Of a stretch of 64,000 nucleotides of DNA, positions 1 to 64,000 are shown piece by piece. The position numbers were made by a program, and so were the translations under genes. Numbering within the stretch: the stretch's first letter is position 1; every line of letters starts with the position of its first letter. The notes under the pieces were generated by a model that did no database searches, was not told the DNA's origin, and saw nothing but the letters and a program-made list of their open reading frames with translations. Source of the stretch: Candidatus Moraniibacteriota bacterium. Lineage in GTDB: Bacteria; Patescibacteriota; Minisyncoccia; Moranbacterales; UBA1568. Location of the stretch: positions 23,545-87,544 of the forward strand of contig JBAXOD010000002.1 of assembly GCA_037133435.1 (NCBI GenBank), written 5' to 3'.

Positions 1-6
1 AGAAAA

Positions 7-666
7 ATGATTTTGATCGCGATTGGTATCTTTTCGCTGATCGCTGGCGGATCAATATGGTTCGGATATGAAAAGCCACAAACCGTTTGGCAGGATTTCT
101 TGTCCCGCGTCGGATACGGCCGACCGGATACGAACGCCCCAAGCAAGATCGTATTTCTGGGAGACAGCATCACGTTTCGCGAAGACTGGAACGTACTTTT
201 TGGGGTAACGAATATCGCGAACGCCGGCGTTTCCGGCAATACGACGGACGATGTCCTGACCAGGCTGGATTCGGTCATCATTGCCAAGCCACAAAAACTG
301 TTCCTGATGATCGGTATCAACGATCTCTTGAGAGGAAACGACGTTTCTCATGTGTTGATCAACTATGAAAAGATACTGAGCGAGATAAGATCACAATCGC
401 CGGGAACGGAAATATTCGTTCAGAGCGTGTTGCCGGTGAATAACGATGTCTTAACGTACGGGACCGTCGATAGCCGGAGCATCATCGACATAAACAGCCG
501 CCTCGAATCGATGACTGATGAAAAAAAGATTTTCTTCGTCGATTTATATCCTGATTTTTGCGGAGCGGACAATAAGCTCTATTTCGCATACGCACCGGAC
601 GGATTGCACCCCAATGCTCATGGCTACGCGGTTTGGAAAAAAATAATCAGCCGGTACATAAAATGA
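7..666 (+). CDS. SGNH/GDSL-family lipase/acylhydrolase
   Basis: GDSIT block near N-terminus (FLGDSITF), GINDL block, DGLHPN catalytic His block; 219 aa typical size. Confidence 0.75.
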   Translation: MILIAIGIFSLIAGGSIWFGYEKPQTVWQDFLSRVGYGRPDTNAPSKIVFLGDSITFREDWNVLFGVTNIANAGVSGNTTDDVLTRLDSVIIAKPQKLFLMIGINDLLRGNDVSHVLINYEKILSEIRSQSPGTEIFVQSVLPVNNDVLTYGTVDSRSIIDINSRLESMTDEKKIFFVDLYPDFCGADNKLYFAYAPDGLHPNAHGYAVWKKIISRYIK

Positions 667-723
667 GAATGGCACCGAATATTTACCGTATCACGGAAAA
701 AATACTCAGTCTTGAGTCTTTTT

Positions 724-1992
724 TTACTTTTTATTTTCCGCCCGATTTATTTTTTGTCTCAGAGGAACTTCAACGAAACGATACGTCAGGGAGGAGATGA
801 GAATAACGATGGCTAAATAGGCCAGGGCGTAGAGCCAGGCGGTCGGCCAATCGAGACCTTCCATTTTTATCCGGGAAAATTTCTTGAGATAATCAAAAAG
901 AAAAGTCATGAGGAGGAAGTGCATAATATAAACCGAGTAGGAAATGGTGCCCAGGTAAACGAGCGGCTTGAGACTGAGAAGAAGTTCACAGAATCCTTCG
1001 GCATAGACGCTCGCCAGTATGATGGCGGCAAAGGCGATGATGGGAACGATGTCTGGCGTGGAAAAAGTCATGACCATTACGACAATGATCGTAATCAGAA
1101 GCCAGACGCTGTTTTTACTGAGATATTTCCGGCCCCAGTCGACGCGATACAATTCATAGAGGAGCATCCCGAAAAGAAAACCGAAGAAACAACGGATGAA
1201 GCCGAAGTCATAGGTAACATCCAGGGAATACTTTATTCCGGGATCGAGCGCGCCGTTCGTGAGAGCTGAAATCGGATAAAGGAAATATATAATGAACAGA
1301 TAGCCGGCAACGATCCCGAAAAAAATATAAATCCTTTTCCAGCCGGTGATTTTCCGGAAAGGGACGAGAAGAAAAGGAAAAACCACATACATCCACCATT
1401 CGACGCTGATAGACCAGGAAGGGCTGTTCCAGGTAAGAATTTTATACAAACCCATGGATTGGAGAAGGAAGAGATTGGCCCAAATGGTATGCATGTTGAA
1501 CGTATAGACATAATCTGCCGCGGAGAGCGTGAAGTTGGCCCTATACCAAAAATAGAAGACTACCATGCACAAAAAAGAAAACAGATGGAGCGGGTAGATG
1601 CGAGCGAAGCGCGAACGCATGAAGGTAAAGAAGTTTTCCGAAATGCTTTTATTGAATGATTCGGAATACACGTGCATCATGATGAAACCTGAAAGCAGGA
1701 AAAAGAAATCCACCCACAGGTAACCTTTCTGGATGAAATGATCAAAGGGACCGTCCCAGGGTGCCAGCGCGAAGCAAAAGACGTTAAAATGCAGAAGAAC
1801 AACCAAAAGCGCGGCCAGACCGCGAAGAGAGGTGAGTGAAGAAAGATAATTCTGTTTTTCCATATCGTTATCCGTCAATTTGGCGTATTTGCTATTATAC
1901 ACGGTTAAGACTGGGCGGTAAAACGACCGGATCTTCAACTCAAAAGAGGAATTTTTTGATGTTGAATGAACGTACATAACGGTGGTACTCAA
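724..1992 (-). CDS. Acyltransferase family 3 (OafA-like) integral membrane protein
   Basis: ~10 predicted TM segments, N-terminal LRGLAALLVVLLH motif typical of acyltransferase_3. Confidence 0.7.
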   Translation of the reverse strand: MSTTVMYVHSTSKNSSFELKIRSFYRPVLTVYNSKYAKLTDNDMEKQNYLSSLTSLRGLAALLVVLLHFNVFCFALAPWDGPFDHFIQKGYLWVDFFFLLSGFIMMHVYSESFNKSISENFFTFMRSRFARIYPLHLFSFLCMVVFYFWYRANFTLSAADYVYTFNMHTIWANLFLLQSMGLYKILTWNSPSWSISVEWWMYVVFPFLLVPFRKITGWKRIYIFFGIVAGYLFIIYFLYPISALTNGALDPGIKYSLDVTYDFGFIRCFFGFLFGMLLYELYRVDWGRKYLSKNSVWLLITIIVVMVMTFSTPDIVPIIAFAAIILASVYAEGFCELLLSLKPLVYLGTISYSVYIMHFLLMTFLFDYLKKFSRIKMEGLDWPTAWLYALAYLAIVILISSLTYRFVEVPLRQKINRAENKK

Positions 1993-2339
1993 TTCTCAGT
2001 ATCTCTCTCAAATCTCATGTCGAGCTGTACATTCGAAAATTTCGATAGGAGCGCCAACCAGAGGTTGGTCACCCTCTCAGTAAAAAACCATGAAAAAGGA
2101 GAGAAGGCTACTAACTAACCTGACGAGTTTTGAATGGTTTGCCCGCCCTCGACGATCGCTTGGCGAGACGGTCGGGGTCCGCCCGAATCGCTACGCAATC
2201 GTTGCGGACGGGCCTGCCCGCATTGCTAGGCAAAGCATTGCAGGCGGGTAGCCGAAATTTTCGGATTTCAGCCGGCAAGCGGATTTTTTGGCTTATATGT
2301 GCGTTGAGATTTGAGAGAGACACTAAAGGAAGCAAGGGG

Positions 2340-2768
2340 AGCGGGTGATGGAAATTTCGTCCTCGATGCCTGCGGGCATCTCGTAGTCCAGGGCAGCGCT
2401 GAATGCTTCCTAATTCGGTCGCATTCATCGACGCTCGACTATTCGCCTTCGCTCACGTCTCGCTTCTGCCCGTTCGATTCCCATCACCCAATTTTCTCCG
2501 AAAATTTGAGCAGGTGATGGAAATCCTCCTCGCTCCGACTCGGAGCCAGGGCGCTACACACAGAATGCTCGCTTACTCGCATTCGACTCGCGCCCTTCGA
2601 TTCCCACATGGACCGCGGGTGATGGAAATTTCGTCCTCGACGCCTGTTGGCGTCTCGTAGTCCAGGGCAGCGCTGAATGCTCCTATTCGTCGCATTCATT
2701 GACACTCAACTGCTCTCCGCCAACTGGCGGATTGCGTCTCGCTTCTGCCCGTTCGATTCCCATCACCA
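2340..2768. repeat. Three tandem degenerate units (~110-150 bp) each beginning GCGGGTGATGGAAAT and ending CGATTCCCATCACC, i.e. mimicking the 5' acceptor and 3' T-arm/acceptor of the adjacent tRNA-Gly
   Basis: Direct reading: unit starts at ~2340, ~2508, ~2619; ends share gtctcgcttctgcccgttcgattcccatcacc; 12-bp closing helix with one A.C mismatch. Confidence 0.6.
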
Positions 2769-2775
2769 CAAGCAA

Positions 2776-2804
2776 GCAAAAAGGACTCATATGAGTCCTT
2801 TTTA
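2776..2804. terminator. Bidirectional rho-independent terminator hairpin aaaaaggactcatatgagtccttttt
   Basis: Perfect 10-bp palindromic stem flanked by A-run and T-run. Confidence 0.6.
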
Positions 2805-2814
2805 CTTGCCTATG

Positions 2815-2887
2815 AGCGGGTGATGGGAATCGAACCCACCTCTCGACCTTGGAAGGGTCGCATAATAAGCCACTATACGACACCCGC
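2815..2887 (-). tRNA. tRNA-Gly (anticodon TCC)
   Basis: Manual fold: acceptor GCGGGTG/CACCCGC, anticodon stem CGACC/GGTCG, loop CTTCCAA, T-arm GTGGG-TTCGATT-CCCAT. Confidence 0.8.
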
Positions 2888-2997
2888 TTTCTTTCGACAG
2901 CATTATAAGCTTCGAAAACTGCTAAAGCTTCAATAGCTTTTGCAGAAATCCTCAAACCGTTACTCCCTGCCATCGGTCTACCGTTCAATGGTATCTG

Positions 2998-3750
2998 CTA
3001 TCTGTTCTCCGAAACCGTTCCCGACCCGGTCAGTCCCGCGAACGGATCGATATGGATGTTCTCCGCCGCGATACCGATACCGAGGAGAAGCGCTTTCATG
3101 GCATCCGCGAATGCCGGTGCGCCTATCACATAATAGAGCGATTCCCGCCATTCTGGCAAGTATTTCCCTATCATTTCCGCACTGATACGGCCTCGTTCCT
3201 CGCCCGGCTCGGTTGAAGGTCCGGTCTCGGCCGACAAGGTGTACACGTAGGTGAAGTCCGGAAGAATGATCGCCCGGATTTCCGAATGGAATGGCACGTC
3301 CTTTTGAAAACGGTTCGACGATATCAGGACGTATTTTCTCGTGTCGTTTTTCGCGACCGCTTCCAGAAGCATCGACCGTGCCGGGGCCATACCGACGCCT
3401 CCCGACAGGATCGCTATCGGTCGTGAATCCCCTTCCGGAACGGTCGCGTTTCCGAGCGGAGCACTTACCGAGATTTCCTCGCCCGCCCTGAGGTCCCACA
3501 TGGTCTTCTTGAAACCCGTCATGCCCTCGCGCATCACGAATACCAGCTCGGCCTCGCTTGGCGCGGACGCAAGCGAAAGCGGGCGCATCCCGGCACGGAC
3601 GTCCGGCTCGACAAGCCGCTCAGCCGGCACCCGAAGCATCACATACTGCCCGGCACGATACGAGTACCCTTCCGGCTTGGAAAAAAAGAATGCGAGCGTG
3701 CGATCGGCGGTCTCCTCGACCCGAATCAACGTGATGGGATAGAATTCCAT
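2998..3750 (-). CDS. FNR-like oxidoreductase, FAD/NAD(P)-binding domain protein
   Basis: RPLSLAS (RxYS-type FAD motif) and GGVGMAP (GGxGxxP NAD(P) motif); 250 aa. Confidence 0.6.
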   Translation of the reverse strand: MEFYPITLIRVEETADRTLAFFFSKPEGYSYRAGQYVMLRVPAERLVEPDVRAGMRPLSLASAPSEAELVFVMREGMTGFKKTMWDLRAGEEISVSAPLGNATVPEGDSRPIAILSGGVGMAPARSMLLEAVAKNDTRKYVLISSNRFQKDVPFHSEIRAIILPDFTYVYTLSAETGPSTEPGEERGRISAEMIGKYLPEWRESLYYVIGAPAFADAMKALLLGIGIAAENIHIDPFAGLTGSGTVSENR

Positions 3751-3856
3751 ACTCCTAATTCTTTATTCTTTATTCATCATCTAACGATTGTCGAGGCGCT
3801 CGGAATCGCTCAGGCATTCGCTGGGCGTCCGGCGTATGTCGGACGAACCAGGGCGG

Positions 3857-4025
3857 GTCTACCTCCCCTGCGGAGCCACGACCGTCCACTGGATGGTCGG
3901 ACACGAATCTTGTCGGGGCACCCGGAATCGGACCGGGACTACCTCCCCTTCGGGGCCACGACCGTCCATCGGGACGGTCGGATAACGTTCTTGTCGGGGC
4001 ACCCGGAATCGGACCGGGACTACCT
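3857..4025. repeat. Two tandem ~84-bp units, each = tRNA-Pro 3' half (cttgtcggggcacccggaatcggaccgggactacct) plus a GC hairpin spacer
   Basis: Exact 36-bp copies at 3909-3944 and 3990-4025; flanking spacers ccacgaccgtcca...ggtcgga also repeated. Confidence 0.7.
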
Positions 4026-4064
4026 GCTCCCAAAGCAGACGTACTACCACTATACTATGCCCCG
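3994..4064 (-). tRNA. tRNA-Pro (anticodon TGG)
   Basis: Manual fold of reverse complement: acceptor CGGGGCA/TGCCCCG, anticodon stem TCTGC/GCAGG, loop TTTGGGA, T-arm CCCGG-TCCGATT-CCGGG. Confidence 0.8.
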
Positions 4065-4090
4065 ACTATTACCCCGACAATAACGCTATC

Positions 4091-4126
4091 CCCAAAGCAG
4101 ACGTACTACCACTATACTATGCCCCG
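4091..4126 (-). pseudogene. Orphan duplicate of tRNA-Pro(TGG) 5' half (through anticodon loop)
   Basis: cccaaagcagacgtactaccactatactatgccccg identical to 4029-4064 but lacks 3' half. Confidence 0.65.
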
Positions 4127-4369
4127 CCAAATAATTTCAATTTTCTCTTTACGGACGAGGCTCGCCCTGATGGGCGACCCGACAATGAACTCGTCCCCGA
4201 AGCAGGCGTACTACTGACATTCATATCTCTTCCCAGTCTACGGACTCTCCGGGAAAAAGCAATCCCGCCTCCTGAAAGAGGCGGGACGGCCCTATCTTTT
4301 ATTTCGTGCAGTACGGAACCCGCCAATGGAAAACCGTCCCTCCGACGGAATCCCGCGAATACTCGCGTA

Positions 4370-4660
4370 CTATTTGACTGCCTCTTTGAGCGTCTTTCCG
4401 GCGGTGAATTTCGGAACGGTCATGGCCGGAATGGTGATCTTGGCCTTGGTCTGGGGGTTGATTCCCTCACGGGCCGCACGGTTCGATACGCGGAACGTAC
4501 CGAATCCGGTGATGGTCACCTTATCGCCCCTGCGGAGCGCGTTCGTAATCTCCTCGACGGCCGTCTCGATGACCGCCTCGACGTCCTTCTTGGAAAGGTC
4601 GAGTTTCGCAACGATCGACGCGACCAGCGCGTCCTTGTTTACGTTTGCCATTGTGTTCAC
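4370..4660 (-). CDS. hup: HU family DNA-binding protein
   Basis: 96 aa; MNKxxLV...GFGTFxVxxRAAREGxNPQT signature of HU/IHF. Confidence 0.9.
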   Translation of the reverse strand: MNTMANVNKDALVASIVAKLDLSKKDVEAVIETAVEEITNALRRGDKVTITGFGTFRVSNRAAREGINPQTKAKITIPAMTVPKFTAGKTLKEAVK

Positions 4661-4778
4661 CTGCCTTTCTAGGTTTGCGCTCCGGAAAGGATCCGGAGAC
4701 TGGATCAGGATTACCTCCTGCCCTCCATTCTAACTTTTCGCTGAAAAAAAGCAAATCCGGGGAATGTCAACCCGAACC

Positions 4779-6305
4779 CTATCGGGCCACCGCGACTGAA
4801 CGGGTCTCACGCATGACCACCACGCGGATCTCGCCCGGGTACTTCAGTTCTTCCTGAATGCGGTTCGCGATATCCTGCGCGAGTTTGATCGCCGCGAGAT
4901 CGTCCGTCTTCTCGGGATTCACGAAGACACGGACTTCGCGTCCCGCCTGGATCGCATACGACTTCTCGACGGAAGGGAATGAGTTGATGAGCGCCTCAAG
5001 CTCTTCGAGCCGCTTGATGTATTTCTCCGCGGTCTCCTTGCGGGCTCCCGGACGCGCCGCAGAAATGATGTCCGCCGCGGTGACGATATACGACTCGACC
5101 GACGCGTGCGGATAATCGTCGTGATGACTCTTCATCGCGTCGATGACCTCCTTTTGCACGTTGAACTTCTCAAGGATGCGGATACCTATATTGACGTGCG
5201 TACCCTCGATCTCATGGTCCACCGCCTTGCCGATGTCGTGCAGGAGTCCGGCCTTCTTGGCGATCGCGACATTGGCACCGAGTTCGGCCGCCAAGGCACC
5301 CGCGATATAGGACACCTCGAGCGAATGCAGGAGGACGTTCTGCTTATAGCTATACCGGTATCGGAGTCGGCCGAGGATATACAGGAGTTTTGGGTGCAGT
5401 CCTGCCACGCCGGCCTCGTACGCCGCCGCTTCACCGGCTTCCTTGATCTTCGTATCGATCGTCTTTCTGGCCTCCTCGACGGTTTCCTCGATGCGGGCCG
5501 GATGGATGCGTCCGTCCGAGATGAGTTTCTCGAGCGCGATCCTTGCAACCTCGCGACGGACCGGATCGAACCCGGAAATCACGACTGATTCCGGCGTATC
5601 GTCCACGATGAGTTCCACGCCGGTCTCCTTCTCGAGCGCGCGGATATTGCGACCCTCCTTGCCGATAATCTTCCCTTTGATGTCGTCGGACGGTATCGCG
5701 ACGGTCGTCGTCGTGAATTCCGAAACGTGCGAACGCGAATACTTCTGCAACACCGTCGCCATCAGTTCGAGCGCCCGTTCCTCTATCTGCTCCCCGCCTT
5801 CCTTCTCGAGCTTCGCGATCCGTCGGGAAACGGTCTCCCCGTGTTCCTGTTCGATGAGACGGTACACTTCCTTCTCGGCCTCCTCGCGGGACAATTGGGC
5901 AATCTTCTCGAGTTTCTCGAGCTCCTCTTCACGCAATTTTTCGGTTTCCGCCTGGATCGCGCGGATTTCGTCGGCCTTTCGGATCAGTTTCTGCTTGTCC
6001 TGCTCGATCTCACCGATCCGGTTCTCGAGCTGCTCTTCCCGCTTCTCGAGCCGCCGCTTCTGCTCGCGGATCTCCTCCTCCTGGATCTTCGTTTCCTTCT
6101 TGGACTCATCAAGAATCCCGACCGCCTTATTCTTGGCCTCGAGCGTGACGTCCGCGGCTTTCTTTTCCGCTTCCGTAAGTATCTTTTCTACCTGACCCTC
6201 GGCCGTCGTCAACTCGCGCTTCGCCATGGTCTGGCGTGCGACATACCCCAATACGGCCCCGACGGCGGCTATGCCGGTGCCGATGAGAAGCGTGATCACT
6301 TGCAT
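4779..6305 (-). CDS. rny: Ribonuclease Y
   Basis: N-terminal TM (MQVITLLIGTGIAAVGAVLGYV), long coiled coil, KH domain (GKIIGKEGRNIRALE), HD domain (LLHDIGKA); start taken at internal Met rather than ORF-track start 6353. Confidence 0.85.
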   Translation of the reverse strand: MQVITLLIGTGIAAVGAVLGYVARQTMAKRELTTAEGQVEKILTEAEKKAADVTLEAKNKAVGILDESKKETKIQEEEIREQKRRLEKREEQLENRIGEIEQDKQKLIRKADEIRAIQAETEKLREEELEKLEKIAQLSREEAEKEVYRLIEQEHGETVSRRIAKLEKEGGEQIEERALELMATVLQKYSRSHVSEFTTTTVAIPSDDIKGKIIGKEGRNIRALEKETGVELIVDDTPESVVISGFDPVRREVARIALEKLISDGRIHPARIEETVEEARKTIDTKIKEAGEAAAYEAGVAGLHPKLLYILGRLRYRYSYKQNVLLHSLEVSYIAGALAAELGANVAIAKKAGLLHDIGKAVDHEIEGTHVNIGIRILEKFNVQKEVIDAMKSHHDDYPHASVESYIVTAADIISAARPGARKETAEKYIKRLEELEALINSFPSVEKSYAIQAGREVRVFVNPEKTDDLAAIKLAQDIANRIQEELKYPGEIRVVVMRETRSVAVAR

Positions 6306-6753
6306 ATTGATGGGAGCCCCGGACCGACAGCTTCCGTGCGCGTAAAACGCCACGGACGGATACGACGAATCTCAGCGTCTTACCCTGAAAAGTGAAAAGA
6401 AGAAGGAGGCCATATCCGACGTGGCCGATACCCGCAGGAAAAATGGCGATGGTTCAATACGGATTCCTTGCATAACTTTCCGTTTCCGCTACCAGACGAA
6501 GGGAAATAAAATGGTTATCTTCGTAAAGACAGAATAGCCCACGGGAGGTATTTTGTCAAAGCGGAAAAGCGGGGTATACTGTATGGAGACCGCTCGGAAT
6601 ACGAACACGGACGTGACACGGAAAATAGGGCGAGGAAAGATCCTCGGCACCGTCATGACCGTACCGACAGATGTCCATGAATGAAATGAACGCTTGACCA
6701 CTGATCTGACCGGATAGCGACGGGCGGTTCCCGACGATTCCCGGGATTTCCGT

Positions 6754-8385
6754 GTGAAAAGGCATCATGGACCGTCACGCATAAGAAACAAAACTAAGAA
6801 TAAGCTTGTGTACCGACCAATCGTGCTCGTCGTCTTGGACGGCTGGGGACTCAGCAATGTCACGCAGGGAAATCCCATCCGCGAAGCGAATCTTCCGACG
6901 ATAAAGAAGTTCAACGAATTTTATCCGCTCGCCGCATTGCAAGCGTCCGGCATTTCGGTGGGTCTCCCCTGGAACGTGGTCGGCAACAGCGAGGTCGGCC
7001 ACATGACCATAGGTGCCGGCCGAGTCATCTACCAGAATCTTCCCCGGATTGCGCTCTCCATACAGGACGGCAGTTTTTCCAAGAACCCGGCATTGCTCGC
7101 GGCGGCCGAGAACGCCACGCGCAACGGGGGCAACTTCCATGTCATGGGTCTCGTCAGTTCCGGATCCGTCCACTCAAGCAAGGAACACCTGTTCGCCATC
7201 CTCAAGTTCGCCCAGGAAGCGGGTCTCGGCGACCGGACATTCGTCCATGTCTTTACCGACGGACGCGATTCCTCCCCGACTGAAGGGGTGATTCAGATCC
7301 GTGAGCTCGAACGGCATATGAAACTTCTCGGCACCGGGAAGATCGCCTCCATTATCGGACGGAACTGGGCGATGGACCGAAACAACAACTGGGACCGCAT
7401 CGAAAAGGCGTATCTCATGATGACCGAAGGCAAGGGCGAACACATCACCGACCCGTCACTGTATCTCGAACAGTCCTACGCGCGAGACGTGACGGATGAA
7501 TATGTCGAACCGGCGGTGCTGTGCGACGAACAGGGCGCGCCAATCGGCCTCGTCGGCAAGGGCGATTCCATCATGTTCTTCAACTTCCGCGAAGATCGTG
7601 CCCGGGAAATCACCAAGGCGTTCACCCTTCCGGGATTCTCCAATTTCAAACGATCGAAGTTCCCGGACATCTATTTCGTCACCATGACGGAATACGAGCG
7701 GGATCTGCCCGTTTCCGGCATCGCCTTTCCTCCCGAAAAAGTCGTCAACGATCTCGGGGAAATACTTTCGGCTTCGGGAAAGAAGCAGCTCCGTGTCGCG
7801 GAAACGGAAAAGTACGCGCACGTGACCTATTTCTTCAACGGAGGAAAAGAGCGCGCCTACCCCGAAGAAGACCGCATACTCATCCCGTCGCCGAACGTAT
7901 CGCGTTTCGACGAGGTCCCAGAAATGAGCTCGGACGAGGTGACGGACACCCTGCTCAAGGCGATCGAGGATGAGACGTATGATTTCATCCTGGCCAACTA
8001 CGCGAGTCCGGACATGGTCGCGCATACCGGCAACGAAGAGGCGACCATCCGAGCCGTCGAATCGATCGATCACAACCTCTCGATTCTGGTCCCCGCCATC
8101 CTCAAGGCCGGTGGAGCGCTCTTTATCACCGCCGATCATGGGAACGCCGAGGAGCTGAAGAAATCCGCTACCGGGGAAGTGGACACGGAACACTCCATCA
8201 ATCCCGTCCCACTGTGGTTCATCACGCCGGACAATCATCGCGAAAAGGACCAGGAGACGCAGACAAAGGAACAGAACGAGGTTCGCGGTCTGCTCTCCGA
8301 TATCGCGCCGACCATACTCGATGTTATGAAGTTGCCGCAACCGCCGGAAATGAACGGTTCAAGCCTCCTTCAGACACTGAAATGA
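6754..8385 (+). CDS. gpmI: 2,3-bisphosphoglycerate-independent phosphoglycerate mutase
   Basis: VLDGWGL N-terminal motif, 543 aa, iPGM domain architecture. Confidence 0.85.
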   Translation: MKRHHGPSRIRNKTKNKLVYRPIVLVVLDGWGLSNVTQGNPIREANLPTIKKFNEFYPLAALQASGISVGLPWNVVGNSEVGHMTIGAGRVIYQNLPRIALSIQDGSFSKNPALLAAAENATRNGGNFHVMGLVSSGSVHSSKEHLFAILKFAQEAGLGDRTFVHVFTDGRDSSPTEGVIQIRELERHMKLLGTGKIASIIGRNWAMDRNNNWDRIEKAYLMMTEGKGEHITDPSLYLEQSYARDVTDEYVEPAVLCDEQGAPIGLVGKGDSIMFFNFREDRAREITKAFTLPGFSNFKRSKFPDIYFVTMTEYERDLPVSGIAFPPEKVVNDLGEILSASGKKQLRVAETEKYAHVTYFFNGGKERAYPEEDRILIPSPNVSRFDEVPEMSSDEVTDTLLKAIEDETYDFILANYASPDMVAHTGNEEATIRAVESIDHNLSILVPAILKAGGALFITADHGNAEELKKSATGEVDTEHSINPVPLWFITPDNHREKDQETQTKEQNEVRGLLSDIAPTILDVMKLPQPPEMNGSSLLQTLK

Positions 8386-8414
8386 GACTGGCGTTGGAAA
8401 ATCAAGAGAGTCAC

Positions 8415-8446
8415 AAAAAACTCCGGCATATGCCGGAGCTTTTTGG
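8415..8446 (+). terminator. Rho-independent terminator after gpmI
   Basis: aaaaaactccggcatatgccggagctttttgg hairpin + T-run. Confidence 0.6.
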
Positions 8447-8505
8447 AATCTATTTATCTGACTTTCGACTTTATGGACTTGATGGACTTCTGACCTGACG
8501 GACCA

Positions 8506-9099
8506 TCACGCCATCACCTTGTCCACGATCCCGTATTTCTTCGCCTCGTCGGCAGACAGGAAGTAATCACGCTCGGTATCGTTCGCGATCTTCGCGATCT
8601 TCTGTTTCGTGTGTTTGGCAAGTATCTGATTCAGTCTCTCCCGGGTACGGAGGATGTGACGGGCGTGGATCTCCACCTCGGTCGCCTGACCCTGCGCCCC
8701 GCCGAGCACCTGATGGATCATGATCTCACTGTTCGGCAGCGCCATACGCCGCCCCTTCGCACCGGCAGCAAGCAGTATCGCCGCGGCGGACGCCGCCATT
8801 CCTACGCAGATCGTCGAGACCGCCGGCTTGATATGCTGCATCGTATCGTAGATCGCGAGTGCCGCCGTCACCGAGCCTCCCGGCGAATTGATGTACATAC
8901 GGATCTCCTCCTTGGGATTCTGCGACTCGAGGAACAGAAGCTGCGCGATGACCGTATTCGCGACCCCGTCGTCGATCGGCGAACCGAGAAAGACGATCCG
9001 GTCCTTGAGCAGGCGCGAATAGATGTCGTACGCGCGCTCCCCGTATCCGGATTTCTCTATGACCGTCGGCACGAGATAATCGTTCGTGATATCGCTCAT
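8506..9099 (-). CDS. clpP: ATP-dependent Clp protease proteolytic subunit
   Basis: ClpP core ([37 protein letters not shown]); start at MSDITNDY Met (9099) not the 280-aa ORF-track extension. Confidence 0.9.
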
Positions 9100-9113
9100 A
9101 ACATTGTCGGTGA

Positions 9114-10403
9114 TCAAAGGGTTTCCAACCACGTAAAGACTTTCTCGTTTCGGAGCCGATTGCGTGACGCGGCATACATGGCTGGCAGGTCGAAATCGCG
9201 CTCCGCCTGATTCACGCTTTTCGCGTACGCCAGGATACGGTTCATTTCCTCCTCGACTTCCTCCGAAGACGGATCGATCTCCTGTTCGGTTCCGATCTTG
9301 TCGATCGACAGTTCCGAAAGGATCCGTTTTTCCGCCTGAGGCCGCCACTCGGTCGCGAGTTCTTCCTCGGTCTTTTTCAGACGGGCCAGATAGTCCGAAA
9401 GGTTCATTCCCATCATCGAGGCCTGGTTTCCGAATTCGGCGATCATGCGACGGACTTCGTTCTCCACGAGCACCTCCGGCAGTTCGGCCTTGGCGACCGC
9501 GACGATCGCTTCCAAAATCCCCGTACGGAGTGTCTCCTTGGCTTTCGCCTTGTGCTCGTCCGAAAGGCCGTCGGACACGCTCTCCCGCAGCTTGTCGAGA
9601 CTCTCGAATTTTCCGAGCGACTGCGCGAACGCGTCGTTCAGTTCCGGGATCTGACGTTCCTGGATAAGATTCGCGGCGATATGGAAATTCGCCGGTTTCC
9701 CCGCAAGCGTCTCCACATGATACGACTCGGGGAAACGCAGTTCGAGCGTCTTCTCCTCGCCTTGATGCATGCCGAGAATCCCTTCCTCAAAACCCGGAAT
9801 GAACGCGCCCTTGCCGAGCACGACCGGATGTTTCTTGCCGGTGCCCCCCTCGATCGGCACGCCGTTCATCGTCACTTCGAAATCCGTCTCCACCATATCC
9901 CCGTCGCGGGCTTCCCGATCGACGGTGATGAACTTCGCCCGGCTCTCCGCGATCTTCCGGAGTTCCTCGTCGATATCGGCTTCGGCCACGACGATATTTT
10001 CTTTCGCAAAAGCGGCATTGAGTGCCTTCACGGACTTTTCCCACGAGCCGAGAACGATCTCGGGCATGACCGAGGTCGTCACGACGAAGACGAGCGGGCC
10101 TTCGGACTTCACGTCGTCGAGCCGTATCTCCGGCTTGCCGATGCCCTCCACTTTGGCTGCGGCAAGCACGTTCGGAAACAGGTGATCGATCGCGTGTTCC
10201 GCCCCCTCGATGAGGACGGTCGCCTTACCGAGCTTTTTCTCGATGACCTCGCGCGGGGCGTGACCGGGACGGAATCCCTGAACCTTCATGTCTTTCGAAA
10301 GATGCGCGACGGCATGATCGATCTCGCCTTTCCATTCATCCCACGGGATCGAGACGGAAATCTCCACTCTCGAATGCGGGAGTTTTTTCACCTGTACGTC
10401 CAT
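9114..10403 (-). CDS. tig: Trigger factor
   Basis: [18 protein letters not shown]-domain, FKBP-type PPIase (GFRPGHAP), 429 aa; tig-clpP synteny. Confidence 0.9.
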
Positions 10404-10444
10404 AGTGATCTATACGATAAGGAATGGATAATTTTTTTCCGACT

Positions 10445-11770
10445 TTACGCCGATACGTCTTCCGATTCGGTTTCCGGCACGGTATCAGTCTCTTCAGCGA
10501 CGGTCTCCGCGATCTCGACCGGTTCACCGGCCTCCGGTTTCGCGATCGGTGCGACTCCTCCGTGCGCCGCCTCTGCTTCCGCGCTCGTCACGTCGATCCG
10601 GCATCCCACGAGCTTCGCCGCGAGCCGCACGTTCTGCCCGCGCTTACCGATAGCAAGCGACAACTGGTCATCAGGCACCAGGACGCGGGCTCGCCGACCC
10701 TCCGCCTCCTCGGCGATCTCCACCGAGAGCACCTTCGCCGGACTCATCGCCGCGGAGATGAATGCCTCGATATCGTCGTTCCACTCGATGATATCTATCT
10801 TCTCGCCACCGAGCTCGTCGATCACGCCCTGAACGCGCGTCCCGCGTTGACCCACGCACGACCCGATCGGGTCGACCCCTTCCTGGTTCGCGGATACCGC
10901 GATCTTGGTGCGGGAGCCGGCCTCTCGGGCGATCGCCTTGATCTCCACCGTCCCGGCGAAGATTTCCGGCACCTCGAGCGAGAACAGGTGACGCACCAAT
11001 CCCGGATGACTCCGGGAGAGTACGATACCGGGTCCCTTGGTATCCGCCTCCACACGGAGCAGATACACCTTCAGATGCTGGTTCATGCGATAGTTTTCCC
11101 CTTCGATCTGCTCGGATGGGAACAGGATGCCGACGGATTTGCCGAGGTCGATATAGATATTTCGTCCCTCGATCCGCTGGACGGTCCCGTTCATCACCTC
11201 GCCCTCGTGGTCCTTGTACTCCTCGTACATGGTCTGCCGTTCGGCCTCACGCAACCGCTGGATGATGACCTGCTTGGCGGTCTGTGCCGCGACCCGGCCG
11301 AAGTCCTCGTGCGGCGGAAGGGGAATCTCGATGACGTCCCCGACCTTCGCACCCTTCTCAAGAAGCTTCGCTTCGTCGAGTGTCAGATCGCGTTCCGGAT
11401 TGTATCGTGGCAGACGGTCTTCCTCCTCTCCCGGCGTCTCCGTCTCGGGAACCTCTTCGACGATTTTCACCTCACCGGTCTCCTCGTCTATCTCGGTCTC
11501 CACGAACTCGCGGGTCGTCTCGTCGACGACCTCTTTCACGAGGAAGTAGCTCGAGGCCTTCGTGACCTCGTCGAACTTCGCCCGGATGACCTGACTCTTC
11601 TTTCCATAGTCACGCTTGTACGCGACCGCGAGCGCGGCTTCCACCACCTCGATGACTTTCTCCTTCGGGAGTCCCTTCTCGTCGACGATCTGCATGATCG
11701 CGCTTCCGAACTCGCTGATGCGTCCCGCGAAGTTTTCCGGCTCCGCCGCGACAACTTTTTTCTTCGGCAT
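10445..11770 (-). CDS. nusA: Transcription termination/antitermination factor NusA
   Basis: N-terminal domain, S1 and tandem KH domains (GSCVGQRGTRVQGVIDELGGEKIDII), acidic C-terminal tail. Confidence 0.9.
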   Translation of the reverse strand: MPKKKVVAAEPENFAGRISEFGSAIMQIVDEKGLPKEKVIEVVEAALAVAYKRDYGKKSQVIRAKFDEVTKASSYFLVKEVVDETTREFVETEIDEETGEVKIVEEVPETETPGEEEDRLPRYNPERDLTLDEAKLLEKGAKVGDVIEIPLPPHEDFGRVAAQTAKQVIIQRLREAERQTMYEEYKDHEGEVMNGTVQRIEGRNIYIDLGKSVGILFPSEQIEGENYRMNQHLKVYLLRVEADTKGPGIVLSRSHPGLVRHLFSLEVPEIFAGTVEIKAIAREAGSRTKIAVSANQEGVDPIGSCVGQRGTRVQGVIDELGGEKIDIIEWNDDIEAFISAAMSPAKVLSVEIAEEAEGRRARVLVPDDQLSLAIGKRGQNVRLAAKLVGCRIDVTSAEAEAAHGGVAPIAKPEAGEPVEIAETVAEETDTVPETESEDVSA

Positions 11771-11989
11771 AGTATTCTTGATTAATTATCGGTCATGATA
11801 CGAATTACATTTCCGATCGACGGGTACGTCTTCCTTTTTCGCGGTGCGCCGATACCGAAACAGCTCGGCCCGGAACACGGCATCTAAAGAAAAAAGTCCG
11901 CTTCAAGCGAACTTCCACACCCGTATCAGATAGTGCCAGTATACTCCCGAACGACCCGGCTGTCAAATGACTATGAGCCTTCACATACC

Positions 11990-12150
11990 TTTGCAGGTTC
12001 ATGGTACAACCGTAAACCTAACTGTCACTATCTTCGATCTAACCGCAACTTTACCGATGATAAACCATGTGGTTCAGGGTACAACCCTGAACCTGCGGGA
12101 ACATGCCTGTTATAAATTCTCCCTTATAAAAGCCATAAATAAGATGGTTC
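11990..12150. repeat. Hairpin repeat family copy a (inverted orientation): ggttcagggtacaaccctgaacc + tcccttataaaagcca
   Basis: Reverse complement matches cgcaggttcagggttgtaccctgaaccac at 40243 and 49647. Confidence 0.6.
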
Positions 12151-12304
12151 TTCCACGAATACGCGCAGCCACATTTTTGATTGACTTTTTTTGTCGTTTG
12201 TGCTATATTTCCCTGTTATGGAGAGTCGTGCCCGGAAGTGTTCATCACCGACGGACAGACTGCCATAACAAGCTTTTTTACAACCATCAAAACAACTTAC
12301 GACC

Positions 12305-13234
12305 ATGGCATGGAAACTACCAACATTGGATGCGCTTACTGATGTAGGCAACATCATTTCAAACGTCGCCAACATCACAAAAACAGGCAAGGAGTACATG
12401 GAGAAACTTGCCCAACAGCAACTCGGATTCGAACTCTTCGGAATCGGAGATTTGAGCGATGAGGCCATCGTAGGCGTCGGTCTACGGACAGCAGCCAAAA
12501 AGCTCTACACTCCGGAAGCATCCGCCGACAAGGCGTTCAGTAAGCTCGATGCTTTCCTAAAATCGTTGAATAATCATCAACGCATTCGGCTACGTCGAAC
12601 CATCGCGAAACTCGTTTTGACTGAACGGCATGAAAACGTCGTCGTCGAAACGAAAACCGACAAAGACGGAGCCAAGACTGAAAAACAGGACCGGCGCCAG
12701 GTTGATTATGAATATACCGCGGATGACCCAAGGGTTCAGTTCATAATGAATATGGCAAAAGAACTCATAAAACCTGGTGGACCTGCTGCTGTAAAAGATC
12801 AACTTCTCGCATTCGACGTTATCCTGGAGAAGGCGATTTATGAAACCCTCTTCGATAAGGTAAATGAGGGCAAGAAAAAGGCCAAAGAATGGATAGACGC
12901 TACGGCAATTCCGAAAACGCAGGATTTCCTGAAAGGCATCTTAAACCGTTTGAATAGGGTTACAGATCCCACCGCGACACCGGATGCATTCATCACGGAA
13001 CAGCAGACAATCATAGCTTCCAGGGAAAATGAAATCCTGAGCGAAGCGAGGAATAACTCGTGGATTCATCTGTTGACGACATCCCTACCGGGACGGATTC
13101 TCTTGGGCATGATCGCACTCGTTGCGATACTGGCTCTCGGCACCGGACTCGGCTGGAAGGTTTTCTTCGGAGTGATCGGCCTCGTGCTGGTAGGTAAATA
13201 TGTGATCGGTTGGTACAAACAGCATCATCCATAA
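12305..13234 (+). CDS. Hypothetical protein, coiled-coil N-region with C-terminal TM hairpin
   Basis: 309 aa ORF in lower-GC segment; C-terminal ILLGMIALVAILALGTGLGWKVFFGVIGLVLVG hydrophobic pair; no recognisable motif. Confidence 0.5.
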   Translation: MAWKLPTLDALTDVGNIISNVANITKTGKEYMEKLAQQQLGFELFGIGDLSDEAIVGVGLRTAAKKLYTPEASADKAFSKLDAFLKSLNNHQRIRLRRTIAKLVLTERHENVVVETKTDKDGAKTEKQDRRQVDYEYTADDPRVQFIMNMAKELIKPGGPAAVKDQLLAFDVILEKAIYETLFDKVNEGKKKAKEWIDATAIPKTQDFLKGILNRLNRVTDPTATPDAFITEQQTIIASRENEILSEARNNSWIHLLTTSLPGRILLGMIALVAILALGTGLGWKVFFGVIGLVLVGKYVIGWYKQHHP

Positions 13235-13262
13235 TTTTATTAAAAACAAAAAGCAACTAACG

Positions 13263-14492
13263 ATGCAACAAATCATTGATTTACTCGGTCTCATAGGGAT
13301 CAAGCTGACCCAAGAGATGCGATCCCTGCTTGTAAACGGAGTCACACGGCTCTATCAGACCTTGGTACTGTGGGTCCTGGCAATCATCATGTTGGTGCCC
13401 GTCGCGATTTTCTGCGGAGCAAACGGATGGAATTGGGTGAATCTCACCCTCTTCGTCTTGTTGCTCCCCTGTGTGGGAATCGCGTTCTTCACACCGGCAA
13501 ACGTCGTCTTCATGTTTCTGTTCGGCGGAGCGATGTGCTCGCTTTCCGATGCGAGCCGGCAACGATTTCTCGCCGGAGGCGAAGCCTACGTGAAAGGGAG
13601 CATCCGATTGATAGGCGGCTGCCTATTGGTCCTCGAAACGATCCTTTTCTATCTGGGATTCGTCGACATCAAGGAAAACCCATGGGCGGTCGTAGCGATA
13701 TTGATCGTAGCGATATTCATCACCCTCGATATCAAATTCGGTGGACGGCCCAGCTTCGGCAAAAAGATCCTCTATATTGTCGTCCCGAGTCTCATCGGTA
13801 TCGTCGCAGCGGTAAGTCTCATCAAGCCTGGCACGTGGACCAGTATTGGTTTACCGGCATGGTCCCTTGCGGATCACGGGCAACTTAACGACGTGACCGC
13901 GAGAATCGGGAAACAGATAGAAGAAAACCGGATCGCGGCGAGAAAAAAATCCGCCGACTCGCTCTATGCTGTCGTGGAATCCGGAAAGAGACTCTCTCCT
14001 GCCGGAGTACGACTCTATCACGAACTCATTCGTGAGGGGAAGAAGTACGATATCGTGTCAGCGGCCAAACAGACGAAGGAAAACGTCAGCGGAAACCAGG
14101 AAGTCCGTGAAAGGCTCTTCACGGTCCAACTCGATGGCACCAAGGAGAAGAAAGAGTCCGGTCTTCAGGATGGAGAACACATCTTCGTCATCAAGGATGG
14201 TCCGAACGGTCGTCCGCTCCTTCCCGTCTATACCATGACGAAAGATTTTGAGGGACGCGACGTGCAGATCCTATTCAATTCGTACGAACTCCAAAAGGGT
14301 GGTGAGAATACGATTGTCGCGATGGCGGAAGACGGGAACGAAGTCAGGGACGGCGGAAACATCACCATCCAAGGAGGAACGGTCAAAGTGCGCCTCGTCA
14401 TCGCGCCATGGCTGCAGAAAAAAATCGATTCAAAAAAATATATTCTCGGCGACGTGGTTGCCGTACTGGCATTCCAAAAGTCGAATTATTGA
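13263..14492 (+). CDS. Hypothetical polytopic membrane protein (N-terminal ~6 TM, C-terminal soluble domain)
   Basis: 409 aa; multiple hydrophobic helices in first 200 aa; no recognisable motif. Confidence 0.5.
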   Translation: MQQIIDLLGLIGIKLTQEMRSLLVNGVTRLYQTLVLWVLAIIMLVPVAIFCGANGWNWVNLTLFVLLLPCVGIAFFTPANVVFMFLFGGAMCSLSDASRQRFLAGGEAYVKGSIRLIGGCLLVLETILFYLGFVDIKENPWAVVAILIVAIFITLDIKFGGRPSFGKKILYIVVPSLIGIVAAVSLIKPGTWTSIGLPAWSLADHGQLNDVTARIGKQIEENRIAARKKSADSLYAVVESGKRLSPAGVRLYHELIREGKKYDIVSAAKQTKENVSGNQEVRERLFTVQLDGTKEKKESGLQDGEHIFVIKDGPNGRPLLPVYTMTKDFEGRDVQILFNSYELQKGGENTIVAMAEDGNEVRDGGNITIQGGTVKVRLVIAPWLQKKIDSKKYILGDVVAVLAFQKSNY

Positions 14493-14513
14493 ATCGACGG
14501 CCCCCACAAACCA

Positions 14514-14550
14514 AAAGCGGCTCTCATGAACTTGAGGCCGCCTTTTCTTT
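14514..14550. terminator. Bidirectional terminator between convergent genes
   Basis: aaaagcggctctcatgaacttgaggccgcctttt hairpin. Confidence 0.55.
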
Positions 14551-14568
14551 TCTAAAATAATTCAATCG

Positions 14569-15774
14569 TCAGGTCGTCGCGAAGAACGTGGCGATGGTGC
14601 GTACGATAATAAGCGAGACGAGCGCGACCGCCGTACCGATGATGGCGAACTTCACGATGTTCTTGGCGACATCCGTCTTCTTCTCGTCGCCACCGGCCGC
14701 GAAGTACATGAGCCCGCCGACGACGATCATGAGCATCGCCAGGATGCCGACCATGGCAAGGAGGAAGTTCAGCAGATTCGACGCGATCGTCATGAGCGAC
14801 GGGGCCGCGTTGACCTCGGCCGGGATATTGTTCGTGCCGTTGCCCCAATTGAGGATCGCCGCGATCTCCTTGAGGAAAGACGGGGCGGCAATACCGATGG
14901 CAAGACCGATCATCGCGGCCGTGATCATCTTTTTCGCGGTACCGATGTTCTTCTCGTTCCCGGCCGAGAAGATATAGAATATCCCGCCAAGAACCAGGAA
15001 CACGAGCGCGATCGTCACGATGACCCCTTGTGTATAGGCAAGGAACACTCCGAGCACTTCCTGGACGGTGTCGTATTTGAGCGGATTGATGAACTGGATC
15101 GTACTCCCGCCGGCCGTCGAAGATCCGGATGATCCGGTTGGACTCGTTGTACTTGACGAACAACACTTCTGAGTAGCGCTACCACAGTCACCCGCGATTT
15201 CACTGGTTCCACTCGGACATCCTGCACTGATATCGGCACACGTTCCGGACTGCGATGAACAGGTTCCGGTAGTGACCACGGCACCGCTCCCCACGCAGCA
15301 CTTGTTAGTGGTCCCGGAGCAATTTCCGTCCCAGGTCTTTCCAGTCGCACATGTCGCCGTCGCCCCTCCGGCCAGACACGCTCCCGACGCATGAGATGTA
15401 AGCCCAAGACAACCGGTGGTAGCGGTATTTCCACAACAATATGAGCTACCGGTACCGCAATCCGTCGCGCCGGTAAATTCTTCTCCCGGACAGCTTCCGG
15501 CCTGACATGCCCCTCCGAGATTCTGACACGTGATCGCGTCGTTATATGACTGACAGATAACAGTAATTCCGGTTGCCGCCAACTGGGATTTCATCGAATT
15601 ACAGTCGGTATACGTATAATTCTGAAAAGACGTCCCCGAACTGTTCGTATAGATCGAGCCGTTCGAATTCGCCAGACGATACTTGGTCGCCGCATGAACT
15701 GGTACCGTTTGGAAAAGCGCGAAAATCAGGACGATGAGCGATCTAGCGAAAAAACGGAATGATTTCGTTTTCAT
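14569..15774 (-). CDS. Secreted Cys/Gly/Thr-rich protein fused to VirB2/TrbC-like pilin domain (pilin paralog 1)
   Basis: Signal peptide MKTKSFRFFARSLIVLIFALFQTVPVHA; ~40 Cys in C-G-T-S-rich region; C-terminus VLGGIFYIFSAGNEKNIGTAKKMITAAMIGLAIGIAA matches the AGGDExKxxAKKM two-helix motif of the downstream paralogs; start at 15774 Met. Confidence 0.5.
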   Translation of the reverse strand: MKTKSFRFFARSLIVLIFALFQTVPVHAATKYRLANSNGSIYTNSSGTSFQNYTYTDCNSMKSQLAATGITVICQSYNDAITCQNLGGACQAGSCPGEEFTGATDCGTGSSYCCGNTATTGCLGLTSHASGACLAGGATATCATGKTWDGNCSGTTNKCCVGSGAVVTTGTCSSQSGTCADISAGCPSGTSEIAGDCGSATQKCCSSSTTSPTGSSGSSTAGGSTIQFINPLKYDTVQEVLGVFLAYTQGVIVTIALVFLVLGGIFYIFSAGNEKNIGTAKKMITAAMIGLAIGIAAPSFLKEIAAILNWGNGTNNIPAEVNAAPSLMTIASNLLNFLLAMVGILAMLMIVVGGLMYFAAGGDEKKTDVAKNIVKFAIIGTAVALVSLIIVRTIATFFATT

Positions 15775-15784
15775 AGTGTTCGTT

Positions 15785-16240
15785 TCAATATGCAGCCGAA
15801 CCGCCACTTCCCGACCCAGACCCGCCCGAGACGAGCTGCTGCACCGTATACACGATCATATACGCGAGGAGTCCGACCGCCACGCCGGTCGCGGCGTATT
15901 GCATCATGTTCTTCGCGCTTTCGGTCTTCTTCTCGTCGCCGCCTGCGAGCAGGTACTGTATGCCGGCCACCACGAAGAGAAGTATCGCGAGGATGCCGAG
16001 GATGCCCATGAGCCAATAGATGACGGTCGCGATGACCGGACCCGGCTCACGATCGGAAAGACCCGTCGCGGAGGATGTCGGCACGCAGACCCCGCTCATG
16101 AGTACGGTTTTTCCGTCCGAGCAGCTGGCCACCGCCCCGACCAGTTGCGGGGCGAACGTAAGAAGGACCAGAGCGGTCGCGAGTGCCGACTTGAGGAACC
16201 GTGTTGGGACGTTCATAGGAAAAGCAAAACTTTTTTTCAC
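15785..16240 (-). CDS. VirB2/TrbC-like conjugative pilin family protein (paralog 2)
   Basis: Signal peptide, then WLMGILGILAILLFVVAGIQYLLAGGDEKKTESAKNMMQYAATGVAVGLLAY two-helix hydrophobic core with charged loop. Confidence 0.5.
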   Translation of the reverse strand: MKKSFAFPMNVPTRFLKSALATALVLLTFAPQLVGAVASCSDGKTVLMSGVCVPTSSATGLSDREPGPVIATVIYWLMGILGILAILLFVVAGIQYLLAGGDEKKTESAKNMMQYAATGVAVGLLAYMIVYTVQQLVSGGSGSGSGGSAAY

Positions 16241-16327
16241 CTATCATCACTTTCGATAGTACTCCGATTTTTGAAAAAAAACAACTCCGCCACACGGCGG
16301 AGTCGTTCCGAAACGAAGGATGTGTAC

Positions 16328-16726
16328 TCAGTACGAGATGCTGTCCGCCGCGTCCGAACCGGTAAGGCTCGCAACCGTATTCACGGCGACATATCCGACG
16401 AGCGCGACGACGATCGCGATGCTCGCGTATACCATCATCTTCTTCGCGCTCTCGGTCTTCGTCTCGTCCCCCGCGGCGATGAGGTACATGACACCCGCTA
16501 TCACGAACGAGATGATGGCGCCGATACCGAGAAGCATCATGAGCCAGTTCATGACGTTGACGAGGATCTGTCCGGCCGAACTTTCCGTCATCCCGGCCGT
16601 GGTGGAAACGGTCTGATACGTGGTACCGGCACTGTCGATGGTCCCGAAACCGAGAGCACCAGTGACCGACGGAACCAAGAGCAGTGCGGCGACCAGGAAT
16701 GCGACCGACCGTTTGGATATCTTCAT
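16328..16726 (-). CDS. VirB2/TrbC-like conjugative pilin family protein (paralog 3)
   Basis: Start MKISKRSVAFLVAALLLVP with GGAGG SD 7 nt upstream; NWLMMLLGIGAIISFVIAGVMYLIAAGDETKTESAKKMMVYASIAIVVALVGY. Confidence 0.55.
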   Translation of the reverse strand: MKISKRSVAFLVAALLLVPSVTGALGFGTIDSAGTTYQTVSTTAGMTESSAGQILVNVMNWLMMLLGIGAIISFVIAGVMYLIAAGDETKTESAKKMMVYASIAIVVALVGYVAVNTVASLTGSDAADSISY

Positions 16727-16849
16727 ATGTTTACCTCCTGTGTTATTTTTTTCCGATGAAACATTCAGTGACACTTCAGATGCTACTCCAATTTTCACAA
16801 AAAAACAACTCCGCCCTGTGGCGGAGCCGTTCTTGTCATCGCGTGACGA

Positions 16850-17260
16850 CTAGTAGCTGATATTGTCCCCAGCGTTCGAACCCGTAAGGTTCGTGATGGT
16901 GTTGACGGCGACATATCCGACGAGTGCCACGACGATCGCGATGATCGCGTAGACCATCATCTTCTTCGCGTTGTCGGTCTTCGCCTCGTCCCCTCCGGCG
17001 ACGAGGTACAGGATACCCGCGATCACGAACGAGATGATGGCGCCGATACCGAGAAGCATCATAAGCCAGTTCATGACGTTGACGAGCATCTGTCCGATGG
17101 AGCTCTTCGTCATTCCGGCGTTCTGAGATACGGTCGTGTACGCCGTACCGCCGGTATCATATTTTCCGAATCCCGAGGTCGGTACGGCCGCGAACACGGC
17201 GACCGGTGCGACCAACGCGGCGACGATCGAGAACATGAGTATCTGTTTCAAAAATTTCAT
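16850..17260 (-). CDS. VirB2/TrbC-like conjugative pilin family protein (paralog 4)
   Basis: Signal peptide MKFLKQILMFSIVAALVAPVAVFA, GGAGG SD; core nearly identical to paralog 3 (NWLMMLLGIGAIISFVIAGILYLVAGGDEAKTDNAKKMMVYAIIAIVVALVGY). Confidence 0.55.
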   Translation of the reverse strand: MKFLKQILMFSIVAALVAPVAVFAAVPTSGFGKYDTGGTAYTTVSQNAGMTKSSIGQMLVNVMNWLMMLLGIGAIISFVIAGILYLVAGGDEAKTDNAKKMMVYAIIAIVVALVGYVAVNTITNLTGSNAGDNISY

Positions 17261-17310
17261 ATGTTCACCTCCTTTCCGTTATTTTTTATTTCCGTTTTCC
17301 ACTGTCCCGA

Positions 17311-17583
17311 TTATACCATAGCCGCCAGCTGTCGGATAGCGATCAGCATCAGGAGGACGACCGAGAGACCGAGGATGGAATAGCCGAGCATCCGTTTCGC
17401 CGATTTCGATTGCTCCTCGTCACCGCCGGCCATCATATACATCACACCGGCCGCGATCAGCGCGACAAGCGCGACGAGACCGAAGAGCGACAACACGAGT
17501 TCGAGGGCACGCATACCGACGAGCTGAAGCGGCGGGGCATCATCTATCACGCCGGACGCTTTCGCTACGGGGATAAGGTTCAT
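17311..17583 (-). CDS. Short VirB2/TrbC-like pilin family protein (paralog 5)
   Basis: 90 aa; LVALVALIAAGVMYMMAGGDEEQSKSAKRMLGYSILGLSVVLLMLIAI retains the AGGDE..K.AK+M motif. Confidence 0.4.
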   Translation of the reverse strand: MNLIPVAKASGVIDDAPPLQLVGMRALELVLSLFGLVALVALIAAGVMYMMAGGDEEQSKSAKRMLGYSILGLSVVLLMLIAIRQLAAMV

Positions 17584-18986
17584 AACGATGCTCCGCCCCG
17601 CACGAGGAGTGAAATCTGATTCGCCGCCGCGCCGAGAGCCTGCTGAGTCGTCTTCTCACCGCGGTACACGGATTCGATCACGTCGGCCAGGGCGCCTTCC
17701 GCCTGATCGACCTCGCCGACCCGCCACGTCCTGGCGATGAGGTTCCCGTACGCGAACGGTGCGAGCCACGCATCGTTCTTTTCCTCTTCCAACAGATCGC
17801 GACGGGCCGCCGGTTGCCCGGTCGCCTGGAGATACGCCTTGGCCGGATCGGTCTTGATATCGGCATTGACGGAATACTGCGTATCGAGATAATTGCGGAG
17901 CGTGATCTTCTGCTCCGGATGCGGAAGCGTGAGAAACCGCAGGAACTGCCAGGATTCGTGCACGCGCAGATCGTTATACCGATCCACCGGAAAGGTCGTG
18001 GACTTGCCCGCGACGACCGGGGCGTTCCGATTCTTCGCGACCACGAGCACCCAATAGTTCGCGACATTCGAGGGAGCGAGTCCGGTGAACTGCGGAAGCG
18101 GCGCGACGCCGAAGTTGAGTTTCGCGTTCTTATTCCTGATGGTACTGAGATTCCATGAATAATTGATCATCATCGCGAGCTTGCCCTCGTAGAACGTGTC
18201 GATGGAATAATGCTGATCCGCGTTCCAGGAATAATACGGCGAGCTCGTCCTGGCGAACTGCGCATAAAAATCCGTGGCTCGCGCCATCTCGGCGCTCGAG
18301 AACGCGAGGTTGTCGTAGAAACCGTCCCGGGTACTCTTCAGCCCCTGTTGCATGGCGATCGCCAACAGCACGTCGGTCGAACGGTTGATATTCTTGGCCG
18401 TCCCCAGCGAAACCGCCGACTCCGTGATATTTCCGTACGCGTCGACCGCACTCAACAACCGGACGTCCTTCAGGAATTCTTCCCAGGTCGCGGGCGGCGC
18501 GGAGATTCCGGCGGCATTGAGGAGATCTTTGTTGTAATAGAGCGCGAGCGAATCCATGGCAAGCGGCATACAGTACACCTTGCCGTCGATGACGCAGTCG
18601 TTGATCGCGGCATCCGCGAACGTATCCCGGAACTCCTTCTCGGTCACCATGGAATCCGGTGCCGGTTCGATCAGGTTCTTGACGAGCGGAAGCCACGCAT
18701 TGCGAACCAGAAACACGTCCGGCCCGTTCCCCTCGGCGAATGCCGCAAGAAGGTCCCGCCGATAGTTCTCCTCCACTTTCTTCTTGTATTCGATGCGCCC
18801 GATATGCGTCTGATTCAATCTTTCATAAGGCGCGATGGCGTCCTTGTACGCCTGGGCATCGTCGAAAATCCCCCACATCTCGAGATCGATCTGATAGGCC
18901 GGCGGCACCACCTTCGAGCACCCGGAGAGGGAGACGGCGGCCAGCAATACGGATATGAAAACGGCTCCTTTTTGTATCTTTCGCAT
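17580..18986 (-). CDS. ABC transporter substrate-binding lipoprotein (family 1 solute-binding, sugar-type)
   Basis: Start at MRKIQKGAVFISVLLAAVSLSGC (lipobox) not the 623-aa ORF-track extension; periplasmic-binding-protein-like sequence. Confidence 0.65.
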   Translation of the reverse strand: MRKIQKGAVFISVLLAAVSLSGCSKVVPPAYQIDLEMWGIFDDAQAYKDAIAPYERLNQTHIGRIEYKKKVEENYRRDLLAAFAEGNGPDVFLVRNAWLPLVKNLIEPAPDSMVTEKEFRDTFADAAINDCVIDGKVYCMPLAMDSLALYYNKDLLNAAGISAPPATWEEFLKDVRLLSAVDAYGNITESAVSLGTAKNINRSTDVLLAIAMQQGLKSTRDGFYDNLAFSSAEMARATDFYAQFARTSSPYYSWNADQHYSIDTFYEGKLAMMINYSWNLSTIRNKNAKLNFGVAPLPQFTGLAPSNVANYWVLVVAKNRNAPVVAGKSTTFPVDRYNDLRVHESWQFLRFLTLPHPEQKITLRNYLDTQYSVNADIKTDPAKAYLQATGQPAARRDLLEEEKNDAWLAPFAYGNLIARTWRVGEVDQAEGALADVIESVYRGEKTTQQALGAAANQISLLVRGGASL

Positions 18987-18994
18987 AATATTTT

Positions 18995-19648
18995 CTATTT
19001 TGTCACGAGAAACGCGTAATGATACGCCCCGACCGGGATATCGCGGATTTCCGTAAAGCCGATCTTTTCCAAAATCTGTTTCATATCCCCCGCGGAAATC
19101 CGTTTCCCCGTTTCCGGTCCGACCTTCCCCTCCGTTTCCGGATTCCATTCCATGATCAGTCCGTGTCCGCCGGGATGAAGCACCCGCGAGACCTCTCGCA
19201 AGATCACATCCTTCATATCGTTCTGAAAGAGCATGTCCTTGACGATGACCCAATCCACGCTCGCCGGAGCAAGCCCCGAACCGTTCTCCCGTTCCAGGTT
19301 GGCCCGCTTCGTCGTGATATTCCTGAGACCCAAGAGCTTGGCCTGACTCTCCATCGCCTCGAGCGCGGCCGGCAGGACGTCGAGCGCGATAACCTGCCCT
19401 TCTTCGCCGACCGCTCTCGAAAATTCCACGGAAAAATATCCTGCGCCGCACCCGAAATCGGCCACGGTCCCTTTCGGTGCGACCGGTAACGCCGCCACGA
19501 CAGCCTTCGGATCCACGAATGTCGGAGAAGAGAACATACTCGTTTCTATATCGGTATTATATTTGCCTGATTCCAATAAATATAGTACAACAATTGAAGG
19601 CGAAAAGAAAGAAGTTCCGGAAAGCTTCTGGAGCCGTTCGAGCTTCAT
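18995..19648 (-). CDS. Class I SAM-dependent methyltransferase
   Basis: Motif I VADFGCGAGYFS, motif post-I ALDV, 217 aa. Confidence 0.65.
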   Translation of the reverse strand: MKLERLQKLSGTSFFSPSIVVLYLLESGKYNTDIETSMFSSPTFVDPKAVVAALPVAPKGTVADFGCGAGYFSVEFSRAVGEEGQVIALDVLPAALEAMESQAKLLGLRNITTKRANLERENGSGLAPASVDWVIVKDMLFQNDMKDVILREVSRVLHPGGHGLIMEWNPETEGKVGPETGKRISAGDMKQILEKIGFTEIRDIPVGAYHYAFLVTK

Positions 19649-19744
19649 TAGCCTCCAAAGCTTCGAAAGAGAAGCTTCGAGAACCTTGGCAAGAGGTCGG
19701 GAACACGGTTAAAATGAGGAGCCGTTCCCGTTCAATGGCACTTG

Positions 19745-19899
19745 GAGCCTATCCGTTAGGAACATACCTCCTGCGCCTAAAATCTTCGGCGTACACGCGC
19801 GTACCCCTTGTCGTCTTATCCAGATAGGGCTCCGCGGGTTACCCGCCTTTCCACTCGAAGCTTATACGGCTCGTGACGGAGACCCTGACGGATAGGCTC
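19745..19899 (-). mobile_element. 155-bp MITE-like element copy 1 (inverted relative to copies 2 and 3)
   Basis: Terminal inverted repeats gagcctatccgttagg / cctgacggataggctc; >85% identical to 22579-22735 and 32646-32800 after reverse complement. Confidence 0.65.
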
Positions 19900-19987
19900 T
19901 TATTCTCCTCCGAGTGTTCCCTGTTTACTGTTTACTGTTTACTGTTCATTGTTGTCAGTTGTCAGTGGTTAGTTATCAATCAAATAC

Positions 19988-20049
19988 GGAGAGATGACCG
20001 AGTGGTTGAAGGTACCGCTCTCGAAAAGCGGCAGGCCCGAAAGGGCCTC
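19988..20049 (+). pseudogene. 62-nt 5' fragment of tRNA-Ser(CGA) (acceptor through first half of T-loop), exact duplicate of 20391-20452
   Basis: ggagagatgaccgagtggttgaaggtaccgctctcgaaaagcggcaggcccgaaagggcctcgagggttcg identical in both copies; diverges inside T-loop. Confidence 0.75.
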
Positions 20050-20122
20050 GAGGGTTCGTCCGGCATACGCCGGACGCCCCGCGCATGCGGGGCGAATCCC
20101 ACATTTAAGGAGAAGGCTGCAT

Positions 20123-20386
20123 ATGTTCTATGTCTATATCCTCAGAAGCAAGAAAGACAATGACTTCTATATCGGGTCAACCGGAGATTTAAAAAGAAGA
20201 ATGAAAGAACATAATCGCGGAGTAGTGGAATCAACAAGACACAGACGACCTCTTGAACTCCTATGCTATGAAGCGTACAACTATAAAGAAGAAGCTCAAG
20301 CGAGAGAGCGTTTTCTAAAAAGCAGTGACGGAAAGAAAGATTTACGGAAACGATTGACTCGCAGTTTGGAAAAAAAGGAAAAATAA
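20123..20386 (+). CDS. Small GIY-YIG nuclease-domain protein (YhbQ/UPF0213-like)
   Basis: MFYVYILRSKKDNDFYIGSTGDLKRRMKEHN = GIY-YIG motif; AAGGAG SD 8 nt upstream of ATG at 20123; 87 aa. Confidence 0.75.
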   Translation: MFYVYILRSKKDNDFYIGSTGDLKRRMKEHNRGVVESTRHRRPLELLCYEAYNYKEEAQARERFLKSSDGKKDLRKRLTRSLEKKEK

Positions 20387-20390
20387 GTAC

Positions 20391-20477
20391 GGAGAGATGA
20401 CCGAGTGGTTGAAGGTACCGCTCTCGAAAAGCGGCAGGCCCGAAAGGGCCTCGAGGGTTCGAATCCCTCTCTCTCCT
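20391..20477 (+). tRNA. tRNA-Ser (anticodon CGA)
   Basis: Acceptor GGAGAGA/TCTCTCC, anticodon loop CTCGAAA, long variable arm CAGGCCCGAAAGGGCCTC, T-arm GAGGG-TTCGAAT-CCCTC. Confidence 0.85.
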
Positions 20478-20486
20478 CACTGAAAG

Positions 20487-20523
20487 AAAATCAGGATCCC
20501 ATTTTGGGGTCCTGATTTTTTTC
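20487..20523 (+). terminator. Rho-independent terminator after tRNA-Ser
   Basis: aaaatcaggatcccattttggggtcctgattttttt. Confidence 0.65.
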
Positions 20524-20529
20524 GGTTTG

Positions 20530-20665
20530 AATGGGAAAAAGGGATTCGAAAGCCGGACTGCTAGCAGGCAGGAGGCGGGGTCGCGACCTCGAGCACGGCC
20601 TTCGGAGGCCGGACGCTCGAGAGTTGTGACCGAGTCCCTCCCTTTCCTCAAAAGCGAATGACCGT
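20530..20665 (+). ncRNA. Structured tRNA-Ser-derived element 1 (14-bp closing helix GGAAAAAGGGATTC/GAGTCCCTCCCTTTCC); candidate small RNA or pseudo-tRNA
   Basis: 3' end gagtccctccctttcctca resembles tRNA-Ser 3' end; sits between two terminators. Confidence 0.3.
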
Positions 20666-20706
20666 CCCGATCATATTGGGGCGGTTATTCGTTTCTTGTG
20701 AGATGG

Positions 20707-20790
20707 AAGAGGGATTCGAAGGGATATGGAAATGTGAACGATTTCACGTTTCCATGTCCCCGGCCCGCAGGGGAATCCCTCCCTTTCCTC
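20707..20790 (+). ncRNA. Structured tRNA-Ser-derived element 2 (closing helix GGAAGAGGGATTC/GAATCCCTCCCTTTCC, internal 13-bp hairpin ATGGAAATGTGAA/TTCACGTTTCCAT)
   Basis: Direct reading of complementary segments; immediately followed by terminator. Confidence 0.3.
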
Positions 20791-20796
20791 AACGGA

Positions 20797-20833
20797 AATC
20801 AAAAGACTCCTGAATGGGGTCTTTTGATTTTTG
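20797..20833 (+). terminator. Rho-independent terminator
   Basis: aaatcaaaagactcctgaatggggtcttttgattttt. Confidence 0.65.
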
Positions 20834-21030
20834 TGTGTTGTGTTAATGGATGGATTCGAAATTGCAGGCATCTCAGGAAATCCGGCATTTCATTTGTCGC
20901 ATAGCGTCTGTCTTTCCACCGAAATGGATTGCGTGTCAAAGGTACGGATGATACAGTAAGGATGTTTTCGGATAATTCGGAAGATACCGAACAGTACCAT
21001 TCGAAGAATCAGACAGCCAAACGCTCTCAT

Positions 21031-22593
21031 ATGAGGATATCTTTGGAAAGTATTTTCTATCGCGTCATCCTTCCTTTCATGTTTCTTGAGGGATTTCTCC
21101 TGAGAATCGGCAATCTCAGAAAAGGTTTCTGGATCGACGAGTATCTCACCATCGAAACCGCACAGAAACTGACGTTTTTCAATCATACTGACACGGTCGG
21201 TCTCAACCCTTATTACGTCGGCCTCCGTCTGGTCGCATACCTCTTCGGTACCGACGAGACCGCCGTACGGATCATTTCCGTCCTGTTCGGTCTTGCGTCG
21301 GCATTCATCCTTTTCCTGATCGGAAAAAAATATTTTCACGAACGCGTCGGGCTCATCTCATCCTGTATCTTTCTGCTTACTCCCTTAGGCATATCGCTCG
21401 GTCAGGAAGTACGGCCATATTCCATGCTCCTTTTCCTTTCCCTGTGCCAACTATTTTTCTTTCTGGAAATATTGCAGTCCGTCTCCGAAGGTAAGCGGGT
21501 GAAAAATATCCGATTCATGCACCTCTCCGTCCTTACCCTGCTGATCCTGTTCATCCACCTGTCATCGGTATTATTCCTCGTCTCCGAAATGATCGTCCTT
21601 TCGTTCATAACGATCATCGAAAAACGGTGGCCGACGGACGTCTTCAAATATTATCTCGCTTGTTTGTTCCCGATGTTCGCGTTCTTCGCCTGGTTCTATC
21701 GTGACATCCTTACAAAACTCGGATTTATCGTTTCGGACCGGAATTACATTACCGTCTATTCAAACAGCGGACGCTCTTTCGCCGATGTGATCGTTTTCAT
21801 CCAGAATATCTCAACGGGACTCATCCCGGAGAAGCCAAAGGAGAGCCTGCTGGTATTCCTCCTTGCGCTCATTCTGATCGGAGCATCCATCGGCATTTGC
21901 CATTCTTTCATACGACGCGCCACGATCGTAAACGCCCTCTTTGGAATAACGATTCTCCGGATCTGCATCGGGCTGTCGATGCATGACTTCATTCCGAGAC
22001 ACGCGTTCATATTGACCCCTCTTTTTTCACTCTTTCTCGGAATATCCCTCTACAACCTTTCAAAAGTTCGCAGGGTTCCAAAGGTGGTCATTTTTTGCGT
22101 GTACGGATTCTTCATTCTGTCCCTCGCATATCTTTCACTGATTTCGCAGAAAGCCGAGAAAGCCGATCCGGGGAGACAATGGGGGTCGGTCGCCGATTTC
22201 GTCGAACGAAACGCCGGACCGGAAAAAGCGGTCATCGTGGCAGTCCCCTATCTGAAAGGGATATTCACCCATTATTATCATGGAACGACTCCGATCATCA
22301 CTATGGATGATTACAAGGAAAAATCACGAAATACCCTCATAGAGAACAATGAAATCGGTGTCTCGTTCATAAATCAAGAGCTGACCGATGCGTTGATCGG
22401 CAAGAGTATCGGGTTTCGAGAAATTCTGGTCGTCAAAGACGTTATCGCCTTAGATTTGAGCGATGTGGACAAACGCTTCGATACGGCTTTAGCAAGTCGT
22501 TTCATCCGGATCGATACAACCTGTTTCCCGGCTTCAGCGAAAATCCTGTGCGTCGAACGCTATCGAAGAGCCGACCAAGAGCCTATCCGTTAG
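21031..22593 (+). CDS. GT-C fold membrane glycosyltransferase (ArnT/PMT-like)
   Basis: ~12 TM, GFWIDE in first loop, N-terminal hydrophobic domain followed by C-terminal soluble domain; start at MRISLES. Confidence 0.5.
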   Translation: MRISLESIFYRVILPFMFLEGFLLRIGNLRKGFWIDEYLTIETAQKLTFFNHTDTVGLNPYYVGLRLVAYLFGTDETAVRIISVLFGLASAFILFLIGKKYFHERVGLISSCIFLLTPLGISLGQEVRPYSMLLFLSLCQLFFFLEILQSVSEGKRVKNIRFMHLSVLTLLILFIHLSSVLFLVSEMIVLSFITIIEKRWPTDVFKYYLACLFPMFAFFAWFYRDILTKLGFIVSDRNYITVYSNSGRSFADVIVFIQNISTGLIPEKPKESLLVFLLALILIGASIGICHSFIRRATIVNALFGITILRICIGLSMHDFIPRHAFILTPLFSLFLGISLYNLSKVRRVPKVVIFCVYGFFILSLAYLSLISQKAEKADPGRQWGSVADFVERNAGPEKAVIVAVPYLKGIFTHYYHGTTPIITMDDYKEKSRNTLIENNEIGVSFINQELTDALIGKSIGFREILVVKDVIALDLSDVDKRFDTALASRFIRIDTTCFPASAKILCVERYRRADQEPIR

Positions 22594-22735
22594 GGTCTCC
22601 GTCACGAGCCGTACGATCTTCGAGCGGAAAGGCGGGTAACCAGCGGATCCCTCTCCGTAGATACGGCGACAAGGGGTACGCGCGTGTACGCCGAAGATCA
22701 TAGGCGCAGGAGGTATGTTCCTAACGGATAGGCTC
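22579..22735 (+). mobile_element. 155-bp MITE-like element copy 2
   Basis: gagcctatccgttagg...cctaacggataggctc; overlaps stop codon of upstream gene. Confidence 0.65.
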
Positions 22736-22940
22736 TCAGTAGATGATAACAAACCCCCGAGTCAATCGATTCGCGATCCATCTTGTCACTCCGGTTTCAT
22801 TCCGATATCGTGATTGTCTGCGTCGAGAGGCTCCGGGAGCATTCCATGGTATCATCAGTGGGATAGGAATACCGGTAACCGGATATCGGAACAAGACAAA
22901 AAATCATATACCGAACGGCAAAAAACCACAGACAGAACCT

Positions 22941-24371
22941 ATGTCGAAACGAACACAGACGGTCATCCTCGGCGCCGGTCCGGCGGGATTATCGGCCGCG
23001 TACGAAATGAATGGGAGCGGCAGCGACATAGTCGTACTCGAGGCGGACCGATCGGTCGGAGGCATCAGCAAGACCGTCTCCTTCAAAGAATGCCTTTTCG
23101 ACCTCGGTGGACACCGATTCCATACCGATATTTCCGAAGTTTCACGGCTCTGGGAAAGCCTTCTGGGCGACGACTTCCTGACCCGACCGAGACTTTCCAG
23201 GATCCGCTACCGGGGGAAATTTTTCGATTATCCGCTCACGCCGATGAATGCCGTCTTCGGACTCGGCATGATCGATTCCATCGGTATCCTTTGGAGTTAT
23301 CTGGCCGCCCGCATGTTCCCCTCCAAGGAAGAGAGGACGTTTGAACAATGGGTATCGAACCGTTTCGGGAAACGACTGTTCGAAATTTTTTTCAAGTCCT
23401 ACACGGAAAAGGTCTGGGGAATCCCCTGCGATGAACTCAGTGCCGAATGGGCCGCACAGAGAATCGACGGTCTTTCCTTGTCCGTCGCGATCCGACAAGC
23501 CCTGTTCCCGGAACGAAATGGTAAGGTGAAGACGTTGATCGACGAATTCCGTTACCCGAAACTCGGACCAGGCATGCTCTACGACGAGATGATGCGCCGC
23601 ATACGCGAGCGTGGTGGACAGATCGAGACCGGTACGCGCGTCATAGGATTGCATGCCGACGGGAACAGGATTCGCAACATTCTCACGGAAGACGCGGATG
23701 GGAACGGCGCCGAGTATCCGGCAGACTTCCTCATCTCAAGCATGCCGATCGACGAACTCGTGACTATGATCCGGCCTGTTGCGCCCGAGGCCGTCATCGC
23801 CGCCGCAAACGGACTCCGTTATCGAAGTCTTGTCTCGGTCAGCCTCGTCCTCGATTGCCCGAACCCCTTCCCGGACAATTGGATCTACGTACACACGCCG
23901 GAAGTACGATTGGGCCGCATACAGAACTTCGGCAATTGGAGCCCTTCCATGGTCGAGCCCGTTGGACGGGTCGCCCTCGGATTGGAATACTTCTGCGACG
24001 AAGGGGACGACTTCTGGAATACGGACGATACCGCTCTCATCGCGCTCGGACTCGATGAGATGAGAAAGATCGGCATAGCGGGATATGACGGCTTTATCGA
24101 CGGGTTCGTGACGCGTATACCGAAGGCCTACCCCGTCTATCACGGTGCCTACCGAGAGAACGTCGCCATCTTACGAACGTACCTCGAAGGGTTTCGGAAC
24201 CTGCAGACGATCGGGAGAAACGGGATGTTCCGCTACAACAATATGGATCATTCGGTCCTGACGGGAATCCTGGCGGCCAAGAACATACCCGAAAAAAGAT
24301 TCGATCTTTGGGATGCGAAACGATATTCCGACGTTACTTCGATAACGGCCGACGAGGCGCTGGACATATGA
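22941..24371 (+). CDS. UDP-galactopyranose mutase (Glf)-family FAD-dependent enzyme
   Basis: VILGAGPAGLSAAYE Rossmann GxGxxG; GGHRFHTD, FEIFFKSYTEKVWGIPCDELSAEW and GRNGMFRYNNMD blocks align with Glf GPHIFHTD / YEAFFKGYTIKQWG / GRLGTYRYLDMD. Confidence 0.6.
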   Translation: MSKRTQTVILGAGPAGLSAAYEMNGSGSDIVVLEADRSVGGISKTVSFKECLFDLGGHRFHTDISEVSRLWESLLGDDFLTRPRLSRIRYRGKFFDYPLTPMNAVFGLGMIDSIGILWSYLAARMFPSKEERTFEQWVSNRFGKRLFEIFFKSYTEKVWGIPCDELSAEWAAQRIDGLSLSVAIRQALFPERNGKVKTLIDEFRYPKLGPGMLYDEMMRRIRERGGQIETGTRVIGLHADGNRIRNILTEDADGNGAEYPADFLISSMPIDELVTMIRPVAPEAVIAAANGLRYRSLVSVSLVLDCPNPFPDNWIYVHTPEVRLGRIQNFGNWSPSMVEPVGRVALGLEYFCDEGDDFWNTDDTALIALGLDEMRKIGIAGYDGFIDGFVTRIPKAYPVYHGAYRENVAILRTYLEGFRNLQTIGRNGMFRYNNMDHSVLTGILAAKNIPEKRFDLWDAKRYSDVTSITADEALDI

Positions 24372-26650
24372 AACACCGTTTCGGAAAAATTCCGACGACA
24401 CCGCGAGAAAGGATCTTCTCGTACCTGTTCCTGGTATGGATGGTCTTTTTCTTCGTCTTGCATACTGCGAACACGTGGCAACTCACCGAGAACAGCTTCA
24501 TCCCGGCGTACCTGATCGCTTTGGCGCTTTCTTCCCTTTTGGGACTAGTCATTCTCATCGCCTACCGGCTCTTCATCGTCTTACACGGAAATAGCGACGT
24601 ATCGATAGGAATCCCTGCCCTTTCCATAGCGATCATAGTCATCGTCATGACCGTCTTCAACATCGACCGGATCGTCTCCATGGACCCGACCGGACTCAGC
24701 GCCATTCCCGGTTTCGCCCTCGACTTCCTGAAATCGGTCTCGGTCGTCACATTGTTTCTCCTCTCCGCGTATCTTGTCGGCGATGCGCTCCTGGAATATT
24801 TCATGCCCCGCGTGTTCGGCAAAGGGGAAGGCGGTCCGATATCCGTCGCGATCGGAGTCGGAGTCTCCGGGTACTTTATCCTCCTCATCGATTTGTTCGG
24901 CATCGCCTACCCCTTGACCGTCTTCTTGTCCGCGATCGCTATCATTACCCTGTTCCGGAAGCGAGCAAAAGAACTCCTCAATTCCTTCATGACCAAGAAG
25001 TTGATCATCAAACCGGGATTACGGACCGAGAACGTCATAGCCGTTATCCTTATCATGCTGACGTTTCTCTCCTTTTTCCTGTCATACGCCGGCCTCGCCG
25101 TCGGAGGATGGGATACGTTCCATCAATATCTCGTCTTCCCGGAAACATACGCGAAATATCATACGCTCGTACCGTTCCCCTTCCATCCCCATTGGGGATT
25201 CCCCCAGCTGTCGGAAATGATATTCGAGGAAGGACTCCTCCTCGGCGACACACGGACGCCGTTTCTCCTCAACTTCGCGTTCATCACGCTCGGCTTCATC
25301 GGCTTTGCCGTAACCGCGAAAAAAATCGCCGGAAAATCCTTCGTATGGCCGCTCGCCGCATTCGCGTCGGTTCCCCTTCTGCTCCGGTTCTGGTCCGGAT
25401 ACCTGAAAGTCGAATCGATCCTCTTCCTGTTCGTCGCGGCGCTCTTCATGCTCCTTTGGAAGATCGCAAGACGGAAGGAGTCCAGCGACGGAAAATTCGG
25501 CCCGTGGGTACTCGTCGCCATCATGCTCGGACTGATGCTGTCCGTAAAATACACATCCTTCTTCATCGGTGCGGCATTGGCTGCCTCGCTTATTCTCTTC
25601 CACCGATCCTTCGACTTCGATTGGAAAAAGGCAGTCCTTGTCGCGGGCATCTCGATGATTTTCCTCTCCCCGTGGCTCATAAAAGACCAGCTCTATTATG
25701 GAAACCCACTCTACCCCGCGCTCCAGGGAAATGATCCTGTTTCGGAAAAGCTGGGAACAAACTGTCAGGCTTCTTTTATACAGATCTGTAACGAGGACAA
25801 TTTTGTGAACCGTCGCCCGGAAATGTTTCAAAAAGATTCCGTTCATCTTTCAAGTGCCTTCCTCACGACGCGACCGTTCATAATGGGAGACGGTTCTGAT
25901 ATCACTTCGACCGGACCGTTCTTCATGCTCTTCCTACCGCTTTTATGGTGGCTTCTTTTCCGAACCAAAGATCCATTTCTCCGCTTCCTCATATCATTCT
26001 CGGCGATATTCCTCGCGCTTGGCGTCTATTTCTTCACCGGACAGACCTGGTATCTTCTGCCGATGATGTTCCCTTTCATGCTCGCGCTCGCCTACGCGTG
26101 GAAAGAGTCGGAAGGAACCATCATCAATGCCATGAGCCGTTCCCTCATATTCCTGTGGATTTTCTTCCTTCTCACGGTCAACATATTCAGTTCAGGAACC
26201 GTGGAACTGGCCAAATATGCCAGAAGCGGATCAGGTCTCGGATACGCGCTGCAGGAAATCGGGAAAATATGTGGCGACCAGAGACGCCGCGACGCATATC
26301 TGGCATGGCAGGATGTGAATGATCTCATCTCCAAGCGCGACGGTGAAAGCACAGTCGTCTACGGGTTCATGGACCCTCAGGGATATTTCATCAAGGACTC
26401 TTTCCGTCATTTCATTCCGGACTTCTTCGGATACCTCTATACCTGCATATCGAAAAACGGCGACATCGGAGACGGGCTGAAGAAACTCGGTGTGACGCAC
26501 GTCCTGTTCGATGCGGCCGCACCGTCCGGCTGTCTTCAAAACGACGTGTTCCTCACCTGTCGCGCCTACTTCGGTTTCCGGGATTTCATCTCGACGCACG
26601 GCACACTTGTGAAAAAGGAGGGGTCGTTCGAACTGTATTCGATAGAATAG
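24368..26650 (+). CDS. Large polytopic membrane protein, putative GT-C-type glycosyl (galactofuranosyl/arabinosyl) transferase
   Basis: 760 aa, >14 TM, ATGA overlap with glf-like gene; assignment by context only. Confidence 0.35.
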   Translation: MKHRFGKIPTTPRERIFSYLFLVWMVFFFVLHTANTWQLTENSFIPAYLIALALSSLLGLVILIAYRLFIVLHGNSDVSIGIPALSIAIIVIVMTVFNIDRIVSMDPTGLSAIPGFALDFLKSVSVVTLFLLSAYLVGDALLEYFMPRVFGKGEGGPISVAIGVGVSGYFILLIDLFGIAYPLTVFLSAIAIITLFRKRAKELLNSFMTKKLIIKPGLRTENVIAVILIMLTFLSFFLSYAGLAVGGWDTFHQYLVFPETYAKYHTLVPFPFHPHWGFPQLSEMIFEEGLLLGDTRTPFLLNFAFITLGFIGFAVTAKKIAGKSFVWPLAAFASVPLLLRFWSGYLKVESILFLFVAALFMLLWKIARRKESSDGKFGPWVLVAIMLGLMLSVKYTSFFIGAALAASLILFHRSFDFDWKKAVLVAGISMIFLSPWLIKDQLYYGNPLYPALQGNDPVSEKLGTNCQASFIQICNEDNFVNRRPEMFQKDSVHLSSAFLTTRPFIMGDGSDITSTGPFFMLFLPLLWWLLFRTKDPFLRFLISFSAIFLALGVYFFTGQTWYLLPMMFPFMLALAYAWKESEGTIINAMSRSLIFLWIFFLLTVNIFSSGTVELAKYARSGSGLGYALQEIGKICGDQRRRDAYLAWQDVNDLISKRDGESTVVYGFMDPQGYFIKDSFRHFIPDFFGYLYTCISKNGDIGDGLKKLGVTHVLFDAAAPSGCLQNDVFLTCRAYFGFRDFISTHGTLVKKEGSFELYSIE

Positions 26651-26830
26651 CTACGGCCGTACACATCAGATGCAGCGCTGACATCCGGCTCCGACATAAA
26701 AATGAAAGGTGCTGTGAGCAACGCCACAGCATTTTTTCGGATGAATCGGACTTCCCAGCGAACCGTTTTCATGCTATACTGGATGAGTAATTGGCTGCAT
26801 AAAGCCGAAATAAATAGTAAGACAGATCAT

Positions 26831-27628
26831 ATGTCCGCAAAGAAGATAAGCGAGCTGTTCGATTTCACGGGAAAGACGGTCGTCGTCACCGGTGGCGCCA
26901 ACGGTATCGGCTACGGCATCGCGCGACGATTCGCGGAAGCGGGTGCGAACGTGGTCATTTCGGATATCAACGAGGAGGTCGGCGTCGCCAAGGCCGAGTC
27001 GCTCGGTGCGGAATTCGGTGGCAAGACCCTGTTCGTGAAGACCGATGTCTCTTCGGAAGAAGACGTGAAGGCGCTCGTCGCCAAGACGAAAGAAACGTTC
27101 GGCAGCCTCGATGTCATGGTGAACAACGCGGGTATCTTCCCCACCTCGCCGGTCCTCGATATGGAAGTCGGTTTCTGGGACAAGGTGCAGGCCGTGAACG
27201 GTCGCGGCGTGTTCCTCGGTTGCCGTGAAGCCGCCAAGGTCATGATCGGACAGGGCGGCGGCTCAATCATCAACATCGCCTCGATCGACGCCTTGCATCC
27301 GAGCATGGTGGGACTCGCGGCCTATGACGCATCCAAGCACGGCGTCTGGGGCTTTACCAAGAACTTCGCGCTCGAGCTCGCTCCGCACAAGATCCGCGTG
27401 AACGCGATCGCTCCCGGGGGCGTGGCCACCGAAGGCGTCGCCGCCATGAGCTCAGGCGTGCCGGCCATGACGGACGAACAGATGAAGGCCTTCCTCAACG
27501 CCATCCCGATGGGACGTTATGCGGAGCCCGACGAGATGGCGACGGTCGCCCTCTTCCTCGCGAGCGACGCGGCGAACTATATGACCGGATCGATCGTCGT
27601 CGCCGACGGCGGCTCGCTCATCGCGTAA
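26831..27628 (+). CDS. SDR family NAD(P)-dependent oxidoreductase
   Basis: TGGANGIGYGIARRFAEAGANVVISD cofactor motif, NNAG, YxxxK (YDASKHGV). Confidence 0.8.
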   Translation: MSAKKISELFDFTGKTVVVTGGANGIGYGIARRFAEAGANVVISDINEEVGVAKAESLGAEFGGKTLFVKTDVSSEEDVKALVAKTKETFGSLDVMVNNAGIFPTSPVLDMEVGFWDKVQAVNGRGVFLGCREAAKVMIGQGGGSIINIASIDALHPSMVGLAAYDASKHGVWGFTKNFALELAPHKIRVNAIAPGGVATEGVAAMSSGVPAMTDEQMKAFLNAIPMGRYAEPDEMATVALFLASDAANYMTGSIVVADGGSLIA

Positions 27629-27650
27629 GGTCGGGGCAAAAAAGCATACT

Positions 27651-27686
27651 GCCGGACCGGATCGTTTCCGGTCCGGTTTCGTTTTG
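27651..27686 (+). terminator. Rho-independent terminator after SDR gene
   Basis: gccggaccggatcgtttccggtccggtttcgttttg. Confidence 0.6.
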
Positions 27687-27961
27687 CGTTGACGTTCGTT
27701 TCACGGCATCTTGCCTGAAAATGAAAACGGATTATACTCTACGAGGTATACCCATACATAATCATTGACCGAAAGGATCGGAAACCGGGATATCCCTACT
27801 TGTTGAAAAGTCCCTCACAGAAATGTCATTCCGGCCTACGAGCCGGAATCTATGCCTTGGATCCCGGGTCAGGCCCGGGATGACAGCGTATTGTATATAT
27901 GCATTCTTGTTGTGTTTTCTTCAAAGTGCGGCATTCCACCTTTCCGAAAGAACCTACCGAT

Positions 27962-28987
27962 ATGGAAAACAAGAAAAAGATGCTCATAGAGCTCAATCGG
28001 AAGCATTCCGACATGTTCATGAGTCAGCGTCTGGAACGCGATCTGTATCTCGCGAATCACCCGACCAAGATCATCGCGTTCAAATGCATGGACGGACGTG
28101 TCCATATGCCGACCGTCACCCACACCCCGCTCGGCGTCATGCGCCCCTACCGGAATATCGGCGGCAAATTCGACCTCGGCTGGCCGCTTCTGAACGAATC
28201 GTTCGACCGGAGCGTCACGCGCGCGGTCACAAAGGGAAACCGTGTTCTGGTTCTCGTCACCTATCATTTTTCCGCGGGCGATACGCACCGTGGATGCGCC
28301 GGCTTCAAGTACGACTGCGAAGAATCAAAGCGTTCGACGGAACAGTTCCGCAAACAGATTCTGCGCGTCTACGGCGAGAACAACGGGGTCGTGTTCCCTA
28401 TCCTCGTCGGACTCGAGACGGACAAGGACGCGCTCATCTTTCACGGGGAACAGGGCGACATCATCGACGTCTCGACGATCACGGACGGGTCCGAGGACAA
28501 CCTGCACCAACTGTTCCGCGCGCTCTACCCCTCGATGCCCGATCGCATCCTCGCCGACCTCATTCCGCTCGTTTCCGGAAACCTGGCGCACGTGAACGAG
28601 ACGAAAAGCGGCAAGCCGGTGGAGGACCTCGTCCACGGCGAATGGATACTGGCGATCGGCAAGGGCTTCGACTGGCTGCATACCCCGAACATGGCGCTCA
28701 TCGTCGGGCCGTACGACCCGAACCTCGGCGAACCGATCACGACCGCGGCCGGCATCATCCGGTCCAACGTGAATGCGGGAAGGGCGGCCGGAGGATTCGT
28801 ACTGCTGTCGTCGGCCGTCTATGCCGACCCCGCGGAACGGAACCGGACGAAGGAACGCTCCCTCTACCTGAACCGGCTCTCCCAGGACATCATCCGGAAA
28901 AATTATCCGGAAATCGCGGATCTGATGCATTCGATGGCCGTCATCATGGACTCCGAAACGATGCGTATGGAATTGGTCGACGAATAG
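27962..28987 (+). CDS. Divergent beta-class carbonic anhydrase-like protein with ~150-aa C-terminal extension (paralog 1)
   Basis: CMDGR (CxDxR), RNIGG (cf. RNAGN), VLVLVTYHFSAGDTHRGCAG (HxxCxG) in beta-CA spacing; start MENKKKMLIEL. Confidence 0.45.
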   Translation: MENKKKMLIELNRKHSDMFMSQRLERDLYLANHPTKIIAFKCMDGRVHMPTVTHTPLGVMRPYRNIGGKFDLGWPLLNESFDRSVTRAVTKGNRVLVLVTYHFSAGDTHRGCAGFKYDCEESKRSTEQFRKQILRVYGENNGVVFPILVGLETDKDALIFHGEQGDIIDVSTITDGSEDNLHQLFRALYPSMPDRILADLIPLVSGNLAHVNETKSGKPVEDLVHGEWILAIGKGFDWLHTPNMALIVGPYDPNLGEPITTAAGIIRSNVNAGRAAGGFVLLSSAVYADPAERNRTKERSLYLNRLSQDIIRKNYPEIADLMHSMAVIMDSETMRMELVDE

Positions 28988-29025
28988 CGTTCGAGTCCCT
29001 TGACACGGAACTCCCGAAGGAGTAC

Positions 29026-29059
29026 AAAAACAGGTAGCACAAGCCTGTTTTTGTTTTTT
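29026..29059 (+). terminator. Rho-independent terminator
   Basis: aaaaacaggtagcacaagcctgtttttgtttttt. Confidence 0.55.
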
Positions 29060-29097
29060 AAAAATCAGTAAACCACACGGCTCGGGAGGGCTGTCAT

Positions 29098-30183
29098 ATG
29101 TTTTGGGAAGGAGAAAAATATCCATGGGGCGACATGACGAATGAAGCAAGAATTAATCTGCTTCATTCGGAGGTTTTCCAAAAATACTCGGAAGAATACG
29201 TGAGCCATGAACCGACACGGAAAATGATACGGGAGAAGTATAATATCGCCGTTACATTCGTATTTTGTAGCGATCCGAGACTTCGCGACATTTTTTTCAA
29301 TCTCGTTCCGGGAGAATCCTGGTATAAACGAGGTATCGGAAGCATCGTGAACGATGCGGATCCTTTGTTCCGGGCTACATTCTCACGACTGCTCGACAAA
29401 CACGAAGTGAGACATTTGGATCACTTATATATCCAGACGTATCACTTCTCCAAAAGCGACGGTCAAAAATGCTGTGCTGGCCAGAAATATGATGCTGACA
29501 AAGCAAGGCTTTCGGGAGAATTCGAAACGGAAACGGCGCGAAGAATCTATCGCTTCAAAAGGTTCGTCTATCCGATCCTAATCGGAATCGAAACCGATCT
29601 TGGTGAAGCGATCATTCACGGGTACGACGGTTCGATGCTCAGAAGCTCGGAAATCGGATCAATGTCAGACGATGCGATCTATACTCGTCTTTATACCATG
29701 TTTCGGGATACGACGTTCAACAAGTCTTTACCGGAGAAACTAAAATACTATATCCTGGAGCGACTCATCAAAGGAAATGTGCGTTACATTTCGGAAGATC
29801 ATACCGAAACGAATGAAGTCCTGCAAAGACAACATCAGTTCGTACTCGGTATGGGAACGGGACTCTTCGCGTTTCCGGCTGGGCGTGTTCTCATCATCCC
29901 GCCGTTTCCCCTCGATAAGAAACTGGAGCTCATCAAAGGAGCTCGGTTGATCAGAAAAGTTTTCGATGCCGGTCGAATTAAGCACGAAAACGGATTCATC
30001 CTTTCGACCTCAACCATGTTCGACAATCCGGATGACTGGCCATGGGCAGCCGAAGAAACGCTTCGCTTCGCACGATTCGTGGATAAGACCATCAAAAAAG
30101 GAGCGAAAGATCTATATGAAAGAATGACGGTATTGCCGGTTATCATGAACCGTATCGACCGCATGACCACGATTATCGATTAG
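29098..30183 (+). CDS. Beta-carbonic-anhydrase-like paralog 2 (CSDPR retained, Zn-ligand His replaced: SDGQKCCAG)
   Basis: Collinear with paralog 1 (TYHFS, PILIGIETD, C-terminal domain); His of HxxC absent. Confidence 0.4.
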   Translation: MFWEGEKYPWGDMTNEARINLLHSEVFQKYSEEYVSHEPTRKMIREKYNIAVTFVFCSDPRLRDIFFNLVPGESWYKRGIGSIVNDADPLFRATFSRLLDKHEVRHLDHLYIQTYHFSKSDGQKCCAGQKYDADKARLSGEFETETARRIYRFKRFVYPILIGIETDLGEAIIHGYDGSMLRSSEIGSMSDDAIYTRLYTMFRDTTFNKSLPEKLKYYILERLIKGNVRYISEDHTETNEVLQRQHQFVLGMGTGLFAFPAGRVLIIPPFPLDKKLELIKGARLIRKVFDAGRIKHENGFILSTSTMFDNPDDWPWAAEETLRFARFVDKTIKKGAKDLYERMTVLPVIMNRIDRMTTIID

Positions 30184-30195
30184 ACCTTATCAACC

Positions 30196-30225
30196 GAAAG
30201 GGAACCAATGGTTCCCTTTCTTCTT
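30196..30225 (+). terminator. Rho-independent terminator
   Basis: gaaagggaaccaatggttccctttcttctt. Confidence 0.6.
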
Positions 30226-30292
30226 ATATCAGTCACTTTTCCTTTACAGCGGGCGTTTCGCGTGCTAGGCTTGGAATGCCTATTTTTCCCAT

Positions 30293-30865
30293 ATGGAAGG
30301 ACTGTTTTCCCCCTCATCCGCCGTTTTGTTCGCGCTCGGCGCCGCAGGGTTCGCCGTTTTTTCATTCGCGCTGTCGCTGTCGCTCTTCCTGCGGATCCGC
30401 CGGATGAAACGCGACCTCTCATCCTTCCTTTCCGGCAAGGACGGCAAGGATCTCGAAGAGCTCGTCCTCGGACAGGGAAAGGAGATCACGGCGATCAATG
30501 GCGAAATCAAGAATCTCTACGATGCCGCCGAGGAGCTCTATCTGCTCGGTCAGGAAAGCATCCATCGGACCGAGGTCGTCCGTTTCAATCCTTTCAAGGA
30601 AGTCGGCGGCAACCAGAGCTTCGTCATCGCGTTCCTCAACGGTCGCAACACCGGATTCGTCCTCTCCTCGCTCCACACGCGCGAAGGGACACGGGTCTAC
30701 GCGAAACCCGTGGTGAGCGGTGCCGAGACCGAGGGACATCCTCTCTCGAAGGAAGAAAAGTACGCCATCGGACTGGCCGCCAAGAAACGTATCGGCAAGG
30801 AGTCGACCGAACAGTCGGGGAAGAAACCGCTTCCGTCTAACAAAGCACTGAATACGACCGTATGA
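30293..30865 (+). CDS. N-terminally membrane-anchored protein, DUF4446-like
   Basis: [26 protein letters not shown]; [31 protein letters not shown] resembles DUF4446 core; overlaps infB start by 4 nt. Confidence 0.4.
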
Positions 30866-32640
30866 ACGAGAACGAATCGGAAACCGTACCGAAAGTGGCC
30901 ATTCCGCCGACCATCACCGTGAAGGCGTTTTCCGATACCCTCGGACTGCCCGTCGCGCAGGTAATGACGGAACTCATGAAAAACGGCATCTTCGCGACCA
31001 TCAACGAGGAGATCGATTTCGATACCGCGAGCATCATCGCGACCGACCTCGGCATGGAGGCGGTCCCGGCCATCGAATCCGGCGATGCTGATAAGCCGCT
31101 CTCGCTCGAGGACATGCTTGACATCTGCGCGAAAGAAAAGAACTCGGACAAGCGCCTCGAGCCACGCGCACCGATCGTCACGATTCTCGGACATGTCGAC
31201 CACGGCAAGACCACGCTCCTCGACACGATCCGCAAGGCGAGCGTCGCGACCGGGGAAGCGGGTGGCATCACACAACATCTCGGCACCTATCAGGTCAAGA
31301 AGCGCGGCAAACTCATCACGTTCATCGACACCCCCGGACACGAGGCGTTTTCCGCGATGCGCAAGCGCGGCGTCTCTATCGCCGACATCGCCATCCTCGT
31401 CGTCGCGGCCGATGACGGCGTCCAGAAGCAGACCAAGGAAGTCATCACGTACCTCAAGGAGCGCGGACTCCCCATCATCGTGGCCATCAACAAGATCGAC
31501 AAGCCGGACGCGAATATCATGCGCATCAAGCAGGATCTTGCCGAGAATGACATCCTCATCGAAGAATGGGGCGGGAAAATCCTGTGCTCCGAGATCAGCG
31601 CGAAACAGAACGTCGGCATCGATTCACTGCTCGAAAACATCCTCCTCGTCAACGAGGTGGAAGAATTTTCCGCCGACGCGAAGCGCAGCGGACTCGCGGT
31701 CATCCTCGAATCGCACCTCGACAAGCAGAAGGGCCCAGTCGCCACGAGCCTGGTCCGGACCGGCACCCTCAAGGTCGGTCAGGACGTGATCGCCGGATCG
31801 GTCTTCGGCCGTATCCGTCATATGGAAAACTACGCCGGCAAGACCGTCGAATCCGCCGGTCCCTCGACGCCGGTCATCATCTACGGCTTCAGCGATACTC
31901 CGAAGGTGAACGACGTCGTTTCGGTCGCCAGCGGCAAGGCATCGGCACGGGTCCGTTCCGAACGGGCCCAGACGACCGCTAAGACCCTTATCAGGGCCAA
32001 ATCCGAGGAAGAAGGTGTCGAAGGTCCGAAGCGGCTTTCCTTCGTCCTCAAGGCGGATGTGGAAGGCTCGCTCGAGGCGATCGAACAGATTCTCGGTACC
32101 ATCGTCCACGACGAAGTCGCGCTCGAGGAGATTTCCTCCGGGGTCGGAGCCATCACCGAATCCGACGTGAAGATGGCGGAGAGCGCGGGGGCGGTCATCT
32201 TCGGATTCAACGTGGAACCGACCGCGGTCGCCCGACGCATGGCCGAAAAGAGCGGCACGGCGATCGAGAGCTTCGGAATCATTTATAAACTCGTCGACCG
32301 GGCGAAGGAGCGGCTGTCCGAGTTATTGCCGCCGGAAACGATACGCACCGATCTCGGCACCCTGTCCGTCCTCGCGGTCTTCAAGACCGGCAAACGCGAC
32401 CAGATCGTCGGCGGACGCGTCGGTAATGGAAAACTCTTCAAAGGTACGAAAGTCGACATCCGCCGCAAGGACGAGGTCGTCGGCACCGGTATCATCGTCA
32501 ATCTCCAGCAGAACAAACAGAACGTCGAGGAGGTCGGGCAGGGAAACGAATGTGGCGTCGTCTTCGAAGGCAATGCGAAAATCGCGGATGGGGATACGCT
32601 TCTCGTCTATCGCGAGGAAACGAAGCGCCGGACGCTCTAG
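30862..32640 (+). CDS. infB: Translation initiation factor IF-2 (short form)
   Basis: [12 protein letters not shown] (G1), DTPGHEAF (G3), NKID (G4), C-terminal beta-barrels; 592 aa. Confidence 0.9.
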
Positions 32641-32645
32641 ACTTA

Positions 32646-32800
32646 GAGCCTATCCGTCAGGGTCTCCGTCACGAGCCGTACGAGCTTCGAGCGAAAAGGC
32701 GGGTAACTTGCGGAGCCCTATCGAGATAAGGCGACAAGGGGTACGCGCGTGTACGCCGAAGATCATAGGCGCAGGAGGTATGTTCCTAACGGATAGGCTC
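32646..32800 (+). mobile_element. 155-bp MITE-like element copy 3
   Basis: gagcctatccgtcagg...cctaacggataggctc immediately after infB stop. Confidence 0.65.
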
Positions 32801-33015
32801 TTACATATAAGCATACCACGATTGCTTCTCGGTCAATTTTGCATTTTTTTCTGACACATGCTATCTGCACCGTATAATCCGTGGTAAATTGTTAGTTGTA
32901 CGCTTCTTGTTCAATGCTTTCTTCCCGCTCGTCCTTGCAAGCGGGTCCGCGCACGGAGATGTCGCGGATTATCTGTTGTAGGTTATCAGTGGTAAGTCGT
33001 TAGTCTTGCTTTCCT

Positions 33016-34530
33016 ATGGATTCTTCCGTCATCCCCGCACCGGTCCTCTCCGTCCTCGATGCCCTGAAATATGCCGGGTATCAGGGGCAGATCGTCGGCG
33101 GATGCGCGCGCGACCTGTTTCTCGGACGCGAACCGAAGGACTGGGATATCACGACCGATGCGAAACCGGAGGAGACGCTTTCCGTCTTCCCGGACAGTTT
33201 CTATGAGAACGATTTCGGGACGGTCGGCGTAAAAGTCGAGCCGTTCCACAAGGAAGGCCGTCCGGACCGCGAACACGACGTGATAGAAGTGACGACCTAT
33301 CGGACCGAATCCGGCTATTCGGACATGCGTCGGCCTGATCAGGTCGAATTCGTCCTATCGCTGTCCGAAGACCTTTCCCGGCGCGATTTCACGATGAACG
33401 CGATCGCGCTTCAGGTCAACGATCCGTCCCCGTCGCATACGGACCGGACCATCGACGTCATCGATCCGTTCCATGGCCAGGAAGACATCAACCGAAAGAT
33501 CATCCGGACGGTCGGCAACGCCGAACAACGCTTCGGCGAGGATGCACTGCGCATGATGCGGGCGATACGTTTCTCCTCCGAACTGGGCTCACCGGCTACG
33601 GAAGAAAGCGGATGGACGATCGAGGAACCGACGCTTGCGGCGATAGGAAAACACTCGGAACTGATCGCTCACGTCTCGCAGGAACGCATCCGCGACGAAT
33701 TATCGCGGATTATCCTCTCGGAGCGTCCGGCTGAAGGGGTCGAGCTGCTCCGGAGTGTCGGGTTGCTGAGATATATCATTCCAGAACTCGAGGAAGGCGT
33801 GGGTATCGGACAAAACCTCCATCATGCCCTTACCGTATACGAGCACAATCTCGGTGCGCTGCGATACTGCCCGTCGCGCGTGCTCGAAGTCAGGCTTGCG
33901 GCGCTGCTGCACGATGTCGGCAAACCCCGATCGAAGCGCGGCGACGGCTACAAGTCGACGTTCTACAATCACGACCATATCGGGGCCCGGATGACCAAGG
34001 TGATACTCCAAAGGCTTCGCTACCCCGTGGCCGTCATCGACCGGGTCACCCTGCTCGTGGACAACCATCTCTTCTATTACAATGTTGGCGAAGTGACCGA
34101 AGCCTCGGTTCGTCGGCTCATCCGACGCGTCGGCCTCGGGAACATGCGCGATCTTATGTCCGTCCGGATCGCGGATCGGCTCGGGTCGGGCGTCCCCAAA
34201 GCCAAACCGTATAAGTTGCGTCACTTGGAATACATGATCGAGAAGGTCTCAAACGACCCGGTCTCCGTCAAAATGCTCAAGATAAACGGCACGGATCTCA
34301 TGAACGACCTCAAAATGACGCCCGGACCGAAGATCGGCGCCGTGCTCGATGTCCTCCTTTCCGAAGTGATCGAAGATCCGTCACGTAACATCCGCGAGTC
34401 ACTCCTGGTACGCGCGAAAGAACTCTTCGAAGAGGATCTTTCTTCCCTTCGCGACCGCGCGAAAGACGTCATCGAGGAAAAACGCGAACAAGACGATAAG
34501 GGAATCAAAAACCGTCACAAGGTGGCGTAG
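33016..34530 (+). CDS. cca: CCA-adding tRNA nucleotidyltransferase with HD domain
   Basis: GGCARDLFLGREPKDWDITTD Pol-beta NTase motif; LLHDVGKP HD motif; 504 aa. Confidence 0.85.
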   Translation: MDSSVIPAPVLSVLDALKYAGYQGQIVGGCARDLFLGREPKDWDITTDAKPEETLSVFPDSFYENDFGTVGVKVEPFHKEGRPDREHDVIEVTTYRTESGYSDMRRPDQVEFVLSLSEDLSRRDFTMNAIALQVNDPSPSHTDRTIDVIDPFHGQEDINRKIIRTVGNAEQRFGEDALRMMRAIRFSSELGSPATEESGWTIEEPTLAAIGKHSELIAHVSQERIRDELSRIILSERPAEGVELLRSVGLLRYIIPELEEGVGIGQNLHHALTVYEHNLGALRYCPSRVLEVRLAALLHDVGKPRSKRGDGYKSTFYNHDHIGARMTKVILQRLRYPVAVIDRVTLLVDNHLFYYNVGEVTEASVRRLIRRVGLGNMRDLMSVRIADRLGSGVPKAKPYKLRHLEYMIEKVSNDPVSVKMLKINGTDLMNDLKMTPGPKIGAVLDVLLSEVIEDPSRNIRESLLVRAKELFEEDLSSLRDRAKDVIEEKREQDDKGIKNRHKVA

Positions 34531-34817
34531 AAAAAGATCAGTGAACAGGTAACAGATAAACATATATCAGGAAACGGGGGGATACATCGAGAACCGGCTG
34601 ATACCAGAGGAGAACAGCACTCGATACTCAATCACCCTGTTCTCATCATGTATACATTCCTGCAAATGACCGACCATTCCCGGTTCCCTTGTTCCTAGTT
34701 CTCCGTTCCCTGTTAACTGCTTTCCGTTATCTGATCGCCCCTTTCCTTTTTCCGATAACCTGCTAGAATGGAACCTGTTGTGATAAAGACGGATATTTCC
34801 CGAAACTGAGGGAAAAA

Positions 34818-34888
34818 CGGAGTGTGGTATAGTGGTATTACGCACGATTCGGGTTCGTGTAATCCGGGTTCGATTCCCGGCACTCCGA
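34818..34888 (+). tRNA. tRNA-Pro (anticodon CGG)
   Basis: Acceptor CGGAGTG/CACTCCG, anticodon stem CACGA/TCGTG, loop TTCGGGT, T-arm CCGGG-TTCGATT-CCCGG. Confidence 0.75.
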
Positions 34889-35026
34889 CAAAATAGCACC
34901 GGAAATATACGGTTCTACGGGTTTACGAAGTATCCGGCGCATGCCGGACGATTATAGATTTCTATCCGGCTACCTCATATCCACGCGACAAGCATACCGT
35001 GGTTTCCCGGTACTCCGACGAATCAG

Positions 35027-35374
35027 GTGGTACAAAAAACGCATAAACATACCTCGCCTATGAGGATTCTCGTCAATAACCCGTCCGAAAACGCGCTCAC
35101 ACTCATGCGGAGGGCGGGATACGTCTTTCAACGCAAGGAAGGCGACGAGATGAGTTTCGTCCGAGAGTTCGCCCGGTCGGGTTTCCCCCGGTTTCACGCG
35201 TATGTCAGGACCGAAACGGTCACTATAACGGTCAATTTCCATCTCGATGCGAAACGCGAGACCTACGGTGAATCGACGCGGCACCACGGTGAATACGAAG
35301 ATGACGGTCCTCTCGCGGAAGAGGCGAAACGGCTCTTGAAACTTTTCGGCGAAAGGGCGTCCGTGGTGAAATAA
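35027..35374 (+). CDS. Hypothetical small protein between tRNA genes
   Basis: 115-aa ORF, no recognisable motif; could be spurious. Confidence 0.3.
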   Translation: MVQKTHKHTSPMRILVNNPSENALTLMRRAGYVFQRKEGDEMSFVREFARSGFPRFHAYVRTETVTITVNFHLDAKRETYGESTRHHGEYEDDGPLAEEAKRLLKLFGERASVVK

Positions 35375-35382
35375 ACGCCGAT

Positions 35383-35472
35383 GCCGAGGTGGCGCCCGCC
35401 CGCAACGCTTCGCGTAGCGATGCGGGCAGGAAACTGGTAGACGCACCAGGTTTAGGTCCTGGCGGGAGCAAG
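35383..35472 (+). pseudogene. Partial tRNA-Leu copy: acceptor+D-stem, 36-nt GC hairpin inserted in D-loop, anticodon arm, no T-arm
   Basis: gccgaggtggcg[cccgcccgcaacgcttcgcgtagcgatgcgggcagg]aaactggtagacgcaccaggtttaggtcctggcgggagcaag vs intact copy 12 nt downstream. Confidence 0.7.
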
Positions 35473-35483
35473 AAACGTATATT

Positions 35484-35570
35484 GCCGAGGTGGCGAAATT
35501 GGTAGACGCACCAGGTTTAGGTCCTGGCGGGAGCAATCCCTTGGGAGTTCGAGTCTCCCCTTCGGCACCA
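35484..35570 (+). tRNA. tRNA-Leu (anticodon TAG), CCA encoded
   Basis: Acceptor GCCGAGG, anticodon loop TTTAGGT, long variable arm, T-arm GGGAG-TTCGAGT-CTCCC, 3' ACCA. Confidence 0.85.
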
Positions 35571-35714
35571 TACGAAACCACCCTGCACCGTACGGTGCAG
35601 GGTGTTTCGATTCATCTTTCTCCGTCTTCCGCTTCGCCATACCGTATCCTTGGCGCAGGCGGATTCCCAACTCGTTAACACGTGAACTCGTTAACTGAAG
35701 AACTTACATGTTAC

Positions 35715-38312
35715 CTATCGCCTATACGCCGACCTCCGATCATCAGGCTCGGAAGCGGGAATCAGGGAAGAAACGAAACCGACCGAGAACAGGAGGAATG
35801 CCGAGGTCAGGATCATCCTGACGGCGAAGACGACGAACGGGGGCACGTATTTCGACACCGCTGCGAAAAATCGGTTCGATCCGGACGAGGCGACGGTCAG
35901 ATCCTCGTTCGCTATCGCTTGAACACGTACGTCACTTACGACCTTCGTTTCCGAGGAATCGATGACGTTGACTCCCCACAGATCTCGGAGTGCCACACGT
36001 TTCTCGTTCGCTTGGACGATTTTCCCCGTAAAGTTGACGAAGTTCGCGTCACCGATCGTGCCGGGTTTCGGAAGCGTATACGCTATCTGCATATCCGCGG
36101 ACTCGTCCACTGTTTTGCCGTCCACCGTCCAGACATGCGACAGCAGATACTTCTTCGCGTATCCCGGAATGATCGACGCCTTCATCGGTATGACGGTGCC
36201 GCTCGCGAACCGTTCGAAAATTTCGTCACTATGCTCGTCGTTCTTGGTACCGTCAAGTTCCGTAAACGTGCCGACGTATCGCGGCCAGACGGCACTCGTG
36301 TCGTTCGATTCGAGCAGGATTTCCGGATCGACGACCTGATAGTTCCGCGAAAGGGACAACGCCTTTCCCGTCGCTACATTCACCGCTTCCATCCGTACGG
36401 TGTACGTTTCTCCCGGCTCGCCCGTTACCGCGAAAAACGCGGTGTTCCCGAGCCCTCCCGAAGGACAGTCGACGGACGAGACGGTCGAGGAACAGTTCAG
36501 TGCGGCACCGTTTATGGTCCATCTGAAATTCTTCCACTCGGTAGAAGTCGCGTTGCGGAGCGTGACCCCGAGAATCTCGTTTTTCATGACGCGACACGAG
36601 ATACGGTTCAGGTTCTCCTTCGCTTCGGCCGCGGTGGAAGGCGTCGGATAGTACATGTCACAGATCGGATCAATCGAGGTGTCAAGCGCCACCTGTGCCG
36701 CGCCGGATGTGGACGCGGTCGCGGTGGTCGTATACGTGGAGATCTTCTTGTCCGTATTGGTGACTTTCACGACCACGTCGCTTTTCCCTTCGGGTCGGGC
36801 GATCATGTTCTGCGCAACCGTACTGCCGCCCGACGCCGTCGCGGTATAGGTGGTCGCGGAATAATTCTCTCCCGCCCGGGTCGTGATACGCATGTAGACC
36901 GGATCGGTATTCGCGAACGTACCAAGAATCTCCGGCTTCATATCAAGCAGCACTTTGATGGAAGTCAGGCCGTTCTGCGAGATCGCCTGGGTGGTGGAAT
37001 TCGGGAGCGTGATGAGCTTTCCAGCCGTGAGTAAACCCGCCGCCTCAAGCTGGGCCGTGACGTCCTTCCAGCCGTCGACCGGATTATTGCTCAGCTCGAC
37101 GGTCCACGAATAGGTGATTTCTTCGGGACTTTTGGATGAATTGTCGACCGAAGCCGTAGCAGTGACCATGTCCCCGCCGATTCCTTCCGTCTTGTCGTTC
37201 ACCGGATTATCCGGCGTCGCGGAAACGGAGAGCTCGAGTTTCTTGGAAGAACCGGATTCAGAATCCATCGGATCGACCAGGTTCATCTCGAGACAGTCAT
37301 CGATATCCCCTTTCGTCAGGCTGGTCGTCAAAAACGTGACCGGATACCCGTGTACCGTCTCTATATAGCTCCCAGGATTCTTGATGGGGCACTTCTTGTT
37401 CTTCGAGAATCCCCACTGGACCATCATCGTCGCGTCATCATGCTTCGTCGCGACCATCGACGATCCCTCCACGAGCACCCCGACTTTGTCTCCGGTCTGA
37501 TAGTTCCACTTGAAGGTATCCCGACCCAGGCCGACCGCGTTCGCCTCGTCCTTGTTGCCGTTACCGCTCGTATCCGGATCGTGCGGGTTGGTCCCCCATG
37601 CCTTCTCGTCCGACAGTCCGAATGTTCCGTCCGTTCCGCCGACCTGACTCCCGTTCAATTCCGGGAACAAGTGGACGCATGCCGGCAACTCATAAAAATG
37701 TCCGCTGACCGGATCGTGCATGTAGCACCAATCCTTCTTCGTATCGACGACGAGCTCCCCTCCGAAATGAGCCTTGTATCCGTCGTTATCATCGTCAGTG
37801 TCGTATTTGAATCCGTTACTGTCGGCATTGTCCGTAGCGAGGATTCGCGAAGCGGCGACTTTCCAATCATTGACGGTCACCGACCCGTCGTTGTCCGAAT
37901 CACAGTAACTCGCCTGACCGGAAGAACCGCCGAGTTCGCATCCGTTCCGCTTCAGATACCAGGTGTAATAAAGCTGTGACTCGCTGGCATTGGAAAAATA
38001 GGTCGGGAACGCCTTCGCGCTGAGTTTCTGCCCGTCCTTGGGATCCGAAGGGCTGAACGCAATCGTCACCTCGGGCGCGTTGCCCTTGTTTTCGGACACG
38101 TTGAACGACTCCCCGTATCTGCGTATGACCGCGGGGTCGAGATGATACCGCTGTTCAATGGCCGACGCTATCGAATCGGCACTCGGGAAATCCAAAGCGA
38201 CCACCTTTTCGGAAATGATGAAACCGGACAAGAAAATCACGAAAGCGACGGGAATCATTCGTCTTCCCGATTGTTTCCTCATTGGATGCATAGCGTTGAA
38301 TTTATTTTTCAT
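35715..38312 (-). CDS. Large secreted/surface protein (865 aa), Thr/Ser/Asp/Asn-rich, N-terminal signal-anchor
   Basis: Start MKNKFNAMHPMRKQSGRRMIPVAFVIFLSGFII; no catalytic motifs; composition of adhesin-like proteins. Confidence 0.5.
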   Translation of the reverse strand: MKNKFNAMHPMRKQSGRRMIPVAFVIFLSGFIISEKVVALDFPSADSIASAIEQRYHLDPAVIRRYGESFNVSENKGNAPEVTIAFSPSDPKDGQKLSAKAFPTYFSNASESQLYYTWYLKRNGCELGGSSGQASYCDSDNDGSVTVNDWKVAASRILATDNADSNGFKYDTDDDNDGYKAHFGGELVVDTKKDWCYMHDPVSGHFYELPACVHLFPELNGSQVGGTDGTFGLSDEKAWGTNPHDPDTSGNGNKDEANAVGLGRDTFKWNYQTGDKVGVLVEGSSMVATKHDDATMMVQWGFSKNKKCPIKNPGSYIETVHGYPVTFLTTSLTKGDIDDCLEMNLVDPMDSESGSSKKLELSVSATPDNPVNDKTEGIGGDMVTATASVDNSSKSPEEITYSWTVELSNNPVDGWKDVTAQLEAAGLLTAGKLITLPNSTTQAISQNGLTSIKVLLDMKPEILGTFANTDPVYMRITTRAGENYSATTYTATASGGSTVAQNMIARPEGKSDVVVKVTNTDKKISTYTTTATASTSGAAQVALDTSIDPICDMYYPTPSTAAEAKENLNRISCRVMKNEILGVTLRNATSTEWKNFRWTINGAALNCSSTVSSVDCPSGGLGNTAFFAVTGEPGETYTVRMEAVNVATGKALSLSRNYQVVDPEILLESNDTSAVWPRYVGTFTELDGTKNDEHSDEIFERFASGTVIPMKASIIPGYAKKYLLSHVWTVDGKTVDESADMQIAYTLPKPGTIGDANFVNFTGKIVQANEKRVALRDLWGVNVIDSSETKVVSDVRVQAIANEDLTVASSGSNRFFAAVSKYVPPFVVFAVRMILTSAFLLFSVGFVSSLIPASEPDDRRSAYRR

Positions 38313-38356
38313 CGTCCGTATGATAATGATTCCGATGGCACGTGAAACTGAAGACG

Positions 38357-39022
38357 TCACCTGCCAAAAACGAGAAACGCCACGTCGGCAAGAAACAGCG
38401 TCAGCCAGCCGGAAAACCAGGAATAATAGATCGAGCGGGTACGATGCGCGACGAACCCGGACGCGAATGCCGCAAGAATCATCGGCGTGCTGTTCCAACC
38501 GATACCGCCGAATGCCGCCAAAAACGCGACGAAAATTCCTCCTTGCAGAAAAACCGCGAGGATGCCGGTCTTGGACAACCACGAAAGCATGATGAGGCCG
38601 CGGAAAAACACCTCAAAGAGAACGGAGACGATACCGACCAGTACCACCTCATACAAAACGAAATAGAGGAACGAATCCTGAATGAAGTTTGGCAGCGAAT
38701 ACGTCACATCGGTCCCTCCGATAGCAATCACCGAGTACCAGACGACGAGAAACGGGATGACCGCGACCACGGCGGTCAGAAAACCGTATTTTTTCACGCT
38801 CCCCTGAAAACCGATCGATGAAAGCGGCTCTTTCTCAACGAAAATCACGTAGAGGATAGGGAGACACAGGAGAAAGACGATCCCCAACACGCCGGCCTGC
38901 AGGGATTCGTCCATATTCGCGTCGGCCGGAAACAAGCGAAATGCGAGAAGCGTCGCCACGACAAACAGTCCCGTCGAGAGGAACCGCTTCATATCGAAAG
39001 CCAGAATAGGAGTCTCACTCAT
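38357..39022 (-). CDS. CPBP family intramembrane metalloprotease (CAAX protease-like)
   Basis: EVFFRGLI motif (EExxxR), multiple TM, TATAAT 12 nt upstream of chosen start MSETPIL. Confidence 0.65.
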   Translation of the reverse strand: MSETPILAFDMKRFLSTGLFVVATLLAFRLFPADANMDESLQAGVLGIVFLLCLPILYVIFVEKEPLSSIGFQGSVKKYGFLTAVVAVIPFLVVWYSVIAIGGTDVTYSLPNFIQDSFLYFVLYEVVLVGIVSVLFEVFFRGLIMLSWLSKTGILAVFLQGGIFVAFLAAFGGIGWNSTPMILAAFASGFVAHRTRSIYYSWFSGWLTLFLADVAFLVFGR

Positions 39023-39076
39023 AGCATTGCTTCCATTATAACGTTTTTTTTCAATCTTGAAAATTTCTGACAAAAT

Positions 39077-40147
39077 TTAGGCGTTCTTGATCTTGTTCTT
39101 GATGCGACTCAGAAGAAACGCGACCAGAAATGACTGAAGCGGGAAGACGGCGATGATCGGGATGCTCTCGATTACCGCCACGATCACAATGACACCGATA
39201 CGCTTTGCTAGTAATATGATTTTCTCTTTCGGCGGCAGTTTCCTCGTATTCTTGTCAAGTGCTATGATGATGATCTGTCCGATAACGAACGGTCCCGAAA
39301 TGAGTGTGGTCACCCCCGGAAGAAAGAAATCGAAAAAATCGGTCAGGTCGTCGATGCCGCCGAGCATGTAAATCAATAATTTTGATGTAAACGACAAATC
39401 TGAGGCGTTCGGATCATGCTGTGCTGTTCCACTCCCCTGCACGGTCACGTTCCCCGTCTGCCCCGATTTGCGTTGCTCTTCCCAGGACGGGTATCGGGTC
39501 GGCCGTCCTCCCATGGCTTCCGATGATTCTTCCGCATCCTCCTCATCCGATTCAGTAGTCACCGAATTCGGAACAAAACGCAGATTATTTGGAGATTCGC
39601 TATATCGGACATTCCGCTGTTTCGGCCGGGCTGTCGTCGATGCGGCTGGTTTCCCCGAAGCGGAGTTCGAGAGCTGCAAACTGTAATTCTCACGTGCTCG
39701 TTTCGTTTCGATCGCAAGCCGTGTCGCGTCCGGATTTCGATCTTGTTCGAGTTCAAGCTCATCCCTTAAAAGTGCACCAAAAGATTGTACATTCATATTC
39801 TCAGGCCGGTTCGCAGTCAATTCCGCGGGCGTTTCCGAAGTGGCGATACGGCGCTGCAGACGAGTACTCTCAGTCGCTCGTTTCTCGAGCATCGCACGCT
39901 GAACAGCGGCTGATTCCCGGTCACTGTCGATCGCGTCCGCTGTCAAAAGAGCGTCGGCCGCTACGACCGTACGGGCGATATTTTGTCGTGCTCCCGCGGC
40001 CTCATTCATCCTCCGTGCACGCAGGCCCGCAAGCATGCCCGACATACGTGCCGCATTCCGTGCGTTAGGCGAAATCACGGTCCGATCCGAAGCCGGCAAG
40101 CGGGCACGACCGTCGGGAGCTCCTGTATTTGGATTCGAAGTACTCAT
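39077..40147 (-). CDS. Hypothetical protein: ~260-aa disordered polar N-region plus C-terminal TM pair
   Basis: 356-aa ORF, C-terminal FVIGQIIIIAL and IGVIVIVAVIESIPIIAVF helices. Confidence 0.45.
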   Translation of the reverse strand: MSTSNPNTGAPDGRARLPASDRTVISPNARNAARMSGMLAGLRARRMNEAAGARQNIARTVVAADALLTADAIDSDRESAAVQRAMLEKRATESTRLQRRIATSETPAELTANRPENMNVQSFGALLRDELELEQDRNPDATRLAIETKRARENYSLQLSNSASGKPAASTTARPKQRNVRYSESPNNLRFVPNSVTTESDEEDAEESSEAMGGRPTRYPSWEEQRKSGQTGNVTVQGSGTAQHDPNASDLSFTSKLLIYMLGGIDDLTDFFDFFLPGVTTLISGPFVIGQIIIIALDKNTRKLPPKEKIILLAKRIGVIVIVAVIESIPIIAVFPLQSFLVAFLLSRIKNKIKNA

Positions 40148-40229
40148 AGGTACTGACTACGTATCACGAATCATTATGAGAGAGACCGAAAGGAGCGATA
40201 GAATCAAAAAGACGACCTCCCGTGACGGA

Positions 40230-40385
40230 AGACCGTCTTTACGCAGGTTCAGGGTTGTACCCTGAACCACGGGGTTTACAACCGATACCGAAGCTCTGAT
40301 ATGGAGAACCGACCTCCGGTAAGGTTCTGACACAGGGAGAGAAACATTTCGGAGCAGGGTACAACATTGCTCCAGTAAAGAATCG
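40230..40385 (+). repeat. Hairpin repeat family copy b: cgcaggttcagggttgtaccctgaaccac and ggagcagggtacaacattgctcc
   Basis: Matches 12071-12093 (inverted) and 49647-49673 / 49821-49843. Confidence 0.6.
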
Positions 40386-40432
40386 AGCTCTCATCCGCCA
40401 AACTGGAACGAAATATAAATTGGGAAATGGGA

Positions 40433-42769
40433 TCAATATCCCGCACCCGCGTCGAAATCGCGTTTGGCCTGTTCGATCTCAAGCAACTGCCGCGGATCCG
40501 TCGTAATGACCTGATCCTCGCTGTACGAAGCGATAACCTTGATCGCGACGTGTTTCGTCCCGGCGAAAAAGATTCCCTCTCCCACGTTCGATTCGAGCAA
40601 CAAGAACTTCTCGTGATCGGTCAGGTAAAAGAGATCCGCAATGAGATCAATCGAAGCCGGCGACTGTTTGAGGAGAAGCTGGATAGAGGAGTTTGTGACG
40701 ATCGGTTTACCGTAGCGTGACGCCATGAAATCGCCCACGTCCTGGGTGATGGTCGTCAGTCCCGCGAAGTACTTGCGGCACCGTTTCGCGATACCGAACA
40801 TGAATGCGGCGGCATCCTCGTTTTGCATCATGATCCACGCCTCGTCCACGACGATCAGCCGCTGTTTCATTTCCACGCGGATCTCGTTCCAGATGTACTG
40901 CAAGATGACGTACATCGCGATCGGCCGAAGCTCGCTCTCGAGGTCCCGGATATTGAAGACGATCATCTGCCGATTCAACGACACGTTTGTCTGGTGATTG
41001 AGGAACCCGCTGAAGACGCCCTCGGTATACTGTTCGAGCCGCGCCGCGAGCGATTCGGCACCTTCGACATTGCGAAGCACGGCATAGAGATCCGTCATGG
41101 TCGGGAACGATGCCGCGTCGAGAGAGCGGAAGTCCGACGATTCGGTGATGTCGCGGATGGCATATGTCTCGCGGATCGCACGGTCAAGGACGGAGTCCTC
41201 TTCCGGCGTCACCGCGCCGAGCATGAGGTGTAGCAATCCGATCAGGTTCGCGACATGACTGCGGAACACGCCCTGTTCATCTTCCGTCGCGGCGATTTTC
41301 GGAAGGTCGAACGGGTTCAGATGCGCGTCGGAGGCGAGCGAAATGTCGAGGAACGTCCCGCCGACCGTGTCGCACAGGTGCTTGTATTCCTGTTCCGGAT
41401 CGATGATGACGACGCTCGTCCCGAACATCATGGAACGCAGTATCTCGAGTTTGATGGTATAGCTTTTTCCGGCGCCGGATTTCGCGAAGACGACCATGTT
41501 GGCGTTTTCCATGCGGAACCGGTCGAACAGGACGAGCGAATTGTTGTGCCGGTTGATCCCGTAGAGTATCCCCTCGTTCGAGGACAAATCGGAAGACACG
41601 AACGGAAACGTGGTGGACAAGGGCGAGGTGTTCAGATTGTTCGCGATATCGAGCAGGTCCATGCCCAAAGGCCTCGTGGAGATGAATCCCTGATCCATCC
41701 GCAGCACGGCCTGCTTCGTGAAGACGAGCTGCGCCTCGAGTATGGACTCGATGTTTCTGGAAATGTCGTTGAGTGCCTTCTCATCGGCCGCATAGACGGT
41801 CATGTAGAGTCCGAATCGGAAGAATTTCTCCGTCCCCTGCTGCAGACGGTCGCGAAGATCCTGGATGTTCTCGAGTGCGGCTTCGAGCATAGGATCGCGG
41901 ACCTTGCCGCCTTCGGCCTCGATGCCGATCTGCGAACGGACGTGCGTCTCGGACGCACGCAACTCACGCATGATCTCACGCGTGTCGACCGGATGAATAA
42001 GGAAGCCGACGTCCATCGGGGCGTCGATATTCACGATCGGGGAAAACCAGTTCGTCCCGAGGTATTTCGGATACGCGATGACGAAATGCGTCCGCGCGAA
42101 CACGCTGCCGACATGGAAAAAGCTCGGTGACATGCGTATCGCCGGCGGTGCGATGAGATCCTTGAGACTCGCGACGCCCTTGCGATAGAGCTCTTCCGAT
42201 TCGGTGCTGCCATGTGAAGAAAATACGGAGGTCAAAAATCCGCCCTTGCCGCCGCCGGCCGATTTCTGCTTGGAGGAAGGCCGTTCGACCTCCGCCGAAT
42301 ACGGAATGACCTCCTCCTCGAAACCGGACGGGCGTGAGTAAGGTGCGGCTGATTCCGAACCAGGTGCGGGAATACGGGACGATTCCGCTTCGACAGCGGA
42401 AGGAAGAGGCTCTACCGTAACCGGCGGCGTATCAAAAGAACGCGCCGGCGCGGGTTCGGATGATGCCGGTTGCGACGACCACGAGGCATACGCGGGCGCC
42501 GCCGATTCCGCCACCGGGATCGGTGCGGGTACCGGAGTCGGTTGCACTGCGGGAGTGGCCGCGACCGGGGGCGTCGACACGACCGGAGCGTCGAAATACT
42601 TCGGCTCCGGCGCGGAAGCGGGAGTCGGGATCGGTGCTGGCGCGGGTGCGGCCGGAACGGGTGCCGGTCCCGAAGGAGATGCTGTACCGCCGCCGGCATC
42701 ACTTAATCCGAGCAGTTCCATGATGAGCGCTTTGCGCTGTTCCGGATCCAATTGTGCTGGTGTAGGCAT
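40433..42769 (-). CDS. VirB4/TrbE/CagE-family T4SS ATPase with ~180-aa Pro/Ala-rich N-terminal extension
   Basis: Walker A VVFAKSGAGKSYT, Walker B LIVVDEAW, CagE_TrbE_VirB N-domain block FHVGSVFARTHFVIAYPKYLGTNWFSPIVNIDAPMDVGFLIHP. Confidence 0.8.
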   Translation of the reverse strand: MPTPAQLDPEQRKALIMELLGLSDAGGGTASPSGPAPVPAAPAPAPIPTPASAPEPKYFDAPVVSTPPVAATPAVQPTPVPAPIPVAESAAPAYASWSSQPASSEPAPARSFDTPPVTVEPLPSAVEAESSRIPAPGSESAAPYSRPSGFEEEVIPYSAEVERPSSKQKSAGGGKGGFLTSVFSSHGSTESEELYRKGVASLKDLIAPPAIRMSPSFFHVGSVFARTHFVIAYPKYLGTNWFSPIVNIDAPMDVGFLIHPVDTREIMRELRASETHVRSQIGIEAEGGKVRDPMLEAALENIQDLRDRLQQGTEKFFRFGLYMTVYAADEKALNDISRNIESILEAQLVFTKQAVLRMDQGFISTRPLGMDLLDIANNLNTSPLSTTFPFVSSDLSSNEGILYGINRHNNSLVLFDRFRMENANMVVFAKSGAGKSYTIKLEILRSMMFGTSVVIIDPEQEYKHLCDTVGGTFLDISLASDAHLNPFDLPKIAATEDEQGVFRSHVANLIGLLHLMLGAVTPEEDSVLDRAIRETYAIRDITESSDFRSLDAASFPTMTDLYAVLRNVEGAESLAARLEQYTEGVFSGFLNHQTNVSLNRQMIVFNIRDLESELRPIAMYVILQYIWNEIRVEMKQRLIVVDEAWIMMQNEDAAAFMFGIAKRCRKYFAGLTTITQDVGDFMASRYGKPIVTNSSIQLLLKQSPASIDLIADLFYLTDHEKFLLLESNVGEGIFFAGTKHVAIKVIASYSEDQVITTDPRQLLEIEQAKRDFDAGAGY

Positions 42770-42773
42770 ATGT

Positions 42774-43460
42774 TTATCTTCCGGTCAGTTCCACCGACTC
42801 GATATTCTTGACCACCGACGACGTGAACAACGAAGGGTTGTACGAATTATACAAAAGCTCGATGACCTCTTCGGTACCCAAAAGCGTGGTCCGGACGCCG
42901 GTACCCATGAGTGCCGACGCGACCAGATCGGCGCGCTGGAACAGCTGGTTCTTGTACGTCTCGAACACCTCTCCGCCGATGAACGTCTGCTTGACCGGAT
43001 TGAATATGCCGCCCATCTTCGTGAAAAAACCGCCCTCTTTCGTCTCGGAAGGGGCGAACGGTACCACGACAAAGAACGATTTCGACATGATATTCGAGAC
43101 ATCGGTCAGACTCTTGATGAAATTCGCGTATTCCGAAATCTGGAACCGCAAAAGGTCATTCTCCTGGGTCTTTTCCTGTTGCTTGAGCTTCTCGAGATAC
43201 GGCTCGATGCGGAAACGGCGCGAGTGCACGATAATCTGGAGCGGAAAATCAAGCGAGTTGAGGAAATTCTGATACTGTATGATGATCGCATCCTGCTCGT
43301 CGGTCGATTTGAGGTCGAAGTTGATGGAAGACGCGAGCAGCACCGCCCGGATGGAGCCGTTGCGCAGTATCATGACGCCGTCGCGGACTTCCTCGACGTC
43401 CACGTACTTTTGTGTGCTCGCGGCGTCCGATTCCTTTTTGTTGTCGGTGATGCGTTCCAT
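42774..43460 (-). CDS. Hypothetical T4SS-associated protein; N-region resembles the extreme N-terminus of Gram-positive VirB4 (PrgJ/TcpF-type)
   Basis: DGVMILRNGSIRAVLLASSINFDLKSTDEQDAIIIQYQNFLNSLDFPLQIIV; 4-nt gap to VirB4 start. Confidence 0.4.
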   Translation of the reverse strand: MERITDNKKESDAASTQKYVDVEEVRDGVMILRNGSIRAVLLASSINFDLKSTDEQDAIIIQYQNFLNSLDFPLQIIVHSRRFRIEPYLEKLKQQEKTQENDLLRFQISEYANFIKSLTDVSNIMSKSFFVVVPFAPSETKEGGFFTKMGGIFNPVKQTFIGGEVFETYKNQLFQRADLVASALMGTGVRTTLLGTEEVIELLYNSYNPSLFTSSVVKNIESVELTGR

Positions 43461-43490
43461 AGTTTTCCGTGGTTGTGTGTTTTTCCTCCG

Positions 43491-43889
43491 CTATTTCCGG
43501 TCCACCGCCTCCGCTATGCGGCGTATCTCCGCTTCCGTGATCCTCCGCTCGGGCGCGACCGATCCGGTATCGATCTTTTTCGGAAGAGTCTTCTGTACTG
43601 GCTTCCCGAGCGGCCTTCGCCACATCATGACCTTCGGATTGAAGAGAAAAAAGAATCCGTAGATCACGAAAAGGAGGAGTGGCTGACCGTTCGGCCTGTA
43701 AAACGCGAGGAGACAGAAAATGATGATGATCGGTATGGAAACCAGGTAGATCGCGATGCCGTCACCGATGATGAACTTGGCGACCAGGATGGTCGTCCCC
43801 ATCCCGATCATCCACAAAAGTTGCTTCCCGGTGAGCGGTCCGGCGATCTTGTCTTCCACGTCGACAAATTGCGGTACGTTGAATATCAT
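43491..43889 (-). CDS. PrgI-family (VirB3-like) small membrane protein
   Basis: MIFNVPQFVDVEDKIAGPLTGKQLLWMIG N-terminus typical of PrgI; two TM helices. Confidence 0.6.
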   Translation of the reverse strand: MIFNVPQFVDVEDKIAGPLTGKQLLWMIGMGTTILVAKFIIGDGIAIYLVSIPIIIIFCLLAFYRPNGQPLLLFVIYGFFFLFNPKVMMWRRPLGKPVQKTLPKKIDTGSVAPERRITEAEIRRIAEAVDRK

Positions 43890-43946
43890 AGCACGGATTC
43901 GGAGATTATCACATTCAAAAACTTCGACTCACTCAAGGATACCATA

Positions 43947-45812
43947 TCAGTTCCGAAGATCCACGACGCGACCCGGGTCGTCGTCTTCCGAAGCCACGAA
44001 CCCGTCTTCCGTATCGACGGGACGGATATAGTACGGGCCCGCTTTCGGTGCCTGATTCGGACGCGGGACATCCTGCGGCATCTGCCGATCCGATACGGGG
44101 GTCCGGACGATTTCGGTGTGGTACGGCTCGGTCGCTCGACCCTGCGCGAATGACGTCGCGGACGGCAACGCCACGGGCCGGGTCGTTTCGATGTCGTCAC
44201 GGATGGAATTTCGTTTCGAATAATCGATTTCGCCAGGCAACGAATGACCGGAAGAAAACGACATGCCGCCACTCCTTTCGGACACATGCGGGGAATGCGT
44301 GATCGGTTCCACGACATCATCATGCGCGCGCGTACCGATCGGAGCAGGAGCGGATGTGTCGATATCCTTGGATGCGACATCGCGGATACCGTCATTTTTC
44401 CAAAATGCCACCTTCGACGTATCCGGTTGGAAGGACGGGATCGCACCGGACGCGCGGAGCGGTGCGGGCTGCACCGGAGCGGGACCGATCGGCAGATCGC
44501 GCGGAGGGGCGGCAGTCGGTCGAGGTGCAAGAGCCGGTGCTACCGGTCGTGCGGGTGACACATATGGCCGTGAGACCGGCTCCTGAACAGGTTCCACATA
44601 TCGCGGAGCGGGAGCCTGTGAAGGCGGCGCGACCGGTCGTGCAGGCGGTACATACGGAGCCGGTGCCGGTGCTTGAATGGGTTCGGCAGAGTGTAACGCC
44701 GATGCAAAATGAGGTGCCTCGGTCTGAAATTCTTGATTCGATATATGAACCAATTCTTCTTTGGGTATCACATATTGAGATGCGGAAGCCGGAGCTGACG
44801 AGGGTAGCGAAACCGGTCGTACCGGTGGTACATACGGAGCCGGAGCTTGTGGCACTTGATACTGCGCGGGAGTTGGTTCCACATATCGCGACGCGGGAGC
44901 TGGCGCTGCAGTATGTTGTGCAGGCGTCGGCGGGACCGGTCGTGCCGGAGGCACGTACGGACGCGGTTCCGGTCTTTGTGCGACTGCTGCCGGTCGCGCT
45001 GGAAGCGATGCCGTACCGCGCCCGGACTCTTGGAAGGTCGGGAAGACGATCTCCATGGTTTCTGTATCGACGTCGAGCGCGACATTGTCCTCCACGGACC
45101 GGACAATCAGGTTGATCCTCTCCCGTTCTTCCGAAGAGAGTTTCTTGCCGTTCTCCGAATCGAACAGGAATTTGGCGCGAAGCATCGGATCGTGATATCC
45201 CACGCCGAGATCGTTGCGATACGCGCGGATCCAATTACCCAAACTCGGCCGGACCGTTTCCAACTGACCGTGGATATGGATACGCTCCGTCGAGAGTATC
45301 TGTTCGCTGAGTTTCGGATACTGGCTCACCGCCTGTAAAAGCGGGAGTGATACGGTCGCCCGCAGTGCCGCCTCGGACAGGTCTTCATCCTCGTCCTCAT
45401 CCTTTTCCAGAAGCCACGGTTCGAGTTCGAACACTTTTTTTCGCGCTTCCTCGAGTCCGATGACCGGTGCGGATTTTTTGGTCGCCCATTCGGCCCCGAG
45501 TGCGGCAGCATCGGTGAAGTACTCCGGGAAGCGCGAAAATATCCGCTGATTCACCTCGTATGCGATGCCGTATGCCACGCTCCGCTCGATGCCCGCCTCC
45601 CATCCGACTGTCGCCGGATAATCCGCAAGTGATATCTCGCGCACGAATATTCCCCCAAGCGGCCCGGTCACGGCCGGAATAGCCTCTTCCGGGAGTCCGT
45701 AGAGCATGCAGACCTCCTCGCAGAGGATACGCGGATCGTCCAGCATGAAAAAGTCATGCACAGGCGCCGGCAGCTGCTTCAGTTTTTTGAAAAAATCCTC
45801 CTGCATAATCAC
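43947..45812 (-). CDS. Protein with globular N-domain and Pro-rich repeat C-region (PAPYVPPARPV repeats)
   Basis: 621 aa; at least six YVxPxRPV-type repeats between aa ~290-500. Confidence 0.5.
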   Translation of the reverse strand: MIMQEDFFKKLKQLPAPVHDFFMLDDPRILCEEVCMLYGLPEEAIPAVTGPLGGIFVREISLADYPATVGWEAGIERSVAYGIAYEVNQRIFSRFPEYFTDAAALGAEWATKKSAPVIGLEEARKKVFELEPWLLEKDEDEDEDLSEAALRATVSLPLLQAVSQYPKLSEQILSTERIHIHGQLETVRPSLGNWIRAYRNDLGVGYHDPMLRAKFLFDSENGKKLSSEERERINLIVRSVEDNVALDVDTETMEIVFPTFQESGRGTASLPARPAAVAQRPEPRPYVPPARPVPPTPAQHTAAPAPASRYVEPTPAQYQVPQAPAPYVPPVRPVSLPSSAPASASQYVIPKEELVHISNQEFQTEAPHFASALHSAEPIQAPAPAPYVPPARPVAPPSQAPAPRYVEPVQEPVSRPYVSPARPVAPALAPRPTAAPPRDLPIGPAPVQPAPLRASGAIPSFQPDTSKVAFWKNDGIRDVASKDIDTSAPAPIGTRAHDDVVEPITHSPHVSERSGGMSFSSGHSLPGEIDYSKRNSIRDDIETTRPVALPSATSFAQGRATEPYHTEIVRTPVSDRQMPQDVPRPNQAPKAGPYYIRPVDTEDGFVASEDDDPGRVVDLRN

Positions 45813-45926
45813 ATTTGCGTTCCAATCTTTTCAACCTTTTTAGAAATAATTCGAACCATCTCCCCTTATGGGACCCTGCCCGCCGGAATTTTTTTCTCCG
45901 CCCAAGTTTCCACCTGTATTCCCATC

Positions 45927-48404
45927 TCAATTATTCTCTGGCACTCTATCTACCAAACCGAACCGATGATCTCTTCCCATTGACTTATGTGCCGATTCCG
46001 CTTCTTTTTTTAGGGCGACTGCAGCAAGGTTAGTTTTATCTACTTCAGCAGCCGCGAGCTCTATGATCTTATCAGTCGATTTATTTATTTTCGCTCCATC
46101 CTCAGCTAGTTTCGCAAGATTACTCACAGTTTTACTGGCTCCTCCATTCGCTAAAAGCATCGGCATAATGGCAGCCAAATTGTCCGGATTCTTACTGACT
46201 GCGTCGAGCGTCAAAGCATCGGCTTTCTTGTACACGGAATCTTGTACAGCTATATTGGTTTTGACACTATTATGGAATTCACCTTCTCGAGAGAAGTATG
46301 CCTGGTGTGCCGCAGTACGTTGCTTCTCGAGAATTTTCTTTTCTTGTGGCGAACCAGCGGCATCTATTTTCGCCTTAATATCCGGATCAAATTGCGCAAC
46401 AGCAGTATCAAGATTCTCGGAAATCTTCACCGACTTTTCCCCATCCTTACTCAGTTCGTCGAGGACAGTCTGATTGATCTTATTCGCAGTAAGACCGGCC
46501 GCAAGCACCTCTGAGGTCAATGCGTTCGCAGTCTGACTTTCGAACTTAACCCTGCCACTCTTGAGCACCTTTGTCATTTCTTTGACATCAGTACCGTACG
46601 CCGCCTTTAGGTTCACCTCGGCAACATTCGCCCTCGTCTCCTTCACGACAGCATTGTCCATACCGCCGCGATCCTTGAAGTGATCCTCGACTAACTTCAT
46701 ATCGGCATTCTCCATCTTGCCCTGCAGTTCGGGACGTTTCCGCATCTCATCCAATACCGCCGTCATATGAAGGCCGTCTTTTCTGCTCTTCGCTTCGGCA
46801 TGCTGCTTCTCAAGCTCTGAAATCGACGTATTGGAATTGATAGCCCTTCGTTTCGCCTCTTCCTTTACGAGTTCCTGTTCACGCGTAAGCGCGCCCGTAG
46901 CGGCCATTTTCCTGCCCGCCTCGGTTCTGAATCTTGACTGCGCCGCGTTCCTCTCGGAAACCAAGTTGCGATGCTGGCCGAACCGCGTCCCGACATTGTT
47001 CCTACTGAATCGGTCATCCTTGAGTTTCTTCCTCTCGCTCCGATAGGCATCCACGCGCTTCTTGCCAGCTGTGATACCGGTCACGAATTTCATCGCTCCC
47101 ATCGCATATTTCTTCACCGCATCCGCTCCATAAATACCCATCATGTTTCCGACACTCATCGCCGCCCATATCATGATAACAGGGATGATTGTTATCACCA
47201 TCGAGGTAATAAGGGATGTATTGTCCGCTGATGTCCTGATTCCGGAAGTTATCGTCGTAATTGTCGTAGCAGCCGAACCATTCTTAAAGTTCTTCAGAAA
47301 CGTAACAGCTACAAGGATCATGAGCATTGCGGCTGGACCAAAAAACGCATATTTCATGAAATAGTCCCACCATTGTTTAGAAAATCTCTCCAATCCGGGG
47401 ATGGCGGACGCCGCAAATCCAATCGGCGAAAATATCACCAAAAGCAAAAGGGCCACCAAACGGACCAGAAACAATGCGGCGAGCATCAATAGTGACGCAG
47501 CCAATAGAAAAGTGAACACGATTGCCTGAATAAGAAACCCGGTCGTTTTCCCCTCCCAAAGAGATGATTTTGCCGTCGATGGCAAGAGAAATTTCGAATA
47601 CCCGCTATTCCCCATCAGTTGTTCGAAGATATTAGTAGCACTCTGATTGCTTGGCCCCAAAATACTGTCGATGAAAAAGTACATCGGCACATTCGTCGCG
47701 TCCACGATAAATCGGGACACCGGGAAACTGAAGTTCACTAAGAGAGCCATCAAGACGAGCTGTAAGAGCCATTTTCTATAATTGTATGCCTGAATCTGAA
47801 ATATCGTCCCGAATGCAACGAACAAAAGCGTCAGTATGAAGAACAGGTTGAAAAAATCCCGAACCATTCCCCACATCGTATAGGTGGCCGACATATTGAA
47901 CAGTTCCAGCCATACTTTCGCATCCACCGCCCACGCGAAAATTACCGCGGCGAGACCATAGAGCAGGCTGATAAAGGCAAGGACCGCATATAAAATGATG
48001 TTCAAAGCGCCCAGAAAAATATTTGCTGACAAATTCCCAACCGCTGAAGCAGCCTCTGCCAACGGTTTCACGGAGAGTGTTTCCGCCGCGTTTATAACAG
48101 GATCCGTAGAAAGAGCCGCAGCAAACAAACCAAGCGGCGCAGTATCGTACGTATAGTTCGCGTAATTCTTGCTCTTACAATACGCCCGGCAAGCCTCACC
48201 GCTCGCTGTCGGTGCCGCCGGAGGACTGATTGTTTCTTGAACTGGATGAAGTACCGCGCCACTGCGGCAAAAGCATGATTCTCCGGCTGCATGTGCTGTT
48301 TTTGCAAACGAGAAAAATATCGCGCCGGAAAACACAAAACTCACCAAAAAAATGGCTGAGGATACCGAAAAAGAAATGTTCTTGATTTTTTTCACAACAG
48401 GCAA
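45927..48404 (-). CDS. VirB6/TrbL-like polytopic membrane protein with long charged coiled-coil C-terminal domain
   Basis: Signal peptide, ~7 TM in residues 120-430, then Lys/Glu-rich 350-aa tail; architecture only. Confidence 0.45.
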   Translation of the reverse strand: MPVVKKIKNISFSVSSAIFLVSFVFSGAIFFSFAKTAHAAGESCFCRSGAVLHPVQETISPPAAPTASGEACRAYCKSKNYANYTYDTAPLGLFAAALSTDPVINAAETLSVKPLAEAASAVGNLSANIFLGALNIILYAVLAFISLLYGLAAVIFAWAVDAKVWLELFNMSATYTMWGMVRDFFNLFFILTLLFVAFGTIFQIQAYNYRKWLLQLVLMALLVNFSFPVSRFIVDATNVPMYFFIDSILGPSNQSATNIFEQLMGNSGYSKFLLPSTAKSSLWEGKTTGFLIQAIVFTFLLAASLLMLAALFLVRLVALLLLVIFSPIGFAASAIPGLERFSKQWWDYFMKYAFFGPAAMLMILVAVTFLKNFKNGSAATTITTITSGIRTSADNTSLITSMVITIIPVIMIWAAMSVGNMMGIYGADAVKKYAMGAMKFVTGITAGKKRVDAYRSERKKLKDDRFSRNNVGTRFGQHRNLVSERNAAQSRFRTEAGRKMAATGALTREQELVKEEAKRRAINSNTSISELEKQHAEAKSRKDGLHMTAVLDEMRKRPELQGKMENADMKLVEDHFKDRGGMDNAVVKETRANVAEVNLKAAYGTDVKEMTKVLKSGRVKFESQTANALTSEVLAAGLTANKINQTVLDELSKDGEKSVKISENLDTAVAQFDPDIKAKIDAAGSPQEKKILEKQRTAAHQAYFSREGEFHNSVKTNIAVQDSVYKKADALTLDAVSKNPDNLAAIMPMLLANGGASKTVSNLAKLAEDGAKINKSTDKIIELAAAEVDKTNLAAVALKKEAESAHKSMGRDHRFGLVDRVPENN

Positions 48405-48701
48405 ATCCTGAAGTCGAAATATTTGAAACCGGGCGCAACAATACGCGACATGATTATACTATAATTTTTGGAAAGAGAGAAACAGCAATAAGCAAGAGAA
48501 CATCTCACAAGTACGCCACAAGAGGACTGTCAATATTGAAACAAAAATTGAACCAGACTCTAAATTGTAGATATTGGAAATCTTTCCAACAAAACTAAAA
48601 TTATTGACCATGATAAGCAAAGCAACTTAAAAATAATGCGAATAAACAAAAAAAGAGAGGCCAATTGGTCTCTCTTGGAATTGATACCGTTGTCACAATA
48701 C

Positions 48702-49277
48702 CTATTGAGGCCGCGCATATGCCAAAATAGTATTATCAAAATAGTATTTCCGTTCCCACTCTTCCTCGACCGGACCATAATCCGTCCCATTTTCACTAAA
48801 TCGAGAAGAACTTCCATCACCGTAAAAAACAATTATCTCTGCTTTTAATTCGACTGGTATCACCAACTGCTCAATAGTATTATTTGTGATTCGGGCAACG
48901 TACCCGTATTTCACTTTCTCTACGCTCGCCCCAGTTGCCTTATGAAGTATATCGCCGATACTTGGATCAGGATTGACGTTATCGTCAGAAAGATATGAGA
49001 CAAGTAATGTGTTTCCGAACAGTTTGTGCGACAACTCAATATATTTCACCCCTCCGGTCAATTTGTTGTTCTTCCCTAAATGAAGCCTTTGTCCAGGAGG
49101 CGCACCACCAGATGAAACCAAAGTCTCTCCCCCCTGGCTCATTCCTGCCGAAACGATTGGCTGCGTGCCGTCATTTGCAGCACTGTTTCCATTGTTTTTA
49201 TTACTACTGCAAGCGCAGAGACCGACTATGCCCAAAAAAAAGGCAACTTGTACTAAATATACTAAAGATTTCTTCAT
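48702..49277 (-). CDS. Putative lipoprotein
   Basis: MKKSLVYLVQVAFFLGIVGLCAC signal/lipobox-like, 191 aa. Confidence 0.5.
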   Translation of the reverse strand: MKKSLVYLVQVAFFLGIVGLCACSSNKNNGNSAANDGTQPIVSAGMSQGGETLVSSGGAPPGQRLHLGKNNKLTGGVKYIELSHKLFGNTLLVSYLSDDNVNPDPSIGDILHKATGASVEKVKYGYVARITNNTIEQLVIPVELKAEIIVFYGDGSSSRFSENGTDYGPVEEEWERKYYFDNTILAYARPQ

Positions 49278-49479
49278 TTTACCCTCCTAAAAGGTTGTCG
49301 GGCCGAAAATGAACCCAGTTAAAAGATAACTGCATTATTTTTTTATAGATTTTCTTCCTGCTTCTGTTGTCAAAGGCGGAAGCACCTCCCGCCGGACTTT
49401 TGTCCATTGACCAAGAACAAATTCTCGGCATCAGACACCTCCCTTATACCATGTATTTTCAGACGAGTCAAGAGTCACG

Positions 49480-49860
49480 AAAATAAATTCTCACTTTTCC
49501 CTTATAAAAGCCACAAACGAAACATTTTCCCGATCAAATTTTCGGCCCGTAAGGTCATTTCGCGGGCTCAGGACTGCGCCCAGCACCGTACGGTACTGAG
49601 TCGTACCTCGTACCAGACGGTACGGGGTTGTACTCTAAACCTTTTCGCAGGTTCAGGGTTATACCCTGAACCACATCGTTTACGGCCGATGATGTGATTT
49701 CGACTTGTCAAACTATACCCTGCCGAGGCTAAGTCTTGGCAAACCAGCCTCCGCTCTAGCTTCGGCTTGGCAAGCCAGACTCCGCTCTAGCTTCGGCCTG
49801 GAAGGGAGAAAGAATGTTTCGAAGCAGGGTGCAACCCTGCTCCTGCAATAAAATTACATC
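49480..49860 (+). repeat. Hairpin repeat family copy c plus internal tandem 30-bp repeat (ggcaaaccagcctccgctctagcttcggc x2)
   Basis: tcccttataaaagccacaaa, cgcaggttcagggttataccctgaaccac, gaagcagggtgcaaccctgctcc. Confidence 0.6.
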
Positions 49861-49937
49861 TGATACGCGATAGCGTAGCAAATGTAACTTTTCGAAAATA
49901 TCTCAAATTTGATAATACTGCTACAGGTTGCCAATCC

Positions 49938-50150
49938 ATCCCCGTTCCCCTTTCAAAATTCGAAATTCAAAATTGCCCTGACCTCGTCCCCAACCCGTTA
50001 ACTCGTTAACCCGTGAACCGAATAACATCCCCTCCCGTTCCCCTTTCAAAATTCGAAATTCAAAATTCAAAATTGCTTTGACCTCGTTCCCAACACGTTA
50101 ACTCGTTAACCCGTGAACCGAATAACATCCCCTCCCGTTCCCGTTGTAAG
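49938..50150 (+). repeat. Two and a fraction tandem ~91-100-bp direct repeats containing ttcaaaattcgaaattcaaaattgc and cgttaactcgttaacccgtgaacc
   Basis: Units 49938-50028 and 50029-50128; third copy of the AT-rich core at 51346-51410 on the other side of the recombinase gene. Confidence 0.7.
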
Positions 50151-50193
50151 TTGTTAGGAGTAAGTTGTGAGTGGTAAGTTGTCAGTCTGTCCC

Positions 50194-51177
50194 TCATTTC
50201 TTCCGTTTCTTCGCATGAAATTCCTCATGAATCTCGCGGAGCCGTTCGTTCGTCACATGGGTATACACCTGGGTAGTGGTAATGGAAGAATGGCCCAGCA
50301 TCGCCTGCACGGAACGGATGTCCGCCCCGTTTTGCAACAGATCGGTCGCGAAGGAGTGCCTCAGCGTGTGTGGATGGACATCCTTGACGATGCCGGCCTT
50401 GGCGGCGTATTTCTTCACCAATCGCTGTATACTCCGTTCGGTAAGCCGCATTCCGGCGTGTCCCTGCCGTTCCTTGGGCGCGCGTTTCGACTTGGGGATG
50501 GCGATAAAGAGCGCCTTGTCCATATCGCTTCGCTTTTCCAAATATCGCATAAGCGAATCTCGTGCGTCATCGGAGAGGAACACTACGCGGAGCTTGGATC
50601 CCTTGCCGCGCACGCTGAATTCACCCTTTTTCAGGTTCACCGAATCGCGATCAAGCGAAGTGAGCTCGGAAACGCGCAATCCTGCGGAAAACAGCAGTTC
50701 GAGGATCGCCCGGTCACGCAGAGCGCGAAGCGACCCGCCCGAAGCGGCAGCAAGGAGCCGTTCCACCTCGTCGAGCTCGAGAAACCCTACCTCGCGCGTC
50801 GGCGCCTTGCCGACCGCGATCTTCTCGGCCGGTACGGTATATTCGTCTTCGCGGGCCAGGTACTTGAGAAACGAACGAAGCACCACGATATGATATGTCT
50901 GGGTCGACTTACGGAGCGTTTCGCCACGCTCGTTGGTGACACGATTAAGCGAGAGACGGTATTCCCGGACACGTTCTGCCGTGATATCCGCCGGACTCTT
51001 GATGCCGCTCATTTCGAAAAACTTCCACAACGAACGCGTATAACTCTCAAGCGTCCGCGGAGAACGGTTCAGCTCTATCTCGAGATGTTCGAGAAACCGC
51101 TTCGCGAGCGCTTCGATCCGAGTCTCTGATTTCGGTGTCCCTGCATTCATATCCATTAAGTATACATGAAAAGTCAC
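50194..51177 (-). CDS. Tyrosine site-specific recombinase (XerC/XerD/phage-integrase family)
   Basis: C-terminal HTLRHSFATDLLQNGADIRSVQAMLGHSSITTTQVYTHV with catalytic R..H..R..Y. Confidence 0.85.
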   Translation of the reverse strand: MTFHVYLMDMNAGTPKSETRIEALAKRFLEHLEIELNRSPRTLESYTRSLWKFFEMSGIKSPADITAERVREYRLSLNRVTNERGETLRKSTQTYHIVVLRSFLKYLAREDEYTVPAEKIAVGKAPTREVGFLELDEVERLLAAASGGSLRALRDRAILELLFSAGLRVSELTSLDRDSVNLKKGEFSVRGKGSKLRVVFLSDDARDSLMRYLEKRSDMDKALFIAIPKSKRAPKERQGHAGMRLTERSIQRLVKKYAAKAGIVKDVHPHTLRHSFATDLLQNGADIRSVQAMLGHSSITTTQVYTHVTNERLREIHEEFHAKKRKK

Positions 51178-51545
51178 TTGTAAGGTGCGAGAAGTCGGTT
51201 CCCCATCCCCGCTCCCCGCTCCCTTCCTGCTCCACTGCCTGAGGGGAGCTCCCGTGGTTTTGCACGGGTGAGGGGTGGGAGAAGTTGCCCATCCTTATCC
51301 CCGCTCCTCACTTCTCACTCCTCATTCCTGTCCCCACTCCCCGCTCCCGTTCCCGTCCCCATTTCAAAATTCGAAATTCAAAATTCAAAATTGCTGAGAC
51401 CCTGTTCCTTATTATCTGCTCAGTGTTAACTGAAGTTATCCCTTATTCAAGGGTAAAGCTACCTATTTCACCATCAATTTTCGTTGACATTGCCCCCCTG
51501 CGGAAGCTATACTCGATTCCATATAACACCTTAGGGCGCCGGCGT

Positions 51546-52823
51546 ATGATGCGGACTCCCTTTCGAGCGAAAGGAGCCCATCTACCGCCCCGCCTCGTAG
51601 AAGGGAACGCCCGTATAGCATTCTTCTCCCGCATCCATAAAGGTTGGGCGCGAATCCGCGAATATGTCGCGGCGCGTTATGCGATAACCGAAACGTTCAT
51701 CCATCACGTCCAAAGCGAATGGTTCGCCGTCCTTCGCAACGGATTCGGCAAGAAGATCGCGGAAGTGTTCCGTTCATATGGATCATTTTCCCTCGTCATA
51801 ACGAGCGCCCTTCTGGTCTCGATGACGAATCTCACGCAGGAACAGGGATCCAAGAGCGCGATACTCGGCAGTTTCCGTGTTTCCATGGCACAAGATGCCG
51901 AACAACCGAGGATACGGGTCACCTCGGAACAACCGGCTAAAACGGGACTTTCCCAGGTTCCGCTCGAAAAATCATTTTCCGGCATAGATACGACGGCGCA
52001 GACCGAGGAAACGACATCCGCCGTCTTCCAAAGCGGCGCACTCCTTTCCGCACAGACCGAAAGCTCCATCGCTCGCGATCCGGAAGAGGAAGGCGGCGTC
52101 ACGATCTACACTGTCAAAGAAGGCGACACCATTTCCGGCATCGCGGCGGCCCACAACATCACCGTCAATACCATCCTCTGGGCGAACGACCTCGAGAACG
52201 TGGACGCGATCAAGCCTGGCGACGACATCTTCATCCTGCCGGTCGCCGGACTCTCTCATGTGATCGCAACAGGCGAAACGCTCGATTCCATCGCGGACAA
52301 ATACAAGGCCGACCGCAGCGCCATCATCGCGTTCAACGGGCTTCCCGCCAACGGCGAAATCACCGTCGGGGACACGGTCGTCATCCCGGGAGGTTCCAAG
52401 GAATTACCGAAGCCGCCGGAAGTCGTCGGGCTCCGCCAATACGCATCCTCGACGAGCGCCGGGTCCGTGACGGACATTTCCGGCGGATATCGCAAACTCG
52501 ACGGCAGGGCCGGCGCCGGGCATCGGTTCCCGTTCGGATACTGTACCTGGTACGTCGCGCAGAAACGGTACGTACCGTGGGGCGGCAACGCGGGAGCCTG
52601 GCTCTACAATGCGCGCTCGCAGGGATACCAGACCGGCAAGAGCCCGTCCGCGGGAGCGATCGTCGTGACGACCGACAGCGCCTACTACGGCCATGTGGCG
52701 CTCGTTGAGAGCGTATCCGGCGGGTCGATCACCGTATCGGAAATGAACTTCAACGCGTGGGGCAAGGTGGACCGCCGTGTCATACCCGCGTCGAGCCGTT
52801 CCATCAAGGGATACATCTACTAG
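51546..52823 (+). CDS. LysM-repeat / CHAP-domain peptidoglycan hydrolase
   Basis: Two LysM repeats (YTVKEGDTISGIAAAHNITVNTILWANDL; HVIATGETLDSIADKYKADRSAIIAFNGL), CHAP-like C-terminus with Cys (GYCTWYV) and His (YGHVALVE); start uncertain. Confidence 0.65.
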   Translation: MMRTPFRAKGAHLPPRLVEGNARIAFFSRIHKGWARIREYVAARYAITETFIHHVQSEWFAVLRNGFGKKIAEVFRSYGSFSLVITSALLVSMTNLTQEQGSKSAILGSFRVSMAQDAEQPRIRVTSEQPAKTGLSQVPLEKSFSGIDTTAQTEETTSAVFQSGALLSAQTESSIARDPEEEGGVTIYTVKEGDTISGIAAAHNITVNTILWANDLENVDAIKPGDDIFILPVAGLSHVIATGETLDSIADKYKADRSAIIAFNGLPANGEITVGDTVVIPGGSKELPKPPEVVGLRQYASSTSAGSVTDISGGYRKLDGRAGAGHRFPFGYCTWYVAQKRYVPWGGNAGAWLYNARSQGYQTGKSPSAGAIVVTTDSAYYGHVALVESVSGGSITVSEMNFNAWGKVDRRVIPASSRSIKGYIY

Positions 52824-52824
52824 C

Positions 52825-53715
52825 ATGAAAAAAAGGGTCGCCGTCATCATCGGTCGGTTCCAGGTGCCCACGCTCCACGAGGGGCACCGGCATATCATCG
52901 ATTTCGCCCGCTCACATGCCGACGCGCTCCTGATCCTCATCGGCACGACGGCGGCACTCCCGTCGGCACGCAATCCCCTTCCCTATGCCGTCCGTGAGCA
53001 CATCGTCGCCGAAGCATATCCGGATGCGGTGATCCTGGAAACGAAAGATCATCCGTCCAACCGTATCTGGTCCGAAGACATCGATCACATCGTCGCCGAA
53101 CGCTTCCCCGATCACGAAGCGACGCTCTACGGTTCGCGCGACAGTTTCATCCCCTATTACGAAGGTGCGCTTCCGTGCGTCTTCGTCCCACCCGCGGACG
53201 CCCCCTCGGGCACGGAAATCCGAAACGCGCTCGACCCGCTTCATGATGACCCGATATTCCGATCGGGCATGATTCACGCGCAGACGCTCCGTCCACCGCT
53301 CTCCTACCAGGTCGTCGATATCGCCGTCATACGGAAAGAAGACGCTTCCGTCTTGCTCGGTATGAAACGTTCGGCCGAAGGAAAACGATGTTTCATCGGT
53401 GGATTCGTCGACCCGCAAGATGAGGATCTCGAATCGACGGCCCTGCGGGAACTGCGCGAGGAAGCCGGCCCGGTTCTCTGCGGTGATCTTCGCTATGTCG
53501 GTTCGTTCCGGATTCCCGACCACCGCTATCGCGACGGCGACGACAAGGTCATGACCGCGCTTTTCGTAGCCGAATATCACGGAGGCGAACCCGTCGCAGG
53601 AGACGATCTTGATGAGGTAGAATGGATCAATCTGGTCGATCTCGAGTCAGTCCTCGTCGCAGGCCATCTGCCGCTCGCGAAGCGGCTGCTCTCATATCTG
53701 GAGTCCGAACGATAG
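52825..53715 (+). CDS. nadM: Bifunctional NMN adenylyltransferase / Nudix hydrolase (NadM-Nudix)
   Basis: GRFQVPTLHEGH (HxGH NTase motif) N-domain; Nudix box GGFVDPQDEDLESTALRELREEAG. Confidence 0.75.
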   Translation: MKKRVAVIIGRFQVPTLHEGHRHIIDFARSHADALLILIGTTAALPSARNPLPYAVREHIVAEAYPDAVILETKDHPSNRIWSEDIDHIVAERFPDHEATLYGSRDSFIPYYEGALPCVFVPPADAPSGTEIRNALDPLHDDPIFRSGMIHAQTLRPPLSYQVVDIAVIRKEDASVLLGMKRSAEGKRCFIGGFVDPQDEDLESTALRELREEAGPVLCGDLRYVGSFRIPDHRYRDGDDKVMTALFVAEYHGGEPVAGDDLDEVEWINLVDLESVLVAGHLPLAKRLLSYLESER

Positions 53716-53736
53716 TCTGGCAATACGATATCACCC

Positions 53737-53766
53737 ACAAAAAAACCGCTTCATGCGGTTTTTTTG
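53737..53766 (+). terminator. Rho-independent terminator
   Basis: aaaaaaaccgcttcatgcggtttttttg. Confidence 0.65.
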
Positions 53767-54104
53767 CAATCATTATTTTCAAAAGTTGCGAGTGAGTGCC
53801 CCGTACTTTCTTCCTGTTCCCCTGCCAGAGGAGGATTATCTGACAACAAGGAAAATGATCCGTTGAGTCTTCGAAACTGAAGGTTGGGAGAAATTCCCCG
53901 CATCCTTGACTTGCCACGGCCTCCGCGGCTTCGCAAAGACCGAAGGTATCACGCTCCCGTTCCCTGCTATCTGCTCAATGTTATCTGCTCCCTGATCCCT
54001 GACTCATGTTCCCTGTCTCATGTTATCTGTTCTCTGTTGTCAGTAGTTAGTTGTAAGTTGTCAGTGGTTAGTTGTCAGTTATAGGTTATCAGTCGTCAAT
54101 TCTT

Positions 54105-54785
54105 CTACAACACCTCCACGGTCTTCGGTTTGCGCGCCGTGAAAGAATACAGCCGCGCCGGGCGACTCTGTCCCGACTGGCGGACTTTCCCTGTTTCTTT
54201 GACAAGTTCGATATCCAAGATCTTCTTGCGAAAATTCCGCTTGTCGAGCTCGTGCCCGAGAATGATCTCGTAGACGGTCTGCAGTTCGGTCAGGGTGAAT
54301 TCCTTGGGCAGGAGTCCGTACGCGATATTGGAATATCCGATTTTGCTTCTGAGCCGATCGACGCCGACTGAGACGATCTTCGCGTGATCGAACGCCATCT
54401 TCGGCAAATGCGCCGTATCGTGCCAGGCGATATCGGAATAATATTCGATGGTCGAGGGAAGGCACCGGTCGCTGTTCACGAGCGCGAAATATGCCGTCGA
54501 GACACTCCGCCCACGAACATCACGATCCACACCTCCAAACGTGAATAACTGTTCCAGATAAATATCATCGACACCGGCCTTTTCCGAAAGGATTCGTTCC
54601 GCGGCCTGATCGAGGGATTCATCCATACGGACCAATCCGCCGGGCAACGCCCATTTCCCTTCGTAGGGACCGCTGCCGATCCGGATAAGCAACACCCTGA
54701 GCGCTCCGTCGATGACGGAAAAAATGGCGGTGTCGACCGCGATCAGTATCGACTGGCCGAGTGGCGGCGTGACATTTTTTTTCAT
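54105..54785 (-). CDS. nrtR: NrtR-type Nudix-related transcriptional regulator of NAD metabolism
   Basis: N-terminal degenerate Nudix domain (GKWALPGGLVRMDESLDQAAERILSEKAG) plus C-terminal winged-helix region; flanked by nadM/nadV. Confidence 0.7.
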   Translation of the reverse strand: MKKNVTPPLGQSILIAVDTAIFSVIDGALRVLLIRIGSGPYEGKWALPGGLVRMDESLDQAAERILSEKAGVDDIYLEQLFTFGGVDRDVRGRSVSTAYFALVNSDRCLPSTIEYYSDIAWHDTAHLPKMAFDHAKIVSVGVDRLRSKIGYSNIAYGLLPKEFTLTELQTVYEIILGHELDKRNFRKKILDIELVKETGKVRQSGQSRPARLYSFTARKPKTVEVL

Positions 54786-54907
54786 ATGGGTAGCGTAAAA
54801 AGAAGAAGTGTACCGCCTACAGCATACCCCGACACTCGAACCGAGGTCAATCAGGCGACGCAATCCTTCTCAACACCTCCCTGCTCACGGCATTTGACAC
54901 AATTTTG

Positions 54908-54930
54908 TTAGTGTGTATAATACACTTAGT
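54908..54930. promoter_or_regulatory. Candidate NrtR operator 1: ttagtgtgtataatacacttagt with perfect 13-bp palindrome GTGTATAATACAC overlapping a TATAAT box
   Basis: Direct reading; in divergent nrtR-nadM intergenic region. Confidence 0.45.
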
Positions 54931-55082
54931 TGGTTCACAGGAAGGACGCGCGCGAGAATCGGCGCGGGACGGTCGTACGGCAACCGACGGGACCCATTTC
55001 AGTTCCCGGCTTCGCTGCCAACGATGACCGTCCCGCCCGCATTCTCCCGCCGGTGCCTCGGCATCGGTATGCTTGTCCTTAC

Positions 55083-55100
55083 TTAGTGTATATAAAACAC
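55083..55100. promoter_or_regulatory. Candidate NrtR operator 2: ttagtgtatataaaacac, 45 bp upstream of nadM2 start
   Basis: Shares ACTTAGTGT(G)TATA with site 1. Confidence 0.35.
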
Positions 55101-55142
55101 GATGTGTACGTTCACAATCAACCAAAAAAACAGGAGACCGTT

Positions 55143-56048
55143 ATGAAACGTCTTGCCGTCATTATCGGCCGATTCCAGGTCGCCCTTCTTCACGAAGGAC
55201 ACCGGCATCTCATCGAAACCGCGCGATCGGAAGCCGATTCGGTGCTCATCCTTCTCGGAAGCACCCCGGCACTCCCCTCGTCACGCAATCCGCTTCCCAT
55301 CCATATCAGAAAGGCTATGATCCACGAAACGTATCCCGATGTCCGCATCGAGGAACTTCCGGATCACCCGTCCAACCGCCTGTGGTCGGAAAGTATAGAC
55401 GAGATGATCTCGGAGCATTTTCCCGATCATACCGCCCGACTGTACGGCTCCCGGGACAGTTTCATTCCATGTTACGAAGGTTTCCTGCCGTGTGTTCTCG
55501 TCCCTCCGGCCGTCGCGCCGTCGGGAACGGAACTGCGCTCAGACATATCCGCCGTAAACCGTGACGGTCAGGACTTCCGCGCCGGCATCATCCACGCGCA
55601 GACCCTTCGTCTGCCGATCTCCTATCAGACCGTGGACATAGCGGTCATCAGACATCCGCAGAACGAGGTCCTCCTCGGAAGGAAACGTCATGACGGGGAC
55701 CGGTTCCGCTTCATAGGCGGTTTTGCTGACCCGATGGACGTTTCGCTCGAAGCGGCCGCCATGCGCGAACTGCACGAGGAGGCGGGTCACGTGGACTGCC
55801 ACGAGATCGACTATCTCGGATCGTTCCGTATTCCGGATTACCGGTACCGCTGCGAGGAGGATCAGATCATGACAGCCTTTTTCGCGACCTACCACCTCGG
55901 CGGGGCACCGAGGGCCGGTGACGATCTCGACGAAGTCGCCTGGATCCCGATCGTGGAGATCGAATCGCTCATCGTCGAGAATCATCTGCCGCTGGCGAAA
56001 CGACTGGTCGCGTACATCAATCAAAAGAAAAACGGAGCACGATCATGA
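55143..56048 (+). CDS. nadM: Bifunctional NMN adenylyltransferase / Nudix hydrolase (NadM-Nudix), second paralog
   Basis: GRFQVALLHEGH; Nudix box GGFADPMDVSLEAAAMRELHEEAG; collinear with 52825-53715. Confidence 0.75.
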   Translation: MKRLAVIIGRFQVALLHEGHRHLIETARSEADSVLILLGSTPALPSSRNPLPIHIRKAMIHETYPDVRIEELPDHPSNRLWSESIDEMISEHFPDHTARLYGSRDSFIPCYEGFLPCVLVPPAVAPSGTELRSDISAVNRDGQDFRAGIIHAQTLRLPISYQTVDIAVIRHPQNEVLLGRKRHDGDRFRFIGGFADPMDVSLEAAAMRELHEEAGHVDCHEIDYLGSFRIPDYRYRCEEDQIMTAFFATYHLGGAPRAGDDLDEVAWIPIVEIESLIVENHLPLAKRLVAYINQKKNGARS

Positions 56049-57424
56049 ACAACGTTGAAAACATAATCCTTCTGACCGACAGCTACAAGCCGTCGCATTG
56101 GAAACAGTACCCCAAAGGGACCACGGACATCTACGGGTTCCTCGAAAGCCGCGGCGGCGAGTTTCCCGAGATCCTTTTCTTCGGTCTCCAGTATTTCCTG
56201 AAGAGATACCTCGCCGGTCCGGTCGTATCCGGAGAAGATATCGCTGAAGCCCGCGAAATCTTCGCGGCACATTTCGGAAACGGCGCGATCTTCAACGAAG
56301 CCGGATGGAAACGGATCGTCGAACGTCACGGCGGGCATCTGCCCGTACGGATCAAGGCGGTGCCCGAAGGGACGGCCGTTCCGAACTCGAACGTGCTCAT
56401 GACCGTCGAAAGTACCGATCCGGAAATGGCCTGGCTCCCGAACTACCTCGATCCGCTCCTGACAGAGCTGTGGTATCCCAGCACCGTCGCGACCCAAAGC
56501 AAGGCGATGAAGAACATCATCCTCGAATACCTCGAGGAAACCGGCGACCCCGCTTTGATCGACTTCAAACTCCATGACTTCGGGTTCCGCGGTTCGACCA
56601 GCCCGGAATCCGCCGGTATCGGGGGTGCCGCACACCTGGTGAACTTCATGGGAAGCGACAACCTCCCGGCGATCCGCATGCTGCGACGTCTCTATGCCGA
56701 GCAGATGGCCGGATTCTCCATCCCTGCAGCGGAACACAGTACGATAACGTCGTGGGGGAAAGATCACGAAGTGGACGCGTTCCGGAACATGCTCGAGCAG
56801 TTCCCCGAAGGGCTCGTTGCGGTCGTCTCCGACAGCTACGATATCTTCAAAGCCTGCCGCGAACTCTGGGGCGGAGAACTCCGGGAGAAAGTCCTCGAGA
56901 GGAACGGCGCACTCGTCGTACGGCCCGACAGCGGGGACCCCGCCACGGTCGTCGTCGAGGTACTGAACATCCTCGGTGAAGCCTTCGGCACGGAAACGAA
57001 TCGTAAGGGCTACAGGGTGCTCGACCCGCACGTCAGGGTCATCCAGGGAGACGGCATCGATCTCCGCTCGCTTCCCGTGATCCTGTCGCACATGAAGAAA
57101 AACGGGTGGTCCGCCGACAACGTCGCCTTCGGTTCGGGCGGCGGCCTTCTCCAAAAGGTGAACCGCGACACGAACCGTTTCGCGTTCAAATGTTCCGCGG
57201 CGAAGATCGACGGCGTCTGGAGGGAAGATATCATGAAAGACCCGGTCACAGATCCCGGAAAGAAATCCAAGTCGGGCAGGATGAAACTCATCCGTGAAAA
57301 CGGCACGTTCAGGACCGTGTCCGAAAATATACCCGGCGAGGATCAGCTCGTCACGGTGTTCGAGAACGGCCGAATCCTCAGGGAATGTTCGCTCGCGGAA
57401 ATCCGTGAAAGGGCGAATGCCTGA
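56045..57424 (+). CDS. nadV: Nicotinamide phosphoribosyltransferase
   Basis: N-terminal ILLTDSYKPSHWKQYPKGT typical of NAMPT/NadV; 459 aa; ATGA overlap with nadM2. Confidence 0.8.
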   Translation: MNNVENIILLTDSYKPSHWKQYPKGTTDIYGFLESRGGEFPEILFFGLQYFLKRYLAGPVVSGEDIAEAREIFAAHFGNGAIFNEAGWKRIVERHGGHLPVRIKAVPEGTAVPNSNVLMTVESTDPEMAWLPNYLDPLLTELWYPSTVATQSKAMKNIILEYLEETGDPALIDFKLHDFGFRGSTSPESAGIGGAAHLVNFMGSDNLPAIRMLRRLYAEQMAGFSIPAAEHSTITSWGKDHEVDAFRNMLEQFPEGLVAVVSDSYDIFKACRELWGGELREKVLERNGALVVRPDSGDPATVVVEVLNILGEAFGTETNRKGYRVLDPHVRVIQGDGIDLRSLPVILSHMKKNGWSADNVAFGSGGGLLQKVNRDTNRFAFKCSAAKIDGVWREDIMKDPVTDPGKKSKSGRMKLIRENGTFRTVSENIPGEDQLVTVFENGRILRECSLAEIRERANA

Positions 57425-57435
57425 AACGGGAAACG

Positions 57436-57478
57436 AAAAAGCGTTCCGAGAACCATCGGGACGCTTTTCTTATTTTTC
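57436..57478. terminator. Bidirectional terminator between nadV and pcrA
   Basis: aaaaagcgttccgagaaccatcgggacgcttttcttatttttc. Confidence 0.5.
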
Positions 57479-57485
57479 ACGGCGG

Positions 57486-59759
57486 TCAGACCTTCCGGAG
57501 CGGTGCCATGCCGAGCATGAGTTTTTTCACGCCGACACGCTTGAACGCTATGGTAGCGATCGTTCCCGATATCGAGATGACGACGCCGCCACCGAATTCC
57601 GGATGTTCCACCTCGTCGCCGGGACGCAGGTTCTTCTCTTTCGGCGCATCCTTCGAGGAAGCGGCGACACTCTGATCCTTTCGCCGCGAAGCGTCCGCCC
57701 GAAATACCGACGCCTTCTGTCCGCCCGAAAACGCCCCATATTTCCCCGTTTTTCGCTGACCGGATCCGGACAACAGCGACGGCATCTCGTCCTCGATGAC
57801 TTCCTGAAGCAGATGTGCGGGAATCTCGCCGACGAATCGCGACGCCGGATTCACGTTCGTCGAACCGAACAGCATCCGCGCCTCGGCGGAAAGCAGATAG
57901 AGCCGTTTCTTGGCCCGCGTGATACCAACGTACATGAGCCGTCGTTCCTCCTCCAGGTCTTCCTCGGAAAACGCGCTCCGCGAATGCGGGAAGACGCCCT
58001 CCTCGAGGCCCACGATAAACACGGTCGGGAATTCGAGTCCTTTGGCGCTATGCAGCGTCATAAGGTGCACCGCTTCCGCCTTGCTGTCGATGGAATCGGT
58101 GTCCGACGAAAGCGCCACTTCCTCGAGAAACGCCGAAAGTGCGTCCGCGAGCGGACGATCCTCGTATTTTTTCGCGACGCTGAACAGCTCGCGCACGTTC
58201 TGTTCACGTTCCTCGCCCTCGGTGGTCCCATCACGAAGCGACAGCAGGTACCCGGACTCGGTCGCGAGCTCCTTGAGGATTTCCGAGAAAGTAAGCGTCG
58301 GTGTATCGGAAACGACTTCGGTCCGAAGATGCGAGAAAAGCGACGCGAACGTCTTCAGGATAAGGATCTTCTTGTCCGGGATACCGCTGTCATTGGTGAT
58401 TCCTGAAACCGCGGCCAGGGGATCCGTCCCGACCCGGTCCGCCGCTTCGGCCCATTTCGCAAGCGTCACGGAACCGATACCGCGTTTCGGTTCGTTGATG
58501 ATCCGCGAAAGTGCGATCATGTCGCGCGGATTCTGCAACAGCCGCGCGTACGAGATGACGTCCTTCACCTCCTTGCGCTGGTAGAACTTCAGTCCTCCGA
58601 CGATACGATACGGGATGGAATATCGGAGAAACGCCTCTTCGAGCGCGCGGGATTGCGCGTTCGTACGATAGAGCGCGGCGAAATCCCCGAAACGGACCGC
58701 TTCGCCTTCACCCGCAAGCTTGATCGTGCGGGCGACGAATTCGGCCTCGGCCGTCTCGTCGGAAAGCGTTCTCGCCACGATGAGTTCCCCTTCCTTTTCT
58801 TCCGTCCAGAGTTTCTTCTCTCGCTGGTTCCGATTCTTCGCGATGACGCTGCCGGCCGCGTCGAGAATGATCTGCGTCGATCGGTAGTTCCGCTCGAGCG
58901 TGATGACTTCCGCGTCCGGATAATCCTTCTCGAACTCGAGGATATTGCGGATGTCTGCCTGTCGCCACCGGTAAATGGATTGGTAATCGTCGCCGATCAC
59001 GAAGACGTTGTGATGTTTCTTGGCGAGCAGGCTGATCAGCCGGTACTGCAGCGGGTTGGTGTCCTGATATTCGTCCACGAGGATATACCGGAACAGCTCC
59101 TGATACCGCGAGAGCGTCTCCGGCGATTCCTCGAAAAGTCTCACGGTCAGCCGCAACAGGTCATCGAAGTCGAGGCTCTCCGTCTTCAGGAGTTCCGCCT
59201 CATACCGCTGATAGACCCGGGCGACCAGTTCCTCGTAGTAGCTGCCCGTTCGGCTGGAATAGGCATCCGCGTCGAGCGACTCCCCCTTGGCTCGCGAGAT
59301 CGCCTCGAGCACGGAACGCGGTTTGATCTGTTCCTCGTTCATCTCGAGTCCCTTCATCGCCGCCTTGACGATGCTTATCTGATCATCCGCGTCGAGGATG
59401 TTGAAGCGCGGGTCACGGCCGATCTTCGCGATATCGTTACGCAAGATCTTCGCCGAGATGGCATGAAAGGTACCGATGTGCGGCATGCCGCGAAACGAGA
59501 TCGGATCCGCGCTCTCCTCGGCCGCGGTCGCCAAAAGCGCCTCGACCCGGTCGCGCATCTCGCCGGCGGCCTTGTTCGTGAACGTGACCGCAAGGATATT
59601 GCGCGGCGAAATACCCTTCTCGGCGATGAGATAGGCGATACGATGCGTGAGTGTCTTGGTTTTGCCAGATCCCGCCCCGGCGAGGATGAGTGCCGGCCCT
59701 TCGGTACGCAAAACGGCTTTCTTCTGCTCCGGATTGAGCCCTTTTTCCCAAAATTTCAT
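57486..59759 (-). CDS. pcrA: ATP-dependent DNA helicase PcrA/UvrD
   Basis: LNPEQKKAV...ILAGAGSGKTKTLTHRIAYL (motif I), DEYQDTN (motif II), VGLEEGVFPHSRS, 757 aa. Confidence 0.85.
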   Translation of the reverse strand: MKFWEKGLNPEQKKAVLRTEGPALILAGAGSGKTKTLTHRIAYLIAEKGISPRNILAVTFTNKAAGEMRDRVEALLATAAEESADPISFRGMPHIGTFHAISAKILRNDIAKIGRDPRFNILDADDQISIVKAAMKGLEMNEEQIKPRSVLEAISRAKGESLDADAYSSRTGSYYEELVARVYQRYEAELLKTESLDFDDLLRLTVRLFEESPETLSRYQELFRYILVDEYQDTNPLQYRLISLLAKKHHNVFVIGDDYQSIYRWRQADIRNILEFEKDYPDAEVITLERNYRSTQIILDAAGSVIAKNRNQREKKLWTEEKEGELIVARTLSDETAEAEFVARTIKLAGEGEAVRFGDFAALYRTNAQSRALEEAFLRYSIPYRIVGGLKFYQRKEVKDVISYARLLQNPRDMIALSRIINEPKRGIGSVTLAKWAEAADRVGTDPLAAVSGITNDSGIPDKKILILKTFASLFSHLRTEVVSDTPTLTFSEILKELATESGYLLSLRDGTTEGEEREQNVRELFSVAKKYEDRPLADALSAFLEEVALSSDTDSIDSKAEAVHLMTLHSAKGLEFPTVFIVGLEEGVFPHSRSAFSEEDLEEERRLMYVGITRAKKRLYLLSAEARMLFGSTNVNPASRFVGEIPAHLLQEVIEDEMPSLLSGSGQRKTGKYGAFSGGQKASVFRADASRRKDQSVAASSKDAPKEKNLRPGDEVEHPEFGGGVVISISGTIATIAFKRVGVKKLMLGMAPLRKV

Positions 59760-59929
59760 AGTATATGTCTTTTGCCAGCGGTCCGTCGATCACTTCAGTG
59801 TAGCATGCGGCTCAGAAGCGGGAAAATTCCATCATCATGGTATAATGATGCTGATAATCATAACTTCCGTTCGTTGTCTTGACCTTCGTTGAGAAAACCC
59901 GACGAATATCGTCCGTAAAACCAAAACGT

Positions 59930-60367
59930 ATGAACCCGTTTCACCCCTATCTGGTCTTCCTGATCCCGCTTCTGGTGGGCGTCGGGACACAGGCCGTCAA
60001 ATTTCTCATTTTCACGGGCAAACACGGTTGGAAACCGGAGTACATGTTCACGCACGGGCACATGCCGTCGGCACACACCGCGTTCGCGGTCTCGCTCGCG
60101 ACGAGCGTCGGCTGGTACGAGGGGGTCGGGTCCGGATCGTTCGCCGTCGCCGCCGCGCTTGCGTTCATTCTCGTGGACGACGCCGCCCGCATCCGCATGT
60201 ATCTCGGTGACCAGGGCCGTTACCTCAATATGCTCGTCGAACAGCTCAATATAGACGGGAGCAAATTCCCCCGCCTCAAGGAACGTGTGGGACACCGCGT
60301 GAGCGAGGTCATCGTCGGCGGCGTGATCGGTCTCGTCGCCACCGTCATCCTCGCGGGGATACTGTGA
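59930..60367 (+). CDS. Divergent PAP2 family (DUF212) membrane protein
   Basis: THGHMPSAHTAF (HGGMPSSHSA-type motif), 4 TM. Confidence 0.6.
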   Translation: MNPFHPYLVFLIPLLVGVGTQAVKFLIFTGKHGWKPEYMFTHGHMPSAHTAFAVSLATSVGWYEGVGSGSFAVAAALAFILVDDAARIRMYLGDQGRYLNMLVEQLNIDGSKFPRLKERVGHRVSEVIVGGVIGLVATVILAGIL

Positions 60368-60741
60368 CGCGACATGTTTTTCAAATTTCCCGAAATCGAA
60401 ACGGACTCCGTATGGAGTCCGTTTTCGTATGAAATATCTTCGACCGAATCAGGCCGCCTGATGACGATCGAAATTTTCAAAAGCCGAGTTCTCGATAACC
60501 TCTTCGAGATAGGCGCCGTTTTCATCGCCAGGTCGGGGATTGAATTCATGAGCGAGATCAATCTCGGTTTCACCTTCTACCCCATTCGGGCCGTCGGCTG
60601 CGAGAAAAAAATTCGTCTCGTCGTCCTCAAAAAGTTTCTTCTTACCATCGACAGGCAGCTCATCAGAAGAAACGGGGTTTTCTCCAAAGGATCCGAACTC
60701 TATACGATTTGATTTACAAGTTAGGTTCCGAAACCGATCGA

Positions 60742-60897
60742 TTACAACAGACCCATGTTGCCGAACAGGGTGAGTGTGATCACCGGCATGAGCGCCAGGA
60801 GAAACGCGAACGCGATTTCCTGATCCGCCGCCCGTCTCGAACATTCGATACACTGCGAGCATCCCGCGTGCTTGTGCACCTCGTCCGACCCGATCAT
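60742..60897 (-). CDS. Candidate small CxxC membrane protein (51 aa)
   Basis: GGAGGAGAAAACA-ATG SD/start; MIGSDEVHKHAGCSQCIECS + C-terminal TM; not in ORF track (too short). Confidence 0.25.
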   Translation of the reverse strand: MIGSDEVHKHAGCSQCIECSRRAADQEIAFAFLLALMPVITLTLFGNMGLL

Positions 60898-61029
60898 TGT
60901 TTTCTCCTCCATATCTTTGTCTTACGATTTAACGCGTAAAAAGAAAACGGGGACCCCATATATTGGGTCACCCGTTTCGCTCTTACCTAGGAAGTATACT
61001 CCATTTTTCAGCAAGAGTCAAATGTCCGA

Positions 61030-62395
61030 ATTGAGACACAATTAATGTAACTATTGACCCCATCAATGAGACATCCAGAATGTAATGTTCCTAATCATCG
61101 GACGTTACATTCAATATGATGAGCAAACAAGCAAGAATCGAGTATATCAGGGAGATCAAACCGGCATACTTGAAGACGTTGAGACGAGAAAAGACCGAGA
61201 AGCTTGATGAGGCGGTACGACTCACTGCGTATAACCGAAGCTATCTCATCCGACTCCTGTCCCCGAAGACGGATCTCGTGAAGCGTGAGCGGGCGGGAAA
61301 GCGGGCTGGGAGGCGATGGCGATACGACACGAGGCTGATTGTTGTTTTGACGAAGATCTGGACGCTTCTCGACTATCCCTGCGGACTCAGGTTGAAATCA
61401 ATGCTTGCTGAGATGATACGCGTTCTCAGACGATGCAAAGAGATTGAATTGAGCGATGAAGAGGAATCCGTGCTTTTAAAGATCTCCTCACGTACCATCG
61501 ACCGAAGATTGAAACGGGAGAAGGAGATACAGAAAGTCAAAAACAAGAAAGGATTCTGTACGACGAAGCCGGGAACGTTGAAATCGAAGATTCCCCTGCG
61601 AAGAGGGCATGAGTGGGAGGAAAATGTCCCTGGGTTTTTGGAAATCGATACGGTGGCACACAATGGCGGAGACCCCTCCGGATTGTTCATATATACGCTT
61701 AATACGACGGATATATACTCGGGATGGACTGAGAGCGTTGCCTGCCTCGGAAAGAGCCAGTATGCTGTGATTGAGACTGGGTTCAAAGGAACACTCATTC
61801 CAGACTTTCCGTTTTCGGTGCGAGGTGTCGATGGAGACAGTGGCGGAGAGATCATCAACGAACTCCTCTTCCGGTATTGCAAGGAGAACGGAATCGTCTT
61901 CACCCGTTCCCGTCCGTATCATTCCAATGATGGCTGTCATATCGAGGAGAAGAATTGGACGCATGTCCGGAAGATTATCGGATATGGTCGATTGGAGTCG
62001 GAAGAGGAAGTATCGGCACTCAATGACCTCTATCGGAACGAACTTCGTCTGTACCTGAATTTCTTCCAACCACACATGAAGTGCGTCAGGAAGGAATTCA
62101 CCGGAAAGCACGCCAAACGGACCTATGAGATCAAGACGCCGTATCAGTGGCTCATGGAATCGGATGATATTTCAGAAGAACGGAAGAAATCGCTCCGTGA
62201 CTGCTATGAAAGTCTGAATCCTGTTTTATTGAAGCATGCGATTGAGAAAAAGTTGTCGGCGATCGGAAACCTTTCAAGAAATCTAACTATGGAACCCCGA
62301 TGATTCGATTACATTTCTGAATGTCTCAATGAATGGGCTTCACTTACATTTCTAGATGTCTCAATGCGAGTGTTACCGGAATGTTCTCAATTTCG
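61030..62395 (+). mobile_element. IS element with DDE transposase and multiple subterminal repeats
   Basis: Left gagacatccagaatgtaatg (61061-61080) vs right attacatttctgaatgtctc (62309-62329) imperfect inverted repeats, with extra copies of the ACATT(T)CT(G/A)GATGTCTCAATG motif at 61033-61052 and 62340-62368. Confidence 0.6.
61116..62303 (+). CDS. DDE-type transposase/integrase (rve core)
   Basis: N-terminal HTH-like region, catalytic-core-like segment with D (EIDTVAH), D (VDGDSGGE) and E (HIEEKNWTH). Confidence 0.65.
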   Translation: MMSKQARIEYIREIKPAYLKTLRREKTEKLDEAVRLTAYNRSYLIRLLSPKTDLVKRERAGKRAGRRWRYDTRLIVVLTKIWTLLDYPCGLRLKSMLAEMIRVLRRCKEIELSDEEESVLLKISSRTIDRRLKREKEIQKVKNKKGFCTTKPGTLKSKIPLRRGHEWEENVPGFLEIDTVAHNGGDPSGLFIYTLNTTDIYSGWTESVACLGKSQYAVIETGFKGTLIPDFPFSVRGVDGDSGGEIINELLFRYCKENGIVFTRSRPYHSNDGCHIEEKNWTHVRKIIGYGRLESEEEVSALNDLYRNELRLYLNFFQPHMKCVRKEFTGKHAKRTYEIKTPYQWLMESDDISEERKKSLRDCYESLNPVLLKHAIEKKLSAIGNLSRNLTMEPR

Positions 62396-62507
62396 ATAGG
62401 CATATTTCGGATGACTCATTCGACAAAAAATCCGGTATGTCCAAGAATTTATTGGAATGATCACAATATGCGTATCGTATTGATATCTCATGTACCGCGA
62501 CATATCC

Positions 62508-63122
62508 TCAATCTTCCGATCGCTCGATCGATTTCCTCACAAGTCGACCGATCATACCGATGGTCGTCTTATTTTGCAAAGCGAGGGAAAGAACAAGCCA
62601 AAATATCATGGCGAGAACGGTGTACGCGATCGCACCAAACCGATTGCCGGACCGGAACGAAACGAGCGCGAAAAGAACGCTGGACGAGAACACGAACACC
62701 GCTACGTCATTTTGCAGAAGGCTGCGAATCGTACGCCAGACCGCTTTCGGGATACGACATGACCGATATGCGATAACGACGATGATGATGAAAGGGACAA
62801 CGTTGAGAATCCGTCCTTTCTTTTGTCCGATCCTCTGCGGAATCATCCTCACATATTCCGCGAGCAGGTGTTGGAAGCCGCGCGATATACCGAACGATTC
62901 GAAACGATCCGATATCCACTCTTTCATGGGAAAATAAATTCCGCTTGATCCGCCGAGATAGTGAAAAAAGTCGGAAAAGACCGCGATAACCGACCACCAG
63001 ATGATGATCCAAAACATGGTCCGAAACGCCATATCGGCCGTTTCCCGAACGGCATTCGATCGCACCATCCTGCTGAGGTTTTCTTTCCAGTCATGCGTCA
63101 TAGGCGAGAATCCGATAGTCAT
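62508..63122 (-). CDS. Hypothetical membrane protein
   Basis: 204 aa, ~4 TM; no motif. Confidence 0.4.
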   Translation of the reverse strand: MTIGFSPMTHDWKENLSRMVRSNAVRETADMAFRTMFWIIIWWSVIAVFSDFFHYLGGSSGIYFPMKEWISDRFESFGISRGFQHLLAEYVRMIPQRIGQKKGRILNVVPFIIIVVIAYRSCRIPKAVWRTIRSLLQNDVAVFVFSSSVLFALVSFRSGNRFGAIAYTVLAMIFWLVLSLALQNKTTIGMIGRLVRKSIERSED

Positions 63123-63140
63123 ATCATCCTATTCCTTTCC

Positions 63141-63380
63141 TCATATTTCCGCAACCGAACGTAAATTTCGAACATGCGCCACGATGTGGGAATAAAAAAA
63201 TGGAGCCTGGTCTCGGTCGTTGAACCGGTCCCAAAGCTCCTTCTTCGCATGCTTGCGGTCATAACCGCGTTTTCCCTTTTTCGTCGAGTGTGGCCCTCCC
63301 TTGTGTTTAAGCACATCCACGATTTCCGTCGGAAGTCGATGTTTCAGCTTCCGTTTGTCGATCTTGATTTTCGACGGCAT
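63141..63380 (-). CDS. Small basic hypothetical protein (79 aa)
   Basis: GGAGG SD 6 nt upstream of ATG; Lys/Arg-rich. Confidence 0.4.
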   Translation of the reverse strand: MPSKIKIDKRKLKHRLPTEIVDVLKHKGGPHSTKKGKRGYDRKHAKKELWDRFNDRDQAPFFYSHIVAHVRNLRSVAEI

Positions 63381-63559
63381 GTTGCCTCCTTTTTTTCTTT
63401 GTTTGAAAGAAATCTCGTTTACCTATAAATACACTATCTATATCCAAAAGTCAAGTATAATTTTTCCGGAATAGCTCGAGATTCATCAAAGTCCCCTTAT
63501 GTGTGAAAATGTCTCCCTAATCGGAAAGCTCTTTCGTTGGCCGGAAAAATCGAAAGGTC

Positions 63560-64000: not shown

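Follow-up and report, generated by a model that had tools for sequence, protein, structure and literature searches.

The window, by which we mean the whole 64,000-nucleotide stretch that was analysed, carries a gene for the CCA-adding enzyme (cca), a tyrosine recombinase gene, a nadM-Nudix gene, nrtR and five tRNA sequences, and several of its spacers hold short repeats (Table 1). An earlier note on this DNA described a recurrent G/T-rich motif at 19941-19985, 32971-33005, 50141-50190 and 54021-54100. The motif is real, and all three of the strings quoted for it occur where they were said to. The accompanying claim, that each array lies less than 60 bp from a gene boundary, is borne out and can be tightened, since the right (3') ends at the four sites lie only 3-10 nt off. 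A fifth G/T-type array of the same polarity is found on the same contig 6.4 kb to the left of the window, and each of the five ends no more than 12 nt from its right-hand gene, in spacers 240-916 nt long. The neighbour at the first site was given as tRNA-Ser; tRNA-Ser sequence does adjoin the array, but only as a 5' fragment, interrupted at the T-loop where a small GIY-YIG cassette cuts it, while the intact gene lies elsewhere.

Table 1. Heptamer tracts and associated features, in window coordinates
Feature	Position	Strand	Composition or identity	Setting
Tract 1	19908-19984	+	TGTTCCC, (CTGTTTA)x3, then TTGTCAG x2, TGGTTAG, TTATCA	Ends 9 nt before tRNA-Ser 5' fragment (19988)
Tract 2	32961-33005	+	ATTATCT GTTGTAG GTTATCA GTGGTAA GTCGTTA GTC	10 nt upstream of cca ATG (33016), within putative 5' leader
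Tract 3	50143-50187	+	GTTGTAA GTTGTTA GGAGTAA GTTGTGA GTGGTAA GTTGTCA GTC	Preceded by CTCCCGTTCCC; ends 6 nt from minus-strand tyrosine recombinase stop codon (50194-50196)
Tract 4	53961-54104	+	About 20 units in one register: C-rich block of 11 units (TCCCTGC/TATCTGC/CTCATGT), then G/T block of 9 units (TGTCAGT/AGTTAGT/TGTAAGT)	Between nadM-Nudix (+) and nrtR (-); right end 3-5 nt from nrtR stop codon (54105-54107)
TTCCCTG-type heptamer tract	34673-34728	+		Between cca stop and tRNA-Pro(cgg)
Two TTCAAAA/TTCGAAA runs	49952-49974 and 50045-50074	+		Inside 100-bp tandem duplication 49939-50138
C-rich tracts, then third TTCAAAA run	51199-51408	+	CCCCGCT, CTCCTCA; TTCAAAA run at 51363-51392	Divergent spacer between recombinase and LysM-CHAP genes
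G-quadruplex motifs	51201-51223 and 51332-51360	-		In the C-rich tracts
Short ATTCTTT tract	3741-3787	+		At and upstream of 5' end of minus-strand oxidoreductase gene, towards tRNA-Pro; overlaps ORF-based oxidoreductase start at 3750
tRNA-Ser 5' fragment	19988-20058	+	71 nt, 99% identical to 20391-20461	Adjoins tract 1
Intact tRNA-Ser(cga)	20391-20478
cca	33016-34530	+	CCA-adding enzyme	Adjoins tract 2
Promoter-like CTGACA-16-TATAAT	32851-32878			Upstream of tract 2
Tyrosine recombinase	50194-51156	-	Phage_integrase family (Pfam and gene calls)	3' end adjoins tract 3
nrtR	54105-54785	-	Nudix and NrtR winged-helix domains	3' end adjoins tract 4

The motif does not stand alone as a 14-mer: it forms the G/T-rich end of heptamer tracts that are longer and degenerate. 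Allowed at most one mismatch, the degenerate pattern GTTRTNAGTNGTNAG, which spans two units, has 14 matches in the window against 0.18 expected, every one of them on the plus strand and inside the four sites; TTGTCAGTGGTTAG, allowed three mismatches, has 9 against 2.27 expected, a count that none of 100 shuffles reached. No other short period in the window comes near 7 in strength. Self-matches of at least 24/35 occur at 113 positions for lag 7, at 2 for lag 9, the one weak signal besides, and at none for lags 3-6, 8 and 10-12, and TRF gives rows of period 7, 14 or 21 at all sites. Ten lag-7 tracts lie in 8 spacers, all of them in non-coding DNA (which makes up about 18% of the window), with two touching only uncertain ORF-based starts. 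Their units include TTGTCAG/TGGTTAG/TTATCAG, CTGTTTA, TCCCTGA, TTCCCTG, TTCAAAA, CCCCGCT and ATTCTTT, and spacers other than the four noted sites hold other heptamer families. Among short periods, 7 is again the most frequent in the comparison loci (1.7 Mb overall), both in those from Patescibacteria (1.25 Mb) and in NrtR loci that are unrelated. The tracts can mislead ORF calling: a 512-aa LysM-CHAP ORF call runs straight through them.

With 7-nt units arranged head to tail in runs of at least three, at dispersed and predominantly intergenic loci, the tracts belong to the heptanucleotide class of bacterial repeats. Such repeats have served as fingerprinting targets in cyanobacteria since 1990. 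The short tandemly repeated repetitive (STRR) heptamers of heterocystous cyanobacteria were reportedly described by Mazel et al. in 1990. When a G/T array was compared by BLAST with 72,556 plasmids, four of the five records matched were from Nostoc and Trichormus, so that nearly all plasmid carriers of the window's units belong to the Nostocales; the match in Nostoc flagelliforme pNFSY06 reads TAGTCAG (TTGTCAG)x4 TTATCAA TTATCAG and abuts a start codon. A TTCAAAA run matched 12 plasmid records, all 12 from filamentous cyanobacteria, and the same unit has been reported in Nostoc 7120 (bioRxiv 10.1101/2022.06.06.494920). As with the STRR and the TTCAAAA/TTTTGAA repeats of Nostoc 7120, several heptamer families stand side by side in intergenic spacers here. 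The units TTGTCAG/TTATCAG and TTCAAAA recur in identical form in plasmids of Nostoc, Trichormus, Calothrix and Tolypothrix. The host, in contrast, belongs to another phylum and has a CPR genome of roughly 1 Mb, as against 6-9 Mb in the STRR-bearing cyanobacteria.

TAACTGA direct repeats, another heptamer set, are found in marine Beggiatoaceae, cyanobacteria and some Bacteroidetes (MacGregor 2015, PMC4679880). Like the tracts in the window, they are built of tandem 7-nt units, mostly intergenic and a few nt from start or stop codons, with different heptamers mixed; sets in Microcystis keep to one chromosomal orientation, and no Shine-Dalgarno sequence is present where a repeat abuts a start codon (PMC4679880). 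The same is seen at cca, which lacks a Shine-Dalgarno sequence in the window and in two relatives (L004 and L003), the array occupying its place. The reverse-complement cyclic form of TAACTGA, GTTATCA, appears in all four window arrays except that at the recombinase, and the dominant window unit, CTGACAA, differs by one base from CTGATAA. That said, these are not TAACTGA repeats in the sense of MacGregor (2015), which show two or more exact tandem units and a forward orientation before start codons. The window holds only isolated GTTATCA/TTATCAG units and no tandem run of exact TAACTGA, its units show much greater degeneracy, the array before cca is reversed, with the forward orientation following stop codons instead of preceding start codons, and a Patescibacterium falls outside the distribution described in PMC4679880.

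Two further sets bear comparison. Long simple sequence repeats with units of 5-11 nt, of which heptanucleotides are the most abundant, were surveyed by Mrazek et al. (2007), whose work is taken here as related in PMC4679880; going by that account, period 7 dominates as it does in the window, polymerase slippage was the proposed origin, and the repeats surveyed were near-perfect, whereas the window tracts are old and degenerate, with position-specific conservation. Heptamer repeats of the types GGGNATC and GGGGA(C/T)T in Xanthomonas and Nostoc form G-quadruplexes (Rehm et al. 2015, PMC4692102). These too are intergenic and lie within 50 bp of ORF ends (PMC4692102), and the likeness in G-quadruplex potential, judged by four or more G3+ runs in successive units, is confined to the minus strand of the two C-rich tracts. 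Having no G runs, the G/T arrays themselves are unable to form a G-quadruplex. CRISPR arrays, DnaA boxes and parS sites were set aside on inspection, as the repeats have period 7, lack spacers and match none of the consensus sequences concerned, and a search of a phage collection gave no match. Within the literature searched, no paper ties Patescibacteria to heptamer repeats. The repeat class is long known from filamentous cyanobacteria, and the window shows it in an ultra-small bacterium, on a metagenome-assembled contig of Candidatus Moranbacteria (Patescibacteria/CPR).

How the tracts came about is suggested by their internal structure. Units at a distance of 1-2 differ on average at 2.2 positions (Hamming distance), rising to 3.1 at unit distance 7 and 4.2 at 12, and none of 5000 permutations matched the observed likeness of neighbours (p<0.0002). 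Greater likeness between neighbouring units, together with the 14- and 21-nt periods given by TRF, is the signature of local tandem duplication. The explanation we favour, and hold to be on balance probable, is that these are STRR, 'TAACTGA-like' or long heptanucleotide simple sequence tracts made by slippage-type duplication of units, and not a sequence-specific operator array. Tracts would arise and change by gain and loss of one to three 7-nt units, whether the polymerase slips during replication or exchange is unequal, in either case in a 7-nt register, and then accumulate point mutations. They would persist where extra DNA is tolerated, in spacers beside gene ends and, in relatives, in a surface loop of the CCA enzyme. 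A dedicated function would probably be lacking, and any effects on neighbouring genes would be secondary, by way of an unstructured GU- or AC-rich leader or trailer, altered spacing or a substrate for rearrangement.

Comparison of related loci reveals turnover of the arrays. In close relatives, homologous arrays occupy the same positions and face the same way but differ in unit number, and equally close relatives have none. The array at tRNA-Ser covers 130 nt in L004, where it lies directly 5' of tRNA-Ser, and 77 nt in the window, and is reduced to 4 degenerate units in L005. Among relatives all at 81-82% NrtR identity, the nrtR array of 11+9 units in the window corresponds to 5+6 units after the nrtR stop in L087, to a vestige in L088 and to nothing in L089. 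In L004, TTGTCAGTTGTCAGTC stands 5 nt before the cca ATG, and an extra array separates two T4SS genes that in the window are divided by a 30-nt spacer. Though unit counts differ, the differences in array length are not clean multiples of 7, owing to additional indels. Three assemblies of the same population (ERZ4200879, ERZ27299975 and SRR12676967), selected by contigs with identical flanking proteins, have 100% identical contigs with no length polymorphism seen, which may mean that slippage is not fast. Phase-variation (contingency) repeats would be near-perfect, inside an ORF or between -35 and -10, and would show length alleles in the population; the repeats here are imperfect and lie outside ORFs, and the three assemblies show one and the same sequence. 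Short-read assemblies are broken by such tracts, one Logan contig ending within a TTCAAAA run, and tracts coincide with an inversion breakpoint.

The same period occurs in coding DNA. In several related Patescibacteria, 7-nt-periodic arrays enlarge one loop of the cca coding sequence from a baseline of 30-39 nt, the largest expansions reaching 90-123 nt in frame (L009, L031, L010, L018 and L044). Identity at lag 7 in these expansions is 0.51-0.61, against about 0.2-0.3 at other lags. Selection at the level of the protein cannot create a 7-nt period.

Some features sit less easily with slippage. On the minus strand the units follow the consensus CWGANAA, in a phase picked to maximise C1, with C1 present in 45 of 51 units, A7 in 41 and A6 in 35, while position 5 is free; on the plus strand GTT (AAC on the minus) is conserved every 7 nt. 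Such unequal conservation within the unit counts against slippage because neutral decay should blur all positions equally. Also on that side are the single register kept over 20 units, the degeneracy of the units, which makes them poor slippage substrates, the right ends that abut genes, the single strand polarity, and the position of the cca array in the Shine-Dalgarno place.

Some of these features would suit another reading, in which the tracts serve the ribosome, or a protein that binds single strands (RNA or ssDNA), as a periodic track, with AAC (or GUU) read every 7 nt. The factor would in that case control translation, stability or processing of the adjacent transcript. The (UAG-N4)3 site of HutP is a formal analogue of such a track. 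For the TAACTGA repeats, S1, Csp or CsrA-like proteins have been proposed as binders (MacGregor, PMC4679880), and Pradhan et al. made a like proposal for heptamers at Nostoc recF/recO. Besides the position-specific conservation of C1, A6 and A7 and the register over 20 units, the arrays lie 3-12 nt from start codons, stop codons or a tRNA 5' end, are unstructured and hence would be accessible, and are kept at orthologous sites in L004 and L087; the cca array lies in a putative 5' leader with no Shine-Dalgarno sequence, a setting that recurs in both L004 and L003. Deletion of heptamer repeats has moreover altered reporter output in Nostoc and E. coli (10.1101/2022.06.06.494920). Against this, orientation is inconsistent, the sense strand being GU-rich in the cca and tRNA leaders and AC-rich behind three stop codons; relatives that are equally close have lost arrays while keeping the gene (L005 and L089, above); unit families differ widely between spacers; and like arrays lie inside the cca coding loop. 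We regard the binding track as unlikely.

The same observations bear on the suggestion in the earlier note of a binding-site array. A periodic track of low specificity stays compatible with the GTT/AAC spacing, but an array of sequence-specific operators is unsupported, because the units vary greatly and pass by degrees into heptamers of quite another kind, because the arrays do not face their adjacent genes consistently (two in sense in 5' leaders, three antisense at 3' ends), because equally close relatives keep, shrink or lose arrays, and because a like array sits in the cca coding loop of other lineages. Nor do the tracts look like a transcription-factor operator array, in which a defined motif would keep its sequence and its place with respect to a promoter across orthologues: the units are degenerate, arrays disappear or change size in relatives at 75-82% protein identity, and some lie at gene 3' ends.

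Could the tracts instead serve as transcription signals, whether as promoters with a -35-like TTGTCA or as pause or termination arrays acting on rightward transcription before the right-hand gene? TTGTCA is one mismatch from TTGACA, a TTGTCA-16-TATCAA arrangement lies 8 nt before the tRNA-Ser fragment, all arrays are immediately left of a gene boundary, and in L016 inverted heptamer arrays between infB and cca form hairpins followed by T runs. Yet better promoter-like sites exist upstream, at 19686-19715 and 32851-32878, the putative -10 is conserved in neither L004 nor L005, and the window arrays have no hairpin or T run, with z-scores for folding of the transcribed strand of -0.3 to -1.0. 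A consensus scan called no promoters or terminators inside the arrays, Rfam found only the five tRNAs in the whole window and no family at the arrays, and RNA folding of both strands gave no array structure beyond shuffles, except for tract 1 on the plus strand (z = -2.7), where ACUGUUUAC pairs with GUGGUUAGU; this exception was not treated as meaningful. An intrinsic terminator or structured RNA was rejected on these results, and a transcription signal seems to us very improbable.

All five G/T arrays, and the tracts of all eight spacers across 71 kb, keep to one strand polarity regardless of how the flanking genes are oriented. The earlier description of a strand-specific G/T-rich signal holds to this extent; a link to the direction of replication is not supported. 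A signal for replication or segregation specific to one chromosome strand, such as skewed oligomers or cues for a primase or translocase, would account for 14 of 14 motif matches on the plus strand, for one polarity over 71 kb and likewise in the syntenic loci L004 and L087, and for the same-orientation sets noted by MacGregor in Microcystis (PMC4679880). In related loci, polarity agrees with GC skew in only 9 of 21 cases once cca-internal arrays are removed and spacers de-duplicated, and an earlier figure of 34/49 was discarded as confounded by those arrays and by multiple tracts per spacer. Moreover, inverted pairs of arrays occur within one spacer in L016, L019 and L074, a code that orients the whole genome would need more arrays, less clustered than these, and polarity in syntenic loci is inherited and so is not independent evidence. 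Such a signal is very doubtful.

Another possibility is that the arrays are paralogous copies of a small polar dispersed element, with CTCCCGTTCCC as head, a heptamer body and a tail ending in CAGTC, which would have spread by copying, gene conversion or recombinase-linked rearrangement and not by growth in place. CTCCCGTTCCC occurs exactly four times, always on the plus strand and at the left edge of arrays, and AGTC ends three of the four window arrays (that at tRNA-Ser ends in ATCAATC) and both L004 arrays. Over 64 nt, tract 1 can be aligned with tract 4 at 72-75%, and in both the types of unit follow one another in the same order. Direct repeats of 58 nt, which contain a TTCAAAA run, flank the recombinase gene on either side, and in L088 the recombinase-LysM-nadM block is inverted relative to nrtR, with breakpoints at the two G/T arrays. 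As a head motif, though, CTCCCGTTCCC owes most of its occurrences to a single local repeat family (D5/D6), which supplies three of the four heads and leaves thin independent support; with one mismatch it has 7 occurrences against 2.1 expected, a marginal excess. Periodic sequences of any origin, moreover, can be aligned with one another in many registers, arrays at orthologous sites differ in unit number instead of showing presence or absence of a fixed element, and neither target-site duplications nor terminal inverted repeats were found. We consider a dispersed element improbable, and local duplication of heptamer units remains the reading we prefer.

The same units, TTGTCAG/TTATCAG, TTCAAAA and those with G runs, are now found in a CPR bacterium with a minimal genome. 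Shared units, polarity, GTT/AAC phase, position at gene boundaries and expansion of the cca loop argue for a general, sequence-biased process at the level of DNA and not for a cyanobacterial peculiarity. It is conceivable, if rather improbable, that a machinery conserved between Patescibacteria and filamentous cyanobacteria lays down or reads these polar tracks, which would then be anything but passive; it might work by a process that is templated or linked to a primase/polymerase, or be a single-strand binder that forms rings or filaments. A CPR genome offers a small gene set in which to seek whatever sets the 7-nt register. Were such a machinery to exist, the factor might be found by intersecting the roughly 1000-gene set of Moranbacteria with those of other repeat-rich lineages.

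The recurrent G/T-rich motif of the window is one flavour of a degenerate tandem repeat whose unit is a heptamer. When the sequence was slid along itself, 113 positions gave at least 24 self-matches in 35 at an offset of 7 nt (lag 7), against two positions at lag 9 and none at lags 3-6, 8 and 10-12, and Tandem Repeats Finder (TRF) returned rows of period 7, 14 and 21 at every site. The lag-7 scan delineated ten tracts in eight spacers (see table). All ten lie in non-coding spacers, non-coding DNA being ~18% of the window; two touch ORF-based calls, at uncertain starts only. The leftmost overlaps the start of an oxidoreductase ORF at 3750, and a LysM-CHAP ORF call spans the tracts at 51292-51402, the database gene call beginning downstream at 51546. 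The site ahead of cca, the CCA-adding enzyme gene (32961-33005), is shorter and was recovered in a repeat-family comparison.

The three strings quoted in the earlier note were each found at their given positions. Within the window, TTGTCAGTGGTTAG has 9 matches with up to three mismatches (2.27 expected), and the degenerate two-unit form GTTRTNAGTNGTNAG has 14 with at most one (0.18 expected). All 14 are on the plus strand and inside the four sites, and all tracts share one polarity, which bears out the description of a strand-specific G/T-rich sequence. The arrays had been placed within 60 bp of gene boundaries, and the real distances are much shorter, 3-10 nt. The first site does adjoin tRNA-Ser sequence, but merely a 71-nt 5' fragment (19988-20058); the intact tRNA-Ser(cga) is at 20391-20478. 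The contig has a fifth G/T array of the same polarity, 6.4 kb to the left of the window, where it overlaps a minus-strand gene's stop codon. The right-hand gene is at most 12 nt from the end of all five, in spacers of 240-916 nt.

Features of the window and of related loci in other genomes (L numbers)
Feature	Position	Unit, length or distance
Lag-7 tract	3741-3787	ATTCTTT
Lag-7 tract	19908-19978	CTGTTTA, then TTGTCAG/TGGTTAG
Lag-7 tract	34685-34721	TTCCCTG
Lag-7 tract	49936-49976	TTCAAAA
Lag-7 tract	50032-50084	TTCAAAA
Lag-7 tract	50143-50187	GTTGTAA/GTTGTCA
Lag-7 tract	51199-51233	CCCCGCT
Lag-7 tract	51292-51349	CTCCTCA
Lag-7 tract	51351-51402	TTCAAAA
Lag-7 tract	54007-54098	TGTCAGT/AGTTAGT and related units
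tRNA-Ser array, right end		9 nt from tRNA-Ser 5' end
cca array, right end		10 nt from cca ATG
Recombinase array, right end		6 nt from recombinase stop codon
nrtR array, right end		3-5 nt from nrtR stop codon
Largest cca loop expansion	L009 10376-10498	123 nt
Largest cca loop expansion	L031 8374-8481	108 nt
Largest cca loop expansion	L010 10415-10519	105 nt
Largest cca loop expansion	L018 10376-10474	99 nt
Largest cca loop expansion	L044 1938-2027	90 nt
Inverted heptamer array pairs	L016 9872-10000; L019 ~11490-11600; L074 6724-6933 and 9641-9779	GGAATCA / TGATTCC types
~165-nt element	19740-19910 (inverted); 22568-22740; 32639-32801	86-99% identical
REP-like palindromic element	12061-12097; 40242-40287; 49646-49682	CGCAGGTTCAGGGTTGTACCCTGAACC
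Recombinase-flanking direct repeats	50033-50090; 51351-51408	58 nt, 90% identical
Duplicated small gene and hairpin	16330-16629 / 16852-17151; 16248-16308 / 16772-16832

The tract beside nrtR, a Nudix and winged-helix gene, reaches 53961-54101 and holds 20 units in a single register. Across 51 phased units the minus-strand consensus is C-W-G-A-N-A-A, with C at position 1 in 45 (the phase was picked to maximise C1), A at positions 7, 6 and 4 in 41, 35 and 31, and position 5 unconstrained; the plus strand thus carries GTT each 7 nt. In long tracts the units at the left are C-rich (TCCCTGC, TATCTGC) and change gradually into G/T units towards the right; of the four arrays in the window, all but that at tRNA-Ser, which ends in ..ATCAATC, have ..AGTC as their last bases ahead of the gene. 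In all eight spacers the plus strand of the tracts is rich in pyrimidines or T irrespective of flanking-gene orientation, so that two arrays (cca, tRNA-Ser) are in sense orientation in 5' leaders and three G/T arrays come after the stop codons of genes on the minus strand, with a predicted transcript that is CUGACAA-like. For a replication-linked signal, an earlier agreement of polarity with GC skew (34/49) was confounded and the cleaned test gave 9/21; this reading has accordingly lost its support and is very improbable.

The arrays gave no significant RNA structure in a fold test, no promoter or terminator calls in a consensus scan and no Rfam family match; a promoter, pause or terminator role, unsupported by the scans, is very improbable. 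The cca gene is without a Shine-Dalgarno sequence in three genomes (window, at 33000-33018, L004 and L003), its ATG being preceded in each by a conserved, anti-SD-like TTC(T)CCT. The neighbouring GIY-YIG ORF has AAGGAG.

Units within an array resemble their neighbours. In arrays taken from L004, L087 and the window, two units differed by a mean Hamming distance of 2.2 when one or two units apart, 3.1 when seven and 4.2 when twelve apart, and none of 5000 within-array permutations reached the observed neighbour similarity. Units two apart are as similar as adjacent ones, which together with the 14- and 21-nt TRF periods indicates duplications of one to three units, as slipped-strand mispairing would be expected to produce once a tract is periodic.

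The window falls within the ENA contig ERZ4200879 NODE_72 (111,776 bp). In the genome collection, its nearest cca matches come from Candidatus Moranbacteria/Moraniibacteriota MAGs (75-77% amino-acid identity), more distant matches being from other Patescibacteria. In the syntenic locus L004, an intact tRNA-Ser has a 130-nt array of TTGTTAG/TTGTCAG/TGGTTAG/TTATCAG immediately on its 5' side (7-nt gap), TTGTCAGTTGTCAGTC lies 5 nt ahead of the cca ATG, and two type IV secretion system (T4SS) genes, only a 30-nt spacer apart in the window, have an extra array between them. L005 has four degenerate units ahead of tRNA-Ser and none ahead of cca. As for the nrtR array, among three relatives at 81-82% NrtR identity L087 has a homologous array just after the nrtR stop, with 5 C-rich and 6 G/T units against 11 and 9 in the window; a vestige is left in L088, and L089 has none. 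Across these loci, then, the place and orientation of an array are inherited, its sequence and number of units change fast, and arrays are dispensable. Three assemblies of the same population are 100% identical.

The strongest evidence on origin comes from coding sequence. The CCA-enzyme loop after RRDFTxNA occupies 30-39 nt (10-13 residues) in most of 80 loci and 20 residues in the window. In the five largest expansions, found among Patescibacteria, lag-7 identity is 0.51-0.61, against ~0.2-0.3 at lags 5, 6, 8 and 9. The expanded loops are translated in frame (e.g. REQGTTN REQGTGS REQ), giving insertions of 20-30 residues with 7-residue peptide repeats, and their units CAGGGAA, CAGCGAA and CTAACAA match the spacer-array consensus. 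Since selection on protein cannot yield a 7-nt period, a mutational process at the level of DNA probably made the arrays, which persist where tolerated.

The explanation toward which we lean, on balance, is that these heptanucleotide repeats would arise by unit-wise duplication and loss, decay by point mutation and be tolerated in spacers and loops, any effects on neighbouring genes being incidental. Passive decay leaves unexplained the unequal conservation of unit positions (GTT/AAC each 7 nt), the register kept over 20 units, the one strand polarity, the ending of all five G/T arrays within 12 nt of the right-hand gene, and the missing Shine-Dalgarno before cca in three genomes. Because of these features two further readings must be weighed. 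A periodic track for single-strand binding is rather unlikely; as for the specific binding-site array proposed earlier, the units are degenerate, relatives keep, shrink or lose the arrays, and arrays of the same kind occur in the cca loop, all of which tells against it. A small polar dispersed element would fit the head CTCCCGTTCCC common to arrays, the ..AGTC tail, and the recombinase-LysM-nadM block of L088, inverted relative to nrtR with breakpoints at two G/T arrays; we consider it improbable.

Other repeats are also present. The inverted heptamer pairs of L016, L019 and L074 would form long hairpins; that of L016, which lies between infB and cca and has a T run after it, looks like a terminator. 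The three-copy ~165-nt element has 17-nt terminal inverted repeats (AGAGCCTATCCGTYAGG), folds into a single long imperfect hairpin (-69.7 kcal/mol, z = -4.3) and has no Rfam match; in two copies it begins exactly at the stop codon of the gene before it, infB in one case. It resembles a MITE or REPIN. The REP-like element occurs in both orientations. Direct repeats of 58 nt containing a TTCAAAA run stand on either side of the tyrosine recombinase gene (50194-51156, minus), the left copy within a 100-bp tandem duplication (49939-50138), and a small gene with its downstream hairpin is tandemly duplicated (83% identity over 300 nt, copies 522 nt apart). Type IV secretion genes on the minus strand (40433-43889) encode a VirB4/TraG-like P-loop ATPase and TraC-like and PrgI-like proteins, a gene set already described in Patescibacteria.

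A roughly 400-bp cassette appears to have entered tRNA-Ser(cga) at the T-loop (GGTTCG^AATCC; 19988-20478). The 5' fragment is followed by a hairpin (TCCGGCATACGCCGGA..), an 87-aa GIY-YIG ORF (20123-20386) with an AAGGAG ribosome-binding site, and the complete tRNA-Ser, whose first 71 nt and 6-nt leader duplicate the fragment at 99% identity; in L004 and L005 the gene is uninterrupted. The junction of T-arm and hairpin, GGTTCGTCCGGCATACGCCGGACG, recurs inverted (3814-3849, minus strand) beside tRNA-Pro(tgg) (3993-4064), flanked in turn by partial duplications of its own sequence of 81 and 62 nt (3854-4025, 4029-4133), and this recurrence suggests a small-element family targeting tRNA T-loops. 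Fragments of the tRNA-Ser 3' end (GAATCCCTCCCTTTCCTCA) are repeated downstream of the gene, each after a short unrelated segment (window 20634-20655 and 20776-20795; L004 3343-3362 and 3486-3500), and resemble a stack of att sites left over from integrative elements. A 42-nt duplication of the 5' part of tRNA-Leu(tag), 98% identical, lies just upstream of that gene (35430-35471 / 35495-35536).

Heptamer repeats of this class are already known. Intergenic TAACTGA repeats in Beggiatoaceae, cyanobacteria and a few Bacteroidetes often adjoin start codons without Shine-Dalgarno sequences and are mixed with other heptamers, their function not being known (MacGregor 2015, PMC4679880); GTTATCA, in three of the four window arrays, is a reverse-complement cyclic form of TAACTGA, and CTGACAA is one base off a cyclic form. 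In the summary that PMC4679880 gives of Mrazek et al. 2007, no long simple-sequence repeats are more abundant than heptanucleotides, and polymerase slippage was proposed as their cause. The TTCAAAA/TTTTGAA unit found upstream of Nostoc 7120 genes (Pradhan et al., bioRxiv 10.1101/2022.06.06.494920) occurs at 49952-50074 and 51363-51392. Upstream of the recombinase gene, the divergent spacer has C-rich tracts (51201-51223 and 51332-51360) that carry minus-strand G-quadruplex motifs (GGGAGCGGGGAGCGGGGATGGGG; GGGGACGGGAACGGGAGCGGGGAGTGGGG) like the G4-forming GGGNATC/GGGGA(C/T)T heptamers near ORF ends (Rehm et al. 2015, PMC4692102). In BLAST searches of 72,556 plasmids, a G/T array matched only Nostoc, Trichormus and one Pantoea coding sequence, the Nostoc flagelliforme pNFSY06 match, TAGTCAG (TTGTCAG)x4 TTATCAA TTATCAG, adjoining a start codon; the TTCAAAA run matched 12 records, all from filamentous cyanobacteria. 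These matches agree with the published class. Among short periods, 7 is also the most frequent both in 1.25 Mb of loci from Patescibacteria and in 0.46 Mb of unrelated NrtR loci, and tract density in the window is ~4x that of Moranbacteria-like and unrelated loci and ~2x that of other Patescibacteria loci.

A literature search returned no paper tying Patescibacteria to heptamer repeats, and Patescibacteria are a new phylum for the class. That these heptamer units, in the same architecture, turn up in a minimal CPR genome and even within a coding loop points to a general DNA-level process and narrows the search for its cause.

Follow-up and report, generated by a model that had tools for sequence, protein, structure and literature searches.

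SegB, a protein of about 220 amino acids with a C-terminal DNA-binding region, is the product of a free-standing GIY-YIG nuclease gene lodged among the tRNA genes of the phage T4/T6 tRNA cluster. The enzyme promotes the inheritance of its own gene together with the flanking sequences, and its homologues are enriched beside tRNAs of many isotypes. SegB recognises the T-arm motif GGTTCRANTCC in tRNA genes, where it leaves 2-nt 3′ overhangs (PMC2330249), and drives tandem amplification of the tRNA+segB unit by homologous recombination (PMC13096335), a process involving microhomology that the tRNA's 5′ end shares with segB's 3′ end (PMC2330249; PMC13096335). GIY-YIG open reading frames (ORFs) have also been described in the rRNA genes of CPR bacteria, in non-intron insertion sequences located at the tops or bases of stem-loops; no tRNA case was reported (PMC11270868). 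Such insertions split the rRNA gene proper, and the RNA is presumably freed of them.

A mobile endonuclease ORF accompanied by duplication of a gene fragment was reportedly described by Paquin, Laforest and Lang in 1994 in the atp6 gene of Allomyces macrogynus. There, a free-standing endonuclease ORF lies in an essential gene, and the duplicated segment keeps an intact reading copy, leaving a displaced pseudo-fragment. Integrative elements that target tRNA genes cross over in the T-loop or the anticodon loop, regenerate the tRNA and leave partial copies in arrays; they are kilobases long, need an integrase and duplicate the 3′ part of the gene. Finally, REPs and REPINs are short GC-rich hairpins arranged as inverted doublets, present in many copies and linked to one nuclease gene that they flank.

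The tRNA-Ser(CGA) locus described here, part of a 64-kb window (the whole stretch of DNA analysed), holds a cassette of new architecture that is best read as analogous to SegB. A repeat search identified a two-copy direct repeat of 77 nt (positions 19982-20058 and 20385-20461), the copies being 76/77 identical and offset, start to start, by 403. Each consists of a 6-nt leader (AAATAC vs AAGTAC) followed by nucleotides 1-71 of tRNA-Ser(CGA). A near-exact repeat of this length cannot be due to chance. The initial annotation had recorded an exact, 62-nt duplication starting at 19988, 403 bp upstream from its counterpart. The spacing and the start of the tRNA part were right; the length was miscounted, since tRNA-Ser(CGA) is a class II tRNA in which the middle of the T-loop lies at nucleotide 71, not 62. 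The break does fall inside the T-loop, as proposed, between GGTTCG and AATCC. The same 403-bp arrangement was found again in an independent assembly (L001).

All features of the locus read on the plus strand, apart from the hairpin module, to which no strand is assigned. The native upstream flank of the tRNA gene (TGTTGTCAGTTGTCAGT...TATCAATC, 19950..19981) is now joined to the truncated copy. It aligns with the sequence immediately 5′ of the intact tRNA in GIY-free relatives (L099, L100) and is likely to be the tRNA promoter region, as suggested by a TTGTCA-16 nt-TATCAA candidate that was found by eye and not picked up by a sigma-70 scan. The upstream repeat copy (19982..20058), a displaced 5′ fragment, ends with GGTTCG in the T-loop. 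Here lie two features overlooked in the initial annotation: a 36-nt insert of two GC hairpins (hp-hp, 20059..20094) at the TCGA of the T-loop and, next to it, the octamer AATCCCAC (20095..20102), a leftover of the T-loop's 3′ half and the T-stem's 3′ strand that is kept in relatives. The nuclease gene (20123..20386) has, as noted previously, its own ribosome-binding site (AAGGAG, 20107..20112), 10 nt before the ATG. The downstream repeat copy (20385..20461) overlaps the stop codon and continues with GTAC and nucleotides 1-71 of the intact tRNA, itself placed at 20391..20478 by ARAGORN and scoring 57.1 bits in Rfam. A terminator-like hairpin with a T-run (20484..20527), conserved in the GIY-free relative L099, closes the unit.

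No terminator was found between the two repeat copies or between the ORF and the tRNA, so that the ORF apparently resides within the tRNA's own transcription unit; the intact tRNA-Ser(CGA) is probably transcribed through the cassette, from the putative promoter upstream of 19982. The native promoter-side flank and the native 5′ part of the gene remain upstream as a dead fragment. As a complete tRNA follows immediately after the ORF stop, host function is kept.

Hairpin 1 of hp-hp reads TCCGGC-ATAC-GCCGGA CG (20059-20076) and hairpin 2 reads CCCCGC-GCAT-GCGGGG CG (20077-20094). The module is dyad-symmetric, with mutually reverse-complementary loops and a CG after each hairpin, and together with its flanks GGGTTCG and CGAATCC it is predicted to fold into a three-way junction (GGGTTCG-hp-hp-CGAATCCC). 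A covariance model of the module matches at 20053-20099 with 74 bits and, within the window, has matches only beside tRNA genes. Covariation argues for two hairpins (92% paired; 9 of 14 pairs compensatory, reached by 0/500 shuffles) over a single long palindrome (82% paired; the observed compensatory count reached by 173/500 shuffles). Mismatches in the stems are equally divided between G.T and A.C (17:17) and therefore show no sense-strand bias; this and the mutually reverse-complementary loops disfavour a role of the hairpins at the RNA level. Most likely, the dyad-symmetric module would be a DNA-level cis site of the element, either as the nuclease's binding or branch substrate or as a disruption shielding the upstream copy. 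At gathering and E-value thresholds, Rfam contains no family for hp-hp, the leader or the elements downstream from the tRNA gene, the tRNA itself being the only match.

The octamer AATCCCAC also follows hp-hp in L005, L013/L014 and L105, despite the differing tRNAs of these genomes, and the own tRNA of the window genome reads AATCCCTC in the corresponding place. Because the octamer is shared by four lineages, whereas each 5′ copy agrees with the tRNA of the genome it lies in, the sequence comparison indicates that AATCCCAC is element-borne and belongs to the cassette, not to the tRNA of the window genome.

The 87-aa product is a GIY-YIG protein, as initially annotated. It matches PF01541 with 64.9 bits (cutoff 22.6; E=8.5e-18) over profile positions 1-74 of 78, the catalytic domain covering the whole 87 aa. 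Residues Y5, Y16, G18, H30 and E62 are invariant among 35 relatives and R26 is at least 90% conserved. The AF2 model (pLDDT 91.1) has the GIY-YIG fold, in which helices flank a three-stranded sheet, with the element order E-E-H-H-E-H-H. The best matches in both sequence and fold are UPF0213/YhbQ proteins and Slx1, with which a small GIY-YIG core is common: phmmer against the PDB returned 1zg2 (BH0048; 6.3e-7) and 1ywl (EF2693; 1.7e-4), then Slx1, and Foldseek ranked 1zg2 and Slx1 chains above the I-TevI catalytic domain. The protein is a member of the UPF0213/YhbQ-Slx1 clade. Values of dN between 0.17 and 0.35 with saturated dS (dN/dS being mostly not computable and its use qualitative only) indicate that the ORF is under purifying selection; the catalytic residues are intact and nuclease activity is predicted.

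These properties set the protein apart from SegB. While SegB is a phage protein, the cassette protein is chromosomal, belongs to the UPF0213/Slx1 clade and consists of the catalytic domain only, no DNA-binding module being evident in its 87 aa. The match to NCBIfam TIGR01453, for intron-type endonucleases, covers only profile positions 4-33 of 215 and stays below the cutoff (28.1 vs 56.05 bits), and in the fold search I-TevI ranks lower than Slx1. Moreover, SegB loci have not been described with T-loop hairpin inserts or with host-tracking truncated 5′ tRNA copies. What unites the two systems, besides the nuclease family and the proximity to tRNA genes, is the T-arm nature of the SegB motif, reminiscent of the T-loop site occupied by the cassette. 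As to Slx1, this enzyme requires Slx4 and has an extra C-terminal zinc finger domain, in contrast with the cassette protein. The specificity of Slx1 for branched DNA structures (PDB titles 6seh, 7cq4) fits a hairpin or three-way-junction substrate, and by analogy the cassette protein may be structure-specific as well. In the literature searched, bacterial UPF0213 proteins have neither a function nor a genomic behaviour ascribed to them and, in searches covering few subscription journals, no description of tRNA-associated cassettes of the UPF0213 type was found.

Occupied and empty alleles, as borne by relatives of a genome with a homing gene, were found for both tRNA-Ser(CGA) and tRNA-Trp. Comparison with cassette-free relatives, suggested in the initial annotation, identified three genomes (L099, L101, L115) with a tRNA-Ser(CGA) 87/88 identical to that of the window and the same upstream and downstream flanks, all without the 403-bp block. 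More generally, the ORF is absent from 11/12 methyltransferase-linked tRNA-Ser(CGA) loci, these three included. In the case of tRNA-Trp, L019 is occupied and L022 is naive.

A genome scan confirmed at least 570 relatives. In 53 of 90 family ORFs, a same-strand tRNA, representing one of 16 species, begins between -39 and +30 nt from the stop codon. The upstream repeat spans from about +1 to the T-, anticodon- or D-loop and is followed by one to three hairpins; the duplication always starts between tRNA positions -11 and +1. The same module is present in Moranbacteria L005-L018 and, more widely, in CPR bacteria, Syntrophaceae and Omnitrophota. L032, L053, L039 and L115 carry tandem units. Some family members lie 3′ of an intact tRNA, from which a structured spacer of another kind separates them, and those of L026 and L023 are found between two intact tRNAs, without hairpins. 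The empty sites and the occurrence of the family at 16 tRNA species in several phyla support the original proposal of a mobile cassette with a regenerated target.

The upstream copy tracks each host's own tRNA. A transduction model, with the cassette bringing its own tRNA 5′ part, is mismatched by the repeat copies being mostly identical and host-specific; foreign tRNA alleles do occur at times, with about 20 differences between copies in L051 and 6 in L005. Carriage by phages was rejected, as 2.9 million viral contigs contained one weak relative (44% identity).

We favour, as the probable explanation, that the 403-bp block is the resident copy of a selfish, homing-type cassette from a family living inside tRNA genes. 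The block comprises hp-hp, AATCCCAC, a short leader, the GIY-YIG ORF and the second copy of leader and tRNA nucleotides 1-71; it interrupts the tRNA-Ser(CGA) gene where the T-loop has its palindromic TCGA. According to this explanation, the 87-aa UPF0213/Slx1-like nuclease would cut tRNA-gene DNA at loop-coding sites, presumably with a 2-nt stagger at TCGA, a type of cut that a GIY-YIG enzyme might make and that fits the CG repeated on both sides of every hairpin. The CG duplication at TCGA and the SegB precedent hint that the enzyme may cut the empty allele near the insertion site. Recombinational repair from the occupied allele would then copy the cassette into empty alleles (homing). Since the regenerated tRNA still bears the target, cutting would be repeated between copies, and repair would keep both identical. 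Occasionally, the same events would yield tandem arrays, deletions and ORF-less derivatives. The debris around all five tRNA genes of the window matches such derivatives: all five have hairpin-interrupted partial copies, the ORF being present only at tRNA-Ser(CGA).

Two aspects depart from standard homing. In the upstream fragment hp-hp splits the TCGA, and the regenerated tRNA retains an intact T-loop; the intact copy thus keeps the presumed target, and the occupied allele would lack the immunity known from classical homing. Furthermore, a duplication of 20-77 nt that is host-specific and has the tRNA 5′ end as its boundary is not something standard homing alone would yield, and this counts against the proposed explanation. 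The cassette is also found at the syntenic site in a distant Moranbacterium (L005), so that long vertical persistence is possible. This synteny likewise speaks against the explanation, as do the lack of an evident DNA-binding module in the protein, the family members without hairpins or behind another spacer, and insertions in the anticodon loop of Ser(TGA), which occur without CG duplication. Closed 403-bp cycles observed in three assemblies are only suggestive, as they could be a de Bruijn artefact: MEGAHIT might form a 403-bp loop by tip clipping at low k (below 74) and carry it to k=141.

The CPR rRNA insertions share with the cassette the host group and the presence of GIY-YIG ORFs in insertions, within genes for structured RNAs, that are not group I or II introns; they leave the gene interrupted, whereas at tRNA-Ser(CGA) a dead fragment is left and the gene is regenerated by duplication. 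The Allomyces case differs in that the gene is mitochondrial and protein-coding, the duplicated 3′ end is reportedly foreign, and neither a hairpin module nor a tRNA is involved.

Should the homing-type explanation hold, a family of minimal nuclease cassettes would be present in small CPR genomes as well as in some Syntrophaceae and Omnitrophota, parasitising tRNA genes but not destroying them and leaving hairpin-interrupted tRNA fragments on both sides of many of these genes. This would provide a biological role for the uncharacterised UPF0213/YhbQ-type GIY-YIG proteins and carry the SegB paradigm, with its T-arm targeting and nuclease-driven tandem amplification, over from phages to the chromosomes of cells. 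Repeats flanking tRNA genes, which can confuse tRNA annotation and MAG assembly, would also find an explanation, and biochemical studies would gain a compact nuclease of 87 aa together with a defined structured DNA motif.

A broader proposal, which we advance tentatively and with less confidence, is that these cassettes belong to an undescribed class of prokaryotic mobile element. Its autonomous members would combine hp-hp with a minimal Slx1-like GIY-YIG nuclease, and other members would be ORF-less hairpins. Structure-specific cuts in folded or branched tDNA would let these elements insert where tRNA genes encode a loop, and every insertion would make a long target duplication that stretches from the 5′ or 3′ end of the tRNA as far as the loop and regenerates the gene. 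In this way, most tRNA genes of CPR and of some other bacteria would become decorated and undergo allele turnover.

Alternatively, the hairpin units could be the true mobile entities: tiny palindromic insertions of the REP/MITE kind at loop-coding sites of tRNA genes, surviving only when a partial duplication rescues the tRNA, with the GIY-YIG gene being a trans-acting nuclease captured in one unit or a passenger. Units without an ORF, made of 5′ or 3′ tRNA fragments and hairpins, are indeed commoner than ORF-bearing ones; besides flanking all five window tRNAs, they occur upstream of tRNA-Ser in L099, L101, L111 and L115, and as three tandem 62-nt 3′ units in L039, with similar arrangements in L026, L034 and L041. 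The number of hairpins per unit varies from one to three, each bounded by CG, and some ORFs have no hairpins (L026, L023). We nonetheless regard this alternative as unlikely, because hp-hp and the ORF are linked across phyla in the same order and with the same AATCCCAC remnant, the clades of the GIY-YIG protein follow tRNA type, and the hairpin families of ORF-less units differ in sequence, so that no single trans-acting enzyme is supported. REPINs differ in being intergenic and not tRNA-specific, and their RAYT transposases are HUH enzymes, as opposed to loop-coding sites of tRNA genes and a GIY-YIG enzyme. The alternative overlaps the homing-type explanation without excluding it, as autonomous and non-autonomous members might coexist.

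A fixed arrangement that benefits the host appears quite improbable. Here a YhbQ-like housekeeping nuclease would be co-transcribed with tRNA-Ser, the truncated tRNA and the hairpins forming a structured mRNA leader for processing, stability or regulation. Synteny between the lineages of the window and of L005, with saturated dS for their ORFs, purifying selection on the ORF, the lack of a terminator ahead of the tRNA and the strong folding of the leader (z = -5.2) are in line with this idea. Against it, closer relatives have the same locus but not the gene, and the protein family occurs at 16 tRNA species, tandem copies and 3′ fragments being among its arrangements. In addition, hairpin stems without G.U bias and dyad-symmetric loops argue against an RNA role, and the upstream copy tracks the host tRNA instead of being a conserved leader sequence. 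The initial annotation had proposed that GIY-free spacers in relatives would point to a housekeeping role: GIY-free 5′-fragment units do exist; being ORF-less units that the same process has made, and differing in their hairpins and break points, they provide no evidence for such a role.

There is very little chance that the locus is an att-site relic of an island or prophage integrated at tRNA-Ser by an integrase, an analogy drawn in the initial annotation. Islands do classically integrate at tRNA genes and are flanked by partial tRNA copies, but the insert measures 403 bp in all, has a single 87-aa ORF and lacks an integrase gene, the family is almost absent from viral contigs, and ORF-bearing units duplicate the 5′ part, upstream, and not the 3′ part that integrases duplicate. 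A tRNA intron, of group I or archaeal type, with a homing endonuclease ORF is hardly conceivable, as the initial annotation had already argued: the ORF does follow a loop-interrupted tRNA 5′ part and weakly resembles group I intron endonucleases in NCBIfam (28 bits, under the 56-bit cutoff), but Rfam has no intron, ribozyme or other family in the region, only 6-8 nt of T-loop and T-stem continue after the insert, with no acceptor 3′ strand and hence no 3′ exon, and a complete uninterrupted tRNA gene lies downstream.

In the window, two more elements identified by repeat search follow the terminator-like hairpin on the plus strand. The first (20537..20651) has an end resembling a tRNA 3′ end, GAGTCCCTCCCTTTCCTCA, its acceptor 3′ strand CCTTTCC being that of another tRNA-Ser(CGA) allele, as in L100, L098 and L005. 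The second (20707..20792) consists of an inverted T-arm piece and hairpins, then a 3′ fragment, GAATCCCTCCCTTTCCTCA; fragments of this kind are also located 3′ of the tRNA in L098 and L100.

The tRNA-Ser(CGA) locus of the window (19982-20478) carries a 77-nt direct repeat, the two copies of which are identical at 76/77 positions and lie 403 nt apart. The upstream copy (19982-20058) comprises a 6-nt leader and tRNA nt 1-71, ending with GGTTCG in the T-loop; the downstream copy (20385-20461) forms the start of the intact tRNA-Ser(CGA) gene (20391-20478; ARAGORN, Rfam score 57.1 bits). The initial annotation was correct on where the copies start, on their 403-nt spacing and on the break inside the T-loop; its "62 nt" for the duplicated part was a miscount, the tRNA having a long variable arm. 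The 87-aa GIY-YIG gene that it placed between the copies, with a ribosome-binding site of its own, is likewise there: the ORF (20123-20386) is preceded by AAGGAG and matches Pfam GIY-YIG at E=8.5e-18. Overlooked after the first copy were two GC hairpins, each followed by CG (36 nt in all, 20059-20094; TCCGGC-ATAC-GCCGGA CG CCCCGC-GCAT-GCGGGG CG), and, directly 3' of them, AATCCCAC, with which T-loop and T-stem resume; after 6-8 nt the sequence departs from the tRNA and passes into the ORF leader. An independent assembly (L001) has the identical arrangement.

A protein identical to the ORF product is annotated in a Candidatus Moraniibacteriota MAG, its closest relatives being from Moranbacteria and other CPR groups. 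In 35 relatives, Y5, Y16, G18, H30 and E62 are invariant and R26 nearly so. Synonymous sites are saturated between orthologue pairs while dN is only 0.17-0.35, which argues that the ORF is under purifying selection. The AlphaFold model is confident (pLDDT 91.1), with the UPF0213 protein BH0048 (1zg2) and several Slx1 structures as top PDB matches and the I-TevI catalytic domain ranked below. The protein consists of the catalytic domain alone, and its score against the NCBIfam model of group I intron endonucleases, 28 bits, falls short of the cutoff of 56. The 64-kb window holds no second member of this GIY-YIG family.

Alignment of 20 double-hairpin segments was used to assess covariation. Under a two-hairpin model, 92% of positions pair and 9/14 pairs show compensatory changes; of 500 shuffles, 41 reached the observed number of extra pair types and none reached any of the other four measures, and slid controls gave only 39-50% pairing. 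Folding as a single long palindrome accounts for less, with 82% paired and weak covariation. The unit is dyad-symmetric because its loops, ATNC and GNAT, are mutual reverse complements; the covariance model matches both strands (76 locations in the window and 83 loci). G.T and A.C stem mismatches are equally frequent (17:17), giving no hint that a sense-strand RNA is under selection. As TTCGAA is palindromic, GGGTTCG is predicted from folding to pair with CGAATCC(C), so that T-stem and both hairpins would make a fully paired three-way junction. From their sequence, the junctions are compatible with TT[CG]{hp1-CG-hp2}[CG]AA, hp1 and hp2 being the two hairpins; the hairpins would then have been inserted at TCGA, duplicating the 2 nt CG. 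This reading also fits the Ser(CGA) anticodon loop (CTCGAAA) and a tRNA-Val (ACTCG|TTT); it fails in Ser(TGA) anticodon loops.

Occupied and empty sites were compared in 80 metagenomic loci gathered via the neighbouring methyltransferase. A divergent tRNA-Ser(CGA) is kept in 12 methyltransferase loci, only one of which (L105) has a GIY-YIG gene (46% identity). In three loci (L099, L101 and L115) the tRNA is 87/88 identical to that of the window. The comparison with cassette-free relatives proposed in the initial annotation shows that none of the three has the 403-nt block and that L099 shares with the window both the upstream flank (GTTGTCAGTTGTCAGT...) and the terminator downstream. In the window, it is the truncated copy that adjoins this native flank, which is what entry of the cassette into the tRNA gene would produce. 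At tRNA-Trp, a second cassette is present in loci L019 and L020, and in the close relative L022 the gene is naive, the rpmG-Trp-Glu context being the same. The cassette is also found at the same methyltransferase/SBP synteny in a distant lineage (L005-L012; methyltransferase 51-59% identical to that of the window, tRNA 72/88). So patchy a distribution requires gains or losses. The AATCCCAC that follows the hairpins is common to the window, L005, L013/L014 and L105, whose own tRNAs read AATCCCTC, AATCTCTC, AATCCCAC and AATCCTCC, respectively; being shared by four lineages with differing tRNAs, it belongs to the cassette. The 5' copies, unlike AATCCCAC, match each host's own tRNA. In most genomes the two repeat copies are identical, exceptions being L005 (6 differences) and L051 (~20 differences). 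Identity in the face of saturated ORF dS implies that the copies are kept uniform by conversion or renewed by re-insertion.

Relatives were then sought in one genome per species; at least 570 were confirmed and 80 loci kept. Among the matches listed, a same-strand tRNA starts -39 to +30 nt from the stop codon of 53/90 ORFs (82 loci), a position expected by chance, on our estimate, for ~0.2% of genes; for a further 16 ORFs, a tRNA is found upstream at a distance of up to 200 nt. Among these same matches, the 16 tRNA species found at the 53 ORFs are Ser (four anticodons), Trp, Tyr, Met, Pro, Gln, Val (two anticodons), Thr, Gly, Phe, Asn and His, and the hosts include many CPR lineages, Syntrophaceae/Smithella, Omnitrophota and others. 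Typically, the ORF is preceded by a copy of the tRNA 5' part whose start lies between positions -11 and +1 and whose end falls in a loop: the T-loop (nt 71) in CPR Ser and Tyr, the anticodon loop (nt 32-37) in Syntrophaceae Ser, Trp and Val, and the D-loop (nt 15-25) in Met, Phe, His, Asn and Val. Then follow 1-3 GC hairpins, 4-12 nt continuing the tRNA, a leader and ATG. Neighbor-joining ordering of the proteins gives clades that follow tRNA type. That there has been switching among class II tRNAs follows from the window protein's nearest genome relative among the matches listed (L016, 84% identity), which is located at tRNA-Ser(GGA), and from relatives with 77% identity, which are located at tRNA-Tyr. 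One family member (L095, 1568-1944) lies 57 nt downstream of the gene for tmRNA, which likewise has a T-arm. A more distant GIY-YIG subfamily (54-58% identity; L060, L063, L066, L072, L073 and L080, at ~1750-2000) is separated by 153-185 nt from an intact tRNA-Leu or tRNA-Phe upstream of it, with no tRNA after the ORF; the spacer is conserved and apparently structured (TGATATTCG...CGAATATCAGTC...).

Units devoid of an ORF also occur. The covariance model places the double hairpin downstream of tRNAs as well, within 3' fragments of the form GGTTCG-hairpins-AATCC...acceptor-CCA; there are three tandem 62-nt units in locus L039, and others in L026, L034, L041, L053 and elsewhere. Throughout the 64-kb window, matches to the model adjoin tRNA genes only. 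The second one (3802-3849, minus strand, 51.5 bits) occupies the T-loop of a 3' tRNA fragment in an array (3790-3950) downstream of tRNA-Pro(TGG) (3993-4064), behind a tandem 3' fragment (tRNA nt 40-72, 3912-3944). Upstream of the gene, at a distance of 26 nt, there is a 5' fragment of this tRNA (nt 1-36). The fragment regions (3790-3950, 4091-4126 and 4196-4214) contain no ORF. Weaker matches lie near tRNA-Pro(CGG), and partial copies, several hairpin-interrupted, are found near all five tRNA genes of the window. Upstream of tRNA-Leu(TAG) (35484-35570), a pseudo-copy without ORF (35383-35471) ends 12 nt before the intact gene and consists of nt 1-12, a 35-nt hairpin (CCCGCCCGCAACGCTTCGCGTAGCGATGCGGGCAGG) in the D-loop and nt 12-53. 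Past tRNA-Pro(CGG) (34818-34889), region 34920-35019 has a single hairpin, TCCGGCGCATGCCGGACG, and a 3'-end fragment (35004-35019). Region 2339-2629, after tRNA-Gly(TCC) (minus strand), has three weak fragments of the 3' end (ATTTCCATCACCCGC...), every one of them behind a hairpin; their scores of 12-14 would each arise by chance ~6% of the time. In GIY-YIG-free relatives, ORF-less units lie upstream of tRNA-Ser (tRNA nt 1-21, then two other hairpins, then AAGGTAC, then ~45 nt; several in tandem in L115). Downstream of tRNA-Ser in the window, two elements have GAATCCCTCCCTTTCCTCA at their end; its acceptor strand is that of the allele found in loci L100, L098 and L005, indicating past replacement of the tRNA allele.

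Closed 403-bp cycles, 100% identical to window 19988-20390, were found in three metagenome assemblies. Each of these contigs (L002, L003 and L004, 544 nt) corresponds to the 403-bp unit, circularly permuted and extended by an overlap of 141 nt. The cycles contain a junction of ORF end, tRNA 1-71 and double hairpin that the linear locus does not have; they would represent tandem arrays or excised circles, or possibly a MEGAHIT artefact.

SegB recognises GGTTCRANTCC in tRNA genes, leaving 2-nt 3' overhangs (PMC2330249). Tandem amplification of a tRNA-Tyr+segB unit requires SegB and homologous recombination and makes use of microhomology that the tRNA 5' end shares with the 3' end of segB; homologues of SegB are over-represented in the vicinity of tRNAs of many isotypes (PMC13096335). 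By analogy, the cassette may act in the manner of SegB, as a free-standing homing cassette with a GIY-YIG gene. Membership of the SegB family was rejected on architecture and on profile score. Beyond the anatomy, conservation, empty sites, covariation and nuclease fold documented above, we propose, because of the SegB precedent, that the nuclease would cut the loop-coding DNA of tRNA genes, that repair from an occupied allele would spread the cassette, and that recutting of the regenerated target could give rise to conversion, arrays and deletions. The duplication consistently starts at the tRNA 5' end. One may speculate that the Slx1-like fold and the branched hairpin junction reflect structure-specific recognition. 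The nearest report concerns GIY-YIG ORFs in non-intron insertions of CPR rRNA genes (PMC11270868). A targeted literature search found no UPF0213-type enzyme in such tRNA cassettes, no chromosomal residence of such cassettes in CPR or other bacteria, no covarying dyad hairpins at TCGA, no host-specific 5' (or 3') duplication regenerating the tRNA and no ORF-less derivatives. There is a substantial chance that the cassette constitutes a distinct class of mobile element.

The window also carries three copies, 90-92% identical, of a ~160-nt repeat (19745-19899, 22577-22735 and 32639-32800) bounded by 16-nt inverted termini (GAGCCTATCCGTTAGG...CCTAACGGATAGGCTC). All lie in sense orientation just upstream of genes: the methyltransferase at 19648(-), an oxidoreductase-like ORF at 22743(+) and an ORF at 33016(+). 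The two copies covered by an E-value scan of 19600-22900 had no Rfam match, and the repeat was not found in the loci of relatives; a MITE or a leader common to the three genes would be possible identities. Spacers next to tRNA-Ser in the Moranbacteria loci L101, L102 and L115 contain a repeated element of ~130 nt (…TCTCAAATCTCATGTCGAGCTGTAAAT…GGAGGGCTAC…), which has a short motif, GGAGSSCTATCTGGATAA, in common with the 160-nt repeat of the window.

Follow-up and report, generated by a model that had tools for sequence, protein, structure and literature searches.

The RtT repeats behind tRNA-Tyr of Escherichia coli have been known since 1978, and to our knowledge no origin or function has been accepted for them. 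In strain K-12, the tRNA-Tyr 3' end is repeated four times downstream of tyrT: a first extra copy occupies the tyrT-tyrV interval, and the other three follow tyrV at a spacing of 178 nt. Each tyrT-distal unit begins with GGGGAAGG, the complement of CCTTCCCC, and one of these units is annotated as the small RNA RttR, which overlaps tpr. In the consensus of the corresponding Rfam model, RF00391, the 5' arm pairs with the tRNA-Tyr 3' copy, and an unpaired ccaCCACCA follows. PMC3318445, citing Bosl and Kersten (1991), reports that the encoding of RttR by one tyrT repeat unit has been shown experimentally, release from the tRNA transcript as a stable RNA is known for E. coli only, and RtT has base pairs that are supported by covariation (bioRxiv 10.1101/2020.02.04.933952). 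Of 5426 complete E. coli genomes, 4700 contain an RtT unit, at one to nine places per genome, and the repeat is therefore dispensable and variable in copy number.

A comparable array is found behind a tRNA-Ser(CGA) gene in the window, by which we mean the whole 64,000-nt stretch of DNA that was analysed, from a member of the Moranbacteria (CPR). Downstream of the tRNA, the order is R0-T1-L1-core1-R1-T2-L2-core2-R2-T3-L3, in which R designates direct copies of the tRNA-Ser 3' end, L inverted copies, and T terminators. Element 1 extends from L1 to R1 and element 2 from L2 to R2. The features are as follows.

20391-20478, plus strand: functional tRNA-Ser(CGA) gene, identified by ARAGORN and Rfam; CCA is not encoded
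20461-20479, plus strand: R0, this tRNA-Ser's own 3' end
20484-20522, plus strand: T1, intrinsic terminator, a hairpin with a 15-bp stem followed by a run of seven T
20529-20550, plus strand: L1, inverted and decayed copy of the tRNA-Ser 3' end, the 5' arm of element 1
20551-20631, plus strand: core 1, a small hairpin and a long hairpin
20632-20650, plus strand: R1 (GAGTCCCTCCCTTTCCTCA), the orphaned 3' end of the GGAAAGG-type tRNA-Ser allele, the 3' arm of element 1
20652-20694, plus strand: T2, a 20-bp hairpin (-29.7 kcal/mol) between elements 1 and 2
20698-20720, plus strand: L2, inverted copy of the tRNA-Ser 3' end, the 5' arm of element 2
20721-20772, plus strand: core 2, an 18-bp hairpin and CCCCGGCCCGCAGGGG
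20773-20791, plus strand: R2 (GAATCCCTCCCTTTCCTCA), second copy of a GGAAAGG-allele 3' end, the 3' arm of element 2
20792-20834, plus strand: T3, intrinsic terminator, paralogous to T1
20849-20860, plus strand: L3 (GATGGATTCGAA), third inverted arm, without a clear downstream partner

The R copies are spaced 171 and 141 nt apart, forming tandem units on the tRNA-Ser strand. R1 matches R0 at 16 and R2 at 17 of 19 positions, and R1 and R2 differ from each other by one mismatch; the 19-mer of the tRNA-Ser 3' end has three matches with up to three mismatches in the window, as compared with 0.06 expected by chance. L2 is 83% complementary to R0 over 23 nt. Arms of the Ser type are confined to the tRNA-Ser locus within the 64 kb. 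The 3' half of core 1 resembles a decayed variable arm of tRNA-Ser together with the 5' strand of its T arm, and the CCCCGGCCCGCAGGGG of core 2 looks like a variable-arm remnant; no cloverleaf was identified in positions 20530-20790 by ARAGORN or by the Rfam tRNA model. A sequence-only reading of this DNA had placed two strongly structured, tRNA-Ser-derived elements at 20530-20790 between terminators. Both are found in place, with T1 before element 1 and T3 after element 2, and the derivation from tRNA-Ser holds for the 3' arms as copies of its 3' end and for the 5' arms as inverted copies. T2, L3 and the alternative pairing register described below lie beyond what that reading had seen.

As in E. 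coli, the units are arranged in tandem directly downstream of a tRNA gene and in its orientation, each terminates in a repeat of the final ~16-19 nt of the tRNA, and the start of each is complementary to that repeat, giving a hairpin with a single-stranded tRNA-like tail. They are likewise dispensable and variable in copy number. The two systems differ in that the partner here is tRNA-Ser in Moranbacteria, the cores are unrelated in sequence, and CCA is not encoded; moreover, strong intrinsic terminators lie between the units, whereas the E. coli spacers have no obvious hairpin-plus-T-run as judged by eye rather than by a scan. The RF00391 model, which scored the E. coli units at 133-137 bits as a positive control (gathering score 45 bits), gave no match at E-values up to 10 in positions 19700-21000 and 2100-4400 and none in the other CPR units, and a sequence profile of the four E. 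coli RtT units found nothing in the window or in the other CPR units. Elements 1 and 2 are therefore RtT-like in layout but do not belong to RF00391. The same model scored units behind tRNA-Ser(CGA) of Fibrobacter at 27-32 bits, below the gathering threshold, and the four-unit profile matched these loci with E-values of 1e-4 to 2.5e-3; their arms match tRNA-Ser.

Folded alone, element 1 has a free energy of -68.3 kcal/mol (z-score of -5.2 versus shuffled sequence) and element 2 one of -49.0 kcal/mol (z-score of -5.9). The closing helices, described in the sequence-only reading as 13-14 bp long, are real but less regular than proposed: that of element 1 has 14 pairs, including two G-U pairs, and one 1/3 internal loop, and that of element 2 has 15 pairs interrupted by a 3-nt and a 1-nt bulge, with a longest unbroken run of 9 bp. 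When closed, both units leave a UCA tail. The irregularity common to the Ser units is a 3-nt bulge in the 3' strand and that of the tRNA-Gly units described below is a G-U pair, so the conserved mismatch that had been thought to unite the two types is not the same one. The internal hairpin of element 2, reported as a perfect 13-bp helix, exists, although one of its pairs is U-G, and the helix continues to 18 bp. Any L arm can pair equally well with the downstream R or, across the terminator, with the upstream R. In the fold of the whole array (positions 20391-20870; -254 kcal/mol, z-score of -12.9), the minimum free energy and centroid structures both join each R to the next L downstream (R0 to L1, R1 to L2, R2 to L3), and each core forms a fold of its own.

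Comparison loci were obtained from a metagenome scan with a 32-mer of the tRNA, which gave 49, and by protein look-ups, which added L176. Several of them are orthologous to the window, with a common upstream methyltransferase; a homolog search with the flanking glycosyltransferase returned only the gene itself. Four of the loci compare with the window as follows.

L155: identity of 97.3% over 2.2 kb; exactly 310 nt are missing between a point within T1 and one within T3, with elements 1 and 2 gone
L176: 89% identical over 3 kb; acceptor GGAAAGG, 3' end GAATCCCTCCCTTTCCTCA, T2 directly after tRNA-Ser
L161: coding DNA 65-68% identical; tRNA, T1, L1 and core 1 together 89.7% identical over 204 nt
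L159: coding DNA 65-68% identical; R1-T2-L2-core2-R2 88.4% identical over 173 nt

The single terminator of L155 is a hybrid of T1 and T3. L176 lacks L2, both elements and the GIY-YIG gene that lies upstream in the window. The R1-T2-L2 segments of the window and L159 are identical over ~89 nt, a length read by eye and not computed. Relative to the tRNA-Ser 3' end of the allele found in L176 and L159, R1 matches at 18 of 19 positions and R2 at all 19. The acceptor sequence of the window's own tRNA-Ser, GGAGAGA, is present in the distant loci L161 and L152 but absent from the closer L176. L159 has an additional unit, designated A, which is inserted directly behind the 3' end of its tRNA, terminates in a repeat of the same end, and is missing in L176; in a further locus, L072, a diverged homolog of T2 directly follows tRNA-Ser. 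Direct repeats of the 3' segment flank the extra DNA in the window and in L159, and the empty site, in which tRNA and T2 are uninterrupted, is seen in L176. These alignments show that R1-T2 is the orphaned 3' end and terminator of a resident allele and that the repeat modules are shuffled between genomes. The distribution fits neither neutral debris nor a conserved gene, but horizontally exchanged DNA that is quickly gained and lost. Elements 1 and 2 come and go among close relatives and are therefore accessory DNA, not a proven gene for a small RNA.

The tRNA-Ser locus is a hotspot, and the DNA immediately upstream of the gene also contains tRNA-derived sequence.

19982-20058, plus strand: pseudo-tRNA copy, in which 77 nt from the 5' part of tRNA-Ser are duplicated exactly, through the T-loop TTCG
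20059-20094, plus strand: 36-nt double-hairpin insert in the T-loop of the pseudo-copy, followed by AATCCC
20123-20386, plus strand: gene for a GIY-YIG nuclease of 87 amino acids (PF01541), between the two tRNA-Ser 5' copies

In other CPR loci, a GIY-YIG gene is flanked by 14-nt repeats of the tRNA-Ser 3' end. Three independent assemblies made with k = 141 hold 544-nt contigs that are exact cycles (403 + 141) of the unit at 20059-20461; because the direct repeat is shorter than k, the 403-nt cycles imply that tandem or circular copies of the GIY-YIG unit exist in the population. Closed cycles were seen for this neighbouring unit only and not for element 1 or element 2.

Each of the five tRNAs in the window has partial copies. 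Downstream of tRNA-Gly(UCC) lie three units built in the same way, and the link between them and the Ser elements that had been proposed earlier is borne out by their common architecture.

2769-2615, minus strand: tRNA-Gly unit U1
2614-2507, minus strand: tRNA-Gly unit U2
2490-2338, minus strand: tRNA-Gly unit U3

The tRNA-Pro(UGG) gene has two 3'-part repeats after it and one 5' fragment before it, tRNA-Pro(CGG) is followed by a decayed 3' copy, and tRNA-Leu is preceded by a 5' fragment with a hairpin insert in the D-loop. A non-tRNA copy of the gene's own 3' end within 500 nt downstream was found for 15 of 72 CPR tRNAs and for 5 of 137 controls (Fisher p = 1e-4, calculated for loci that are non-independent); the controls come from tRNA-Ser loci of unrelated bacteria, returned by a genome-collection scan with an over-general pattern, and these loci also led to the E. 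coli tyrT repeats. The core of the tRNA-Gly units in the window is common to a tRNA-Gly unit from another CPR lineage (L158) and to a tRNA-His unit (L166). In these Gly- and His-type units, the local tRNA is copied in inverted form, with the T-loop included, as the 5' arm, so that TTCGATT appears as AATCGAA, TTCGACT as AGTCGAA and TTCAATT as AATTGAA. By eye, the match to the local tRNA extends over 17-24 nt in the Gly units of the window and the His unit of L166 and over ~11 nt in L158, and the actual tRNA is a better pairing partner for these arms than the 3' arm of their own unit is. Arms always follow the local tRNA, and some cores are common to different tRNAs. Searches with single units by nhmmer found only orthologs and marginal cross-matches between Gly and His units (E-values of 0.04-0.3). 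The order of tRNA, terminator and inverted copy is found for Gly, His and Ser in several CPR lineages. The complete design, in which an inverted arm is followed by a structured core and then by a direct repeat of the 3' end, recurs at tRNA-Ser, tRNA-Gly and tRNA-His in CPR and at tRNA-Ser in Fibrobacter and a Clostridiaceae genome. The RtT design, found with other tRNAs and in distant phyla, is not an enterobacterial oddity, and the additional examples provide a comparative handle on how RtT-like units arise and whether they act as RNA.

The explanation that we favour, with confidence that is evenly poised, is that elements 1 and 2 are RtT-like tRNA-distal repeat units that originated at the DNA level by recombination and are horizontally exchanged; processed from read-through transcripts, they might also have a role as RNA. 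Incoming DNA would bring its own tRNA-Ser 3' end and terminator, or a whole tRNA-Ser gene, and would recombine with the resident gene in the segment between the T-loop and the acceptor. The tRNA-Ser gene would be kept intact, and the resident 3' end and terminator would be displaced downstream as the orphan R1-T2. Repeated events, together with unequal or microhomology recombination between blocks of R plus terminator, would allow the array to grow and shrink. The T arm is a near-palindrome and would therefore give only weak directionality to recombination or to fold-back copying, which may account for the inverted arms. The closing helix would then be a consequence of the inverted and direct arms that flank each core and not a designed RNA stem. 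The anatomy of the array, its two competing registers, the orphan R1-T2, the empty sites in close relatives, the high identity with distant relatives, the allele incongruence and the recurrence at other tRNAs are observed; the exact crossover point, this origin of the inverted arms and the enzyme, for which a T-loop-specific tyrosine integrase would be the obvious candidate, are inferred. Williams, in 2002, reportedly distinguished integrase subfamilies that cross over in the T-loop. No integrase adjoins the tRNA-Ser locus, the sole tyrosine recombinase in the window being an Xer-like protein encoded ~30 kb away (50194-51177).

Att repeats and the tandem accretion of integrative elements at tRNA genes, with their cis-mobilizable remnants (CIMEs), resemble this recombination scheme. 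There, as here, foreign DNA lies between direct repeats of the 3' end; the gene is made whole by the copy that arrives, which displaces the resident one, and units stack up as such events recur; and the distribution is patchy, with similarity that is incongruent with genome relatedness. The units described here differ in being only 100-170 nt long, without integrase or cargo, and, unlike classical attL and attR, they add an inverted copy of the att-like segment. Such a length is very small for integrative elements, and secondary deletion must therefore be assumed. The crossover of the L155 deletion is inside the terminator and not inside R, so that it represents ordinary recombination and is uninformative on site-specific integration.

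A possible but doubtful alternative is that elements 1 and 2 are functional or processed small RNAs of the RtT type, derived from transcripts that read through T1 and T2. The 5' arm and the tRNA-like 3' arm would pair in imitation of stacked acceptor and T stems, and RNase P, RNase Z and the CCA-adding enzyme would yield a stable hairpin RNA that might have a regulatory function or divert tRNA-binding proteins as a decoy. The architecture is identical to that of the RtT closing helix with its single-stranded ccaCCACCA in Rfam, but the helices lack the terminal acceptor base pairs and, as described above, RF00391 does not match them. Beside the annotated RttR, for which PMC3318445 reports experimental support, a precedent is provided by the small RNAs between the dual terminators of stable-RNA operons, such as rrA, rrB and rrF of the E. 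coli rrn operons (PMC8144298). These also comprise a short structured sequence between two terminators after a stable-RNA gene; they are read-through products, occurring as conserved single units with no copy of the 3' end of the upstream gene. In the present locus, element 1 is preceded by the strong T1, with its 15-bp stem and run of seven U, and the interval between T1 and the elements has no promoter-like site.

The folding data point in both directions with respect to this RtT-type RNA. The z-scores of the two elements favour it, as does the finding that in 10 of 11 units the sense (tRNA) strand folds more stably than the antisense strand, which fits an RNA role. Compensatory changes are also seen: one clean case in the small hairpin of element 1 as compared with L161, and changes at 14 of 28 pairs among four sequences of the Gly/His-type cores, including the P3 hairpin of tRNA-Gly. 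The strand preference, the compensatory changes in the small hairpin of element 1 and the P3 hairpin, the covariation-supported pairs of E. coli RtT, and the lack of an adjacent integrase were counted against a DNA-level origin. On the other side, the 5' arm of element 1 differs from that of L161 by three G-to-A changes, with a weakened closing helix. Among the 36 predicted pairs of element 2, comparison with the L159 ortholog shows 25 unchanged, 3 preserved by a change on one side, none compensatory, and 8 broken (6) or gapped (2), so the structural conservation of this element is weak. The competing register, R-terminator-L, is energetically preferred, and the fact that the Gly- and His-type 5' arms pair less well with the 3' arms of their units than with the tRNA proper also counts against a designed RNA, as does the absence of both elements from genomes that are 97% and 89% identical. 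The earlier proposal that the terminators delimit discrete small RNAs is weakened by these results, although not refuted; because a 3'-end copy accompanies each terminator in the duplicated block, the terminators are passengers and not the boundaries of an RNA gene. The small-RNA interpretation must be considered unproven. RtT-like arrays can be mistaken for novel small-RNA genes, and they break metagenome assemblies at tRNA genes.

Local template switching and a terminator or insulator role are both less likely than a recombination origin or an RtT-type RNA. According to the former, which we consider improbable, the elements are purely local mutational by-products that involve no foreign DNA: replication template switching or fold-back repair at the natural hairpins of terminators, T arm and variable arm, possibly after breaks made by the GIY-YIG nuclease, would copy the tRNA 3' end in both directions, and unequal crossing-over would then multiply the units. 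Every interval between arms is indeed a hairpin, and element 1 is a near-palindrome centred on a hairpin that resembles a variable arm, but one fold-back event would give continuous palindromes at exactly the points where these are interrupted. A single event of template switching is known to produce hairpins together with changes that look compensatory (PMC8794818), the locus includes a gene for a GIY-YIG nuclease, and the breakpoints of the L155 indel are in paralogous terminators. These points leave unexplained the 88-90% identity of modules in genomes with coding identities of 65-68%, the incongruence of the tRNA alleles, and the appearance of novel DNA such as unit A of L159, absent from L176.

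A more far-reaching version of the recombination reading, to be regarded as a long shot, is that RtT-like units are pan-bacterial, protein-less mobile modules that integrate at tRNA genes through a folded R-terminator-L hairpin mimicking the target duplex, by single-strand recombination in the manner of attC and CTX phage. Folded as a hairpin, the R-terminator-L palindrome would offer the target, the tRNA 3' end, in duplex form, a layout that recalls integron attC and CTX phage attP sites, and the order tRNA-T-L-core-R is that expected from single-strand integration of an R-T-L-core circle. Integron cassettes are likewise modules that are shuffled between genomes. The likeness is one of layout only: integron attC sites are imperfect palindromes of conserved structure, with conserved extrahelical bases, that a dedicated integrase recombines as hairpins, and no IntI-like gene is present in the window. 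If correct, such hairpin integration would explain how cores that are related, those of E. coli Tyr and Fibrobacter Ser and those of Gly and His in CPR, come to have arms rewritten to the local tRNA, and also the constant order of tRNA, terminator, inverted arm, core and direct arm.

It is very unlikely that the R-terminator-L palindrome is itself the functional entity, an extended bidirectional terminator or insulator for the highly transcribed tRNA gene to which L-core-R is incidental, because, although this register wins the global fold, R1-T2-L2 is invariant between the window and L159 where core 2 diverges, the palindrome of L072 lies between tRNA-Ser and the apparent end of a convergent gene (stop codon by eye), and the same order recurs for Gly, His and Ser in CPR lineages, three consecutive terminators with no gene between them have no obvious purpose, L176 has T2 without L2, L155 manages without the array, and pairing of L with the 3' half of the tRNA would compete with tRNA folding.

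Several other identities were considered and rejected. Among known RNA families, Rfam searches of the whole window at gathering thresholds and of both tRNA regions at E-values up to 10 gave only tRNAs and chance matches to microRNA-type hairpins. There was no match to an intron model that would indicate a tRNA with an intron or a group I intron; published tRNA introns of Patescibacteria are at position 35/36 of the anticodon loop and not in the T-loop (PMC13011429). A guide-plus-scaffold RNA of TnpB or IscB, considered on account of the 17-24-nt matches between arms and tRNA, was rejected since Pfam identified no such nuclease in 30 ORFs of the window, and neither a Y1 transposase nor a reverse transcriptase was present among the same 30. 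REP, BIME and REPIN sequences are, like the present units, short imperfect palindromes in alternating orientation with variable linkers, located at gene ends and able to form hairpins in either of two registers. REPs, however, are dispersed throughout the genome, have one consensus and are mobilised by RAYT, whereas the arms here copy the adjacent tRNA and differ at each locus; with no dispersed Ser-type arms in the 64 kb and no Y1 transposase domain in the scanned ORFs, this identity was also set aside. A hammerhead-like reading of the (A/G)UGAGAA that follows the 5' arm fails on the missing essential CU and the absence of an Rfam match, and a 51-amino-acid ORF (20658-20813) starts inside the T2 hairpin with no RBS-like sequence upstream by eye. 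A joint covariance model of Gly and Ser units was not built because the cores were unalignable, with a mean column identity of 48% (six Gly, His and L168 Ser units), and MAFFT set the Gly units out of register. With respect to a phage or plasmid attP, the 19-mer of the 3' arm and the T-loop insert of the pseudo-tRNA copy had no exact match in viral contigs.

The pseudo-copy itself gives a weak Rfam tRNA match (19988-20062; 21.9 bits). An insert related to that in its T-loop is located in the T-loop of the third 3'-end copy of tRNA-Pro (3808-3843, minus strand), and the first hairpin of the 36-nt insert recurs behind a degenerate T-loop-like sequence at 34933-34950.

Units resembling RtT, the tyrT-distal repeat of Escherichia coli, occur behind tRNA-Gly in the window and behind tRNA-Gly and tRNA-His in loci from other candidate phyla radiation (CPR) lineages:
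Window, 2338-2769 (-): three units 3' of tRNA-Gly
Locus L158, 1966-2137 (+): unit behind tRNA-Gly
Locus L166, 2944-3116 (minus strand): unit behind tRNA-His
All of these units have a conserved structured core in common, and the local tRNA, with its T-loop, is copied in inverted orientation in their 5' arms. The Gly and His units with this core may represent a distinct RtT-like family. RtT-like units are also found 3' of tRNA-Ser genes in Fibrobacter (L031, L049, L056, L037, L023, and L126), together with arrays whose hairpins combine the tRNA 3' end with an inverted copy of it. A Clostridiaceae locus (L047) has one unit 3' of tRNA-Ser(GCU) that ends with an exact copy of the tRNA 3' end, including CCA.

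Two repeat elements lie at the following places:
Window, 19745-19906 (+), 22577-22735 (-), and 32639-32800 (-): ~160-nt repeat
Window, ~2000-2335 (-), and locus L152, downstream of tRNA-Ser: ~330-nt element with 17-nt inverted repeats at its ends, ATCTCTCTCAAATCTCA
Inverted repeats of 16 nt, GAGCCTATCCGTTAGG, terminate the ~160-nt repeat, which looks like a small mobile element. Because the related locus L176 has an empty site (cactt|attctcc) at the position of the window copy at 19745, that copy is a true insertion. The ~330-nt element adjoins a tRNA-distal array in both the window and L152, in opposite orientations, and its ends are similar to the 3' end of tRNA-Ser.

In the window at 19982-20461, two identical copies of the 5' part of tRNA-Ser bracket a GIY-YIG nuclease gene. 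The unit at 20059-20461 is present in exact 403+141-nt cycles in three assemblies (L002-L004), which implies that copies of this 403-nt element with its GIY-YIG gene are in tandem or circular. Immediately 5' of the tRNA-Ser copies are short tandem repeats (ctgtttac and gtcagtt; 19915-19975 (+)), and similar gttgtcagt repeats lie upstream of tRNA-Ser in L072, L159, and L161. In another CPR lineage (L137 and L148), the 3' end of tRNA-Ser is the insertion point of a GIY-YIG gene that has 11-nt terminal inverted repeats, AAACTTCGTCA, and is flanked on both sides by a 14-nt direct repeat, CCCTCCCTCTCCGC.

A hairpin of the type TCCGGC-NNNN-GCCGGACG is found at three window sites, each with an ORF downstream:
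20059-20094 (+): T-loop of the pseudo-tRNA-Ser copy
3808-3843 (-): T-loop of the pseudo-tRNA-Pro(UGG) copy
34933-34950 (+): 3' of tRNA-Pro(CGG), after a degenerate gggtttacgaagta stretch
In the Ser and Pro(UGG) copies, this hairpin lies directly 3' of GGTTCG and is followed by a second hairpin. Differing hairpin inserts are seen at or beside the same T-loop position in three other CPR loci (L157, L154, and L132).

In the window at 3789-4180 (-), downstream of tRNA-Pro(UGG), there are two copies of its 3' third, the first of which is 81 nt beyond the 3' terminus of the tRNA itself and the last of which carries the T-loop insert; a 37-nt copy of the 5' part lies upstream of the gene. The functional genes for tRNA-Leu and tRNA-Ser have, immediately upstream, 5' fragments of these tRNAs whose D-loops contain hairpin insertions:
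Window, 35384-35470 (+), upstream of tRNA-Leu: 5' fragment with D-loop hairpin insert
L152, L155, L161, and L072, upstream of tRNA-Ser: 5' fragments of the same kind, two of them in tandem in L155
The insertion point in these fragments is between GGTTG or GGCG and AA.
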